64,000 bases of DNA, from NCBI GenBank assembly GCA_039621445.1, contig CP154954.1, positions 32,589,455 through 32,653,454 on the forward strand, in the 5' to 3' direction. The translations under genes were made by a program, and so were the position numbers. Origin of the DNA: Euglena gracilis (lineage: Eukaryota). The notes under the pieces were generated by a model. It was not told the DNA's origin, did no database searches, and saw only the letters and a program-made list of their open reading frames with translations. Below are positions 1 through 64,000 of this stretch, piece by piece. Every line of letters starts with the position of its first letter. Position 1 is the stretch's first letter.

Positions 1-3000
1 GGACAGAGTTGGGCAGTTGACAAAATATTTCTGTGCAATCTCAAGGGAACCACCAAATTTTCCACCACTTTCAGGATCCGGCCTAAACTGCATGTTTTTT
101 TTTTGCATGTGATAGCAGAACAGTCATAAAATCGTCAGTGACATGAAATTTGACTTCGGCTATTGACTCGGTGTGATTTTGATGATCCATTTTTTCATGC
201 ATTTTGTTGGAAATCATGTTGACCTTTGGTTTAACATTTTTCCAGCTCTGAGGGTCGGTCGCTGGCTCAATTTGAAACTTATTTTTTTTGCTTCTAATGA
301 AGATGCCCAATTTTCCAAACCCCTGTTAAGGAACCCACCCAAATGTTCTCGGGTCGATTTAGAATTTTGTTTGCTGGTTTTCCAAGACCCATTTTGTCAA
401 CTTTCCTTGTGCCTCATTCACCCCTTGATTCTCTGGCTGCAGAATCCAGTGCCAGCCGCCGACCCTCTGCCCCGAATCGACCCACCGGGGCCCAGTGAGC
501 ATCAGCTCTCTGGCCCCGCCCTCCAGCCCCTGTCGGAATCGCCGTCCTGTGCTTGCGCGTTCCCCTCATGTCCCCCTCCCCCTTCTTTGTTGCGGTCCGA
601 TCGTCCCATTTGCAGCCTCGCCTGCCCCCTCCCCCCTGGCAACCTCCGCCTCAAAGAAGGGAGGACAGAGAAAGACACAGGGAGGGGCAAACACCCACCA
701 ATCAACGCAGAGTAGGTGTTTGGTGTTTTGGACAGGCCAGGCTACCTCCAGCACTGCCCTCCTCCCACCAACCTTGTGGCCTTGTGAGCCGGCTGTTTCC
801 TCTTGAAGGGCAGTTCCCCCCAGCAACCTAGCCCTGAAAAAACTGGGGCAAGACATTGCAGGTTGGCTCCCACCAAACCCCCACCCCGCTATGGCAATTG
901 TAGGAGATGTTTCGGATGAGCTGTGATTATTGTGGGGAACACCTCATGTTGCCTCTGCCAATCTCGTTCTCCGGTTTGACGTCGGGTCAGGTGGGTGGTT
1001 TGGACTCCAACCTGCAACATTCGGGAGGGAGGGCACCAAACCCAAGTGAGTTGCATTTGTCCGTCAATGTGCAAGCATTGGTGGTGGTGGTGGTGGTGGC
1101 GGCGGCAGCAGTGGATGTTATTTAGGGCAAGAAGTCATTGCTGGTTTCTTTGGAAATGAAAACAGCCTGCTCCTGGACTGCCCAAAGCAAGACTGTCCTT
1201 CAGCATCTTTCCACCTTGGTTCAACACTGTACTCGGACGACTGAATGGGGAAGCACTAAGCATATGCATTGTATTTTTCAGCGTATTTCGGGAAGTTTTT
1301 GGCAGGCAACCAAATGCCATGTGTATTCTTGAGGTCAAGGAAGAAATTGTGCGGAAGCCTTTGGGCGCGAAATTTCATACCCAAAAGGTCGTCATTTTAC
1401 ACCTCTGAGGTTGTCACCCTCCACCCACAAAGATATTATCTGGGTCTGTGGGAGAGGGTTGTCTTTTAAAAAATGTAATTCCTCTCTTTGTACCTTCATC
1501 TGCCTGTCACACCATTTTCCTCCTCCATGTGCATTCACCCTGGGAAGGGGCAAGTTTAATGCAATAGCCTGAAGGGAATACTCGGTCAAATATCAAAAAA
1601 TCAAACAAATTCAACATTCAACAATTCAAACGATGAATGTGGAAGCTCAGGCAGTACAACAGTCTTTGTGTTCCTCCGCATTTCCTTCCCTCATTGTGCA
1701 GTGAGAGCAGAGCACTTTTTTTGCCCCCCTCCCATCCTCCTCTATCACGGTCGATGTATGTCGCTGGTGCTGCAGATATCTTACCCTGCACATCCTCACG
1801 AACCTCAGAGGCTTTGGGTGTGACATTGTTGGCTGGTTCTTCCACGCAATGGTTTACAGTTTGCAACGCTGGTAAACCTCCAAATAATTCTGATGTTTTG
1901 TTGTTCAGTGAATGGAGGCATTGGATCACATCAAAATTATCAGTTATCAGTTCAAAATCATTTGACCAAATTACTTTGGGTGGGGTGGGTTGGGAAGGGG
2001 TGAATCAATTCATCAATGGTTTTGGGTCAGCAGTTTTCTGAAACTGAAGGTGACCCTACCCTTGGGGGTCCAGCCATCCAACACTTTTTTTTCCAGCCAG
2101 CATCTCCCAACCAGGCTGCGGACCCCCCCCCCCACTGGGAGGGTCCACTGAAATAATGAAGCTCCTAAATTTTTTGAAAAGGGGTGGAAATGTCCAAATT
2201 TCAGAAAGGAGCCAATAGACCATTTTTTGAAAAAAATTTGGGTTTTCACTTGAAAATTTTGAGCGAAAACCCCAACCCAGCTGGACTTCGGCTTTTTTGC
2301 AATGTTTCATGTGCCCATTGGGTCCGCCTGCCAGCCAGCCGACCCCCCCCCACCCCCACCCCACCCCAAGGGGAGATCCAGCCACCCACGGGACCCCGTC
2401 CTCAGTTTTTGGGTACTGCCCAAATAAGTTTGCTGCGAGGGGGCCAAAAAGTTCAGCTTTGCAGGGGCAAAATTTCTTTTGGGGGAGGTAACTGGATGAC
2501 CCTTTTCCCTGCGCCACAGAAACGGGGGCTGTTGCGACGCACCACCCCCACAGCCCCTGCGATCGCTGTGAAGCCCACGGCACCGTTCTTGTGGCTTGGC
2601 TTCGTCAGGTCCTTCGTATGGCCAGCCACCCTCCTTCTGCTTGTGCCGCCTTCCTTGTTCCACTGTCTGTCCTGGTTTCTGGTTCCTAGTTCCAGTTTGC
2701 CAACATCTGGTGCCATCCGGCTCTTTGCTCCCACTTGTTTTGGCATGGGGATTGGGGAACAAAAAAATTACCCCGATTTGGCTCACAATCCGGACAAAAT
2801 GACGGGGGGATGACGGAAATGACTGGGAAAAATGATGCGAAAATAATGGTAAGTATTCGGTTTTCCTTCATTTTGTTTCCGCCATTTTTGTCTCCTAACA
2901 CACATCCCAACACACATCCCAACACAAAACCCAACTCAAATCCTAAAAGCAAGAAATTTTTTAATTCCTGTTGTCCAATTACGGCTTCCGCGGCCAATCT

Positions 3001-4814
3001 CGGTGTCCCCTGCCCCGGTGGGGGGCCAACAACTTTGGCACAGAAGGGGCATCTTTGACAATTTTGTTGAACAAAATTTTTATTGGGATTTTTTCTGCCA
3101 ATGAGGCTGGAGGATTGGGGCAAATTCAACAAGACTGCCAAACTGCCTGCAAGTTTGGCTCCATAAATTGGCGTAAATTGGCATTCTGCCCTAATTTGTG
3201 ATCTTGGCCCATTTTGGGGGGGGATTGTTGTTGCAAAAATACTCCACACTGCATAGTTTCGCTGTTCCTGACGACTGCTTGTATCATATGATAGCTCTGG
3301 TATACGCATCGTACAAAATTCCCCTATGTAAAGCCCCTTTTTCCGAACACTTCGGGAGACCTTGTTTTGGCACCAGATCAAACGTAGTGCGCGTGCAATG
3401 CATGCGAAGCCTTTGGCAGTGCCTTGGCGGCGGAGCATTGCTTTAGCCAGGAATTCGCATTTAACGTCCGTTTTCAAAGGTATTTCAATTTTTTTCAGAG
3501 AGTGATGGTCGAACATGTTGGAGATATGGTGGTGACAAGTTGGGTCACGTTTTGGTAAAATGGGCCAAAAACAGCCCTAGGGTGTCGTGTTTCCAGGTTT
3601 TTGGGATTCTGCATCATGGTTGTAATTTGCCCCTAAAAACCGTCCCAAAATTTACACTAACGTGCTTTTAAGACTGAAATCTCAACAGCCAAACTTTTTT
3701 ACGGGGCAAAATGACAACTTTTTTTTTGAGATCCGGTGCCGAAAAGTTGGGTCAAATTGCGAAAAATGGCCCTGAAAAGCCCGTATGTTCTTATGCCCTC
3801 CACAGCTTCGGTGACCGGCACCAGGTGTTACAAGTAGCTATGAAATGACCAGGATATTAAAAGAGCATTGGTGGGGAAGGAGGGTGCGACCCCCCGTTTC
3901 AGTAGGGGCAGCAACCGGGTTGCATCTTGCATCACCCCCCCCAGGACTGCAAAACCTTAGAGGGATCTTGCATTCTTTGGCGCCAGGAGGAGGTGCTTCT
4001 CACTGCTCCTTGCTGCCCATTATTTTTGGTAGTGCCATGGGGGAGGGTTCATTTCCAAATGCAAATTGCAACACCAAACGTTTTATTTTGAAAAGTGCTT
4101 TCGAGCCTGAAGGCCGCAGCTCTGCGAGGCGTTGCAGAACCAGCCGTTGTGCCAGGCATGGCGGGGATCTGTGATAGAGCCTTGATGCCGCCATCCACCA
4201 CCACCACCGACTGCAAAGGCTGCCCCCTGCCCGAACGCTGCAGAACCCTCAGAGCGGTCTCTGGCTGGTGCCCGACGTGCGGCGGCTGCCCCGCGGCATA
4301 CCGCTCTGTCCGGCCCAGTTTCCCCGCCGCCAGTGGGCTGACAGGGCTTGGACCTGTGCCCTCCCGGGGTGGGGGCTACTCCAGCCAGTGATGACTCAGC
4401 CCGCTAAAGACAAGCAGAATGAGACAAGGACAAGCAGAATGAGAGTACAAACGTGGTACAGAGACAGATGACGGATATGTGCCGTGTCAGCTGAAGAAAT
4501 GGTTTGATGAACAACATTGGGATATTGGGATAATGATTGGGGATGTGATGGGTGCATCCTCCCCCCCTTGTCCAAGCCACAGCGTGTCATTGACACACTC
4601 CCTGTATCAACGGCGCATTTTCGAGACACATTTTCTTTTCATTTGAGCACAATGTTTTTGGTAAGGTTTTTTTTGGCACCCTCACTCCGTCAGCGGAACG
4701 CACTGGTGCTTCTTGAACACGGGAGGTAGGTGTGCAGCCCCCTCCCAGAACGTTTCCATAAAGGACTCTCCCAACCAGTCTTTTATTTAAGGGTTCACAG
4801 TGCTACCTGGGGGG

Positions 4815-5715
4815 GGGGCAGGGCAGAACGGGAATCGGCCGAACAGCCAGGGTGGTGGGTGGGGGGGGGGTCGACCCCCCCACCCCCTGCATGGTGGGGG
4901 GGGGGGGTCAACCACCCCCCCACCACCTCTTCCCGTATTTCCGGGGGCACCAATTTTTGGACCCGAAAAAAATTTTCCGACGCCTTCGGCACCGGGTGTT
5001 TTTTTTTACCCATTTTGGGACCCGTATCGGCCCCCCCCACCCGAAAACCACCCAAAGCCCCATTTTTTCACACCTTCCAAAAATTCGACATTTTCTCAAA
5101 ATATTGATTTTGAGAGGTTTTTGAAGCAAAAAAAATGCCATTGAAAGTCCAAAAAAAGTTCAACGAGAAAAAAATGTCAGTAAAATTTGACTGTGCCAAA
5201 ATTTTGTCCACTTTTTTTGACCTTCGTTTTTTTCACCCCCCTCCTAAAAGTACCAGTTTTTAGGACGGAAAATTTTGAGTTTTTTTGTTAAAAAAAAATG
5301 TGGTTTTCCATCAAAAAATCTTGTGTTTTGGGTTCATTTTTCAAAAAAAATTCAAAAAAATTTCTGGCCAAAATCGTTGTTTTCCCGAAATCGGTGAAAA
5401 TGCTGTGGTGGGTGGGGGGTCGACCCACCCCCCCACCTCCCGGGTTGGGGGAGGTCAACCCCCCCACCAGGCCTTCCCGTATTTCCGGGGGCACCAATTT
5501 TTGGACCCGAAATTTTCCGACTTCCCCCGGGTGTTTTTTTTTACCCATGACTTGACCCGGGCCCCCCCCAAAACCCAAAAAGCCCCATTTTAATTTTTTT
5601 TGAGAGGTTTTGAAGCAAAAAAAATGCCATTTCCAAAAAAAGTTCAACGAGAAAAATGCAAAAATTCTGTGCCAATTTTTTTGTCGTTTTTTCACCCCCC
5701 TCCTAAAAGTACCCA
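4815..5715. repeat. Dispersed/tandem repeat family R1 (two related units with G-run/GTCGAC/C-run palindromes)
   Basis: Units with GGTGGGTG(G)nTCGAC(C)n, TTTCCGGGGGCACCAATTTTTGGACCC and CCTCCTAAAAGTA recur at ~4850, ~5405, ~8290 and ~9588; boundaries approximate. Confidence 0.7.
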
Positions 5716-5811
5716 TTTGTGTTCATTCTTGTGTTTTTTTCGTTTTTCTGGCCAAAATCGTCGAAATCCGACACCAAACCCACCGCATTTTTTTTTTTTT
5801 TTTTTAAAATC

Positions 5812-5853
<42 letters not shown>

Positions 5854-5854
5854 T

Positions 5855-6067
5855 CCCCCCCCCCCCTTGTCGTACGACCACCCCTCATTTATGACCACCC
5901 CCCGGTCACAGGTTGCAGGTTGCGAAAAATTTAACACCACCTTACCTACGACCGCCCCCTCATTTACGACCACCCCCCGGTCACAGGTTGCAGGTCATGG
6001 GGGTGTTACGACCCCCCCCCCCCGGTCACAGGTTGCAGGAACCCGGTCATACGACAAAGGGGGGGGG
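5855..6067. mobile_element. MITE family R2, copy 1
   Basis: Terminal inverted repeats (C)nTTGTCGTACGACC / GGTCATACGACAAA(G)n; 3 internal CCCCGGTCACAGGTTGCAGG repeats; TA at right flank. Confidence 0.7.
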
Positions 6068-8659
6068 TAAGGCATTTTCAAATTTTGAAGAATTTTTAAG
6101 GTGTCTATTTTTCATGGGCGGTCAAAGAGCCATCTGGGGCATCGAACCAACGTTGGTCCAGGTTGAAAATCAAACACTTTTTTTTTGAGTTTTGAGTGGA
6201 TATACAATGTTCCGCCAATGCCAGAAATCGTTTTTAGGCCTTTTTTTTTGCCGAGATTTTGCGACTTTTTTTTGTGAAAATTCGAAATATTTTCGACGAC
6301 CAGTTTTTTAAGGTTTTTAAGGTTTTCAAGGCATTTTGGCCAAAGATTTTTCAGGCATTTTTTAAAGGTTTTTTAAGGTTTTTTAAGGCGCCTTAAAGAA
6401 AATAATGCTTCACCACAGACCCCCCCCCTGTGTGCACTGTGTCACTGTGACTAGAAAGACCGTCCGGGGGGTCTTTCTGGTCCATTTTTCCAGTATATAG
6501 CAAACTGGCTAGCCAGTGGACCCCCCCCAGGTCCTCAAGCAATAATCTGCTCCCAACTCTCCCAAATTGATACACCCCCACGTGTGACAAATCAAAACTA
6601 AGGTGGGAAATTCCATTTCAAAACAGCATTCTATCTTTGGTGTTGATACTGGTTCAATTTCATTGTATTTGCCAAAACATATTGTTGTTGTTTCAAGAAG
6701 CAGAAATAAAGTGTCGGGTTGGTAAAAATATAACAGAAGATAAAATAAAATAAAGAAAGAAGCCAAAATATGCAGTGTCAGGGATGTGAATTTTTAGAAA
6801 TGAAGCAAAGAATTGTTGTTATTTTGACTGAAATTTCCACCAAGTATCATTTTCCCTAAATAACATTCCTCCCCCAGCACCCAAGTTTTGCATGTCTACA
6901 CCCTGATGGTGGGGCTTTAAACTGTTCCCCCTTTCCAAACCAACCACCTTCTGATGAGCAAGAAGTTTTGTATATCAACTTACGTTGGCAGTTGCTCATA
7001 TTTTTTTCCAAAAAAGACAATAAATAAACAAAAAGAGTGGTCTTTTGTTTCCCGGGGGAACTGAGCATGTATATATACATAAAGTTGGTTTGGTCAAAAA
7101 TAGGTGCAAAAAAAAGGTCCAAACTATTTAACAATTTTAAGACCCCCCGATTTTCCTACTTTTTTTTTAGGATTTCGTCCCAATGCGCATGCAAAGTTGG
7201 CCCCCCCCCCCAAACGACCTTCGCCCGCCATTTTTAGGCTTTTTTGGCTTATGTTGCGCATGGCCCTCCGAAATTCTTTCAATAATGCAACCCAACGCAA
7301 ATTTTGAGCTGGACAGCCCACTTTCGAACCGTTTGTGAGAACCCAAAACCTTACACTGAAATTTTGATGACCAGCATTTCTTCACATCAAAATGCCCCCC
7401 CCCCCCCGCCCCCCACCCCAGCGCTTGGTCTGGGACTTGGTTGAAGGTAAGGCCGGGGGGGGGATCTTGGAGGGCCAAGTTTGCATGAGTGCCGTTTCTG
7501 TGTTTCCCCCTTTCCACCTGCTGGATGGCCCTGTTTCAGAGATCCTCACAGCATTCACAGAGACCCTGAGTTTTCCAGTCTTCACATATTGAACCCCCCC
7601 CTGATAGGAACCGCAGGCCCAGCCGTTCTCGCATCCCCCGGTTTGGAGTTTGCGTGTGAGTGTGAGCTTTGGCTTGAGCTTTAGCTGTGTGAGCCTTGCC
7701 ATGCGGCAGGGCCCACAACTCTGGCAGTCCCCCGGCCCCGCTCACTGGCATCCCCATCCCCCTACCACGTTCCCCTCCCTCCCCCCCCCCGCCCTCCCGT
7801 CCGACACCCGGGGCTCTCCCCTCCCCCTCCCCCTCCCCTCCTTTGCCTTCCCCATCCCCCCATCCCCCCCATCCGCCAGCGTGCCCTCACCTGTTTTTTC
7901 TTCCAATGTCCAATGTCCTAATGTCTGGTCATCTCTGCCTTCTTGTGTGCTCCCCAGACAGCAACACTGTACCTCAGCAACCCCTTCAGGCTGGTGGACT
8001 TCCTGTTGCACACCCTGCACATCGCTCTGGGGGTCAGTTATTTGGGCCCATGCCCTAAGGATGTCGGTGGGCAGCTGCGACAGCGCATTGGCCTCTCAAC
8101 GAACAGAACTGAACTCAGTTTTTCCGGCGTTGATGCGCTCCTGGGAAGTTCCAACAACTGACGTTGTCTCAAACCACCTTTCCCTGCCCAAAAACGGGTG
8201 TGAGCCAACAAGCATTTTCCCCAAGCCCTCTGGCTTGGGGAAAATTTTTGTTCCATAACCAGGGCCAGGGCAGACGGCAATCGGCCAGGGTGGTGGGTGG
8301 GGGGTCGACCACCGCCCCCCCCCCCTCCATGGTTGGTGGGGGGGTCGACCCCCCCACCACCTCTTCCCCTATTTCCGGGAGCACCAACTTTGGACCCCAA
8401 ATTTTTTTCCCAGCGCCTTTGGCGCCGGGGGTATTTTGGACTTTTGGGATCCATATAGGACGTCCCCCCAAAAACCCCATTTTTTCACACCTTCCAAAAT
8501 TTCAACATTCAAAATTTTGATTTTGACACGTTTTGGAAGCAAGAAATGCCATTGAAAATCCAAAAAATTCCAAGAGAAAAAATCTCACTAAAATTTGATT
8601 GTGCCAAAATTTGGTCCGATTTTTTTAACCAAATTTTTTCACCTCCTCCTAAAAAAGTA

Positions 8660-9427
8660 ACACCCCCCCAAATATAAAGCCCCCCCAAATATAAAGCCCC
8701 CCCGACGTGGAGCCAGACGCTGGTGTTGTTCAGAAAAGTACCCCCCCCCTAGTCGTACGACCACCCCTCATTTATGGCCACCCCCCGGTCACAGGTTGCA
8801 GGTCATGGGGGTGTTATGACCACCCCCCCCCCGGTCACAGGTTGCAGGTTGCGAGGAAAAATTTAACCCCCAAAAATAAGTCCCCCCCCTGGCCGGTCCG
8901 AGCAAAAATCCATGAAATGGACCCCCCCAGAATAAGGTCCCCCCTGCCGGCGCAAAGCGCCGGATTTTTGAAAAATGGGACATTTTGGGGGGTAAATCTG
9001 CCATTTTGGGACAGTTTTCACACACTTCTACGACCGCCCCCTCATCTATGACCACCCCCCGGTCACAGGTTGCAGGTTATGGGGGTGTTATGACCACCCC
9101 CCCCGGTCACAGGTTGCAGGAACCCGGTCATACGACTAGGGGGGGGGGTATGAAAATTTTGGGTGGATACAACATTTTGTCATCAGAGGTGCTCCATTTT
9201 GGATAAGAGTTGCACATTTCTGTAAAAATGGGAGGTACACAACAAAATTTGGCATAAAATTGGTGTTTGGCCAATTGAAGGCCGCCGAAGGTCATAGAGG
9301 CCACCCGAAATAGTTTGAATTTTCCCCCCAAATATAAAGGCGCCCCCAAATATAAAGCCCCCCCCCCCTGAGGGTCTTGAAATCCTGTCCAAATATAAAG
9401 CCGGGGGGTCTTTATATTTGGGGGGTT
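8660..9427. mobile_element. MITE family R3
   Basis: Ends CCCCCCAAATATAAAG / CTTTATATTTGGGGGG are inverted; the same motif repeats subterminally; inserted at the TA of R1. Confidence 0.6.
8741..9148. mobile_element. MITE family R2, copy 2 (TA TSD, Tc1/mariner-like)
   Basis: TA|CCCCCCCCCTAGTCGTACGACC ... GGTCATACGACTAGGGGGGGGGG|TA; 4 internal CCGGTCACAGGTTGCAGG repeats. Confidence 0.8.
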
Positions 9428-10705
9428 CACCAATTTTTAAAACCTGAAGTTTTTGAGGTTTTTTTGAAAAAAATGTGGTTTTCCATATATAAAAAAAATC
9501 ATGCATTTTGGGTTCCTTTTTCAAAAAAAAAATCAAAAATTTTCCCCGCCCAATATCCCCATTTTCCCAAAATTGGTGGAAATGCTGTGGTGGTTGGGGG
9601 GGGGGGGTCGACCCACCCCCCCCACCCATTCCATCCCGTTCTGCCTGCACAGGGCACCCCTGCTTCTTTCCGCCCATCCCATTTTTCTGGGGGTGCCAAG
9701 TCTTTGGTCAAATTTTCCTTCAGCACCGAAGGAATTTTCCCTTGCAAAGGCGCCACATATCGTGGGTAGGTGGGTGGATCGACCTCGCTGGCCAAGGCAA
9801 ACGGAAGGGTGCAGGTGAAAGGTGACAGGGGCTTTTTTTTGTCCTCATTTTCTTCCCCTGAAAAAAAATGGAACAATCAACCTCCACCAGGGGGGGGTGC
9901 ATTTGGAGGTTTCTTGGCTTTGAACAAAAAAGCTTCCAACAAAAGCGAAGCTTGCTTGTTGTTGTTGTTGAGGTGAAGAGAGAAGAGGGTGGGCACACTT
10001 GGCCCCGAGCAGTCACAATGGACCGTCAAAGCGGCGGCTTGTGCACGATTGAAAGGATGGTTGGGATTCTCTTTTATTTCCCCAGAGAACAGTTTCAAGG
10101 ATTTTTGGACTTTTCCCAGCAAGCAACGAAAGTCCAGCCGATCCAATCCCACAGCCCTTCTCCCCCTCGGTGGCCGCCCCGAGCGCCAAGGCCACCCCGG
10201 TCGCTTCTCTGCATCTCCCTTAGACAGGGCCTGACCGAGGCAAGCCAGCCAAATTAAACGCTGTATCCCCCCAGCTTCTCGCATTATTTCTGTTTCAAAA
10301 TCATTTTTCAAGCAACAATCGCAGAGCCCTGTCTTTTGTGGCCTGCCTCGTTCCCCTGCCAATGGTTGGCATCATATATCATCCAGACGATCGCCTTGCT
10401 TTTGACCCTGGCAATCGTCCACCACATCTGCTTTTCAGACAATCAGCAACGCCGATGAGTTCCCAAACCCTTGCCCCCAACCTTGCATAGCAACCCCACG
10501 AGCCATCAATGCAGGCTATTGGCAAATCCAGCCCCTTTTGAGACGGATCAGGGTGTGGGCCGGGGGGGTGCTTCCGCACCACGTGCACCGCGTGGCGCAC
10601 CGCGTGAGAAGAATCATCTCCGGATGTTCAATTTTCACAAATTTCCACCAGAACCCCATCTGTAGTTGATTTCCATTCTTTTTTGTCTGGTTTCCTCCTA
10701 ATCAG

Positions 10706-10950
10706 CACTTTTGGCCTTTTTGGGCCTTTTTTTTGCCATTTTGGACCACTTTTGGCCACTTTTGGCCATTTTGAGCTGCATTTGGCAATTTAGACCATTT
10801 TTGGCTGTTTGAATGCATATTTGTTTCATTTATGCCATTTTTGGCTCCTTCTGGCTGTTTTTCCGCATTTGTGGCCATTTTAGGCCACTTCTCACTGCCT
10901 TCAGCCACTTTTTTGCCCCTTTTTGGCCACTTTTGGCCATTTTGCGGCCA
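10706..10950. repeat. Degenerate ~10-11 bp minisatellite (TTTTGGCCAY)n
   Basis: Repeated ttttggccac/ttttggccat units. Confidence 0.7.
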
Positions 10951-11243
10951 CTGGCACAGATTCGGTGACGTCTGGTGGAAAAACCAGGTGGATTTGGTCA
11001 CCTGGTTTGATTTGATTGATTTGGTCACACCTGAAAAATACCAAATTCACTCAAAATGCTGTGGCATTGCAATTTTTTAATCGATGGGCACTTTTGTGGG
11101 TGTTTTTCTCTTACTCAGTCATTTTAGGTTTTACCAGATTCGCACCCCCTCCCGGAAATGCCCGAAACATGAGTTTTGCCCATAAGGCCTCGGGATCCCG
11201 AAAAGTCCTGACAGTTGCGGCCGGCAGGGTGGAGCACTAAAAA

Positions 11244-11599
11244 TCGTACTCCCTCGAGGAAAACCGACAAGGGAGGAAGGGACACCGAGGGCGAAGCACA
11301 AAGACCTTGTGAATCCATGCCTTGCTCGCCGGCGGGATTCTTCTGGTGCGCTTGGTTAGGAGGTCCTGCTCAGTGCCGCCTCGCCGGGGCTGCCTGACGA
11401 TGCTGCTCCGACTGGGCGACGTGGCTTCTTGCCCCTGGGGGGTGTCCCCCCCCTCTCCCCCCCTGGCCCCCACTCTCTGACCGAGGGCTTTTGAACCCAA
11501 ATTTTCTTTTACGGCCGGGGGGTCGGGCTCACAATGTCCTTGTCCTCCGCCCTCGGTGTCCCTTCATCCCTGGTCGGCTTGCCTCGAGGGAGTACGAGA
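11244..11599. repeat. DIRS terminal inverted repeat pair (11244-11312 / 11528-11599), imperfect
   Basis: tcgtactccctcgagg...ccttgtga versus ctcacaatgtcc...gagggagtacgaga. Confidence 0.85.
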
Positions 11600-11679
11600 C
11601 ACCTCGGGCTCCGCACTTTGCCATTTTGAGGCCAGATTGTGCACTGAAAAAAAGGGGGGGCCAGAGCATTCTCCAAAGA

Positions 11680-12690
11680 ACCTTGTGCTCCAAGTCGTTG
11701 ATAGTGGGCTGCAAAAGCCTCCACCCTCCTTCACTGACCAATATCACAAACTTCTTGGGCAGAAAGGCCCAAACCAACCACTGCCCATCTGGTGGAGTGG
11801 GCCCCCCACACCTGGGGGATACCTCTTGTTTGGCCAAAAAAGTCTTTTGTGATGGAAGCAATGGTGTCTACACTTCTGGCCCTGAAGCGGGGTTTTAATG
11901 AAATAAGGTCTGACGAAAAAACGTGCAGCAGCCACAAAGCACATCATCAAGTGAAATGGGCTTATTTGGGGACACTGGGGAATGGACACAACCCTTTCCC
12001 ACTTATGGAATTTCTGTCCTTTACGCTTAATCTTGATGTAGGGTGCCCTATCCAACACACTGGTGGTTCGTTTGACTTGCGATAAGTCTGAGGGTCGGTA
12101 TAAACAGAGGATTCGTGAGCAAAAAATCAGTTGTATACGCAATGTACAAATATCAGTGGACATGGGCGCCTTTGCCAGCCTCAGGAGGATTGGGAGGGGG
12201 TCCCAAAATGCCCCATACTTCTCCAGGTTTTTCGTTCCAAATCCTCTTGTAGGGGGTTAACAGGGTGTGGAATCTCAGCCCACCAAACCCAGGAATCAAA
12301 GCATAGCACTGTAGGCATTACGGGCTTGGGCCCCGGAAAATTGGAATAATTGAATTGAAGCGTCAGCCACTTGGCCTATGGTGGCTTCAGGGGGGGGGGG
12401 GCACCCCCATGTGTTCTAAAATTACCCACAGAAGTGCAAAAGCGCTCTGATAACGTTTTAAGCTGTGGTTTCTCCCCAGGAAATCGTGAATGGTCTCAAC
12501 CTGAATTTGTTTCCCCTCCAAAACTTGCCTGAGCAAATCATGCAAACCAGGGGCCACCTGGGGGTAGCATTTGCTCCCCTCTGCAGTTGGTGAACATGCC
12601 CCTGTAGGGGGTGATTTTCAGGAAGGAGGTCCCTGGAACTTTCATTTTTATTAATTTGGGCCACCAGGTGGCTGAATCCCAGTAGGGGGT
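11680..12690 (-). pseudogene. DIRS tyrosine recombinase, frameshifted
   Basis: LYRPSDL (R), IKRKG (K), WGAHSTR (HxxR), IGQ, AAHY (catalytic Y, 11701-11703) spread over several frames. Confidence 0.85.
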
Positions 12691-12905
12691 CACCATCAAA
12701 ACTTTGGTCTGGGGAAAAATTTTCACCTGGGTAGAAATTGTTGAATTATTGACGAGGGGGGGTTTGCATAAAGATCCCCCATGTTGTCCAGAGGACATTG
12801 TAATGCATTTGTTGCTGTGGCATCCCAGTGGGGCCTCCTGGCCACAAAATTGGGCAGTTTTTTGTCGCCCGGGGAGGCAAACAAATCTGTTTCCAGACTT
12901 ATGAA
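12458..12905 (-). pseudogene. DIRS Dam-like N6-adenine methyltransferase domain
   Basis: ETDLFASPGDKKLPNF, DLYANPP, VLMVTPYWDSATWW. Confidence 0.8.
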
Positions 12906-12967
12906 ATTTGTGAACTGTTGTGTTTGAGCCATTGAAAAATTTTGGGGTCTAAAGAATAATCCCCCCT

Positions 12968-13645
12968 TGTGCGCGGTCCGAGGGTGCCCGCCCCAAGGAG
13001 GGGTCCCAAGGGGGCCCAAAGGGGCCACGAAGGGCCGCGAGGGGGCACCAAGGCCCCCACGGGCCTTTTGAGACCACACTGGCCCCAAAGGGGGCCCCAC
13101 AGCCCATTTTGACCAAGCCAAGGGAAGGTAAAGGAGGGGGCAGGTTGAGGGGGCCAACAGGCAACCCCCAAGGGGATGCGCAAGCCCTGCTGGGCTTTGC
13201 GCATGCATGCGCACCCCCTTGGTGGGCGCTCAGATGGCGCAATTCATTAAGAATTGCGCAAAGTATACCAAGTAGCCCCCCCCAGCTGTAGCCCCCCTCC
13301 AATTGTACATTTTCTGTTCACAGGGCTCTGTTCACACTCTGTCATTGTGTTCACCAATTGTTTTCTTGCAAGTCAATTCAAGGACTAATCAAGGAAATAC
13401 AAATAACAAATTTCAAGTTCAAGTCTCATTGATCAAGAATTCAAGTTCATTTGTTGAGACAAAAGCATGTCTTTTACCCATTATTCAACATCTCCATCTA
13501 CACCAACACCCACCCCTACCCTACTTTTTCAACAAGGGGAAAACCCCCACCAGGTGGGCCCGACGGGCTCAAATTTTAACGATCCCACGCGGGTTGCGCC
13601 GCCAGGGGTCCCTTCACAGGGACCTCAGGAGGGGCAACCCTTACA
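12968..13645 (+). repeat. Element B 5' LTR
   Basis: TGTGCGCGG...CCTTACA, repeated at 44182 and 55009. Confidence 0.95.
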
Positions 13646-13657
13646 TGGTAGCAGAGG
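13646..13657 (+). promoter_or_regulatory. Element B primer-binding site (initiator tRNA-Met type)
   Basis: TGGTAGCAGAGG immediately after the LTR, complementary to the eukaryotic tRNAiMet 3' end CCUCUGCUACCA. Confidence 0.9.
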
Positions 13658-15624
13658 AGGGTTTCAGCCCTCTGGGCTCACACTATGTGGGCCTGGGGAG
13701 CCCAGACTCCCAGATTATGAATCACAGGAGGACAGCGACGAAGAAGCAAGCCACAGCCATGACAGCCCCAGCCATTGCGGCCAGGGCCAGCAGCTCCTGG
13801 CCTTTGCCGGGCATGCCCAGCCGGACCCCCAGCAACCAGAACCATCTGGGTCCGGCATGGCATTGCCCAGCAGCCTGGGACTGCTCTCTGGCATGCCCAG
13901 CTTGGTCATGTCAGGGTTTGTGCATGACATGACCAGGCAGGTCATGTGGCAATTTGCAATGCGAGGGAAGATCAAAGAAGAAGAGGAAGAACGAGCAGAA
14001 GAAGAAGACGAAGAAGAATTTGCAGGCCATGCCCAGCCCCTTCTATTGGAGGCGGGGCCCTGGCGGAACCCTGGGGATGCCCGGCCGGCACATGCGCCGG
14101 TGAGCCATGTCGGGTCTGGGCATTTCCCAGCTGGACCCGACCATTGCTCGCTGGTGCATGCCGGGCCCGGTCATGATGGGCCCCAAGGACATGCCCCAGA
14201 CGGAACCACCCAATGGCAGCTGCAGGAGCTGCCCCCAGCAGGGGAAATGGTGGAGGACGAGGACCAGACGGCCCAGGGGGGGTTGGTGCCAGAACAGAGC
14301 CCGAAGGGGAGGCACCCCCCGAACCCCCCCCAGAGGCTGTGGGAGGAGGCGGAGGCACAGGCCGCTGCCTCAGTGGTTCTGGGGCAGGAGATCCAGCGGT
14401 TGGATGGTTGGGTTGGCGACCTGCAAAGTCGGCTTGCTGAAGCGGGGGCCACCACAGCTGCTTCAGTTAGCCATCTGGAGCAGTTGGTGTCCTTGCAGTT
14501 TCAGCGGGTGACAGAAAATTTTCAAGGAGTGGTGGGGCAAATGGAAAGCACCCAGGCTGGGCTAGCGTCCCAGCTCGCCGAAAACTTTCAGAAACTGCAG
14601 GATAAACAAATGCAAAATTTTGCTGGGGGGATGACAGCCCTCAGCGAGCTGGTGACCAGCCGGCTGAGCGAAAGCCTCGGGACGGTGGCCCAACTAGCCC
14701 AGCGGGTCCAGGGGCTCGAGGCCATCGCCAGCCAGGGTCACCAGCCAGCTGAAGGGCAGGGGTTCAACGAGGCGATGGCTGGGCGGGTGAAAAATTGTGA
14801 GGAGCTGCTCATCACCTCCGTCCGGACGACAGAGGAGGTGATGAGGAGCCAGGAGCTGGCCAGCGGGCGTCAGCAGGCCCAGGCCGAGGCCTTGGACCAA
14901 AAATTAAACCAGCGGACGGGTGAACTCGGGGGGCTGCGAGAAAAAAATGCAGGGATTGCACAGGCCCTGCAAAATTTTCGAGCAGAGCTCGACGGACAGG
15001 CCACAGCCATCGCTGAACAACAAGGGACCATAAGGGAAGACATAAGGGAGCTAAGGGCCAGGGCTGAGGGGCAGGGGCACAGCCTGCAGGAGCTGTGGGC
15101 CGAGGTCACCACCCACGGGCAGGTGATCCAGGCCCACAACGCCCTGCTCCTGGAGGTGGACTCAACAATAAAGGGGGTACCAAAAGAAAATGCCGAAATA
15201 AAAAATCGGCTTTCCGTTTTGGAAATCAAAATCGAAAATTTTGAAAAATTTTGCCCCCCCATCCAAGAGCTACCAGGGCCACCCAGAGGAGTGGGGCCGG
15301 ATAGCGAAGACCCCCAAGGCCCCGAAGCCAGAGTGCCCCCGGCAACCACAGACCAGACACAGCCCATGCCGGGGGCCCAGAGTGCCAATGGCTCGGGTGC
15401 CGCGGGGGGCAATATGCCTCCTGGCCCCCAGCACCAGCTCCCAGCCCATCCCAGCCTGCTGGGAGGCAAGGGACCTGTGGCCCCCCAGGGGCTCTCTGCT
15501 GGCCCCAGCAGCGGGGCAGCGGAGACAGTGACCCAAATTCCCGGGGAAGTGGTATCCCCGGGCCCAGCTTCTGTGACTGCAGTTTTTCCCAATGGGTTTT
15601 CGGGTTCTGGCCCCCAGAGACCAA

Positions 15625-15765
15625 GGGGCAGCCAGCCCCCGGGTCCCATGGCTGCGGGGGGCAGCCTGCCCCAGGGCCCCACGGCTGCGGGGGGCAGCCA
15701 GCCCCAGGGTCCCAGGGCTGCGGGGGGCAGCCAGCCCCATGGTTCCATGGCTGCGGGGGGCAGTC
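15625..15765 (+). repeat. 33-bp coding tandem repeat x4 (GSQPxGPxAAG)
   Basis: ggggcagccagccccngggtcccanggctgcg units. Confidence 0.85.
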
Positions 15766-16579
15766 CAGTCCAGGTCCCCGCTGCTGGAGGGACCCCAGCT
15801 GCCCAGCGTTCGGGTTTCAGGGGGTGGATTGGGAAGAAGCGGAACGCCAGATAAAAGCTCACGGATTTTTTTAATTTTTTGGCCATGTTGGGAGCCCAGG
15901 AGCAGCAGCAACAGTCTCAGCAACATTCACGAACAACGGGACAGTCCAGCACAGCGAAACCACAGGCAGCAGGCACAGCAGATCTACAGGGCCAGGGCAG
16001 GGATCAACCTGGGGTGAAACCAGCCGAGCACCAGTGGCCCCCCCCCAGCCCCGTGGGTTCCCCGCAGGAGGGGAGTTCACTGGGGCAATGGACCCTTTCG
16101 CTTGGGCCCCTGAGGCTGGGGCAGCATCGTGCAGCGCTGCCCCTCTGGCCTTTGGGTCCCAGGACACGGGAGCCTGGGTCCGGGGGGTCCAGGCAGCTCC
16201 GGTCCACGTGGCGCCAGCAGTCCCCAGCCCAGCAGCCAGCATATTTTTGGGGCCGCTGGCGAAACTCCCCACCAAAGACCTTGTAAAACCAGAGCTGAAA
16301 GGGGATTTTCATGATTTTTCGGTAAAATTTCAGCTTTACATGCAGCAGGTTTGCACGGGACAGCCAGTGAGGGAGGAATTTAAAATGCTTGTTCTGACCG
16401 GCTGCCTGGACCACAGCAGCCGGCTGGAACTCCAGCGGCGACAGGAAATGGGGGAACGGGTCCGGTTCCAGGATTTTTGGAACGGGCTGGCCCAGAAATA
16501 CGGCGGTGACATCCAGGCCTCGCTGCATGAGCAGCTCAGGGCCGGCCCTCAGACCGGTTAACACGGGTAAGTTAACCCT

Positions 16580-17038
16580 CCCAGCGTGGCGTAGCTGTCA
16601 GACCGTTCCTGGCACCGCAGCTCGTTTTCAGCATGTCGAAAAACCTCTTCCAATCCCAGCTTTGTTTCGTGGGGGGTGATTTTCACTGTATTGTCCCCAT
16701 GCAGCGTGGCCCCGTTCCTCATCATCAGCCTCTCCAGCGCCCGCCGGCTGTAGAGCTTGATGAGGAAGGATTCCCGGTGTGCCCTGACTGTCACCGGCTC
16801 CCCCTCACCCACAGCCTCCTGGGCGAGCTGTGTTGCATTTTCCGCCGTCAACCCAGGGATGTGCCACAGCCGCACTGTGGGCGCATCCTGATTTTTCCGT
16901 GTCTGTTCCCTGATTATGGCCCTTCGCATGGAATCTGGGAGCTGCTGTAAAAACAGGGCCTGTGCTTCCTCCTCAGAGGGGTTTTCCATCCGGCAGAAAA
17001 TTAATTTAAACTGACTTTCATATTCACGCAGGTCACCC
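16580..17038 (-). other. Inverted segment of element B gag
   Basis: Minus-strand GDLREYESQF...DSYATLG joins the plus-strand ...VNTGKLTL and aligns with A gag VNEGKITRADLQEF... Confidence 0.88.
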
Positions 17039-17999
17039 AGCCCGGGGCAAAAGGGGAAGGGGTTCGGCAAGGGAGCTGGCAAGGGCGGCTCAGAGCCAGG
17101 TCCCCAACCCCTCACCCAGCCACCAACAGGGAACAAACCTCCCCGAGGAGCCCCCGGAGTGGCCCCTTGGTGGACCAGCCCTGCAGCCAGTGCGGGGCCA
17201 CAGATCATTGGTCTCGGGAATGCCCTGGAAAAAATGTTATGAGTGTGGGAAAACGGGACATCTGGCACGATATTGCTGGTGGAGAAAGGGAAAGGGGAAG
17301 GGGGCGTCCACACCCCCACGGCGGGGGAGTGCCTGAAAAAGCGGGGGCCAGAAGGGAGGGGACGGGGACCCAGGGTGCCCCCAGCACGGCCCTCGGAAGG
17401 GGGGTAAGGAACAGGCTCACGGAGAGGGTTGGGTTTTGGTCAAGGGAAGGTCCAAAGGCAGATCCGGACCTGAACCTGCACGGTCCCCCCAGCCCCCCCT
17501 GACTGAGACACGAAAAGGGGCTGGGGGGGCCAGCAGGCCCTCTCATTCGACTCTGCCAACCCCTGGTCTGCGCTTTTCACCAGTGAGGGCAGGCCAGGGG
17601 GGGGCTCGGGTCGGAGTTCAGATTCGGGACAAAGGGGGAAGGGACACAAGGCGGCTGGCCCTCCGCAGCAAGCCGCCCAGGGGTCTTCGGGGTCCAGCAC
17701 ACCCGGTCTACCGCAGATCACAACACCAGGAAGGGAGGGGAAAAACACAAAACAGAAAAAGAAAAAACAAAAAAACAAAACGCTCTCACAGGCATCAATC
17801 AGGGAGGCAGCGAGGGAGGTCATCAACGTTCCCCAAACTATCAGGGGCATGGATGAAACCGCCCCCAGCACGGAAAGGCATTCAGGTTTTTCGATTCGGC
17901 AGGTGAGGTGCGTCAGGACCGCACCTTCCACCTCAACCCCCACACCACCCCCAGCACCACTCCCAGCCCGTTCCTCAGGGTTTGGGAGGTCGCCCTTCC

Positions 18000-18410
18000 G
18001 GTGGATCTCCCAGGACCACCACGTCCGGGAGGAGTACGTCAGGGACGTACTCCGCCGCCTGGGGGTCCAGCCAGAGGTCGACGCCTTTTCTGCCAAAGAA
18101 AACCGCAGGTTTGTCCGCTGGTGGGGGCCAGGGAGTGGGGAAGGGGAAGATGCCTTCAAACAGGACTGGGGCAGGGAGGTTTTGTGGATCAACCCACGTT
18201 ATAAAAAAATACAGCATGTTCTCGAAAAAATCAGGAGGGATCAAGCCCACGCCATCCTGGTGATCCCCAGGTGGCCGGGGCGGCGTTGGTACAGGGAGGC
18301 CAGGGGCTTGTCAGTGCGCCAAGTCACGTTCCCTCAGGGAACACGATTTTTCGGCAGAGGGGAGGAGTTGTGCCGGGGACCAAGTGGCCCACCACAGCCT
18401 TTTTGCTGTG
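18000..18410 (+). pseudogene. Element B Dam-like N6-adenine DNA methyltransferase domain
   Basis: EVDAFSAKENRRF (SAM-binding region), DAFKQDW, LWINPRY (NPPY-like, 18191-18202), AILVIPRWPGRRWY; same motif order as the DIRS MT domains in this window. Confidence 0.8.
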
Positions 18411-18579
18411 TGGGCACCCAGACCGGTGCACGCTGGAGGAGGTGATACGAAGGGGGAGGGAGAAAAAAAACAGGTTCGGGACACATTTTTCAGGGCCACC
18501 CCCAGGGACCGGGGGGGCCACAGGGGAGGTCAAGCCGGCACACCTGGGGCAGGTGGGGAGAGCGGACCAGCCAAGGCGG

Positions 18580-19180
18580 ATGCTGGACCTGTTCTGCGGG
18601 ACAGGTTCAGTAGGGGACGTCTACCGCAGCCTGGGTTACCAGGTCACGTCGGTGGACGTGGACCCCAGGTGGCGGCCAGACATTTGTGTTGACGTGCTGA
18701 AATGGAATTTTAAAAAACAGTTTCAGCCGGGGTATTTTGAGGTGGTGGTGTGCGGGGTCCCCTGCACCGAATTCAGCCTGGCGCTGACCACCAGGGAACG
18801 AGATTTAAATTGGCTGATCGGCTGGTGCAGCGGGCCCTGGCCATCATCAGATACCTCCGCCCACGGCGGTGGTGGCTGGAAAACCCCCGGTACGGGTACC
18901 TGCGGACCCGCAGGTACATGGCAGGGATCCCACACGTGGACGTGGATTACTGCCAGTATGCAGACTGGGGCTACCAGAAGCCCAGCCAGGATATGGGGCA
19001 GCCCCCATGTCCTGGGTCTCCGGCCACGGGTGTGTGACGGCCGGACCTGCACCAACCTGGAAAGCCCAGTACCGGAGGGGGGACGAAAGGGACGGCACAA
19101 AATTCGGCTCAGCAGCAAACACCAAAACCTGCCCAGGCACCTGAAATATCGGAACCCAGAGGCACTCATCCGTGACCTGG
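18580..19180 (+). pseudogene. Element B C5-cytosine DNA methyltransferase domain (2 frameshifts)
   Basis: MLDLFCGTGS (motif I), SVD, GVPCTEFS (motif IV), WWLENP (motif VI), VDYCQYADWGYQKP (motif VIII region). Confidence 0.88.
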
Positions 19181-19289
19181 CCACAGCACCGGCACCGGAG
19201 GCCCACGCTGCCGGGTCTCCGGAGCCAGAGCGGGACCCCCAGACAGAGCGAGGGGTGCCCTCGGTCTTGCTCCGTGAGGTGGGGCGGGG

Positions 19290-19377
19290 TGCCAGTGAAC
19301 GGCAGCTGCTGATGCGGGTGCAGGCCAGCGGGCCAGACGGACAGACCCACTTCATCAACGCCCTCATTGACACAGGG
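19290..19377 (+). pseudogene. Element B aspartic protease, N-terminal half
   Basis: QLLMRV...INALIDTG; continues as AEVNLV at 38350. Confidence 0.88.
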
Positions 19378-19977
19378 TATCGGCTGCCGCTGGCGTCGGC
19401 AGCCAAAAAATTCCCAAAAATTCCCAAAAAACCCCCGGTAGGAATAACCAAAGCAAGTCAACCGCCACGCGAGTGGAATTGGAACCCCAGCAAATTCCAG
19501 GAAGAATTTTCAGAATTCGATTTGAGAATCACAGAAGTAGAAAAGTCAATTGAGAATTGAAGAATCAAAAGAGACAATTCCAAAGAAGCCAAGGCATTCA
19601 TTTCCATGTTATTTTTTCCTCTCAACTCCTGAACTCAAAGGTACTCACCTACCCTCTCCAGCCAGGTTTGTTTTGTGCTGTGATTTGCTCACCTAAGTAG
19701 GTGGGTTGGTTTTGTCATTGTTGAATTTCATCCTGAAAGTTCAAAGTTGGAAAATGGGAAAAAACCAACAATGGAGGGAAAAAAAGATCCTACGCGGGGC
19801 AACTGCGGACCCCGGGTCGGGGGGGGCACACCTCACCCCCTTTACCGCCGGTTGGCATCTTCGAAAACGGGGCCCAATTTCAGAAAGGCCCTGGCCTGAG
19901 CCCTCCAGGGCCGGAAAAAAGTGGTTGCGGCCCCGGCAGCCCCCCCGGGGGGCGAGCGGGGTCCCCGACCCCCAACA
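19378..19977 (+). repeat. Element C 5' LTR
   Basis: TATCGGCTGCC (TG in other copies)...CCCCAACA. Confidence 0.93.
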
Positions 19978-21056
19978 TGGTACGCAGAGGTGGCTTCACT
20001 GACTCTGTCAGTGAAGAATTTTTAGATTCCGTTGATGAAAAAGAAATCAAAGAATACTGTGACCAATTCAAATTGTTGGGAATTGAATTCAGTGATACCC
20101 AAACAGAGGAACAAAGAAAAAGGGAAGCTGAACTTCTGGCGTCTCAGAGGGAGTTTTGGAAACTCAGATGTGAAGCAGCCATTGGACATTCTCATGGCCC
20201 TGACTCATCTTCTCCATGTCAATCTTGTAAACCATCAGGGGTAAGCCCAACAAGTTCACTGCCAGGAGAACCTGAAGTTAAAAAAGAAAGTTTTGACCCT
20301 TGTCCAAATGTTTTGCAAATGAGACGTGTGCGGTGTGAATCTGAATCCGGACAGCTGAGTGTCAAATCAGACAGTGTGGAAACTTCAGAGGTCACAAAAC
20401 CTGAAACTTTTTATGACCCTTGGGATGAGTGGTGGCAAAAAGTTGAGGCAGGTATCACAGAATTGTTTTCAAACACTTTTTCTCTGAACGAGAGACTGAC
20501 GAAACTGGAGGAAGTGCCCAGCCAAAGTGAGTCCAGCCACTTGGAGGGACGGATGGCTGAAATTGAAACCCGTCTGAGAAATTTGGCAGATGGTTTTCAT
20601 GACCTTTTCACACGAACTTGCAGTGAAATCGAAAATCGTTTTTCTGAAAGGATCCAGTCCCTGTGTGAGAAGGGCGAGGCTCTGTAAAAACGGCTGGAGA
20701 GTGAAGAAAAGATCCTGGAGGAACGGCTGAAAATGCTTGAACTACAAATCGCTGAAAAGTTACAGCCCAGTGAAATTAAATTACCAAGTCCAGAAAATTT
20801 TATGCCTGTGAACCTGACTTCTGGGCATGTCACAAATTTGCAGCCGTCATCAGTGTCTTCTGAGAAATCTTCCTCAGATTTTGCCGCACAGCCAAGGAAA
20901 TTAAGACAGGCAAGAAAATTCTGGAGACCTGCCAAAAACAGCTGGAACGACTTTCAATTTTTGAGTCCAAGTTGGTTTCAAGATTGGTGGGGCTGGGACT
21001 GGCGTTTAAATCCCTGGAACAGCTGGGGGTGGTATCCACCGTATCAGTGGTGGTGA
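19977..21056 (+). pseudogene. Element C ORF, unknown acidic/coiled-coil protein with Trp-rich tail; one in-frame stop
   Basis: ORFs 19977-20687 and 20733-21056 share a frame, separated by TAA 20685-20687. Confidence 0.5.
19978..19990 (+). promoter_or_regulatory. Element C PBS (tRNAiMet-like, 1-nt insertion)
   Basis: TGGTACGCAGAGG. Confidence 0.75.
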
Positions 21057-24000
21057 TTTTTCTTTCAGCACAAGTCTAACCACTGACTGGCACCGCACAG
21101 CACTTTACAGTGATCAGTATGTTTTTGTGGTTTGTTTGTGGCTTTGTTTTTTTTTGTTTCATACGTCTCATGGTGATTTGGTGTTGGAGGCAGATGCGCA
21201 ATCAGCCAGAATTTAAATCTGGATTTTCAGTTCACAGAGTTTGGCTTATGGAAAAACAGCCAAGTCAAACATTTTGAATCTGGTTTCTGGGGTGCATGTT
21301 TTTTCCCCAGTTGCTTTCCACTTAAATGGAGACGCCCAGCCACGATGCTTGGGATTTTTCTCCTAGTGTTCAGGCAGCCAGATCAATGATTTCAGTTTCA
21401 TTTTCAGTTTCAGGGTTTTCAGTTTTCAGTTGTCCCAAATGTCATTGGGGCGGGGCACGGCATTGACATGTGTCACCATCCCAGACGGGGACAAATCAGG
21501 CATTTCAGGTGGGATCATTGTTTGTGTTTTTGCTGGTCCTTTTTGTCACGGGACAGTTTTTCCAGAGAGAAACTTTACCCCGGACAAGGACACATGTTGG
21601 AGAATCGGCACAGTTTTTGGGATTTTCAGTCCAGTTTCATAGTGGTTTTCGAGTGTGGCAGCCCAGCAGTCCTGTGGCAGGATTTATCTGGGTTTTTGCC
21701 AAATCCTGGGGTCGGGGGGAGACCTCCGATGGACCACTCGAACCAAAAAGTTTTTTGGAAAGCGCGCAAAGAGGGGTTCCAATGGTGGGGCTAGACCCAG
21801 GCCAGGAATAAACACCCCTGTGGCCACCCATCTAAGGGCTCAGGAAAGGTTTCAATTTTCAGTCAGTGGGAACCAAGGTGGATAAACCCAGGAGGAAAAG
21901 ACACCCCTGAGGTAAGTCCATTTTTGGGCCCATCAGTGGCATCATCATCATTTAGTTCAGTTTTTCAGTGAAAAATCTGTTGATCTGTGGGTAACACTTT
22001 CTGTTGCATTTTTTTCAGCTGTAGGAGTCTGCTTAAGGGAGAATCACATGAGGCCTCACAATGCAAAACTCCTGAGGGCAATTTTTACAGTTTTGGGGCT
22101 TGCATACACAGTTTTCGTGTGACCCATTTGATGGATCAAGATAAGATTTTTAAGTGCCGTTTTGGTTCAGAGTTCAGTGGCATTTTCAGGTTCGGTTCAA
22201 TGAGAAAATTCAGAAATCTGCCTTCTGTGTTGCCATGGTGAATTTTGTGCGTGTGTGTATGCTTTGTCATGCAGGTTCAAGCAATCAATCAAACAGCAGC
22301 ACCGAAGAGAATCAACGCAAAAGAATTTGAGAATTTCAAGGTTGATTTGTTCAACAAGTTCAAGTTTGTTGACTGGGACAATGATGATTACATTGACATT
22401 GAACTACATTGAGAGCTAAAACAGACAATTCATCAAGTAATTTGATTGAATCAATTGAATTCAAAGTTGCAACAGTTTGAGAATGAATTCAAAGACTGGG
22501 ATTTTGAACATTGGAATGAGATGGAGAACAGATTTCAATGACATTAATGAGATCCAAGCAATTGACTCACATGATTACAATTGTCATGATTGAAATGCTG
22601 GGGAGAGAAGCGTAATGGCTGACCCCAAAGAGCCTGCAGTGGGCAGTGGCCCGATGCACGGCCAAAGCCCAGGTCCAGGCCCAGGTTGGCTGCTCCCACA
22701 GCGCTGAATCAGATTTTTCATGTTTTTGGGTCTCAGAATTTCGCTTGTGGTTTGGAGCCAGTTTTTCTCCCCTCCTGGTGCAGCTGGGGGGGGGGGGGCT
22801 GTGTTTAGCCATGTTTTTTGTTGGTGTGGTGGATCAAAATCAGTTTTGGCTCTACGGTTGGAATTTTTTGACTTAGAATTGGATACCCCTGTGAGACGTT
22901 TGGGTGGGGACAGGAATGCATCATTTTGTGACCGTGACTGTTTTTGGTCACACCCCAGATTGTGACGGGGTTTGATGAAATTTCCATTTTTCCCATTTTA
23001 TTTGTCGAATGGGGATTCTGATTTTGCAGCCAGGAATTTTTAACCCATGGCCCTCCCCGCATTGGTTGACGGTGGGGGGAGGGGGCATTGTGCATTGTGA
23101 AGACCCATCCTTTGAGGAGGATCAGTTTAATTTCAGCCGGTTGGGACATTACGGCCCAGGTTTGTGAATTTATTTTTTGTTTGGAGGCTGAAGCCAGATT
23201 GCCCCCCATGGCCCCATGTGATTGGGGGGGGGGCAGCGAAAAATCGCTTTGGCTGAGAAAATTGGATTTGAATTTTCAGTATTTTTGAGTTTGCCATGTC
23301 ATTTGACCATTTGACCCCCATTGCCCCGTGTGACTGGGGGGGGGGGGGGCAGTGAATTTTAATTGGCAAGCCAGATTTGTTGGTTTTACGGCTCCAGTGA
23401 ATCGGTTGGGCCCAGGGTTGAGCTTGATTGGCCTGGCCTGGCCCCTATGCAACGGTATGCTGCTGGATGTTGCTTCTGTTGGGTTGGTTGCGCTCGGTTG
23501 GACTTTGTTTGTTGTACATGGCAGTTGGAATTTTGGATCTTGTTGAGGGCTTTTGTAGGCCCTGGGTTGGACTCAGATTTTTTGATTTTTTTGAGGATTT
23601 TTTGTTTCTGGAGGATGTTTACACAAAGAGTTGGAAAAAACCTGGGATTTTGATGATTTTTCTGGAGGATGAAAAAACGAGTTGGGATTTTAAAACTCAG
23701 TTTTTTGATTCGGTTTGGACTATTGGATATTGGTCAAAGGCATTTTTTCATGGAACACAGCTTGGAGGCATCCGAACTCGGGGGGGGGGGGGGACGCTGG
23801 ACCGGAGATGACCCCTCCTCCGTCCAAAGGCCCTGGTGTGGGCCATTAAAAAAAAAAAACACCAGCCACGTGGGCACCAAAGCCCTGTGATATAGTGGCT
23901 GAGGGCCAATGTGAAGCCCTGTTCCCTTTGCGTTCAAAAAAAAATCGGCCCAGTCGTTTCGGTTGGAATGCATGACAAGGAAGTGAGCGTGCATACACAC

Positions 24001-24173
24001 AAAACACACAACCGCACACGCACACGAACCCGCACACCCTTGTACACTATTCCATATAACCGTCTCACCTTTTCACTGTTGCTCACCGTTTGCTTTTTCT
24101 TACCCTCACCGTTTCACCTTTTCTGTCCCGAATTGGAAAGGAATGCCTAGGTTTCTGGTTTTCTTTTTCCCAC

Positions 24174-25281
24174 TGACGACCTTTTGAGGTCGACCGCCGG
24201 GCGGCGGAGTTTTTCCCTTTTAGAAGGCCTTTTTAAGGGCGGTTTAGCTCTAATTTTAAGGCTTTCTAAAGATTTCCATTAAAATTCCCTCTCCTAGGGC
24301 GCCCATGGTTTGGTTGTGCAAGGAGAGAGATTGAGTGATGCTAGGTATTCCCAAAGGGAGATTTTGGGTCTATTTAGCATATTTTTAAGCTTTTTATGCA
24401 TTTTTCCTTTGGTTTTAAGGGAAAATGTTGGATTTGGTGAGAGCGCTTGCAAGCGCTTGGAACAGAATTTTAAGAGATTGGCGCCTGAGTTCCTGGAGTT
24501 TTTGCAGGGGTTTGCAAAGCTCAATAGTGATGGAATTCAGCATAATTTATCAAAATCAAGGGGGGAAACCTTGATTTTGACCTGGGTTGGTTGATTTTGA
24601 TGCAATGGGCAAGAATTTGGGATTTGAGAGCGCTTAGGAATCAGCGCACTCAATCCTAAATTTAACTGCCCATCAAGGGCATCAAAATCACTTTCTTTTC
24701 ACAGGGTTTTCCTCTTCACTTGTTTCACCACTGAATTTGTTGTGTCAATTACAACCAATTACATTCAATCATTGAACTTGGATTTACAGTTGGAATTGCA
24801 AATGGAAGGACAACAAATCAATCAAGAAAGCTCAATTGAAGAAGGTGAGGTTTGTCTTCCCCCCACCTCATCTGTGGGAAAAGGGGCAGGGGGGTGGGAC
24901 TCCTCAAATCAAGCAACCACAGGCCAATTTTCACCCCAAAACCCCCTTTTTGGCCCAGAAACTGTGAGAAATGACACCCAGGGTGGGATGTTGGCTCTCA
25001 CTGGCTCAGCTGAGCAGGGAGGGGTCGAAACCCCAAAGGCACCCCCCTTGGAGATCCCAGTGACACCCCCCTCAGGGGTCGGGAAGGGTCCACTGGGAGG
25101 TTCCTCCTTGGAAATGATGGCCCAGTTTCGGCCACAGGGGGGGCCAGAATGGGAAAAAATTTCCGACACAAGTCGGATCGAGGAGCCAAAAAAACGATCC
25201 TACGCCGGAAACTGGCCCGGGGCGGGGGTTTCCGCTTCACCCCAGTGCTGCCGAGGGACATGGCAGCACGGGTGTGAAACA
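24174..25281 (+). repeat. Element A 5' LTR
   Basis: TGACGACC...GTGAAACA, repeated at 36173 and 46994. Confidence 0.95.
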
Positions 25282-28200
25282 TGGTAAGCAGAGGTTTTTC
25301 ATTCAGCCTTCTGTCGGAAATTTTGGGTTGCAAATCCCTGCTCAGAATGTTTTCTTTGATGATCAGCCATTGGCCCAATCTCAGATGGCAAATCTGACGA
25401 TTGGAGTATCGGGGAACAGAGAGTTGGGACCCGAAACCAGTTTGGCTGAACTCAGAACCCCCACAAATATGGGACAGATGTTGGAATTTCAGGGTGGGGA
25501 TGGCCAGGTTGTCATTTCCAACCAACCGTGTTTTCCAGAGCCTTTTTCAGGGGTTTTGCCTTTGCAAAATATGGGGTACGGTTTTGTGCTGCCTGGGTTG
25601 CAACCTCTCCCGGACTTTTCATGGGTGCAAAATTTAGGGAATCTGCCATCATTACCCGCTTTTGCATTGCCTTTGCCTCCAGCTCAACCAGTTTCTTCAA
25701 CACCAGCCCAAGAGCCGGTGGCACTTTTGCAGTTTTCCCAACCATCCCAGGTAGATGGGCTGGCGAAGGAAACGGGAAGTGCCTCGGCAGGGCAGGGGGG
25801 TGATAACCCCAGCCCAGTTTTCTTTGAAAAGCAAGCACAGGTCAATGTGCTGGGCTTAAACAATAATAATAACTGGGACAGCAGCGAACGGGTCAGAGCA
25901 GAAGTCGAGCAGGCAGAGGAAAACCCGAAGGACCAGCCAAGCTCTACTTCTGCTCGGCGACCCCGAACACCAGCTTCATCACCAGGCAGTGATGAAGTTC
26001 TGCAAAAACGGCTGCACCGTGAGGTTGATCACGGTCAGCCAGCAGCTGCTGCAGCCCCCCAGCCTCCTAATATTTTCATCGAGGGGGGTGAGGAGGAGGT
26101 CCAACCCCCAGCCTATGAAAGTTCTGAAGCCACCCCCAGGGGGGATTCACAAAATCAGGGATTTGAAGACCCCTGGGGGCAATTTTTACAAAGTAACAGA
26201 GACCTCCAGTGGACTGTGCAGCACCTGACTTTTCGGGTTTTGGCTTTGGAAAAAGCCAACGAAGAGTGGGTTCTGCAGCAGCAGCAGCAACAACCCCCCG
26301 CTGTTGACATCCACCTGGTGGAGCACATGGCTGCACGAATCGAAGAAACGGCCAGGGCTGACTGCCTGCAGATTTTTGAACTTTTTGAGAAAAAATGTGA
26401 GGCCCAGGTGCAAATTTCTGTGCAAAAAATTGACGCACAGGCACTTGAACTTTTTGTCGGGCAGGAAAAAAATTTTGAGAAAAAACTGGCCCAGCAGTTT
26501 TCTTCGAGCCGTGATCAGTTTTTGGCCCTGAGGCAGGGATTTTTACGAATTTTGGCCAGCCTGCCACAGGAAATTTTTAAGCAGGTGCAAAACCAGGTGG
26601 CTGCCTTACCGATTAAGGATCTCGTACTTGAAAATTTTCAGCGGTTTGCTGAGAATTTTAAAGCCGCCCAGCCAGCTCAGGGGGGGGAGGCAGAAACTCT
26701 CCAGGAGCTGGCCGTTGTCGCTGCCAAAATCGTTGAAGTTCAGGCTGACCTGGTATTGCTGCGTAGTACGGTACAGGGCCAGGCTCAGCAGCTCCAGCAG
26801 TTCGCTGATTATGTTCGCCAGCTGGGTTAACAAAATTCAGCGATGAATACAGCCCTCCATGGTTTTGGTGGGGGTATTCAAAAACTGCACCAGAATATTT
26901 CAGATGAAGTAGGGAAACGACACTCAGAAATGCAAAAACTGTTGACGGATTGTCAGCAGAATTTTCAGAGTGTTTATCAGCAGATTTTTTCCCAGGAGAA
27001 GAAATTTGGTGGGCTGGTGGAGGAATTAAGGCAGGGACTTGCAAAAGTTGGGGGGAACACTTTCGAGTTGCAGAAAGTGTTGCAGGATTTACAAAAAAAT
27101 GGGCCCGTACACCCAACTGCCGAACCGAGAGGGGTTTTGCAGAAAATTTCTGACATGTGGTGGCTGCGGCAGGGCAGCCAGCAGCCCCTACACCCAGTGG
27201 AGCTGCCACAGCCTGGGCAGCAGCTGGCCCAGCAGCCCGTCGTCCAGCTGGCCCAGCAGCCTGGCCAGCCAGCAGGCCAGCCGCAGCCTGCTCACGGGCT
27301 GCCAAGAGGGCTGAGCCTGCCGTCGGCTGGACAGCAGCAGCCCCTGGGGCAGCCTCAGTCCAGCTCACTGGCCAGCACGGTGCCCAGTGCTGACCCAGAT
27401 TTTTCAGATCAGATTATTTCTCAAAATAAATCTGCAGGTTCAAACATTTCCCCTCCTTTAGTTATTGAGGGGGGATTTGTTTTGGAGGACATGCAAGACA
27501 CAGCAGTGGTTTCTTCTGTGTCATTGTGTGTCCCCCCACATGTTTCTGCAGCCCCTGCTTTCTCGATTAGGCCCATCGGGACAGGGGGGGCTGCAGCCAA
27601 CCCAGGTAACGGGTTGGGTTTCCCTTTCATCGGTGACCCAGTAGCTTTTGAAATTTTGCAGGGAGGTGCTAAGCTCTATTTTGATGAATCGGGCAGCATT
27701 TCCTGGCAAGATTTTGAAGTAGATTAGAATCTTTACTGGGACAGGTTGACATCAGGGAAACCGTATTCTGATTTGCAAAAGCTGCAGGTTTTTGAGGCAT
27801 GTTTAGGACCCAGATTAAGGGAGGAAATAAGGCTCTATCGGCTGAATGGAGCCAAATTAAGTTACCCCGCCATATTAGCCCAATGCCAGAACCGTTATGC
27901 CTCGAGTAAGGGGCTGACGGCTCGGAAAATATGGCAGGAGGTAACCATGGTTAACGAAGGAAAAATAACCCGGGCTGATCTGCAAGAATTTTGGATTAAA
28001 TTTTGCAGTGCCTGGCACCATGTGAAGGATGCCACAGCCGGGGAGGCTCGGAGATTATTTTTGGAAAGAATTCCTCCTTTTTTAAGCAAGTTTTGCATAG
28101 AAGAGGAGGATAACCGAGCCCGTAAACAACCCATTGTCAGGCTCACAGGGATACCAAATCCCACGGTGGATGGGATTAAAAGGAATGTGAGCCAGATCAC

Positions 28201-28994
28201 TGGGGGGATTGATCCACGGAAAGTTGTTATCAAAAACCCTGGTGCCATTTGCCTTATTTATTTCAGTTCTTCGGAAGAGGCACTGAAATTAACAGCCGTA
28301 AATGGAAGGAAATTGCAGGGAATGGAAAATTTCATCAACGCCGAATTGGTGGAACAACTAATGACTGTTGAGGAAATGTTTGCTTTTGCCGAGGGCAAGT
28401 TAGCTCTTCGGGAGAAGCAGGATTTGGCTTTGAATCAGCACCATTTTCCCAGATTATTCAGCAAATCGACAACAAAAGGCTCGGGGAAAATACAGGTGTT
28501 GGAAAAAGGCCAGACCCCCCCGGTGTCCCCAACATCCGTTTCAGCACCAGCAGCTGGGGGGCAGGGTCACACCTCAAAGTCTGCTCCACAGCCAGCTGCG
28601 AAAGAGGATAAGGGGCCAGCTCAGCCAGCCCCACGCGGCAGGTCCCCTTCTTCGACTTCACGGCCAGGTGCAGCTTCATGGTCGCGAACCCAAAGTCCAG
28701 CAACCCCAGCCCGGCAAGGCAAGGGGGCAGACCTGGACACCGCAGGCATCGGGTAGGGGCAGGTCCCCATATCCATGCTTCAACTGTGGGGAGTGCGGGC
28801 ATTATTTTTATGAGTGTAACAAACTGCTGAGTGAGGCCCTTGCTAAATCTAAGGATTTTTGGCAAAATAATGGAAAAGGCAAGGGGCAGCCCAAGGGTAA
28901 AGGGCAGCCAGCCTCACAGCGAAATTCCTCAGGCAAGGGGGGTGCATGGTCAAAGGGGGGTGGGCCCACCTCTTCTCCCCCTGGGGCCCAATAG
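24802..28994 (+). pseudogene. gag: Element A gag, very long, with 2 in-frame stops and frameshifts
   Basis: ORFs 25274-26830, 26843-27727 and 27746-28756 are in one frame; CFNCGECGHYFYEC knuckle at 28776-28817; upstream ORF lies in the LTR. Confidence 0.8.
25282..25294 (+). promoter_or_regulatory. Element A PBS (tRNAiMet-like, 1-nt insertion)
   Basis: TGGTAAGCAGAGG. Confidence 0.78.
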
Positions 28995-29108
28995 GGGGGC
29001 CAGGGGCAGTTTGAGAAGGGGGGGGCTGCCCATGGCTGTGTCTCTCCCCCCTGTGAGGAAAATGGTGTAAATATTTCTGATTCAAAAAACTGGGCTGTAC
29101 AGGATTTT

Positions 29109-30299
29109 ATGGCTGATTCAGGGTGTGGTGAAAAACATTCTTTGGATCAGCCCCCCAGATTTTTGAATCGGACTCGTTACTCCTGGAGGGAAGGAAAATG
29201 TTCAAGGGTTCCCGTTTTGCATTCAAACCTGCCACAACCTGACCCCCTGCCATCAGCTCAGCGACCTCAGGCGTTAGATTTATTCGCTGGCACAGGTTCG
29301 GTGGGGCGGCGGTTGGCAGAACGGGGGTATGAAGTTTTGTCAATTGAAAATGCTCCTTGGACGGACTTCCACCCCCACACAGACATTTTAACCTGGAACT
29401 ACAGGCGATACCCGGTTGGATTTTTTGAGGTTATTGCCGCTAGTCCCCCCTGTAATATTTATTCCACAGCTTATAACCCCAGTCCGAGGGATTTCTCCCA
29501 GGCGGATGCCCTGGTGGAGAAAGCCCTAGAAATTATAAATTATTTTCAGCCCAAGTTGTGGTGGTTGGAGAACCCCCGCACTGGTCTCTTGCGAAATAGG
29601 GAGGTGGTGAAAAACCTGCCCTATATCGACATTGATTATTGTCAGTTTTCAGATTGGGGTTATAAAAAGCCCACACGTTTCTGGTGCTGCCCAGCCATTT
29701 CACAATTACGGTCGGTGTTGTGTGATGGCGAATCATGTCCTAACCTGGTGATGGGGGACAATGGGCAGTTCCGGCACCGTGAATTGTTGGGGGGCATAAA
29801 AATGAAGTTTACCCCCCGACAAAAAGGAAGAATACCCCCCCTGGTGATTGATTATCTCCTAAGTGCTGGGGATTTTCTGGGGGGGGGGCAGCCCAAAGAA
29901 ATTTCCCAAAATTCCCAGGACTTTGAGGAATGGGAAATTCCAGACCGTTGTTGTCATTTGGCCAACACCTTGAAGGTTAATCAGGTGTTGCCCATTGAAA
30001 ACGAGCTGCAACTTTTGATGCTATCACAGACGTATCTCCCTAACGGAGATGCCAGGCAGCTCAGAGTTTTGGTTGACACGGGAGCCCAGGTGAACCTGGT
30101 CAAAAGGTCCATCGTTCCAAAACATTTGGCCAGGTCACCGCGAATGCCAATTCGGCTGGTGGCTGCCAACGGCCAATGTGTTTTGGGGGGCGACCAGTGT
30201 ATAAGGTTGGAGTTGGGTTTTCAACGCAGGGGTACGGGCAGGGGGGCACCCAGGCCTTGTACCTCGAAGGGGAATTCTACCTCGCGGATATTGAGGTAG
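29109..30299 (+). CDS. Element A C5-cytosine DNA methyltransferase fused to aspartic protease
   Basis: LDLFAGTGS, SIE, TDI, ASPPCNIYS, WWLENP, IDYCQFSDWGYKKPTRFW, then VLVDTGAQVNLV in the same frame. Confidence 0.9.
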   Translation: MADSGCGEKHSLDQPPRFLNRTRYSWREGKCSRVPVLHSNLPQPDPLPSAQRPQALDLFAGTGSVGRRLAERGYEVLSIENAPWTDFHPHTDILTWNYRRYPVGFFEVIAASPPCNIYSTAYNPSPRDFSQADALVEKALEIINYFQPKLWWLENPRTGLLRNREVVKNLPYIDIDYCQFSDWGYKKPTRFWCCPAISQLRSVLCDGESCPNLVMGDNGQFRHRELLGGIKMKFTPRQKGRIPPLVIDYLLSAGDFLGGGQPKEISQNSQDFEEWEIPDRCCHLANTLKVNQVLPIENELQLLMLSQTYLPNGDARQLRVLVDTGAQVNLVKRSIVPKHLARSPRMPIRLVAANGQCVLGGDQCIRLELGFQRRGTGRGAPRPCTSKGNSTSRILR

Positions 30300-33200
30300 A
30301 TGCTATATTATCATTTCCATGGTTAGCGGAACATGGTCTGGGTGTGTTCCCACACCATAAGGCTTTGGTTTTTGACAACCCTAATCTGATTTTCTTGTAC
30401 GGGTGGGATACAAGAAATCAGAAACGGAAATCCCAAAAGGGGAAGAAAAAACACAATTCACAAAAAAGAATTGGGGTTGTGGTTTCTGACTTCGGAGAAT
30501 CCCCTGAAAACGCACCAACCACGGAGTCCCTTGAAAATGAAAAGGTGTGGTTGGACCAGCAAAAAATGAATTTGCACCTACCCTTGCAAGGCTTTGATAT
30601 GCAACCAAAATTCCTTGGCAAGAAGGAATTGCATACCATAGCCAGGCATCTCACCGAATCGCCAGCCGAGGACAAGGCAGTGAATGCCATAATCCAGGCT
30701 CGCGACTCGGGTGGGAAGGAGGACCCCAGGGTGGTAGCATTTCGGGATAAAATTTTTCAGGATTATGAAGGGGAGGTGTTGGGTACGGAGGTACCCCCTG
30801 ACCCTCCCGTACGGGGACCTTATGGTTACGCCCAGATTCCTCTGAAGGAGGGGGCTGTACCCACAAGGCAAAAACCCTTTGTCTTACATGGTGAAAGATT
30901 TGAAGCTCACAAAAAGGTCACACAGGAATGGTGGGACCGGAAATTTGTTGAGCGTTTACCCAAGGGAACAGTTTCGGAATGGCTGTCCGTAACATTTGTA
31001 GTGCCGAAAAAAGGAGGCGAATGGAGGGGAGTGGTAGACATGCGGGGGCCTAACAGTCAAACTAGGCGTGTGTCCTACCCCCTTCCCGTAATTGAAGACC
31101 TCCTGGTAAAACAAGGTGGAAACGTGATGTTTTCCATCTTGGATTTACGGCAGGCTTTCCACCAACAGCCGTTGGACCCGGAAAGCCGGCCCATCACATG
31201 TTGCAGTACCCCCCTCGGTCTTTTTCAGTGGAGGGTTAATGTGATGGGTCTAACAAACGTAAGCCAGCAGTTTCAGCAAATGATGGAGGATCGCCTCTTC
31301 CCGGTGGGGGACGTGGCTGACCCTTACATCGACGACATTTTAATTGGAACTCGAGTGGGTCCTGGTGAGGATTTACTTGCAGCACATGATAAGGATTTGC
31401 GAAGAGTCCTTGAAGTTTTACGAAAAGACAGATTTGTAGCCGACAAAAGAAAATGCCGTCTTTTCGTAAAAGAAGTTGAGTTTTGTGGCCATGTTCTGGG
31501 TGGTGGGGTGAGAAAATCATCCCCTGGAAAGCTGATGGCCATTGAAAAATGGGAGCTACCCCAAACAATCACGGGTCTACGTGCCTTTTTGGGGTTCACA
31601 AATTATTACAGCTCCTATGTGAAGGATTACGCCCACATTGTCGCTTGCCTTCAAGATAAGCTCAAAGTTTCTCGAGTGGACGGCAAGACGGGTTCCAAGG
31701 AAAGAATTTCTTGGGAACCATCCGACACTGAGGCATTTGAAAAAATTAAATCACTGTTGTGCAGTGAATTAATTTTGCAACACGTTAAGCCAGACAAACC
31801 ATTTGTTTTAAGAGTGGATGCCAGCCAGTATGCGGTTGGTGCCACTCTTGAACAATTGGTTGGGGAGGATAGGGCTCCTACTCCTGAAGACGTACGGGCC
31901 AAGCGTACTGTGCCTGTCGCCTTCATGAGTAGGAAGCTAACCGGCAGCCAAACAAACTGGGTACCTAGGGAACAGGAGACTTATGCCATAATCCTAGCCT
32001 TACAAAAGTGGGAATCATGGATTGGGCTGCAGCCCGTCCTGGTTCTCACGGACCACAAGGCTCTAGAATCTTGGGCTAGAGAGGTTCTAGACACACCAAG
32101 TGGTCCCATTGGGAGAAGGGCCAGGTGGCATCAGATTTTACCAAAATTTGACTTGTCGGTTGGGTATATCCCGGGGCGGGAGAATACCATAGCCGATTTG
32201 TTGTCAAGATGGGCTTACCCGGCCTCCCAAGCCTTGAAGGACATTTCAAGGCATGGGTCAGCCCTTGACACCGAGGAAATGAGGGAAATCATTCAAACAG
32301 AAAAAATGGAGGAAGCCGAATGTATGTGGCTACGGTTGGTGGACCAACCAACCACAGCCAACACATACATTCGTGGAGTCACCACACGGGGTGGTGCTAC
32401 CACGGGGTCCGGGGACGCGGGCGGACGGTGCACACGACCGGGGGATAGGAAGTCAGAACCACTAGGAGGAACAAAACCCCAGGGTATGGGTTCAACCTCC
32501 ACCCCCAAGGGAGAAAAAGGAAAACATGTTTCATTCTCAACTCGGGTTGACGAGTTTGGGAATGAGACAAGTCTTGTGGAGGCGGTCCAAGAGCCAAGGG
32601 GGGAGCATTTTCCATTGACACCCACTTCTATACCAGCTTCGCCAGCAATGCCAACCCCTGAACCTGCTGCTGCGGCTACCACTGACGTACCTGGGGCAGA
32701 CCGAGAATCACCTGTGTTGTCTTCAGGTGGTTTGAGTGGTGAGGGGGGGGAAGCCACTTCTACAACCGATTCCTCACCCATCCCCCCTGGTTCTGTGTGG
32801 GATTTATCGTGGAAGGAGGAATATTTAAAATGTCCCCGTTGGTCACCAATTTTTCAGGCTACCCAGGATTCAAAGGTGCCGTGGCCTGAAAATATAAAGG
32901 TTTTTGGTGACAAAATGTTTTTCGAGGAGAGGCTTTGTGTGCCCAAATCTCTCCAAGAAAAACTCATTCGGGATCACCACTCATACCAAGGGCATGTGGG
33001 ATTCCCAAGGCTATGGGAATGCATGTCCCTTAGGTATGATTGGGCTGATTCCTCACTCGCTCGAGATTTTGCTAAAGGAGTCATGGGCCTTTGTGGGACT
33101 TGCCAAGCGTGCCGAAGGCCGGCGAGTCTTAAGGGTTTAGTGGAATCTACACCCATACCCCCAGCCGTAATGTATTCGGTGGCCCTTGACATGTTTAGCA

Positions 33201-34267
33201 TGCCTCTCGTGGAGTGGGAAGGGAATTCTTACGACTCCATGCTTGTGTGTGTGGATCGTCACTCCGGTTGGATAGTGGCGATCCCCCACCTAGCAAAAGG
33301 ATTTACGGGAGCCAAGGCAGCCAAGCAAATGCTGTTGCATGCTTGGCGACCTTTTGGCGTCCCTTCCATTATTACTTCCGATATTGGCTCACATTTTGTC
33401 GCCGGTTGGTGGCAGACAATGTGTGCCTTGATGGGAATTAGGCAAGCCTACTCCCAGGCCTACCATCACCAGGCGAATGGTAGGGCGGAGAGGGCTGGCC
33501 AACAAATAATGGAACGGCTTAAGAAAATTCAGGTTGAGGACAAGCTGAATTGGGTCGAAGCCCTCCCCCAAGCACTAGACCGTATTCATGATACGCCGGG
33601 GGAGAGTGGCCTCAGCCCATTTCAAATCTTGTTCGGTCGACACTGTTCATTGGGTGGTTTACCTTATGAACCGTTAAGGGATTGTGAAGATGCCAGATCA
33701 TTTTTCTCTCGGCAAAGAGAAATTGATTTGGTGGTGGCTGGCAAAATGAATAATTTGCATGCCAAGCAATGTGCTCGGGCCAACCGTGGTTTAGACGGTT
33801 GGGAGCCATTGGAGGTGGGGAATCTGGTGTGGTACCTGAGACCCCCCGATAGTGGCACAAAATTGGATTCCCGTTGGTTGGGCCCTTGCAAGGTTACCGC
33901 AAGGGAGGGAATTCATTCCTACCTAATTGAGGTCAAACCGGGCCATATCATGAAGGCCCATCGGAAGGCTTTGAAGGTGTATGTGGAGGACCCCACATCC
34001 GATAAGCCTATCCCCCTGTTTTTCCACCGGCGGGCGGTACCTGAGGCGGAAGGTGCCCCAGATACCTGGTTAGTGGATAAAATCCTAAACCACAAGTTCG
34101 TTAAGGGAAAAATGTTTTTCTTAACGAAGTGGCAAGGGTTTGAGGAGGCGAATTGGGAACCGGTGGAACATTTTTTCCAGGAGTATAATAGTGACGTAAT
34201 AGCGTATTGCCTGGGAAAAGGGTTGCCGTTAGATGTCTCTAAGGATTTAAAGGCAACGGCAACCTGA
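30176..34267 (+). CDS. pol: Element A pol (PR C-terminus, RT, RNase H, integrase, chromodomain)
   Basis: 1363 aa ORF: LDLRQAFHQ, YIDD, VDAS, TDH, H-H-C-C, D-D-E (ALDMF/TSDIG/RAER), GPC, WLVDKIL...KWQGF...WEP; frameshift from the PR frame near 30230. Confidence 0.95.
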   Translation: MCFGGRPVYKVGVGFSTQGYGQGGTQALYLEGEFYLADIEVDAILSFPWLAEHGLGVFPHHKALVFDNPNLIFLYGWDTRNQKRKSQKGKKKHNSQKRIGVVVSDFGESPENAPTTESLENEKVWLDQQKMNLHLPLQGFDMQPKFLGKKELHTIARHLTESPAEDKAVNAIIQARDSGGKEDPRVVAFRDKIFQDYEGEVLGTEVPPDPPVRGPYGYAQIPLKEGAVPTRQKPFVLHGERFEAHKKVTQEWWDRKFVERLPKGTVSEWLSVTFVVPKKGGEWRGVVDMRGPNSQTRRVSYPLPVIEDLLVKQGGNVMFSILDLRQAFHQQPLDPESRPITCCSTPLGLFQWRVNVMGLTNVSQQFQQMMEDRLFPVGDVADPYIDDILIGTRVGPGEDLLAAHDKDLRRVLEVLRKDRFVADKRKCRLFVKEVEFCGHVLGGGVRKSSPGKLMAIEKWELPQTITGLRAFLGFTNYYSSYVKDYAHIVACLQDKLKVSRVDGKTGSKERISWEPSDTEAFEKIKSLLCSELILQHVKPDKPFVLRVDASQYAVGATLEQLVGEDRAPTPEDVRAKRTVPVAFMSRKLTGSQTNWVPREQETYAIILALQKWESWIGLQPVLVLTDHKALESWAREVLDTPSGPIGRRARWHQILPKFDLSVGYIPGRENTIADLLSRWAYPASQALKDISRHGSALDTEEMREIIQTEKMEEAECMWLRLVDQPTTANTYIRGVTTRGGATTGSGDAGGRCTRPGDRKSEPLGGTKPQGMGSTSTPKGEKGKHVSFSTRVDEFGNETSLVEAVQEPRGEHFPLTPTSIPASPAMPTPEPAAAATTDVPGADRESPVLSSGGLSGEGGEATSTTDSSPIPPGSVWDLSWKEEYLKCPRWSPIFQATQDSKVPWPENIKVFGDKMFFEERLCVPKSLQEKLIRDHHSYQGHVGFPRLWECMSLRYDWADSSLARDFAKGVMGLCGTCQACRRPASLKGLVESTPIPPAVMYSVALDMFSMPLVEWEGNSYDSMLVCVDRHSGWIVAIPHLAKGFTGAKAAKQMLLHAWRPFGVPSIITSDIGSHFVAGWWQTMCALMGIRQAYSQAYHHQANGRAERAGQQIMERLKKIQVEDKLNWVEALPQALDRIHDTPGESGLSPFQILFGRHCSLGGLPYEPLRDCEDARSFFSRQREIDLVVAGKMNNLHAKQCARANRGLDGWEPLEVGNLVWYLRPPDSGTKLDSRWLGPCKVTAREGIHSYLIEVKPGHIMKAHRKALKVYVEDPTSDKPIPLFFHRRAVPEAEGAPDTWLVDKILNHKFVKGKMFFLTKWQGFEEANWEPVEHFFQEYNSDVIAYCLGKGLPLDVSKDLKATAT

Positions 34268-35524
34268 AAAAGGGGGAAAAGGAAAGGTGAAAAAGGGCCT
34301 GGAGTGGTTGCCGGGGGGGGAGGTCCCATTCTATGCCCCTTCACAGATGCAGGTGGACCCCATCACAGGGCTGAGGCCCTGGGAAAAATGACGGGAGTTT
34401 CCTCGTCATTGATTTCATTTTTTATTTCTCCCCTGAAATCTTCAAACACCACCACACCCTGGTTTGGGTGAGAATGGTGTGGGCAATCGAGGATATTTCA
34501 TTGCCCCGTTGATTTTTCTGTCATTTTCCATTGAACTCCCGTGAAAGGATTTCAAGGGTGAATGAAAGATTCTCGTGGCTAGGCGGAAACTAGCCCGGGA
34601 TGTTATTTTTTGCACGGGTGGGTGATTTCCAATCAAAGGATCCCACCCTGGAACGGGAAGGGAGATTGCCAACAACAACAAAAGCGAAACGTTGAATGAG
34701 TGCATGATTGCCACCCGTTTTGTTTATGTTGTTGTGGGTGGATTCCGGTTTGGAAGTTTCACCAAAAATTCTTAAAGAGGACAAACCACCGGAAGCACAA
34801 CCGAGGGTTTGTTCTTTTGACAACCTTCTCCAAGTATTGGGGGGGGGGGGTTAATGGCAATGTGGCTTTGAGGTTGCCCCGTCGGTTTGGCTCGGCTAAG
34901 CCACATTGCTAAATTTTCGGTGTGCATGGTTTGCCACCACACTAAGGGAAGGCAAACCGGCACCCAAGGAAGACGCCGAAGCCCATCGACTTGAACAACA
35001 ACAAAAATTGTCGAGTCAATGGCTTTGGCGACCATCACCACTTGGGGGCATTATTGCCCGTCCACCGTCATGGTGTTGAATTTATCCATTGGTGATGGTG
35101 TATTGTTGTATTATTGGGATTTTGGTTGTATTTTTGGTGTGGTCCCGTTTCGTCTGCCTACTCAGGTCCATCAACAAGGCTGAAGCAGCTGATTTTTGGT
35201 ATTGATGGACGAGGAGGTGGAGTTGATGTGTGAGCATGCGGAGATGGTAACTTTGCCGTCTGCCGTTTGCAACTCGCTCTGACCACTACACCTGTTCGCA
35301 CCTGTTTTCAAGAAAGAGGAATCTGTGATTTTTCATTTCTCCCTTCTCACGGGTCGGTGACACTCGTGGGGGAGTCCTTTTCTCCAATCGGTTTGATTGG
35401 GTTGTACAATCATACCCCACACCTTTGGGCAAGTGGAGCCCGAAACCCCGGTCAGCTTGATCGGGGGGGGGGGCGTGTTATCACTTCCAAAAAAAAAAGA
35501 AGTGAGTGGTCTTCTTCAACCTCC

Positions 35525-35806
35525 CCACCGGGGGGGGGGGGGGGAAGGCAAGCCCTCCCTTTGCCCGGGGGTGGGGCGGTTGCCCAAGGCTTTCTCCTCG
35601 GGGGGGGGCAAGGCAAGCCTCCCTTTGCTTGGGGGGGGTGCTTTCCCCTCGGGGGGGGGGGCAAGTCAAGCCCACCTCTCGCCGGGGGGGGGGGGGCAAT
35701 CTTCTCCCCAAGTCCTTCCCCTCGGGGGGGGGGGCAAGTCAAGCCCACCTCTCGCCGGGGGGGGGGGAAGCTTTTCCCCAAGGCCTTCCCCTCGGGGGGG
35801 GGGGCT
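35525..35806. repeat. G-run-rich tandem repeats in element A 3' region
   Basis: Repeated (G)nCAAGKCAAGCCC...CCCCTC(G)n units. Confidence 0.75.
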
Positions 35807-36161
35807 GATTTTCATCTATCACCGAAAGGATTTTTGGTGATAATGAACCCTCCATTCCCTTCACGGTTGGGAATACCGTGGGGGGGGGCTGATTTTTATC
35901 CATTCAAGAAAGGATTTTTTTTGAGTGGTGTTGGACCCCCACTTCCTTTCACGGTGGTGAGAACCGTGGGGGGGGGGGGGGGGGCTCGGTGTGGTGGAAC
36001 GGGATCTATGGGTTATAGATTCCTCCTCACCATTACGCCACCACTTATTCACATTGCCGAACAATGTTGTCGGAATTGCGTTGCAAAAATTCAAAGTGTC
36101 TTTCATTCCCATCCCAAGGAAAGCGAGAAGGAGGGGGGGTGAAACCCCTGACTTTCGTCGC

Positions 36162-36172
36162 AAGGGGGGGAG
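36162..36172 (+). other. Element A polypurine tract
   Basis: AAGGGGGGGAG abutting the 3' LTR. Confidence 0.85.
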
Positions 36173-37277
36173 TGACGACCTTTTGAGGTCGACCGCCGGG
36201 CGGCGGAGTTTTTCCCTTTTAGAAGGCCTTTTTAAGGGCGGTTTAGCTCTAATTTTAAGGCTTTCTAAAGATTTCCATTAAAATTCCCTCTCCTAGGGCG
36301 CCCATGGTTTGGTTGTGCAAGGAGAGAGATTGAGTGATGCTAGGTATTCCCAAAGGGAGATTTTGGGTCTATTTAGCATATTTTTAAGCTTTTTATGCAT
36401 TTTTCCTTTGGTTTTAAGGGAAAATGTTGGATTTGGTGAGAGCGCTTGCAAGCGCTTGGAACAGAATTTTAAGAGATTGGCGCCTGAGTTCCTGGAGTTT
36501 TTGCAGGGGTTTGCAAAGCTCAATAATGATGGAATTCAGCATAATTTATCAAAATCAAGGGGGGAAACCTTGATTTTGACCTGGGTTGGTTGATTTTGAT
36601 GCAATGGGCAAGAATTTGGGATTTGAGAGCGCTTAGGAATCAGCGCACTCAATCCTAAATTTAACTGCCCATCAAGGGCATCAAAATCACTTTCTTTTCA
36701 CAGGGTTTTCCTCTTCACTTGTTTCACCATTGAATTTGTTGTGTCAATTACAACCAATTACATTCAATCATTGAACTTGGATTTACAATTGGAATTGCAA
36801 ATGGAAGGACAACAAATCAATCAAGAATGCTCAATTGAAGAAGGTGAGGTTTGTCTTCCCCCCACCTCATCTGTGGGAAAAGGGGCAGGGGGGTGGGACT
36901 CCTCAAATCAGGCAACCACAGACCAATTTTCACCCCAAAACCCCCTTTTGGCCCAGAAACTGTGAGAAATGACACCCAGGGGGGGTGTTGGCTCTCACTG
37001 GCTCAGCTGAGCAGGGAGGGGTCGAAACCCCAAAGGCACCCCCCTTGGAGATCCCAGTGACACCCCCCTCAGGGGTCGGGGAGGGTCCACTGGGAGGTTC
37101 CTCCTTGGAAATGATGGCCCAGTTTCGGCCACAGGGGGGGCCAGAATGGGAAAAAATTTCCGACACAAGTCGGCTCGAGGAGCCAAAAAACGATCCTACG
37201 CCGGAAACTGGCCCGGGGCGGGGGTTTCCGCTTCACCCCAGTGCTGCCGAGGGACATGGCAGCACGGGTGTGAAACA
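36173..37277 (+). repeat. Element A 3' LTR
   Basis: Near-identical to 24174-25281. Confidence 0.95.
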
Positions 37278-37746
37278 CCACACAATTCATTTTTTGAGGC
37301 ACTGTTGGCCAAAGTCCCTGATTTTTTTTAAAAAAATCGAAATCGAAATCTCACACAATGAAAGCTGCCAAAAAGGATTTTCACCGAGGGGGTAGCGTGG
37401 GACTTAGGCCTTGGGGTGGAGTGCCCAGGGTTTGTTTTGTTTGGAATCGTTTTTCGGATTTTGTGTCCAAAGACCCGTTCCCCATGCTTGTCGGAGGAAA
37501 GGGGTGGGGGTTGTTCCCCGGAGACCTGATTTTTCAGAGTCCCCCAAGGTGCCCGATATTATGGCTGGGGGGGTTAGACTCGTAACGCAGATTTTCAAAA
37601 AAAAAGGCGACAGGACCCGTTTCAAAAAAAAACCAGAATTTTCGCCCCCCACAAAAAAATTAAAAAAACAGAATTTTCTCTCCCCGTTTTTGCACGGGGG
37701 GGGGGGGGCAGAAAAACGGGTCCGACTAACGTCGCAAGGGAGGGGG

Positions 37747-38345
37747 TGTCGGCTGCCACTGGCGTCGGCAGCCAAAAAATTCCCAAAAATTCCCAAAAAA
37801 CCCCCGGTAGGAATAACCAAAGCAAGTCAACCGCCACGCGATTGGAATTGGAACCCCAGCAAATTCCAGGAAGAATTTTCAGAATTCGATTTGAGAATCA
37901 CAGAAGTAGAAAAGTCAATTGAGAATTGAAGAATCAAAAGAGACAATTCCAAAGAAGCCAAGGCATTCATTTCCATATTATTTTTTCCTCTCAACTCCTG
38001 AACTCAAAGGTACTCACCTACCCTCTCCAGCCAGGTTTGTTTTGTGCTGTGATTTGCTCACCTAAGTAGGTGGGTTGGTTTTGTCATTGTTGAATTTCAT
38101 CCTGAAAGTTCAAAGTTGGAAAATGGGAAAAAAACAACAATGGAGGGAAAAAAAGATCCTACGCGGGGCAACTGCGGACCCCGGGTCGGGGGGGCACACC
38201 TCACCCCCTTTACCGCCGGTTGGCATGTTCGAAAACGGGTCCCAATTTCAGAAAGGCCCTGGCCTGAGCCCTCCAGGGCCGGAAAAAAGTGGTTGCGGCC
38301 CCGGCAGCCCCCCCGCGGGGCGAGCGGGGTCTCTGACCCCCAACA
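37747..38345 (+). repeat. Element C 3' LTR
   Basis: Near-identical to 19378-19977; preceded by AAGGGAGGGGG. Confidence 0.93.
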
Positions 38346-41300
38346 AGGGGCAGAGGTGAACCTGGTCCGAAGAGGCATGCTACCCAGCACATACCTCCTG
38401 CCTGCCCCCAAGCCCCTGTCCCTGGTGACGGCTAGTGGAGCCAAGATAGAAGGGGGGGAACGTGAGGCAACCCTGGGCCTGGTCCTCCGGCGGGAGGGGG
38501 GCCTGGGTCAGGGGGAAGGGGCCTTGTGGACGGCCCCAGCCTCCTTCTATGAGGCAGACATCCACGTGGAGGCCATCATCGGCTTTCCGTGGCTGGAGGA
38601 AAACCAGCTCGGGGTGTTACCACATCTCCGAGCCTTGGCATTGAGGGGAGTGCAGGTGGTCCTCCTTCGGCGACATGATGCGGAGGGTGAGCAAGTTCAG
38701 CCAGCAGCCCACAAAAAGGCACAAAGGCGAGTGAAAATGGTGGAAAGAGTCAGAGCACTGCGGCCTGCTTTGCCAGAGGCAGCCCTGGGGGAGGACACCG
38801 AGGAGCCTGAGTGGGAGGAAAACCCCCTGCACGACGATGAGGCGACCCAGGAGACAGTGGCCAAGGAACTCCTGTGGGCAGCCCGGGAGGTCGAAGCAAG
38901 GGCAGCCCAAGGGGTCATCCTTGTTGCCGAAGGGGAACAGGTGACCAGCCAGCGGGCTGAGGAGCTCCGGGCAGCCCTCCGGAGGGACTTCGAGGGGGAG
39001 GTTCTCCGGGACAGGATTTGGGGGGAAAGAATCGTTCGGGGGCCCCTGGGGGAAGGGAAAATCGAATTAAAACCGGGATCTGTGGCAAAGAAACAGAGGC
39101 CCATCCACCTGACGGGGGAGAGGCACAGGGCCTTGTGTGACCTAGTGGATGAGTGGGTTCGGGACAAGAAGGTGGAGGAGGGGGTGCCAAGTGCCTGGAG
39201 CAGCCCCACATTCGTGGTGGCCAAGAAACAACGGAAGTGACGTGGGGTTGTGGATTTCCGGGCATTAAACGAGGCCACAGTGACGGATGCCTACCCCCTC
39301 CCCAGGATTGAAGACATCCTGGTGAACCAGGGACGGAGGTACCTGTTCTCCGTCCTTGATCTCAAGGATGCCTTCCATCAGGTGCCCCTGCACGAAGACC
39401 CACGCCCATACACCTGCTGCAGCACCCTCCGAGGGTCCAAGCAGTGGTGTGTGGTCGTGATGGGCCTCAAAAATGGAGTGGCCATTTTTCAGCGGGTGAT
39501 CGACTACTCGCTGAGGGAAGTGGCTGATGTCGCCAACCCATACGTTGACGACATCATCGTGGTGTGGCACGGAGGAAGCTACCATGGAGGCACACGACCA
39601 GGACACCAGGCGAGTGTTAGGGGCACTGAGGAAACACCGCCTAGTCGTGGACAAAAACAAGTGCCGCTTCTTCGTAAGAGAAGTGGAATTCTGTGGCCAC
39701 ATTCTGGGGGGAGGAAAATGGAGGCCAGCACCGGGCAAACTCATGGCGCTGGAGAAGTGGGAGGAGCTCCGCACGATCACAGCCCTCAGGGGCTTTCTGG
39801 GCTTCACCAACTACTACTCCAGCTACGTGAAGGAGTATGCCCGGTATGCAGCCCCCCTGATGGAACTCCTCAAGGTGGGACGTGTGGAAGGGGAAAAAGG
39901 CAGCAAAAAACCTGTGAAATTCGGCCAAGTGGAACGGGAGGCCTTCACCGCCCTGAAGCAGGAGCTCCTCCGGGGATTGGAGCTCCATACCATCAACCCG
40001 GACCAGCCATTCATCCTCCGGGTTGATGCGAGCGACAAGGCGGTGGGGGCAGCCCTGGAACAGTTTTTGGAGCCAACAGAGGGGATGCCCACAGCCGTGG
40101 AAGCCAATACACGGAAAACCGTGCCTGTGGCCTTCTGCTCCAGGAAACTCACGGCTGGACAGGTGAAAACCTGGTCTCCGCGAGAGAAGGAGACCTACGC
40201 CATCATCCTGGCCCTCCAGAAATGGGCCTCCTACATCGGCCTGCAGCCGGTGTTGGTCCTCACGGACCACAAGTCCCTGGAGGCCTGGGCCAAGGAAACC
40301 CTGGACACGCCCAGCGGACCTGCGGGAAGGCGGGGACGCTGGCATGAAATGTTCTCCCTATTTGACTTTCACGTGGTCTACATCCTGGTAAAGGAAAACG
40401 TGGTGGCGGATGCCCTCAGCCGGTGGGCATATCCTGCCTCCAAGGCATTTGCCGACATCAGCCTCCACGGGAGCGAGGAGGATGATGAGGCAATGAGGGC
40501 CATGATCGAAGAAGAACGGAGGGAAGAGCGGGAATGCGGGACACCGCACGGAGGGGAGGAACTCCACGTGGCGGTAACAACAGGCAGCGGGAGAGACACA
40601 TCGCAGGCGGAACGGGCAGCAAAGCACAAACCTGCCCCAGCACCACAGATGGGGAGGGGGCTGAGGATTCAGTGCCAGGGGGCCCTGGACCTGACCCCAC
40701 AGGGAAGGAGGGGCCTGTGGACGCCCCCTCGGGAGATTCGGGTCCCATCCTCGCGGGAGGGGAGGGGCCTGGTGTACCTGGGTTGGACACGCGGGAGACA
40801 CGAGGTTCCCCACGTGCCCATCTTTTCGTGGATGAATTCGGGAATGAACAGCCGACAAGAAGGGCGGGACCTGAGGAACACCAACCAGGGCGAAGAGTTC
40901 TGAGTGAGGACCTGCAGCCAAACCCCCTCATCGATGATCCCCACGGGGGGATCTCGGGGAACCTGTGGGGGAACCAATTTCATTTTCTCCAGACACGGGG
41001 GTGCACACCCAGGAGGAGGTGGAGGAGGATCCCTCCATCCCAGTGATGGAAAGGGATTAGTCACGGGTCATATGAAAATTGCCCTGTGTGGGGGCCTGTT
41101 TATGCAACTGTGCAGGCCCCTGCAGGAGAGTGGCCTGAGGGAGTCCGTCTGTACGAGGACAAAATGTACACGGACGGGCTCCTCTGTGTGCCCACCAGCC
41201 TGATGGGGCTCGTGGTCCGGGCCCGCCACGGGGACGCGGGCCACCCAGGAGCCTCCAGGCTCTGGCACCAGATGGGGCGGTGGTACAGGTTCGCTGATCC

Positions 41301-42546
41301 AAGGGGGGCTGAGAAAATCACCCAAGGCATCCAGCGGCAATGTGAAATCTGCCAAGCCTGTGACCCCTCTCGAGCACCTTTCAAGTGTGCTCTCGAAGCC
41401 ACCCCTGTGCCACCGTTCCTCATGGACAGTGTGGCAGTGGACCTGTTCGCCATGCCTGAGGTGACACACGAGGGCCAGGTGTATGATCACCTGGCCCTGT
41501 GCGTGGACCGTGAGAGTGGGTGGACAGTGGCCACCCCCCACAAGTACAAGGGCCTGACAGCTGAGGTGGTGGCCAAGGCCATGTTCCGCCACTGGGACAT
41601 GTTTGGGGTGCCCTCTGTGGTGACCTCGGACCGTGGCCCCCACTTCGCTTCGGCTTGGTGGCAAACAATGTGCGCCGCCATGGGGGTGAGGCGTGCCTAA
41701 GGGCAGGCCTACCACCACCAGGCCAACGGTCGGGCAGAGGTGGCAGGCCAACGGGAGATGAACACCCTGTCCAAGCTCATCGCCGACCTGTCGGAGAAGG
41801 AGGCCTCATGGGTGGTGCTGTTACCCAGGGTCCTCCGGCACCTGCACGATGTGCCAGGGGAGTCCTGCTTGTCGCCCTACGAGGTGGTCTTCGGGCGGCA
41901 CCGGCCACTCCAAGGCCTGCCCCACCAGCCCCCACGAGAGGCCGAGGGGGCAGCCGACTTCGTGGCACGGATGCGGGCTATGGCCTCAACCTTGAATGCC
42001 CTGCACGCCAAACGGTGGGCTTCCATCAACGCCAAGAGAAGGGACCCACCTCCCCTGGAGGTCGGTGCCAAGGTGTGGTACCGCCCCGAGACACAGCCGC
42101 GCACAGACAAGTTGGCCACCAAGTGGAAAAGGGGGACTGTGGTGGCCCGCCGGGGTCGCCACTCGTATGTGGTGGAGCTGGCCCCGGGGGTCCGCCAAGA
42201 GGCACACCGGAGCCAACTCAAGCTCCACACAGAGGATGAGTTCTCCACCGACCCCCTCCCACTTTTCTATTTCAACGACAAGGCGGCCCCCCTGGAGGTG
42301 GGCCCGGATGAGTGGGTGGTGGAGGAGATCGTGGGCAGCCGGAACAACCCGGAAACGGGCGTCCCGGAATTTCAGGTGAGGTGGAAAAATTGGGATCCGA
42401 CGGATCTCCAATGGCTGCCATGGTCGGATTTCTTCCCATTCTACAACGAGGATGTGGTGGACTATTGTGCAGCGAAGGGGATCCCGTTGGAGGTGGTGGG
42501 ACTTCTCCGCCCCGGGAGGAAAGGGGGGCGGGGTCGAAGGCAATAG
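38346..42546 (+). pseudogene. pol: Element B pol (PR C-half, RT, RH, IN, chromodomain) with stops and frameshifts
   Basis: LDLKDAFHQ, YVDD, VDAS, HGDAGH/CEIC, AVDLF, TSDRG, EWVVEEIV...VRWKNW; stops at 39238 and 41698. Confidence 0.92.
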
Positions 42547-44181
42547 GGGGAGGGTTTTAGGTGGAAGCAGGGGGAAATTGGGTGCGGGGACTGTGGTGGT
42601 GGCGGAGCACCCCTACGTCCCTGGCCCTGATTCTGATTTTGTTTGTGTGGTTGTTATTCGTGTCTTCGCAGGTTCAACTTCAATTTCAAATTCAGATTTC
42701 AAACCCCTGCGACTGCCCCTTGGCTACGGGCGTGGGGCCGGTGGCCCCAGAAGCCGGGGGCCTGGTGGCCCTCTCAAGGGGACAGGACGGCCGGGCGGGG
42801 CGAGGAGGCCGCACAACTGCACGGGGGGGGGCTCCCATCCCCAAGGGCCCCTGGGGGGCGCACATTCTCCCCTCCCAGGGCTGGCCTCGCCCAACACCCA
42901 CGGCCACAGAGCGCCTGCCCAGGGCGAGTGCCCCCCGGCGCCCACTCGCCGCACGTGCTCAACACCGCACGGTGCAGTACCCGGGCGCCGAGGGGGCCCA
43001 CGAGGCCGCTAGGGCCCAAGGGGGGGTCTCGAGCCCCTGCATTCCTTCAGTTCTGCCCTTCACATCACCGTTTGATTTCTTTTTCGATTTCAGTTCTGAA
43101 TTTTGGAGGGCCCCGCCAAGGCGGGGGGGCTGACGGCGGACACCCCTCCTCGGCCCACCATGCCGGGGGGGGGGGCACCTACCATTTTAACCAATTTTTG
43201 ATGGTTGGCCACACACCTCTTCGGCCCACCGTGCCGAGGGAGGGGGGGGGGGGCGCCTGCCAATTCTTCCCTATTTTTGACGGTTGGCTGCCCCCCTCAT
43301 CGGCCAACCGTGCCGACGGAAAGGGGCGGGCGGCCTGGGCGCCTGCCGATTTTTTTGCTGTCGTCCACACCCCTCCTCGGCCCACCATGTCGGGGGAGGG
43401 GGGGGGGGGCGTCTGCTGATTTTCCACTTTTTTTAAAAAAAATTCACCCCGTCGGCCAATTTTTGAAGTTAACCACGCCAAGGGCGGGGGGCAAGCGCCA
43501 AACCCCCTCCGCATCGGAGGGAGCAGGGGGGGGGGCAGCCCCCAGCCCCCCTCTCAAGAGGACGGGCCACGGCCAAGGCGGCCCAGCCCACAACGCGGGG
43601 GGGGGGGGAAGCCCCAACCCCCTCCACAGGGGGGGGGGGCAGTCCCCTCCTCCAGGGAACGGGCCCCACCCAAGACGCCTCCCCGGCGCCCCCTCCAGCA
43701 CGCACCCCTGCCAAGCCCCCGGGGGCCTTTTGCCCCGGGATACCGGGCAAGGCGGGGCGGCCCTGCTGGGTTGGTCAAATGTTTCCTTCCCAACATGCAA
43801 GAGCTTTCCACCCCAGGCCAAGCGGGGCCTGGGGGGGATCACAATTACACATTGGCATCGAGTGTTTCGGGGGGGGGGGCAGTCCGCCCCTACCCCTGGG
43901 CCAAGAAGGCTCACGGGACCGGAGGGGGAGCGGAGGGGCCCCAAGCGGTGCCTTCACGGGTCACGAGCCCGGAGGCGCCCGTCCCCCTTCTCGCCCCTCC
44001 CCTGTACCCCCTCCCCGACAGCACGCGCCACACACGGCACGTGGCGCCACCGCTTGTGCGTTTCAACAAGAAAAAAATACAACTTTTTTCAGAGGCGGGA
44101 AAGCAAAAAGGGGGGGGCGGCACCTCGGACCGGCAAAGGAGTCCAACTTAAATTGCACGGCAATTTTTTTGAGGAGGGGAG

Positions 44182-44861
44182 TGTGCGCGGTCCGAGGGTG
44201 CCCGCCCCAAGGAGGGGTCCCAAGGGGGCCCAAAGGGGCCACGAAGGGCCGCGAGGGGGCTCCAAGGCCCCCAAGGGCCTTTTGAGGCCCCGCTGGCCCC
44301 CAAGGGGGCCCCACAGCCCATTTTGACCAAGCCAAGGGAAGGTAAAGGAGGGGGCAGGTTGAGAGGGCCAACAGGCAACCCCCAAGGGGATGCGCAAGCC
44401 CTGCTGGGCTTTGCGCATGCATGCGCACCCCCTTGGTGGGCGCTCAGATGGCGCAATTCATTAGGAATTGCGCAAAGTATACCAAGTAGCCCCCCCCCAG
44501 CTGTAGCCCCCCTCCAATTGTACATTTTCTGTTCACAGTGCTCTGTTCACACTCTGTCATTGTGTTCACAAATTTTTTTCTTGCAAGTCAATTCAAGGAC
44601 AAATCAAGGAAATACAAATAACAAATTTCAAGTTCAAGTCTCATTGATCAAGAATTGAAGTTCATTTGTAAAGACAAAGGTATGTCTTTTACCCATTATT
44701 CAACATCTCCATCTAACACCAACACCCACCCCTACCCTACTTTTTCAACAAGGAGAAAACCCCCACCAGGTGGGCCCGACGGGCTCAAATTTTACGGATC
44801 CTACGCGGGTTGCGCCGCCAGGGGTCCCTTCACAGGTACCTCAGGAGGGTCAGCCCTTACA
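44182..44861 (+). repeat. Element B 3' LTR
   Basis: Matches 12968-13645; PPT GAGGAGGGGAG at 44171-44181. Confidence 0.93.
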
Positions 44862-45124
44862 CCATGTCAATTTCCCATCTGCTGATGGGGTATGCCAATA
44901 ATTCTTCTGAAGGTACCCAGTTGACTTGGAGGTTGAATTGGTGCTCCATGCACCACTTGAAAAATGGTCTCAGCATTTTGTTGAAGGGTCCTTTCTGCCC
45001 CCACCTTTTGTTAGGTAAAAGTAAATTACCTGGTTGTCCACTGACAAGGAAACGGTTTCCCCAGGTTTGCTCAAACTTTTCACAGTGCTGATTGCTGCAC
45101 TGAGCTCCTTAACATTGATGTGCA
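44862..45124 (-). mobile_element. DIRS RNase H fragment (continuation of the minus copy, cut by the duplication junction)
   Basis: Matches 55686-55949 and the reverse complement of ~58578-58840. Confidence 0.88.
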
Positions 45125-45127
45125 TGT

Positions 45128-48100
45128 GGTCCCATTCTATGCCCCTTCACAGATGCAGGTGGACCCCATCACAGGGCTGAGGCCCTGGGAAAAATGACGG
45201 GAGTTTCCTCGTCATTGATTTCATTTTTTATTTCTCCCCTGAAATCTTCAAACACCACCACACCCTGGTTTGGGTGAGAATGGTGTGGGCAATCGAGGAT
45301 ATTTCATTGCCCCGTTGATTTTTCTGTCATTTTCCATTGAACTCCCGTGAAAGGATTTCAAGGGTGAATGAAAGATTCTCGTGGCTAGGCGGAAACTAGC
45401 CCGGGATCTTATTTTTTGCACGGGTGGGTGATTTCCAATCAAAGGATCCCACCCTGGAACGGGAAGGGAGATTGCCAACAACAACAAAAGCGAAACGTTG
45501 AATGAGTGCATGATTGCCACCCGTTTTGTTTATGTTGTTGTGGGTGGATTCCGGTTTGGAAGTTTCACCAAAAATTCTTAAAGAGGACAAACCACCGGAA
45601 GCACAACCGAGGGTTTGTTCTTTTGACAACCTTCTCCAAGTATTGGGGGGGGGGTTAATGGCAATGTGGCTTTGAGGTTGCCCCGTCGGTTTGGCTCGGC
45701 TAAGCCACATTGCTAAATTTTCGGTGTGCATGGTTTGCCACCACACTAAGGGAAGGCAAACCGGCACAAAAGGAAGACGCCGAAGCCCATCGACTTGAAC
45801 AACAACAAAAATTGTCGAGTCAATGGCTTTGGCGACCATCACCACTTGGGGGCATTATTGCCCGTCCACCGTCATGGTGTTGAATTTATCCATTGGTGAT
45901 GGTGTATTGTTGTATTATTGGGATTTTGGTTGTATTTTTGGTGTGGTCCCGTTTCGTCTGCCTACTCAGGTCCATCAACAAGGCTGAAGCAGCTGATTTT
46001 TGGTATTGATGGACGAGGAGGTGGAGTTGATGTGTGAGCATGCGGAGATGGTAACTTTGCCGTCTGCCGTTTGCAACTCGCTCTGACCACTACACCTGTT
46101 TTCGCACCTGTTTTCAAGAAAGAGGAATCTGTGGTTTTTCATTTCTCCCTTCTCACGGGTCGGTGACACTCGTGGGGGAGTCCTTTTCTCCAATCGGTTT
46201 GATTGGGTTGTACAATCATACCCCCCACCTTTGGGCAAGTGGAGCCCGAAACCCCGGTCAGCTTGATCGGGGGGGGGGGGCGTGTTATCACTTCCAAAAA
46301 AAAAAGAAGTGAGTGGTCTTTTTCAACCTCCCCACCGGGGGGGGGGGGCAAGGCAAGCCCTCCCTTTGCCCGGGGGGGGGGCGGTTGCCCAAGGCTTTCC
46401 CCTCGGGGGGGGGGGGCAAGGCAAGCCTTCCCTTTGCCCGGGGGGGGGGGGGCGGTTGCCCAAGGCTTTCCCCTCGGGGGGGGCAAGTCAAGCCCACCTC
46501 TCGCCGGGGGGGGGGGGGGGGCAATCTTCTCCCCAAGTCCTTCCCCTCGGGGGGGGGGGGGCAAGTCAAGCCCACCTCTCGCCGGGGGGGGGGAATCTTT
46601 TCCCCAAGGCCTTCCCCTCGGGGGGGGGGCTGATTTTCATCTATCACCGAAAGGATTTTTGGTGATAATGAACCCTCCATTCCCTTCACGGTTGGGAATA
46701 CCGTGGGGGGGGGGCTGATTTTTATCCATTCAAGAAAGGATTTTTTTTGAGTGGTGTTGGACCGCCATTTCCTTTCACGGTGGTGAGAACCGTGGGGGGG
46801 GGGGGCTCGGTGTGGTGGAACGGTATCTATGGGTTATAGATTCCTCCTCACCATTACGCCACCACTTATTCACATTGCCGAACAATGTTGTCGCAATTGC
46901 GTTGCAAAAATTCAAAGTGTCTTTCATTCCCATCCCAAGGAAAGCGAGAAGGAGGGGGGGTGAAACCCCTGAGTTTCGTCGCAAGGGGGGGAGTGACGAC
47001 CTTTTGAGGTCGACCGCCGGGCGGCGGAGTTTTTCCCTTTTAGAAGGCCTTTTTAAGGGCGGTTTAGCTCTAATTTTAAGGCTTTCTAAAGATTTCCATT
47101 AAAATTCCCTCTCCTAGGGCGCCCATGGTTTGGTTGTGCAAGGAGAGAGATTGAGTGATGCTAGGTATTCCCAAAGGGAGATTTTGGGTCTATTTAGCAT
47201 ATTTTTAAGCTTTTTATGCATTTTTCCTTTGGTTTTAAGGGAAAATGTTGGATTTGGTGAGAGCGCTTGCAAGCGCTTGGAACAGAATTTTAAGAGATTG
47301 GCGCCTGAGTTCCTGGAGTTTTTGCAGGGGTTTGCAAAGCTCAATAATGATGGAATTCAGCATAATTTATCAAAATCAAGGGGGGAAACCTTAATTTCGA
47401 CCTGGGTTGGTTGATTTTGATGCAATGGGCAAGAATTTGGGATTTGAGAGCGCTTAGGAATCAGCGCACTCAATCCTAAATTTAACTGCCCATCAAGGGC
47501 ATCAAAATCACTTTCTTTTCACAGGGTTTTCCTCTTCACTTGTTTCACCACTGAATTTGTTGTGTCAATTACAACCAATTACATTCAATCATTGAACTTG
47601 GATTTACAATTGGAATTGCAAACGGAAGGACAACAAATCAATCAAGAATGCTCAATTGAAGAAGGTGAGGTTTGTCTTCCCCCCACCTCATCTGTGGGAA
47701 AAGGGGCAGGGGGGTGGGACTCCTCAAATCGAGCAACCACAGGCCAATTTTCTCCCCAAAACCCCCTTTTGGCCCAGAAACTGTGAGAAATGACACCCAG
47801 GGGGGGGTGTTGGCTCTCACTGGCTCAGCTGAGCAGGGAGGGGTCGAAACCCCAAAGGCACCCCCCTTGGAGATCCCAGTGACACCCCCCTCAGGGGTCG
47901 GGGAGGGTCCACTGGGACGTTCCTCCTTGGAAATGATGGCCCAGTTTCGGCCACAGGGGGGGCCAGAATGGGAAAAAATTTCCGACACAAGTCGGCTCGA
48001 GGAGCCAAAAAACGATCCTACGCCGGAAACTGGCCTGGGGCGGGGGTTTCCGCTTCACCCCAGTGCTGCCGAGGGACATGGCAGCACGGGTGTGAAACAC

Positions 48101-51100
48101 CACACAATTCATTTTTTGAGGCACTGTTGGCCAAAGTCCCTGATTTTTTTTAAAAAAATCGAAATCGAAGTCTCACACAATGAAAGCTGCCAAAAAGGAT
48201 TTTCACCGAGGGGGTAGCGTGGGACTTAGGCCTTGGGGTGGAGTGCCCAGAGTTTGTTTTGTTTGGAATCGTTTTTCGGATTTTGTGTCCAAAGACCCGT
48301 TCCCCATGCTTGTCGGAGGAAAGGGGTGGGGGTTGTTCCCCGTAGACCTGATTTTTCAGAGTCCCCCAAGGTGCCCGATATTATGGCTGGGGGGGGTTAG
48401 ACTCGTAACGCAGATTTTCAAAAAAAAAAAGGCGACAGGACCCGTTTCAAAAAAAACCAGAATTTTCGCCCCCCACAAAAAAATTAAAAAAACAGAATTT
48501 TCTCTCCCCGTTTTTGCACGGGGGGGGGGGGGGGGAAAAAAAACGGGTCCGACTAACGTCGCAAGGGAGGGGGTGTCGGCTGCCGCTGGCGTCGGCAGCC
48601 ACAAAATTCCCAAAAATTCCCAAAAAACCCCCGGTAGGAATAACCAAAGCAAGTCAACCGCCACGCGATTGGAATTGGAACCCCAGCAATTTCCAGGAAG
48701 AATTTTCAGAATTCGATTTGAGAATCACAGAAGTAGAAAAGTCAATTGAGAATTGAAGAATCAAAAGAGACAATTCCAAAGAAGCCAAGGCATTCATTTC
48801 CATATTATTTTTTCCTCTCAACTCCTGAACTCAAAGGTACTCACCTACCCTCTCCAGCCAGGTTTGTTTTGTGCTGTGATTTGCTCACCTAAGTAGGTGG
48901 GTTGGTTTTGTCATTGTTGAATTTCATCCTGAAAGTTCAAAGTTGGAAAATGGGAAAAAAACAACAATGGAGGGAAAAAAAGATCCTACGCGGGGCAACT
49001 GCGGACCCCGGGTCGGGGGGGCACACCTCACCCCCTTTACCGCCGGTTGGCATGTTCGAAAACGGGTCCCAATTTCAGAAAGGCCCTGGCCTGAGCCCTC
49101 CAGGGCCGGAAAAAAGTGGTTGCGGCCCCGGCAGCCCCCCCGGGGGGCGAGCGGGGTCCCCGACCCCCAACAAGGGGCAGAGGTGAACCTGGTCCGAAGA
49201 GGCATGCTACCCAGCACATACCTCCTGCCTGCCCCCAAGCCCCTGTCCCTGGTGACGGCTAGTGGAGCCAAGATAGAAGGGGGGGAACGTGAGGCAACCC
49301 TGGGCCTGGTCCTCCGGCGGGAGGGGGGCCTGGGTCAGGGGGAAGGGGCCTTGTGGACGGCCCCAGCCTCCTTCTATGAGGCAGACATCCACGTGGAGGC
49401 CATCATCGGCTTTCCGTGGCTGGAGGAAAACCAGCTGGGGTGTTACCACATCTCCGAGCCTTGGCATTGAGGGGAGAGCAGGTGGTCCTCCTTCGGCGAC
49501 ATGATGCGGAGGGTGAGCAAGTTCAGCCAGCAGCCCACAAAAAGGCACAAAGGCGAGTGAAAATGGTGGAAAGAGTCAGAGCACTGCGGCCTGCTTTGCC
49601 AGAGGCAGCCCTGGGGGAGGACACCGAGGAGCCTGAGTGGGAGGAAAACCCCCTGCACGACGATGAGGCGACCCAGGAGACAGTGGCCAAGGAACTCCTG
49701 TGGGCAGCCCGGGAGGTCGAAGCACGGGCAGCCCAAGGGGTCATCCTTGTTGCCGAAGGGGAACAGGTGACCAGCCAGCGGGCTGAGGAGCTCCGGGCAG
49801 CCCTCCGGAGGGACTTCGAGGGGGAGGTTCTCCGGGACAGGATTTGGGGGGAAAGAATCGTTCGGGGGCCCCTGGGGGAAGGGAAAATCGAATTAAAACC
49901 GGGATCTGTGGCAAAGAAACAGAGGCCCATCCACCTGACGGGGGAGAGGCACAGGGCCTTGTGTGACCTAGTGGATGAGTGGGTTCGGGACAAGAAGGTG
50001 GAGGAGGGGGTGCCAAGTGCCTGGAGCAGCCCCACATTCGTGGTGGCCAAGAAACAACGGAAGTGGCGTGGGGTTGTGGATTTCCGGGCATTAAACGAGG
50101 CCACAGTGACGGATGCCTACCCCCTCCCCAGGATTGAAGACATCCTGGTGAGCCAGGGACGGAGGTACCTGTTCTCCGTCCTTGATCTCAAGGATGCCTT
50201 CCATCAGGTGCCCCTGCACGAAGACTCACGCCCATACACCTGCTGCAGCACCCTCCGAGGGTCCAAGCAGTGGTGTGTGGTCGTGATGGGCCTCAAAAAT
50301 GGAGTGGCCATTTTTCAGCGGGTGATCGACTACTCGCTGAGGGAAGTGGCTGATGTCGCCAACCCATACGTTGACGACATCATCGTGGTGTGGCACGGAG
50401 GAAGCTACCATGGAGGCACACGACCAGGACACCAGGCGAGTGTTAGGGGCACTGAGGAAACACCGCCTAGTCGTGGACAAAAACAAGTGCCGCTTCTTCG
50501 TAAGAGAAGTGGAATTCTGTGGCCACATTCTGGGGGGAGGAAAATGGAGGCCAGCACCGGGCAAACTCATGGCGCTGGAGAAGTGGGAGGAGCTCCGCAC
50601 GATCACAGCCCTCAGGGGCTTTCTGGGCTTCACCAACTACTACTCCAGCTACGTGAAGGAGTATGCCCGGTATGCAGCCCCCCTGATGGAACTCCTCAAG
50701 GTGGGACGTGTGGAAGGGGAAAAAGGCAGCAAAAAACCTGTGAAATTCGGCCAAGTGGAACGGGAGGCCTTCACCGCCCTGAAGCAGGAGCTCCTCCGCG
50801 GATTGGAGCTCCATACCATCAACCCGGACCAGCCATTCATCCTCCGGGTTGATGCGAGCGACAAGGCGGTGGGGGCAGCCCTGGAACAGTTTTTGGAGCC
50901 AACAGAGGGGATGCCCACAGCCGTGGAAGCCAATACACGGAAAACCGTGCCTGTGGCCTTCTGCTCCAGGAAACTCACGGCTGGACAGGTGAAAAGCTGG
51001 TCTCCGCGAGAGAAGGAGACCTACGCCATCATCCTGGACCTCCAGAAATGGGCCTCCTACATCGGCCTGCAGCCGGTGTTGGTCCTCACGGACCACAAGT

Positions 51101-54100
51101 CCCTGGAGGCCTGGGCCAAGGAAACCCTGGACACGCCCAGCGGACCTGCGGGAAGGCGGGGACGCTGGCATGAAATGTTCTCCCTATTTGACCTTCACGT
51201 GGTCTACATCCTGGTAAAGGAAAACGTGGTGGCGGATGCCCTCAGCCGGTGGGCATATCCTGCCTCCAAGGCATTTGCCGACATCAGCCTCCACGGGAGC
51301 GAGGAGGATGATGAGGCAATGAGGGCCATGATCGAAGAAGAACGGAGGGAAGAGCGGGAATGCGGGACACCGCACGGAGGGGAGGAACTCCACGTGGCGG
51401 TAACAACAGGCAGCGGGAGAGACACATCGCAGGCGGAACGGGCAGCAAAGCACAAACCTGCCCCAGCACCACAGATGGGGAGGGGGCTGAGGATTCAGTG
51501 CCAGGGGGCCCTGGACCTGACCCCACAGGGGGGGAGGGGCCTGTGGACGCCCCCTCGGGAGATTCGGGTCCCATCCTCGCGGGAGGGGAGGGGCCTGGTG
51601 TACCTGGGTTGGACACGCGGGAGACACGAGGTTCCCCACGTGCCCATCTTTTCGTGGATGAATTCGGGAATGAACAGCCGGCAAGAAGGGCGGGACCTGA
51701 GGAACACCAACCAGGGCGAAGAGTTCTGAGTGAGGACCTGCAGCCAAACCCCCTCATCGATGATCCCCACGGGGGGATCTCGGGGAACCTGTGGGGGAAC
51801 CAATTTCATTTTCTCCAGACACGGGGGTGCACACCCAGGAGGAGGTGGAGGAGGATCCCTCCATCCCAGTGATGGAAAGGGATTAGTCACGGGTCATATG
51901 AAAATTGCCCTGTGTGGGGGCCTGTTTATGCAACTGTGCAGGCCCCTGCAGGAGAGTGGCCTGAGGGAGTCCGTCTGTAGGAGGACAAAATGTACACGGA
52001 CGGGCTCCTCTGTGTGCCCACCAGCCTGATGGGGCTCGTGGTCCGGGCCCGCCACGGGGACGCGGGCCACCCAGGAGCCTCCAGGCTCTGGCACCAGATG
52101 GGGCGGTGGTACAGGTTCGCTGATCCAAGGGGGGTTGAGAAAATCACCCAAGGCATCCAGCGGCAATGTGAAATCTGCCAAGCCTGTGACCCCTCTCGAG
52201 CACCTTTCAAGTGTGCTCTCGAAGCCACCCCTGTGCCACCGTTCCTCATGGACAGTGTGGCAGTGGACCTGTTCGCCATGCCTGAGGTGACACACGAGGG
52301 CCAGGTGTATGATCACCTGGCCCTGTGCGTGGACCGTGAGAGTGGGTGGACAGTGGCCACCCCCCACAAGTACAAGGGCCTGACAGCTGAGGTGGTGGCC
52401 AAGGCCATGTTCCGCCACTGGGACATGTTTGGGGTGCCCTCTGTGGTGACCTCGGACCGTGGCCCCCACTTCGCTTCGGCTTGGTGGCAAACAATGTGCG
52501 CCGCCATGGGGGTGAGGCGTGCCTAAGGGCAGGCCTACCACCACCAGGCCAACGGTCGGGCAGAGGTGGCAGGCCAACGGGTGATGAACACCCTGTCCAA
52601 GCTCATCGCCGACCTGTCGGAGAAGGAGGCCTCATGGGTGGTGCTGTTACCCAGGGTCCTCCGGCACCTGCACGATGTGCCAGGGGAGTCCGGCTTGTCG
52701 CCCTACGAGGTGGTCTTCGGGCGGCACCGGCCACTCCAAGGCCTGCCCCACCAGCCCCCACGAGAGGCCGAGGGGGCAGCCGACTTCGTGGCACGGATGC
52801 GGGCTATGGCCTCAACCTTGAATGCCCTGCACGCCAAACGGTGGGCTTCCATCAACGCCAAGAGAAGGGACCCACCTCCCCTGGAGGTCGGTGGCAAGGT
52901 GTGGTACCGCCCCGAGACACAGCCGCGCACAGACAAGTTGGCCAGCAAGTGGAAAAGGGGGACTGTGGCGGCCCGCCGGGGTCGCCGCTCGTATGTGGTG
53001 GAGCTGGCCCCGGGGGTCCGCCAAGAGGCACACCGGAGCCAACTCAAGCTCCACACAGAGGATGAGTTCTCCACCGACCCCCTCCCACTTTTCTATTTCA
53101 ACGACAAGGCGGCCCCCCTGGAGGTGGGCCCGGATGAGTGGGTGGTGGAGGAGATCGTGGGCAGCCGGAACAACCCGGAAACGGGCGTCCCGGAATTTCA
53201 GGTGAGGTGGAAAAATTGGGATCCGACGGATCTCCAATGGCTGCCATGGTCGGATTTCTTCCCATCCTACAACGAGGATGTGGTGGACTATTGTGCAGCG
53301 AAGGGGATCCCGTTGGAGGTGGTGGGACTTCTCCGCCCCGGGAGGAAAGGGGGGCGGGGTCGAAGGCAATAGGGGGAGGGTTTTAGGTGGAAGCAGGGGG
53401 AAGTTGGGTGCGGGGACTGTGGTGGTGGCGGAGCACCCCTACGTCCCTGGCCCTGATTCTGATTTTGTTTGTGTGATTGTTATTCGTGTCTTCGCAGGTT
53501 CAACTTCAATTTCAAATTCAGATTTCAAACCCCTGCGACTGCCCCTTGGCTACGGGCGTGGGGCCGGTGGCCCCAGAAGCCGGGGGCCTGGTGGCCCTCT
53601 CAAGGGGACAGGACGGCCGGGCGGGGCGAGGAGGCCGCACAACTGCACGGGGGGGGGCTCCCATCCCCAAGGGCCCCTGGGGGGCGCACATTCTCCCCTC
53701 CCAGGGCTGGCCTCGCCCAACACCCGCGGCCACAGAGCGCCTGCCCAGGGCGAGTGCCCCCCGGCGCCCACTCGCCGCACGTGCTCAACACCGCACGGTG
53801 CAGCACCCGGGCGCCGAGGGGGCCCACGAGGCCGCTAGGGCCCAAGGGGGGGCCTCGAGCCTCTGCATTCCTTCAGTTCTGCCCTTCACATCACCGTTTG
53901 ATTTCTTTTTCGATTTCAGTTCTGAATTTTGGAGGGCCCCGCCAAGGCGGGGGGGCTGACGGCGGACACCCCTCCTCGGCCCACCATGCCGGGGGGGGGG
54001 GGGGGCACCTACCATTTTAACCAATTTTTGATGGTTGGCCACACACCTCTTCGGCCCACCGTGCCGAGGGAGGGGGGGGGGCGCCTGCCAATTCTTCCCT

Positions 54101-55949
54101 ATTTTTGACGGTTGGCTGCCCCCCTCATCGGCCAACCGTGCCGACGGAAAGGGGCGGGCGGCCAGGGCGCCTGCCGATTTTTTTGCTGTTGTCCACACCC
54201 CTCCTCGGCCCACCATGTCGGGGGAGGGGGGGGGGGGCGTCTGCTGATTTTCCACTTTTTTTAAAAAAAAATACACCCCGTCGGCCAATTTTTGAAGTTA
54301 ACCACGCCAAGGGGGGGGGGGAAGCGCCAAACCCCCTCCGCATCGGAGGGAGCGGGGGGGGGGCAGCCCCCAGCCCCCCTCTCAAGAGGACGGGCCACGG
54401 CCAAGGCGGCCCAGCCCACCACGCGGAGGGGGGGCGTCCCCGCCCCCCTCCGCGGGGGGGGGGGGGCAGCCCCCTCCTCCAAGGAACGGGCCCCACCCAA
54501 GACGCCTCCCCGGCGCCCCCTCCAGCACGCACCCCTGCCAAGCCCCCGGGGGCCTTTTGCCCCGGGATACCGGGCAAGGCGGGGCGGCCCTGCTGGGTTG
54601 GTCAAATGTTTCCTTCCCAACATGCAAGAGCTTTCCACCCCAGGCCAAGCGGGGCCTGGGGGGGATCACAATTACACATTGGCATCGAGTGTTTCGGGGG
54701 GGGGGGCAGTCCGCCCCTACCCCTGGGCCAAGAAGGCTCACGGGACCGGAGGGGGAGCGGAGGGGCCCCAAGCGGTGCCTTCCCGGGTCACGAGCCCGGA
54801 GGCGCCCGTCCCCCTTCTCGCCCCTCCCCTGTACCCCCTCCCCGACAGCACGCGCCACACACGGCACGTGGCGCCACCGCTTGTGCGTTTCAACAAGAAA
54901 AAAATACAATTTTTTTCAGAGGCGGGAAAGCAAAAAGGGGGGGGCGGCACCTCGGACCGGCAAAGGAGTCCAATTTAAATTGCACGGCAATTTTTTTGAG
55001 GAGGGGAGTGTGCGCGGTCCGAGGGTGCCCGCCCCAAGGAGGGGTCCCAAGGGGGCCCAAAGGGGCCACGAAGGGCCGCGAGGGGGCTCCAAGGCCCCCA
55101 AGGGCCTTTTGAGGCCCCGCTGGCCCCCAAGGGGGCCCCACAGCCCATTTTGACCAAGCCAAGGGAAGGTAAAGGAGGGGGCAGGTTGAGAGGGCCAACA
55201 GGCAACCCCCAAGGGGATGCGCAAGCCCTGCTGGGCTTTGCGCATGCATGCGCACCCCCTTGGTGGGCGCTCAGATGGCGCAATTCATTAGGAATTGCGC
55301 AAAGTATACCAAGTAGCCCCCCCCAGCTGTAGCCCCCCTCCAATTGTACATTTTCTGTTCACAGTGCTCTGTTCACACTCTGTCATTGTGTTCACAAATT
55401 GTTTTCTTGCAAGTCAATTCAAGGACAAATGAAGGAAATACAAATAACAAATTTCAAGTTCAAGTCTCATTGATCAAGAATTGAAGTTCATTTGTAAAGA
55501 CAAGGTATGTCTTTTACCCATTATTCAACATCTCCATCTACACCAACACCCACCCCTACCCTACTTTTTCAACAAGGAGAAAACCCCCACCAGGTGGGCC
55601 CGACGGGCTCAAATTTTACGGATCCTACGCGGGTTGCGCCGCCAGGGGTCCCTTCACAGGTACCTCAGGAGGGTCAACCCTTACACCCTGTCAATTTCCC
55701 ATCTGCTGATGGGGTCTGCCAGGCATTCTTCTGAAGGTACCCAGTTGACTTGGAGGTTGAATTGGTGCTCCATGCACCACTTGAAAAATGGTCTCAGCAT
55801 TTTGTTGAAGGCGTCCTTTCTGCCCCCACCTTTTGTTAGGTAAAAGTAAATTACCTGGTTGTCCACTGACAAGGAAACGGTTTCCCCAGGTTTGCTCAAA
55901 CTTTTCACAGTGCTGATTGCTGCACTGAGCTCCTTAACACTGATGTGCA
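45128..55949 (+). repeat. Second unit of a ~10.8 kb tandem duplication of 34322-45124
   Basis: Colinear copies: A LTR 46994-48099, C LTR 48574-49172, B pol 49173-53372, B LTR 55009-55685. Confidence 0.95.
49173..53372 (+). pseudogene. pol: Element B pol, duplicate copy
   Basis: Same motifs as 38346-42546; private frameshift near 49437 and TAG at 51978. Confidence 0.92.
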
Positions 55950-56504
55950 AAAATGGAGTCTTATCTCCAAAATTCCTGCACAATTTCTCCTGTGTGGATG
56001 TCTAGCCCCCCCCCCCCCAAGCATGGGTGCTGCTGTCTGAGTGCAACACTCAGGCTGCGTCTTGAGGGAATGGTCTGCCCCCCAGGTGTCCAGCAGAATT
56101 TTTATTTCCATTAATTGGGCATTGATTTCCTGGGAAATGGGGTGTTATGAGTCCCAGGGGGCTGTGGATTTTGCCACCAAAAAATTTGCCATGGTGTCTG
56201 TAAAAGCCCTTAAATAGGGCAGGGCCATTAGGTTGCATCTTATTTTGCCCAAAATGGAAGCCAATTGCCTTTTTGACATCTAATCCTTTTTCACAATTTT
56301 TCCCAGCTCCATTTTTATGGATTTGACTTTCTGGGGGGGCACCTGTAGTTTTCCTTCCTGGAAGTTTCAGTTGAAAACCCAGATGGGTTACCACTTGGGT
56401 GGGCTGGAGGGTGGACTTTTTCACATTGATTTTGAACCCAGAATTCAGCAAATCTTTGACAACTGTTTTCAGGTGATTTTGTGAATTGTTTTGGGTGGGG
56501 GCCA
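55686..56504 (-). mobile_element. DIRS minus copy, RT C-terminus and RNase H (5'-truncated)
   Basis: SGFKINVKKS, HLGF, HISVKEL, VDNQ, LADPISR; reverse complement of ~58027-58842. Confidence 0.9.
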
Positions 56505-57369
56505 AAGTGATGGCCACGGACCCTGGCAGACAGTGGTCAGAAAACCCCGAAAGGGGCAGAAGCAACAACCAGCAGGCCACCAAGGCCATTGGAGCCAGGG
56601 CCATTGGGGCCAACATTCTGCCAGTTATACCAATACCTTAAAACCTTGTTCAAGCTGGGCCATGGCGGCCACAACAGCAAGCCGGGCCATGGCGGCCAAA
56701 ACTGCAATGGCCATGGCGGCCGATGGAACAAAGGCCAGGGTGGCCAACAATTCCAAGGCCAGGGAGGCCGATTCCACGAACAAATGCCCAGTGGCAGGGC
56801 CAGGACAGGTCCACAACACCCCCCCAGTCATTTCTTCATCTCAAACCCCATCAGGGGTACAGGGTGGGCACCCAGTTGTCCCCCAAAATCTTCAATGGGC
56901 ATGTCGCCCAACATCCAAAAGAAGTCAATGGAGACTATCAAAGTTTCAAGAGTTGAGCCAACATCCAGAGGGCCAGATTTACTATCAACAACATCAACAA
57001 TTTCAAGGCCAATGTGGCCATCAATTATCAGAAGGGGAAAAACCCTAGAAGCTAATAGGCTGTCCCCAGCAGGGGGTTTCAATGTACAGTGGCAGCCCCA
57101 AGAGGATGCCCCCAAAGGGGCAGTGGAGGACAAGGGGGCAACCCACCCTCAAAATTCTTTGTCAGTGCCCATGGCAGGGGCAAACCTAAATAAGGGGGAG
57201 ACCCAAAAGGGGGCCACTATTGTATGTCAATCGACAACACCAATGACAAAGTGGAGGATCAGAGAGCCTGTGAGCAGAGCATGCACACCACTTTTAGAGA
57301 ATGCTCAATCCCCAGGGTCACCAGGGGTGCAATGTCCAACACCCCCCACCCAGCACCCAGAAAATCATC

Positions 57370-58850
57370 TAGTTGGGAAAATACATTCCATGGAGGAAAA
57401 ATGGGGAGACACCCCCCTGTACCAGAGACTTCAGAAAAGTCTAAAATGGTGGACAAAAAATGCCCCCCAGCAACATGTCAATTGATAAAAAATGGAATTC
57501 AACCCCCCTGGGTGAATCCCCCAAAAATTGTCCACCCACCCAAAACCCAGGGCCAACCTGGACCTGAACCAGGCAGAAAAAATTCTGCTGGATTACGAAA
57601 AAAACTGGGTCACTGAAACAAGTTTGGGATTCAGAAACCCAGCATTGATCCCCTGGTTTTTAATCTCCAAACCAGAAGGGGGAACAACCAAATGGAGAAT
57701 GATCAGCGACTGCAGAGAAATAAATCAGCAGTTTCAAGTAAAACCCTCCAAGTTGGATCATATCCAACACATTTTTCCAGTTTTGAAAAAAGGCCACTGG
57801 GCAGCAAAAATAGACCTAAAGGAGGCCTATTTTCATTTTCCAGTAACTCCAGGCCTCAGGCCATTTTTTAGGCATCCGGTAGGGGGGCAGAACTGTTAAT
57901 TTCAAACAGGCTGCTTTGGGCTAAATGTAATGCCCCAAATTTTCATGTCAGTCATGAAAAAATTCGAATAACTGTGGAGAAAAAGGGGCATCCAGGTGTT
58001 TATTTACCTGGACGACATTTTGCTGGTGGCCCCCACCCAAAACAATTCACAAAATCACCTGAAAACAGTTGTCAAAGATTTGCTGAATTCTGGGTTCAAA
58101 ATCAATGTGAAAAAGTCCACCCTCCAGCCCACCCAAGTGGTAACCCATCTGGGTTTTCAACTGAAACTTCCAGGAAGGAAAGCTACAGGTGCCCCCCCAG
58201 AAAGTCAAATCCATAAAAATGGAGCTGGGAAAAATTGTGAAAAAGGATTACATGTCAAAAAGGCAATTGGCTGTCATTTTGGGCAAAATAAGATGCAACC
58301 TAATGGCCCTGCCCTTTTTAAGGGCTTTTGCAGACACCATGGCAAATTTTTTGGTGGCAAAATCCACAGCCCCCTGGGACTCATAACACCCCATTTCCCA
58401 GGAAATAAAAGCCCAATTAAGGGAAATAAAAATTCTGCTGGACACCTGGGAGGCAGACCATTCCCTCAAAACGCAACCAGAGTGTTGCACTCAGACAGCA
58501 GAACCCATGCTTGGGAGGGGGGTTAGACATCCACACAGGAGAAATTGTGCAGCAATTTTGGAGAAAAGACTCCATTTTTGCACATCAATGTTAAGGAGCT
58601 CAGTGCAGCAATCAGCACTGTGAAAAGTTTGAGCAAACCTGGGGAAACCGTTTCCTTGTCAGTGGACAACCAGGCAATTTACTTTTACCTAACAAAAGGT
58701 GGGGGCAGAAAGGACCCCTTCAACAAAATGCAGAGACCATTTTTCAAGTGGTGCATGCAGCACCAAGTACACCTCCAAGTCAACTGGGTACCTTCAGAAG
58801 AATGCCTGGCAGACCCCATCAGCAGATGGGAAATGGACAGGGGGGGTTAT
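57370..58850 (+). pseudogene. DIRS reverse transcriptase and RNase H
   Basis: FLISK...WRMISDCREIN, KIDLKEAYFH, YLDD (58005-58016), HINVKEL, VDNQ, LADPISR; many frameshifts. Confidence 0.9.
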
Positions 58851-58904
58851 CCTTTAGACCCCCAAACTTTTTCAATGGCTCAAACAACAGTTCAAAATTT
58901 TCAT

Positions 58905-59346
58905 AAGTCTGGAAACAGATTTGTTTGCCTCCCCGGGCAACAAAAAACTGCCCAATTTTGTGGCCAGGTGGCCACTGGGATGCCACAGCAGTAAATGCAG
59001 TACAATGTCCACTGGACAACATGGGGGATCTTTATGCAAACCCCCCCTCGTCAATAATTCAACAAGTTCTACCCAGGTGAAAATGTTTCCCCAGACCAAA
59101 GTTTTGATGGTGACCCCCTACTGGGATTCAGCCACGTGGTGGCCCCAATTAATAGAAATGAAAGTTCCAGGGACCTCCTTCCTGAAAATCACCCTCTACA
59201 GGGGCATGTTCACCAACTGCAGAGGGGAGCAAATGCCACCCCCCAGGTGGCCCCTGGTTTGCATGATTTGCTCAGGCAAGTTTTGGAGGGGAAACAAATT
59301 CAGGTTGAGACCATTCACGATCTCCTGGGGAGAAACCCCAGCTTAA
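58905..59346 (+). pseudogene. DIRS Dam-like N6-adenine MTase domain
   Basis: TDLFASPGNKKLPNF, DLYANPP, VLMVTPYWDSATWWPQL. Confidence 0.8.
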
Positions 59347-60180
59347 AACGTTATCAGAGCGCTTTTGCACTTCTGTGGGTGACTTTGGAACACATGGGGG
59401 TGCCCCCCCCTGAAGCCACCACAGACCAAGTTGGTGACGCTTTAATTCAATTATTCCAATTTTCCAGGGCCCAAGCCCGTAATGCCTACAGTGCTATGCT
59501 TTTGATTCCTGGGTTTGGTGGGCTGAGATTCCACACTCTGTTAACCCCCTACAAGAGGCTTTGGAACCAAAAACCTGGAGACGTATGGGGCATTTTGGGA
59601 CCCCCTCCCAATCCTCCTGAGGCTGGCAAAGGCGCCCATGCCCACTGATATTTGTACATTGCGTATACAACTGATTTTTTGCTCACGAATCCTCTGTTTA
59701 TACCGACCCTCAGACTTATCGCAAGTCAAACGAACCACCAGTGTGTGGGTAGGGTACCCTACAGCAACATTAAGCGTAAAGGACAGAAATTCCATAAGTG
59801 GGAAAGGGTTGTGGCCATTCCCCAATGTCCCCAAAGAAGCCCCTTTCATTTAATGATGAGTTATGTGGCTTCCACACGTTTATTCGTCAGACCTGGGGGC
59901 CCCCCCCTGATTTCATTAAAACCCCCCTTTAGGGGCATAAGTGCTGACACTATTGCTTCCATCACAAAAGACTTTTTTGGCCTAACATGGGGTACTCCCC
60001 CAGGTGTGGGGGGCCCATTCCACCAGGGGGGCAGGGGTTGGTTTACTCAAAAAAATTGGGCCTTTCTGCCCAAGAAGTTTGTGAAATTGGTCAGTGGAGG
60101 GGGGTGGAGGCTTTTACAGCCCACTGTCAACGACTTGGTGCCCAAGGTGCCCTGGAAAATGCCCTGGCCCCCCTAATTTC
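59136..60180 (+). pseudogene. DIRS tyrosine recombinase
   Basis: LYRPSDL, IKRKG, WGAHSTRGAG, EIGQW; catalytic Tyr position is Cys (TGT 60125-60127). Confidence 0.85.
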
Positions 60181-60226
60181 AGTGCACAATCTGGCCTCAC
60201 AAGGGCAAAGTGCGGAGCCCGAGGTG

Positions 60227-60594
60227 TCTCGTACTCCCTCGAGGAAAACCGACAAGGGAGGAAGGGACACCGAGGGCGAAGCACAAAGACCTTGTGAGCC
60301 CGACCCCCCCACCCGTAAAAGAAAATTTGGGTTCAAAAGCCTTCGGTCAGAAAGGTGGGGGCCAGGGGGGGAGAGGGGGGGGACACCCCCCAGGGGCAAG
60401 AAGCCACGTCGCCCAGTCGGAGCAGCATCGTCAGGCAACTCCGGCGAGGCGGCACTAAGCGGGGACTCCTAAACCAGCGCAACGAACAATCCAAACAACA
60501 CCGCCGGCGAGCAAGGCATGGCCTCACAAGGTCTTTGTGCTTCGCCCTCGGTGTCCCTTCCTCCCTTGTCGGTTTTCCTCGAGGGAGTACGAGA
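60227..60594. repeat. Perfect 72-bp inverted repeat (60227-60298 / 60523-60594), DIRS ICR/terminal repeat
   Basis: Base-by-base reverse complement. Confidence 0.92.
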
Positions 60595-61132
60595 AGTACA
60601 CCCAAGCCCATTTTTAGGGCAGAAAAATCTGGGTACTGGGGCTGGACCAAAATGAGGAGCGGGACAGGAGACCCCCAGAGTCAGCAAAACCGCACTTCGA
60701 GACGGTGACCTCACCATCTTCTTGTTCCCTCTGGTCTCTTCCTCCCTCCCCCTTCCTGTGTCGTGGGAGTCCGAGTCCACCTGCCACCGGCCTGGGCATA
60801 TTTCGACCAGAAGTGGGGAAGATGCAATCAAAGCCAAGGTGGTGGCCATGGGGGCCAATTCCGCAACAACTCCCTTCAGTAATGGGCAGAAAAAGTCTGG
60901 CTGGAAAAGGCTACTGGCTGGCTGGACCCCCCACGGGGTCGGGTTTTCTTAAATTAAGCCCTCCTCACAGCTTTTCATTCAACAACGCTCAGTACAGTGA
61001 GAAACATGCGACGCAACAGTGTATGAGAAAGCGAGTCACGATGGAAAGGGTGCAACTTCACAAGGGTTCATGGAGTAGCCGTTCATCGGCGTCCAAAGAC
61101 GCCAGGCCACCTTGCCACTTAAGGCCTGTGGC

Positions 61133-61523
61133 CAGGGTTTGATATAAGGAGGGGGGGGTCCGGACCCCCCTGCGGGCCAGGAGGGGGGGGGGGGACACCC
61201 CCCCCTAAACAGCGGCGCGGTCAGGGTGACCGATTTTCGGCCCGGCCGGGCCGAAAATTTTTGACCCCCCAAAACGACCAAAAGTGCCATTTTGGGCACT
61301 TTTGGGGCAAAAATTGGCCAAAAATGCAAAAATTTTTCGGCGCAAAGCGCCGGCGGAAAAAAAATGACCCCTTTTTGGGGGGGGTCCCGGGTACCCCCCG
61401 AGGGTCGGTCCGGACCCCCCCTTGCAGGTGGGGGGGGGGCCGGACCCCCCCTGTGGGCCAGGAGGGGGGGGGGGGGACACCCCCCCACCTAAACCATGTA
61501 CGCCCTCCTTATATCGAACCCTG
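61133..61523. mobile_element. hAT-type MITE (391 bp)
   Basis: 21-bp TIR CAGGGTTYGATATAAGGAGGG (1 mismatch); 8-bp TSD CCTGTGGC at 61125-61132 and 61524-61531. Confidence 0.9.
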
Positions 61524-64000
61524 CCTGTGGCGCACCACGCGCCCAGGCCACAAGCTCAGCAGCCAGGGGTGCCGAAGCCCAAGTTCCAAAATGGTCAAGG
61601 GCCAGGGTTGAGAGAGTGCACAAAATGGACATCGCGAGGCCAAACGGTGTGTGAGCAGCTCAAATGCTTCGATTGGAAACGAAAACATTTTGGCGGGGGG
61701 GATGATCGCGAGTTTTGTCGCTCTTCAAACACCCCCCCCCCCCCCCCCGCAGAAGCTGCTGTGGCAGAAGTTTGAAAACGTTTTGAAACACATTTCCTTG
61801 CTGGGGGTTTGATTCCCCCCCAAAAAAACCTTGCAGCCCCACATAAATATAACCCCGGGCAGCGACGTTCGCAAAAAGAGATGGATGAGCCAGAGTTTGA
61901 CCCCTCAACCTGCGATTTCAAGCAGGTTTGCCCTCGCGTTGTCCAAATTTCGAAATGAAATCCAGTGGGCATCCAATTGGGTTTAGGAATATCAAGCTTA
62001 TTGCAAAATGTCACAAAGATAATTCTTCGTTTGATTTCAGTCCCCTCCCGTTCGATACTGCTTTTGCTCCACCTGTCGGTGCTCCCAAAGAGGTGAGACG
62101 GCATATAAGTGGAGAGGGTCTGCAGACAGCTATGTCAGTTTTTCACCTGAAATCCAATAATGATCCTGAAAATGTGTCTTTGAAATCGTCATTTTTTAAA
62201 ACCTGCCAGGCTTTCTCCCTTAAATCTGAAGCCAAGAAGCACAGTGCTGCGCAAAAAAGAGAGGCGATTGGGCAACACGGATGATACAAATGGGAGGAAA
62301 GCAACTCAGCCGTCTGGCTGCCATCAGCGCACAAAGTTATCGTGGCTGGAGCCCAATGGCTCCAGCCCCCCCCCCTTTGCTGACATGCAAGCACAAAGCC
62401 AGTGCAGCGCTTGCTTGGCCCCCCTTCCATACATACAGCAAAAATGACCTGCAAAATATTTACTTTCTTTGATTACACAATTGTGCTGTTTGCAAAACTA
62501 CACCTTTGAAGTATAAATAAATGTCAAAATGTCAAAATATCAGCAAATAAAATATAAAAAAATTTGTGTTAAGTGCTGCTTGTGGATACAAACAGCAAAA
62601 TACAGGGGCGAAATGGGGTTTTAAAAACAATTGGCTAAGTGAAAAATTGGGGCTGAAAAAAATTGGCAGTTCTGTCAAAATGGCAGAAAATATATCTGGA
62701 GGTCTCGGCAAAATCTGATAGAGAATTTCGGAGGGCTTCCCAAAAGGACATAAAAACCTTGAAGATTTGTGGACAAAAAGCAATGAATATTAAACTTTGT
62801 TTAGTTAATGACATGGGGGGGAAATGATTTTTCAAAACGTGTCGGATAGCTTTGGAGGATTTTGGCCATGGGAAAAATTTTGAAGGATTTCGCTTTGTCA
62901 ATTTTGTCCATCCCAATTTTTGTACAACTCCAATCCCCCCCCTCTGGTAACCATTCCGTGTTGTGTGTTGCACCAGCTAAAGGAAATTGCTGAACTTGTG
63001 GGATTCCCTCTCTCAACTGGCAAGAGACCATTGCACATCTCCTGCTGGACTTTGGGAGAAATGCATACCGCAATGCGTAATGCTCACACCTCAAAAATGA
63101 GATTTGCACAGCCAGCAAACAATGTGAATGAATATGCTATCACTTTTTACCGGGGGGGGGGGGCATCTTAAGCAATGGCATGATCTCATTCGCCCCAGGG
63201 GTGCCAATATCCAGAACCAAAACCCCTGCCCCGGCGGCACAAATCGTGGACAACGGGACTTTCGGCAACTTTATCACTGTTGGGCACAACAATTACAAAA
63301 ATTCGAGTTGGTCGAGACGACAAAATTATGCAAAATCACAAGTTGAAGCAACTTTTTAAAAGAAACTTAAATCACATGGTGTGATGTTTACGTTGCTGTG
63401 TGTTTTTTGAGACCTGAAAATCATCATGGGGCACAACTAGCAGTTAGCTTTTAACGCTGTCCCATGTCGCTGAACGCTGTGCTGAAGTCTGACCTTTTCA
63501 TTTTTCCAGTTCTGCACCCCCTTTCCAGTTTGTTTTGAAGCATTCTCATTTCAGGGGTTCCTATTCTGAGGGGTTCTCATTTATTTATTTACGGGGTTCT
63601 GATTTGGGGGATGTTATTCGGGGGGAGCTCGGGGATAACATCGCAAGGTGGCACCGTTTGGCGGCGGCCTCTTTGCTCGCTGGGGGCGACGCTGCAACGT
63701 GCCCAGCAGGGCTGAGAGGGGAGGGGGCAGGGGCGGCAAGCCAAGGCCACCGCCAGCCCTGCCCGGGGTCCGGCGGGGCCTTTCGTCGCGGTGCGGCCGC
63801 CGGGGTCGCGGGGGGGCGACCGAGGCGTTGCGCCATGCCTCGGCCGGGAAGTGGCCTGGGGAGGCAAGGTGGATGCCACAGCCCACCCCCAGCCCATGTG
63901 ATTTGCGATGCACAATGTTAAATCCCCCCAAATAACGTTGCAGTGCCCTAAAACTTTACGATCCCGAATGACTTTGCAGGAGAAAGCCAAAAAAGATCGG

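What the first reader, a model, noticed from the sequence alone, without database searches (positions are those of the whole stretch)
18000..19377. Ty3/gypsy chromovirus with tandem N6-adenine AND C5-cytosine DNA methyltransferases upstream of its protease
Seen: between the gag knuckle and the protease DTG of element B lie a Dam-like domain (VDAFSA..N, DAF..DW, WINPRY, LVIPxW...W) and then a C5-MTase (FCGTG, PC, ENP). Rejoining across the AGGG TSD gives gag-Dam-DNMT-PR-RT-RH-IN-chromodomain. Established: Dam-like MT domains are typical of DIRS elements, and C5-MTase-bearing retrotransposons are reported from dinoflagellates and charophyte algae. Inference: a gypsy element with both writers plus a chromodomain could mark its own cDNA with 6mA and 5mC (protection, host mimicry or self-regulation). 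I do not know of this dual architecture in gypsy but cannot confirm novelty. This copy is frameshifted and has NPRY instead of NPPY.
Basis: partly seen in the sequence, partly recalled or inferred. Interest (0 to 1): 0.92.

Follow-up and report, generated by a model that had tools for sequence, protein, structure and literature searches.

The report
Gypsy retrotransposon carrying two DNA methyltransferase domains
This is a broken copy of a very abundant gypsy-type retrotransposon that encodes both an adenine-methylase-like and a cytosine-methylase domain plus a chromodomain, an unusual design that a 2026 preprint has already described as "EpiLTR".

Summary
Element B is an LTR Ty3/gypsy chromovirus. 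Its LTRs lie at 12968-13645 and 44182-44861, with a CCCT target duplication. A nested LTR element flanked by AGGG splits it at 19377/19378.

Between two gag zinc knuckles and the protease DTG lie two domains:
- A Dam-like domain at 17987-18438.
- A compact C5-cytosine methyltransferase domain at 18568-19212.

Rejoining gives gag-Dam-DNMT-PR-RT-RH-IN-chromodomain.

Both domains score below the Pfam cut-offs in this copy. They are supported by homologues that pass the cut-offs, conserved catalytic motifs and predicted folds: the DNMT fold matches DNMT3/DNMT1/M.HhaI, and the Dam fold matches CAPAM, T4 Dam and EcoDam.

The segment is not a one-off. Thousands of contigs from other copies cover it evenly. 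Natural single-ORF homologues have the same order, and 26 of 156 retrieved relatives carry both domains.

The three frameshifts and NPRY are lesions of this copy.

The design is not new. A May 2026 bioRxiv preprint describes "EpiLTRs" (LTR + DAM + DNMT + chromodomain) in Euglena gracilis and Cymbomonas. Enzymatic activity is unproven; in that preprint, eukaryotic DAM domains gave no 6mA in E. coli.

The nested element A carries an intact DNMT but no Dam.

The parts
12968..13645 (+). Element B 5' LTR (678 bp, TG...CA). The CCCT target duplication lies at 12964-12967. A PBS-like TGGTAGCAGAGG follows at 13646.
   Evidence: Self-blastn gives 96.2-96.5% identity to 44182-44861 and 55009-55685. Ends were read.
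13458..15854 (+). Long N-terminal ORF of B (798 aa, low-complexity and coiled-coil-like). It is presumed to be a gag-associated region.
   Evidence: Translation. Pfam gave no match at its cut-offs. The assignment is by position only.
17182..17276 (+). Two gag zinc knuckles (CX2CX4HX4C) at 17182 and 17235, in two different frames in this copy.
   Evidence: Regex on three-frame translation.
17987..18438 (+). Dam-like (DIRS-type) N6-adenine-methyltransferase-like domain. The frame changes near 18374. The catalytic tetrad reads NPRY at 18191-18202 in this copy.
   Evidence: Pfam PF05869 scores 22.8 bits, E 7.9e-5, below the cut-off of 28.1. The family HMM gives E 3.7e-42. The model has pLDDT 89.7. 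VIA matches: CAPAM Z 9.9, T4 Dam Z 7.5, EcoDam Z 6.9.
18568..19212 (+). Compact C5-cytosine DNA methyltransferase domain read in three frames (18568-18810, 18801-19004, 18970-19212). Motifs I (FCGTG), IV (PC), VI (ENP) and KP.RIWG are present.
   Evidence: Family HMM gives E 2.2e-59 and 8.9e-31. PF00145 gives only E 0.043 here. Homologues P0011 (29.2 bits) and P0050 (25.3 bits) pass the cut-off of 22. The fold of the paralogous domain matches DNMT3, DNMT1 and M.HhaI.
19306..19377 (+). N-terminal part of B's aspartic protease, ending in ALIDTG at the break.
   Evidence: Translation. It aligns with the PR of P0005 and P0006.
19378..38345 (+). Nested insertion that splits B. Element C has about 600-bp LTRs at 19378-19977 and 37747-38345 and an AGGG target duplication. 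It itself contains chromovirus A.
   Evidence: Self-blastn. Junctions read.
38350..39240 (+). Rest of B's protease and the linker to RT. It resumes in frame with AEVNLVRRG.
   Evidence: There was no Pfam hit for this ORF. Identified by alignment to homologues and to A's pol.
39241..40903 (+). B reverse transcriptase and RNase H, with a frameshift between them.
   Evidence: RVT_1 68.1 bits; RT_RNaseH 73.3 bits.
41047..42429 (+). B integrase core and C-terminal chromodomain (42313-42429).
   Evidence: rve 34.2 bits; Chromo 25.1 bits, equal to the cut-off.
44182..44861 (+). B 3' LTR, preceded by the purine tract GAGGAGGGGAG. A second copy lies at 55009-55685 in the tandem duplicate.
29259..29867 (+). 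Intact homologous DNMT domain of nested chromovirus A, within ORF 28995-30299. It lies directly upstream of A's protease. No Dam domain was found in A.
   Evidence: Family HMM gives E 1.3e-76. PF00145 scores 18.1 bits, below the cut-off of 22. The model has pLDDT 92.3. Foldseek top hits are DNMT3A/3B at E 5e-9.

Best explanation
Window 12968-19377 plus 38350-44861 is one degraded copy of a very high-copy Ty3/gypsy chromovirus. Its polyprotein reads gag (two zinc knuckles) - Dam-like domain - compact C5-DNA-methyltransferase - protease - RT - RNase H - integrase - chromodomain. That is an 'EpiLTR'-type element in the sense of the 2026 preprint.

Shown here:
- The architecture.
- The homology and fold of both methyltransferase modules.
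- Their conservation across many relatives.
- The three frame changes and NPRY being lesions of this copy.

Inferred, not shown:
- In intact copies the two modules are made as part of gag-pol and released or kept near the nucleocapsid by the protease.
- The DNMT then methylates CG sites of the element's DNA (new cDNA or the integrated copy).
- The chromodomain steers integration into heterochromatin, which fits the nest-in-nest structure seen here.
- I rate DNMT activity likely, about 0.6. The motifs are intact and other retrotransposon DNMTs methylate CG de novo.
- I rate direct 6mA writing by the Dam-like module uncertain, about 0.3.
For: Anatomy:
- LTR pair, TG..CA ends, CCCT duplication, PBS and PPT.
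- RVT_1, RNase H, rve and Chromo in the 3' half.
- In-frame rejoin DTG|AEV across the AGGG-flanked insertion.

Dam-like module:
- PF05869 scores 22.8 bits here. It is found in 4 of 7 homologues and is above the cut-off in 1 of them, P0008 at 32.4 bits.
- N74 and P76 are nearly invariant and P75 invariant in 24 aligned sequences.
- The model has pLDDT 89.7.
- Best structural matches are N6-adenine methylases: CAPAM Z 9.9, T4 Dam Z 7.5, EcoDam Z 6.9.

DNMT module:
- PF00145 is found in 3 of 7 homologues and is above the cut-off in P0011. It is also above the cut-off in the intact 2513-aa polyprotein P0050.
- The catalytic Cys and Glu are invariant in 40 sequences.
- The model has pLDDT 92.3. There are 317 Foldseek matches at E<=0.001, led by DNMT3A/B/C, DNMT1, M.HhaI and M.HaeIII.

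Not a one-off:
- 13529 contigs of run X1 and 6490 of run X10 lie on 13646-19600 and cover 30 of 30 bins.
- One-base length differences among copies sit exactly where this copy changes frame (table 4).
- At the second base of the R codon of NPRY nearly all the depth reads otherwise, 261864 of 262108 in X1. Other copies therefore read NPPY (table 3).
- P0005 and P0006 are single ORFs with Dam-DNMT-PR.
- 26 of 156 retrieved relatives carry both domains.

Prior description and function of related elements:
- (the EpiLTR preprint).
- PMC5890265 abstract: retrotransposon DNMTs methylate CG de novo.
Against: - Neither domain reaches the Pfam cut-off in this copy.
- phmmer of P0006 against PDB sequences found nothing, best E 1.4.
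- Foldseek found no match at E<=0.001 for the Dam model. VIA Z values of 6-8 can reflect only the common Rossmann methyltransferase fold, as the tool's own note says.
- The DNMT fold was predicted for element A's intact domain, not for B's broken one. The two are 37-56% identical.
- The preprint reports that eukaryotic DAM domains lack the CD-1 and TR-1 parts of bacterial Dam and produced no 6mA in E. coli. It also reports that LTR expression in E. gracilis is low or undetectable.
- This copy is dead: frameshifts, NPRY, a nested insertion, and LTRs only about 96% alike.
- The RNA status of runs X15 and X16 is only a guess by the tool.
- The host organism is not known to me.
Confidence: 0.85

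Rival explanations
1. One-off chimera. A DIRS fragment carrying its MT domain, or a piece of a host methylase gene, landed in this single gypsy copy. On this reading the dual architecture is an accident of nesting or assembly.
For: The window is heavily nested. B sits inside a DIRS-like element whose own MT-like domain lies next to B's LTR. The preprint warns of nested insertions and assembly artefacts in E. gracilis.
Against: - Thousands of contigs from two DNA runs of different studies cover the Dam and DNMT bins as they cover the gag bins, 30 of 30 bins.
- Uninterrupted database ORFs P0005 and P0006 have the same Dam-DNMT-PR order.
- B's Dam is only 25% identical over 48 aa to the window's DIRS MT domain.
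Confidence: 0.02
2. The architecture is real, but the Dam-like module is not an active DNA adenine methylase. It would serve another role, for example binding nucleic acid, acting on RNA or RNA:DNA hybrids, or recruiting the host 6mA enzyme. Only the DNMT would write a mark.
For: - The preprint found no 6mA after expression in dam-deficient E. coli.
- It reports that the CD-1 and TR-1 parts are absent, and its own model invokes host AMT1.
- The best structural match here is an RNA cap adenosine methylase, CAPAM, at Z 9.9.
- The sister element A does without the Dam-like module.
Against: - The NPP triplet and flanking aromatic residues are conserved across 24 diverse sequences. This is hard to explain without catalysis or substrate-base binding.
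- DAM-LTRs are reported to be enriched for 6mA in three species.
Confidence: 0.4
3. The DNMT-like module is a degenerate or non-DNA methyltransferase, acting on RNA or inactive, kept only as a structural part of gag-pol.
For: - Pfam PF00145 is below its cut-off in most members: 2 of 3 hits among the 7 homologues, and A's ORF at 18.1 bits.
- Motif IV is PCTE/PCN rather than PCQ, and motif VI is ENP or ETP rather than ENV (the canonical forms are recalled).
- The target-recognition region is very short.
Against: - The catalytic Cys and Glu are invariant in 40 sequences.
- The top 40 or so structural matches are all DNA C5-methyltransferases at probability 1.00.
- Other retrotransposon DNMTs are active on CG (PMC5890265 abstract).
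- CpG observed/expected is about 0.5 across the window, as expected in a CG-methylated genome.
Confidence: 0.12

Closest known systems
EpiLTRs of Euglena gracilis (Fernandez-Moreno et al., bioRxiv 10.64898/2026.05.21.726589, May 2026)
   Same: Both are LTR Ty3/gypsy-like elements with a DAM domain, a DNMT domain and a chromodomain. The host genome there is heavily CG-methylated, which fits the CpG depletion here.
   Different: I could not see the figures or supplements, so the domain order of the Euglena elements is unknown to me. The window's host is also unnamed. Identity with that family is therefore probable but untested.
EpiLTRs of Cymbomonas tetramitiformis (same preprint)
   Same: A chromovirus with DAM + DNMT + chromodomain.
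   Different: There the DNMT is appended to the 3' end of pol. Here both methylase modules lie between gag and the protease.
KnitGypsy-Dnmt3 of Klebsormidium nitens; SymbioDIRS-Dnmt3 and SymbioLINE-Dnmt of Symbiodinium (de Mendoza et al. 2018, PMC5890265)
   Same: A retrotransposon-encoded C5-DNMT inside pol or ORF1. Self-methylation of cDNA was proposed, and de novo CG methylation was shown for those DNMTs.
   Different: Those carry Dnmt3-type or orphan DNMTs and no Dam domain. The preprint places the EpiLTR DNMTs elsewhere, as sister to DNMT4. I did not test the DNMT phylogeny.
MT (Dam-like) domain of DIRS retrotransposons
   Same: The same domain family: VDxFA ... W.NPP[YF] ... P.W..W. A DIRS-like copy with such a domain lies in this window at 58858-59346.
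   Different: B has LTRs, an rve integrase and a chromodomain, not a tyrosine recombinase. Its Dam is only distantly related to the window's DIRS MT, 25% over 48 aa.

Membership tests
EpiLTR (LTR retrotransposon with DAM + DNMT + chromodomain) | LTR Ty3/gypsy backbone (LTR pair, PR-RT-RH-IN) | tested here: met
EpiLTR (LTR retrotransposon with DAM + DNMT + chromodomain) | DAM (PF05869-like) domain in the polyprotein | tested here: met
   Weak Pfam hit, family HMM E 3.7e-42, fold. Homologue P0008 is above the cut-off.
EpiLTR (LTR retrotransposon with DAM + DNMT + chromodomain) | DNMT (PF00145-like) domain in the same element | tested here: met
   Family HMM. P0011 and P0050 are above the cut-off. 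The fold of the homologous domain was checked.
EpiLTR (LTR retrotransposon with DAM + DNMT + chromodomain) | Chromodomain | tested here: met
   PF00385 scores 25.1 bits, equal to the cut-off, at 42313-42429.
EpiLTR (LTR retrotransposon with DAM + DNMT + chromodomain) | Belongs to the Euglena DAM-LTR clade, with its DNMT sister to DNMT4 | not testable with these tools
   No reference sequences from the preprint are at hand.
Ty3/gypsy chromovirus | Order PR-RT-RH-IN with the chromodomain at the integrase C-terminus; 4-5 bp target duplication | tested here: met
Dam N6-adenine DNA methyltransferase (PF05869) | Profile match at the curated cut-off | tested here: inconclusive
   This copy scores 22.8 bits, below 28.1. 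Relatives score 21.5-32.4 bits, and 1 of 7 is above the cut-off.
Dam N6-adenine DNA methyltransferase (PF05869) | Catalytic (D/N)PP(Y/F/W) tetrad | tested here: not met
   This copy reads NPRY. Other copies and all five homologues with the domain read NPPY or NPPF. The family meets this feature; this copy does not.
Dam N6-adenine DNA methyltransferase (PF05869) | Adenine-N6 methyl transfer to DNA | not testable with these tools
   The preprint reports a negative E. coli assay for related domains.
C5 cytosine DNA methyltransferase (PF00145) | Profile match at the curated cut-off | tested here: inconclusive
   B's piece scores 13.7 bits and A's ORF 18.1 bits, both below 22. P0011 at 29.2 and P0050 at 25.3 are above it.
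C5 cytosine DNA methyltransferase (PF00145) | Motif I FxGxG, motif IV Pro-Cys nucleophile, motif VI Glu | tested here: met
   FCGTG, GVPC and ENP are present in B. C70 and E109 are invariant in 40 sequences.
C5 cytosine DNA methyltransferase (PF00145) | C5-MTase fold | tested here: met
   Shown for element A's homologous domain: pLDDT 92.3, top matches DNMT3/DNMT1/M.HhaI at E about 5e-9. B's broken copy was not folded.
DIRS retrotransposon | Tyrosine recombinase instead of a DDE integrase; inverted or split terminal repeats | tested here: not met
   B has an rve integrase and direct LTRs.

The most novel reading that the evidence does not exclude
The preprint's two host species may understate the group. 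The window's family would then belong to a large, old clade of chromoviruses, seen mostly in unnamed environmental sequence.
- 4035 cluster representatives match at E<=0.001.
- In this clade a compact DNMT sits ancestrally at the gag-protease junction.
- The Dam-like module has been gained, lost or moved repeatedly. Four arrangements of Dam and DNMT relative to the protease occur among 26 dual-domain proteins, and a Dam-less sister, element A, lies in the same genome.

Such shuffling would mean the two modules act as separate, protease-released enzymes. It would also offer a natural within-genome experiment, B-type against A-type copies, on what the Dam module adds. A conserved Cys3-His cluster in the DNMT's short target-recognition region could be a zinc site peculiar to this clade.
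Probability: 0.3. Interest if true: 0.6.

Novelty: already known. Interest (0 to 1): 0.4.

Why it matters
Retrotransposons that carry their own writers of two DNA marks plus a chromatin reader show that mobile elements can manipulate the host epigenome rather than only suffer it. That point was made in a May 2026 preprint, so this window adds a worked example rather than a discovery.

It does add some details worth having:
- The exact module order: both methylases lie between the nucleocapsid knuckles and the protease.
- The lesions of this copy are private to it.
- A related Dam-less, DNMT-bearing chromovirus is nested inside it.
- The family is very abundant in its host and has thousands of relatives in environmental data, with shuffled module orders.

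Tried and rejected
- Whole-genome search: no genome is held for this window, so no copy census or intact-ORF count was possible.
- phmmer of P0006 against PDB sequences found nothing useful, best E 1.4.
- Foldseek of the Dam model against PDB gave no match at E<=0.001. The wider VIA search was used instead.
- Rfam on the whole window gave 0 matches, so there is no host RNA gene to name the organism.
- ESM Atlas with element A's DNMT ORF gave best scores of 0.77, for small phage DNA_methylase clusters. That is below the tool's 0.9 line and is a lead only.
- Earlier findings of this scan: nothing by place, sequence or words.
- Cluster look-up of ten relatives: the only named member was M569_12700, labelled Genlisea aurea, in line with the two Genlisea-labelled hits. 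The other nine were unnamed ENA or JGI sequences. I suspect, but did not test, that the Genlisea records are contaminant protist DNA.
- Expression: X15 and X16 are only guessed by the tool to be RNA. I draw no conclusion on transcription.
- Recent capture of B's Dam from the DIRS-like family in the window: rejected, 25% identity over 48 aa.
- A Dam domain in element A: none was found by the family HMM.
Full report
**Window structure**

A self-comparison of the window and reading of the junctions show a stack of nested retroelements.

- Element B has 678-bp LTRs at 12968-13645 and 44182-44861, 96.2-96.5% alike, with TG...CA ends.
- A PBS-like TGGTAGCAGAGG follows the 5' LTR, and a purine tract precedes the 3' LTR.
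- B has a 4-bp CCCT target duplication. It is exact against the flank of the second 3' LTR copy at 55686. The flank at 44862 reads CCAT.
- B is split after 19377 by element C (19378-38345). C has about 600-bp LTRs and AGGG on both sides.
- C in turn contains a 13-kb chromovirus, element A, with 1108-bp LTRs at 24174-25281 and 36173-37277, 98.9% alike.
- B itself sits inside a DIRS-like element.
- The stretch 34322-45124 is repeated in tandem at 45128-55949, 98.5% alike.

**The observation**

- The Dam-like stretch is VDAFSA, DAF..DW, WINPRY, LVIPRW. It lies in the frame of 17507-18445 and continues after a frame change near 18374.
- The C5-methylase motifs are spread over three frames. DLFCGTG and GVPCTEFS come first, then WWLENP after a change near 18803, then KP.RIWGS and KYRNPEALI after a change near 18985.
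- ALIDTG ends at 19377, and B resumes in frame at 38350 with AEVNLVRRG.
- Two zinc knuckles lie upstream, at 17182 and 17235.
- The 3' half carries RVT_1, RNase H, the rve integrase and a chromodomain.

**Are the two domains real?**

Directly, Pfam is weak for this copy. Dam PF05869 scores 22.8 bits (E 7.9e-5) against a cut-off of 28.1. PF00145 gives E 0.043 on one piece and nothing on the other two.

Relatives settle the question.

- A word-indexed search with the 451-aa frame returned 7 proteins at E<=0.001 among 7999 scored candidates.
- PF05869 is found in 4 of these 7, and is above the cut-off in P0008. PF00145 is found in 3 of 7, and is above the cut-off in P0011.
- P0050, an intact 2513-aa polyprotein, has PF00145 above the cut-off together with RT, RNase H, integrase and chromodomain.
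- HMMs built from these seven proteins hit B's Dam at E 3.7e-42 and its DNMT pieces at E 2.2e-59 and 8.9e-31.
- In 40 aligned DNMT domains the motif IV Cys and the motif VI Glu are invariant.
- In 24 aligned Dam domains the N-P-P triplet is invariant or nearly so.

Predicted structures agree.

- The DNMT domain was modelled on element A's intact copy. The model has pLDDT 92.3. It gives 317 Foldseek matches at E<=0.001, led by DNMT3A/B/C, DNMT1, M.HhaI and M.HaeIII.
- B's Dam domain has pLDDT 89.7 but no Foldseek match at E<=0.001.
- The wider structural search puts three N6-adenine methylases among the top six rows, with other Rossmann-fold methyltransferases between them: CAPAM Z 9.9, T4 Dam Z 7.5, EcoDam Z 6.9.
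- The tool itself warns that Z values below 8 can reflect only a common fold.

**One-off or family trait?**

No genome is held for this window, so I used public sequencing runs instead.

- Fourteen DNA runs of one coded organism hold about half of the sampled words of 17600-19377.
- On 13646-19600, 13529 contigs of run X1 and 6490 of run X10 lie at 85% identity or more. The two runs come from different studies. They cover 30 of 30 bins, and the methylase bins are covered like the gag bins.
- One-base length differences among copies sit at the three places where this copy changes frame.
- At the second base of the arginine codon of NPRY, nearly all depth reads another letter. Other copies therefore read NPPY.
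- P0005 and P0006 are uninterrupted natural ORFs with Dam-DNMT-PR.

The frameshifts and NPRY are lesions of this one copy.

**Breadth of the family**

An exhaustive search with P0005 found 4035 cluster representatives at E<=0.001, 1684 at 1e-10 and 246 at 1e-30.

Of the 156 proteins retrieved (P0005-P0160), 26 hit both of my HMMs, 8 hit only Dam and 122 hit only DNMT. Most of these proteins are fragments.

Among the 26 with both domains, the orders were:

| Order | Count |
|---|---|
| Dam before DNMT with no protease between them (the protease is downstream in P0005 and P0006, and upstream in P0080) | 12 |
| Dam-PR-DNMT | 6 |
| DNMT before Dam | 7 |
| DNMT-PR-Dam | 1 |

The protease was recognised only by a crude motif. 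One of the ten clusters looked up carries a name, labelled Genlisea aurea, as do two of the seven hits (P0010, P0011). All other proteins in those two listings are unnamed ENA or JGI sequences.

**Element A**

Nested element A is a related chromovirus. Against B, its RT and RNase H are 54% identical, its integrase 46% and its DNMT 37-56%. It has an intact DNMT in the same position, directly upstream of its protease. No Dam domain was found in it. The DNMT is therefore shared by both lineages, while the Dam module is variable.

B's Dam is only distantly like the MT domain of the DIRS-like element in the window, 25% over 48 aa. It was not captured recently from that family.

**Prior art**

*de Mendoza et al. 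2018 (PMC5890265).* I read the outline with abstract, section 6 and keyword passages. The paper describes SymbioLINE-Dnmt, SymbioDIRS-Dnmt3 and KnitGypsy-Dnmt3. It mentions Dam-like domains only for DIRS elements.

*Fernandez-Moreno et al., bioRxiv 10.64898/2026.05.21.726589, 22 May 2026.* I read the abstract, sections 7-11 and keyword passages. I did not see the figures or supplements. The preprint reports the following:

- DAM domains moved from DIRS into Ty3/gypsy elements at least four times.
- It names 'EpiLTRs': LTR elements with DAM, DNMT and a chromodomain.
- They occur in Cymbomonas tetramitiformis, with the DNMT at the 3' end of pol, and in Euglena gracilis, with a different configuration.
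- Eukaryotic DAM domains lack the CD-1 and TR-1 parts and gave no 6mA in dam-deficient E. coli.
- E. gracilis is methylated at nearly all CG sites and expresses its LTR elements weakly.

A full-text search for 'EpiLTR' finds only this preprint. A search for Euglena gracilis, retrotransposon, DNA methyltransferase and genome assembly found three papers. By their titles and abstract openings in the listing, the other two are not about such elements.

**Host**

Several features are compatible with Euglena:

- CpG observed/expected is about 0.5 throughout the window.
- GC content is about 50%.
- The copy number is very high.
- The architecture differs from the Cymbomonas type.

I could not test this. 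It is an inference.

**Mechanism**

*Shown here:* the architecture, conserved catalytic motifs, methyltransferase folds, abundance, and nesting into other repeats.

*Inferred:*
- Intact copies express both modules within gag-pol.
- The DNMT methylates CG in the element's own DNA, as proposed and partly shown for other retrotransposon DNMTs (PMC5890265 abstract).
- The chromodomain directs integration into heterochromatin.
- The Dam-like module either writes 6mA on replication intermediates or helps recruit the host enzyme. This is the preprint's model and is unproven.

**Verdict**

The design is striking, but it was already described a few months earlier in a preprint. This particular copy is a dead, interrupted one.

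Noticed in passing
window 24174-37277 (DNMT ORF 28995-30299): Nested chromovirus A has 1108-bp LTRs that are 98.9% alike. It carries an intact 434-aa ORF holding a zinc-knuckle-adjacent DNMT domain and the start of the protease, followed by a 1396-aa pol ORF (RT, RNase H, integrase, weak chromodomain). No Dam domain was found, so it is a DNMT-only sister of element B.
   Followed up: partly
window 57972-60176 (+), and 11244-12967 with 44862-45124 / 55686-56504 (-): Two copies of a DIRS-like element lie in opposite orientation, 91-96% alike. Each has an RT ending in YLDDILL and a DIRS-type MT-like domain at 58858-59346 (family HMM E 1.3e-5). Element B is inserted into the minus-strand copy close to its MT-coding part.
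   Followed up: partly
window 34322-45124 and 45128-55949: A 10.8-kb tandem duplication, 98.5% alike. It spans the end of A, C's 3' LTR, B's whole 3' half, its LTR and 263 bp of flank. It could be a real segmental duplication or an assembly artefact.
   Followed up: no
window 12964-12967 / 55686-55689 and 19374-19377 / 38346-38349: B's target duplication (CCCT, which is AGGG on the other strand) and that of element C (AGGG) are the same four bases. This may hint at a shared target preference, or it may be coincidence.
   Followed up: no
window about 18939 (table 7): Contigs of two runs from two coded organisms (X15, X16) match from 18939 onward. Upstream of that point they share the same 190-nt or so unrelated sequence. 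This suggests a recombinant or differently interrupted variant of the family.
   Followed up: no
DNMT domain, positions C133, C160, C165, H178 of window:29244-29909: Three cysteines and a histidine in the short target-recognition region are invariant or nearly so in 40 sequences. They may form a zinc site. Geometry was not checked in the model.
   Followed up: no
P0010 (record labelled Genlisea aurea): This 1621-aa protein reads gag knuckle - Dam - PR - degenerate DNMT - RT - RNase H - second DNMT. It is the only relative seen with two DNMT modules. The plant label may reflect contaminant protist DNA.
   Followed up: no
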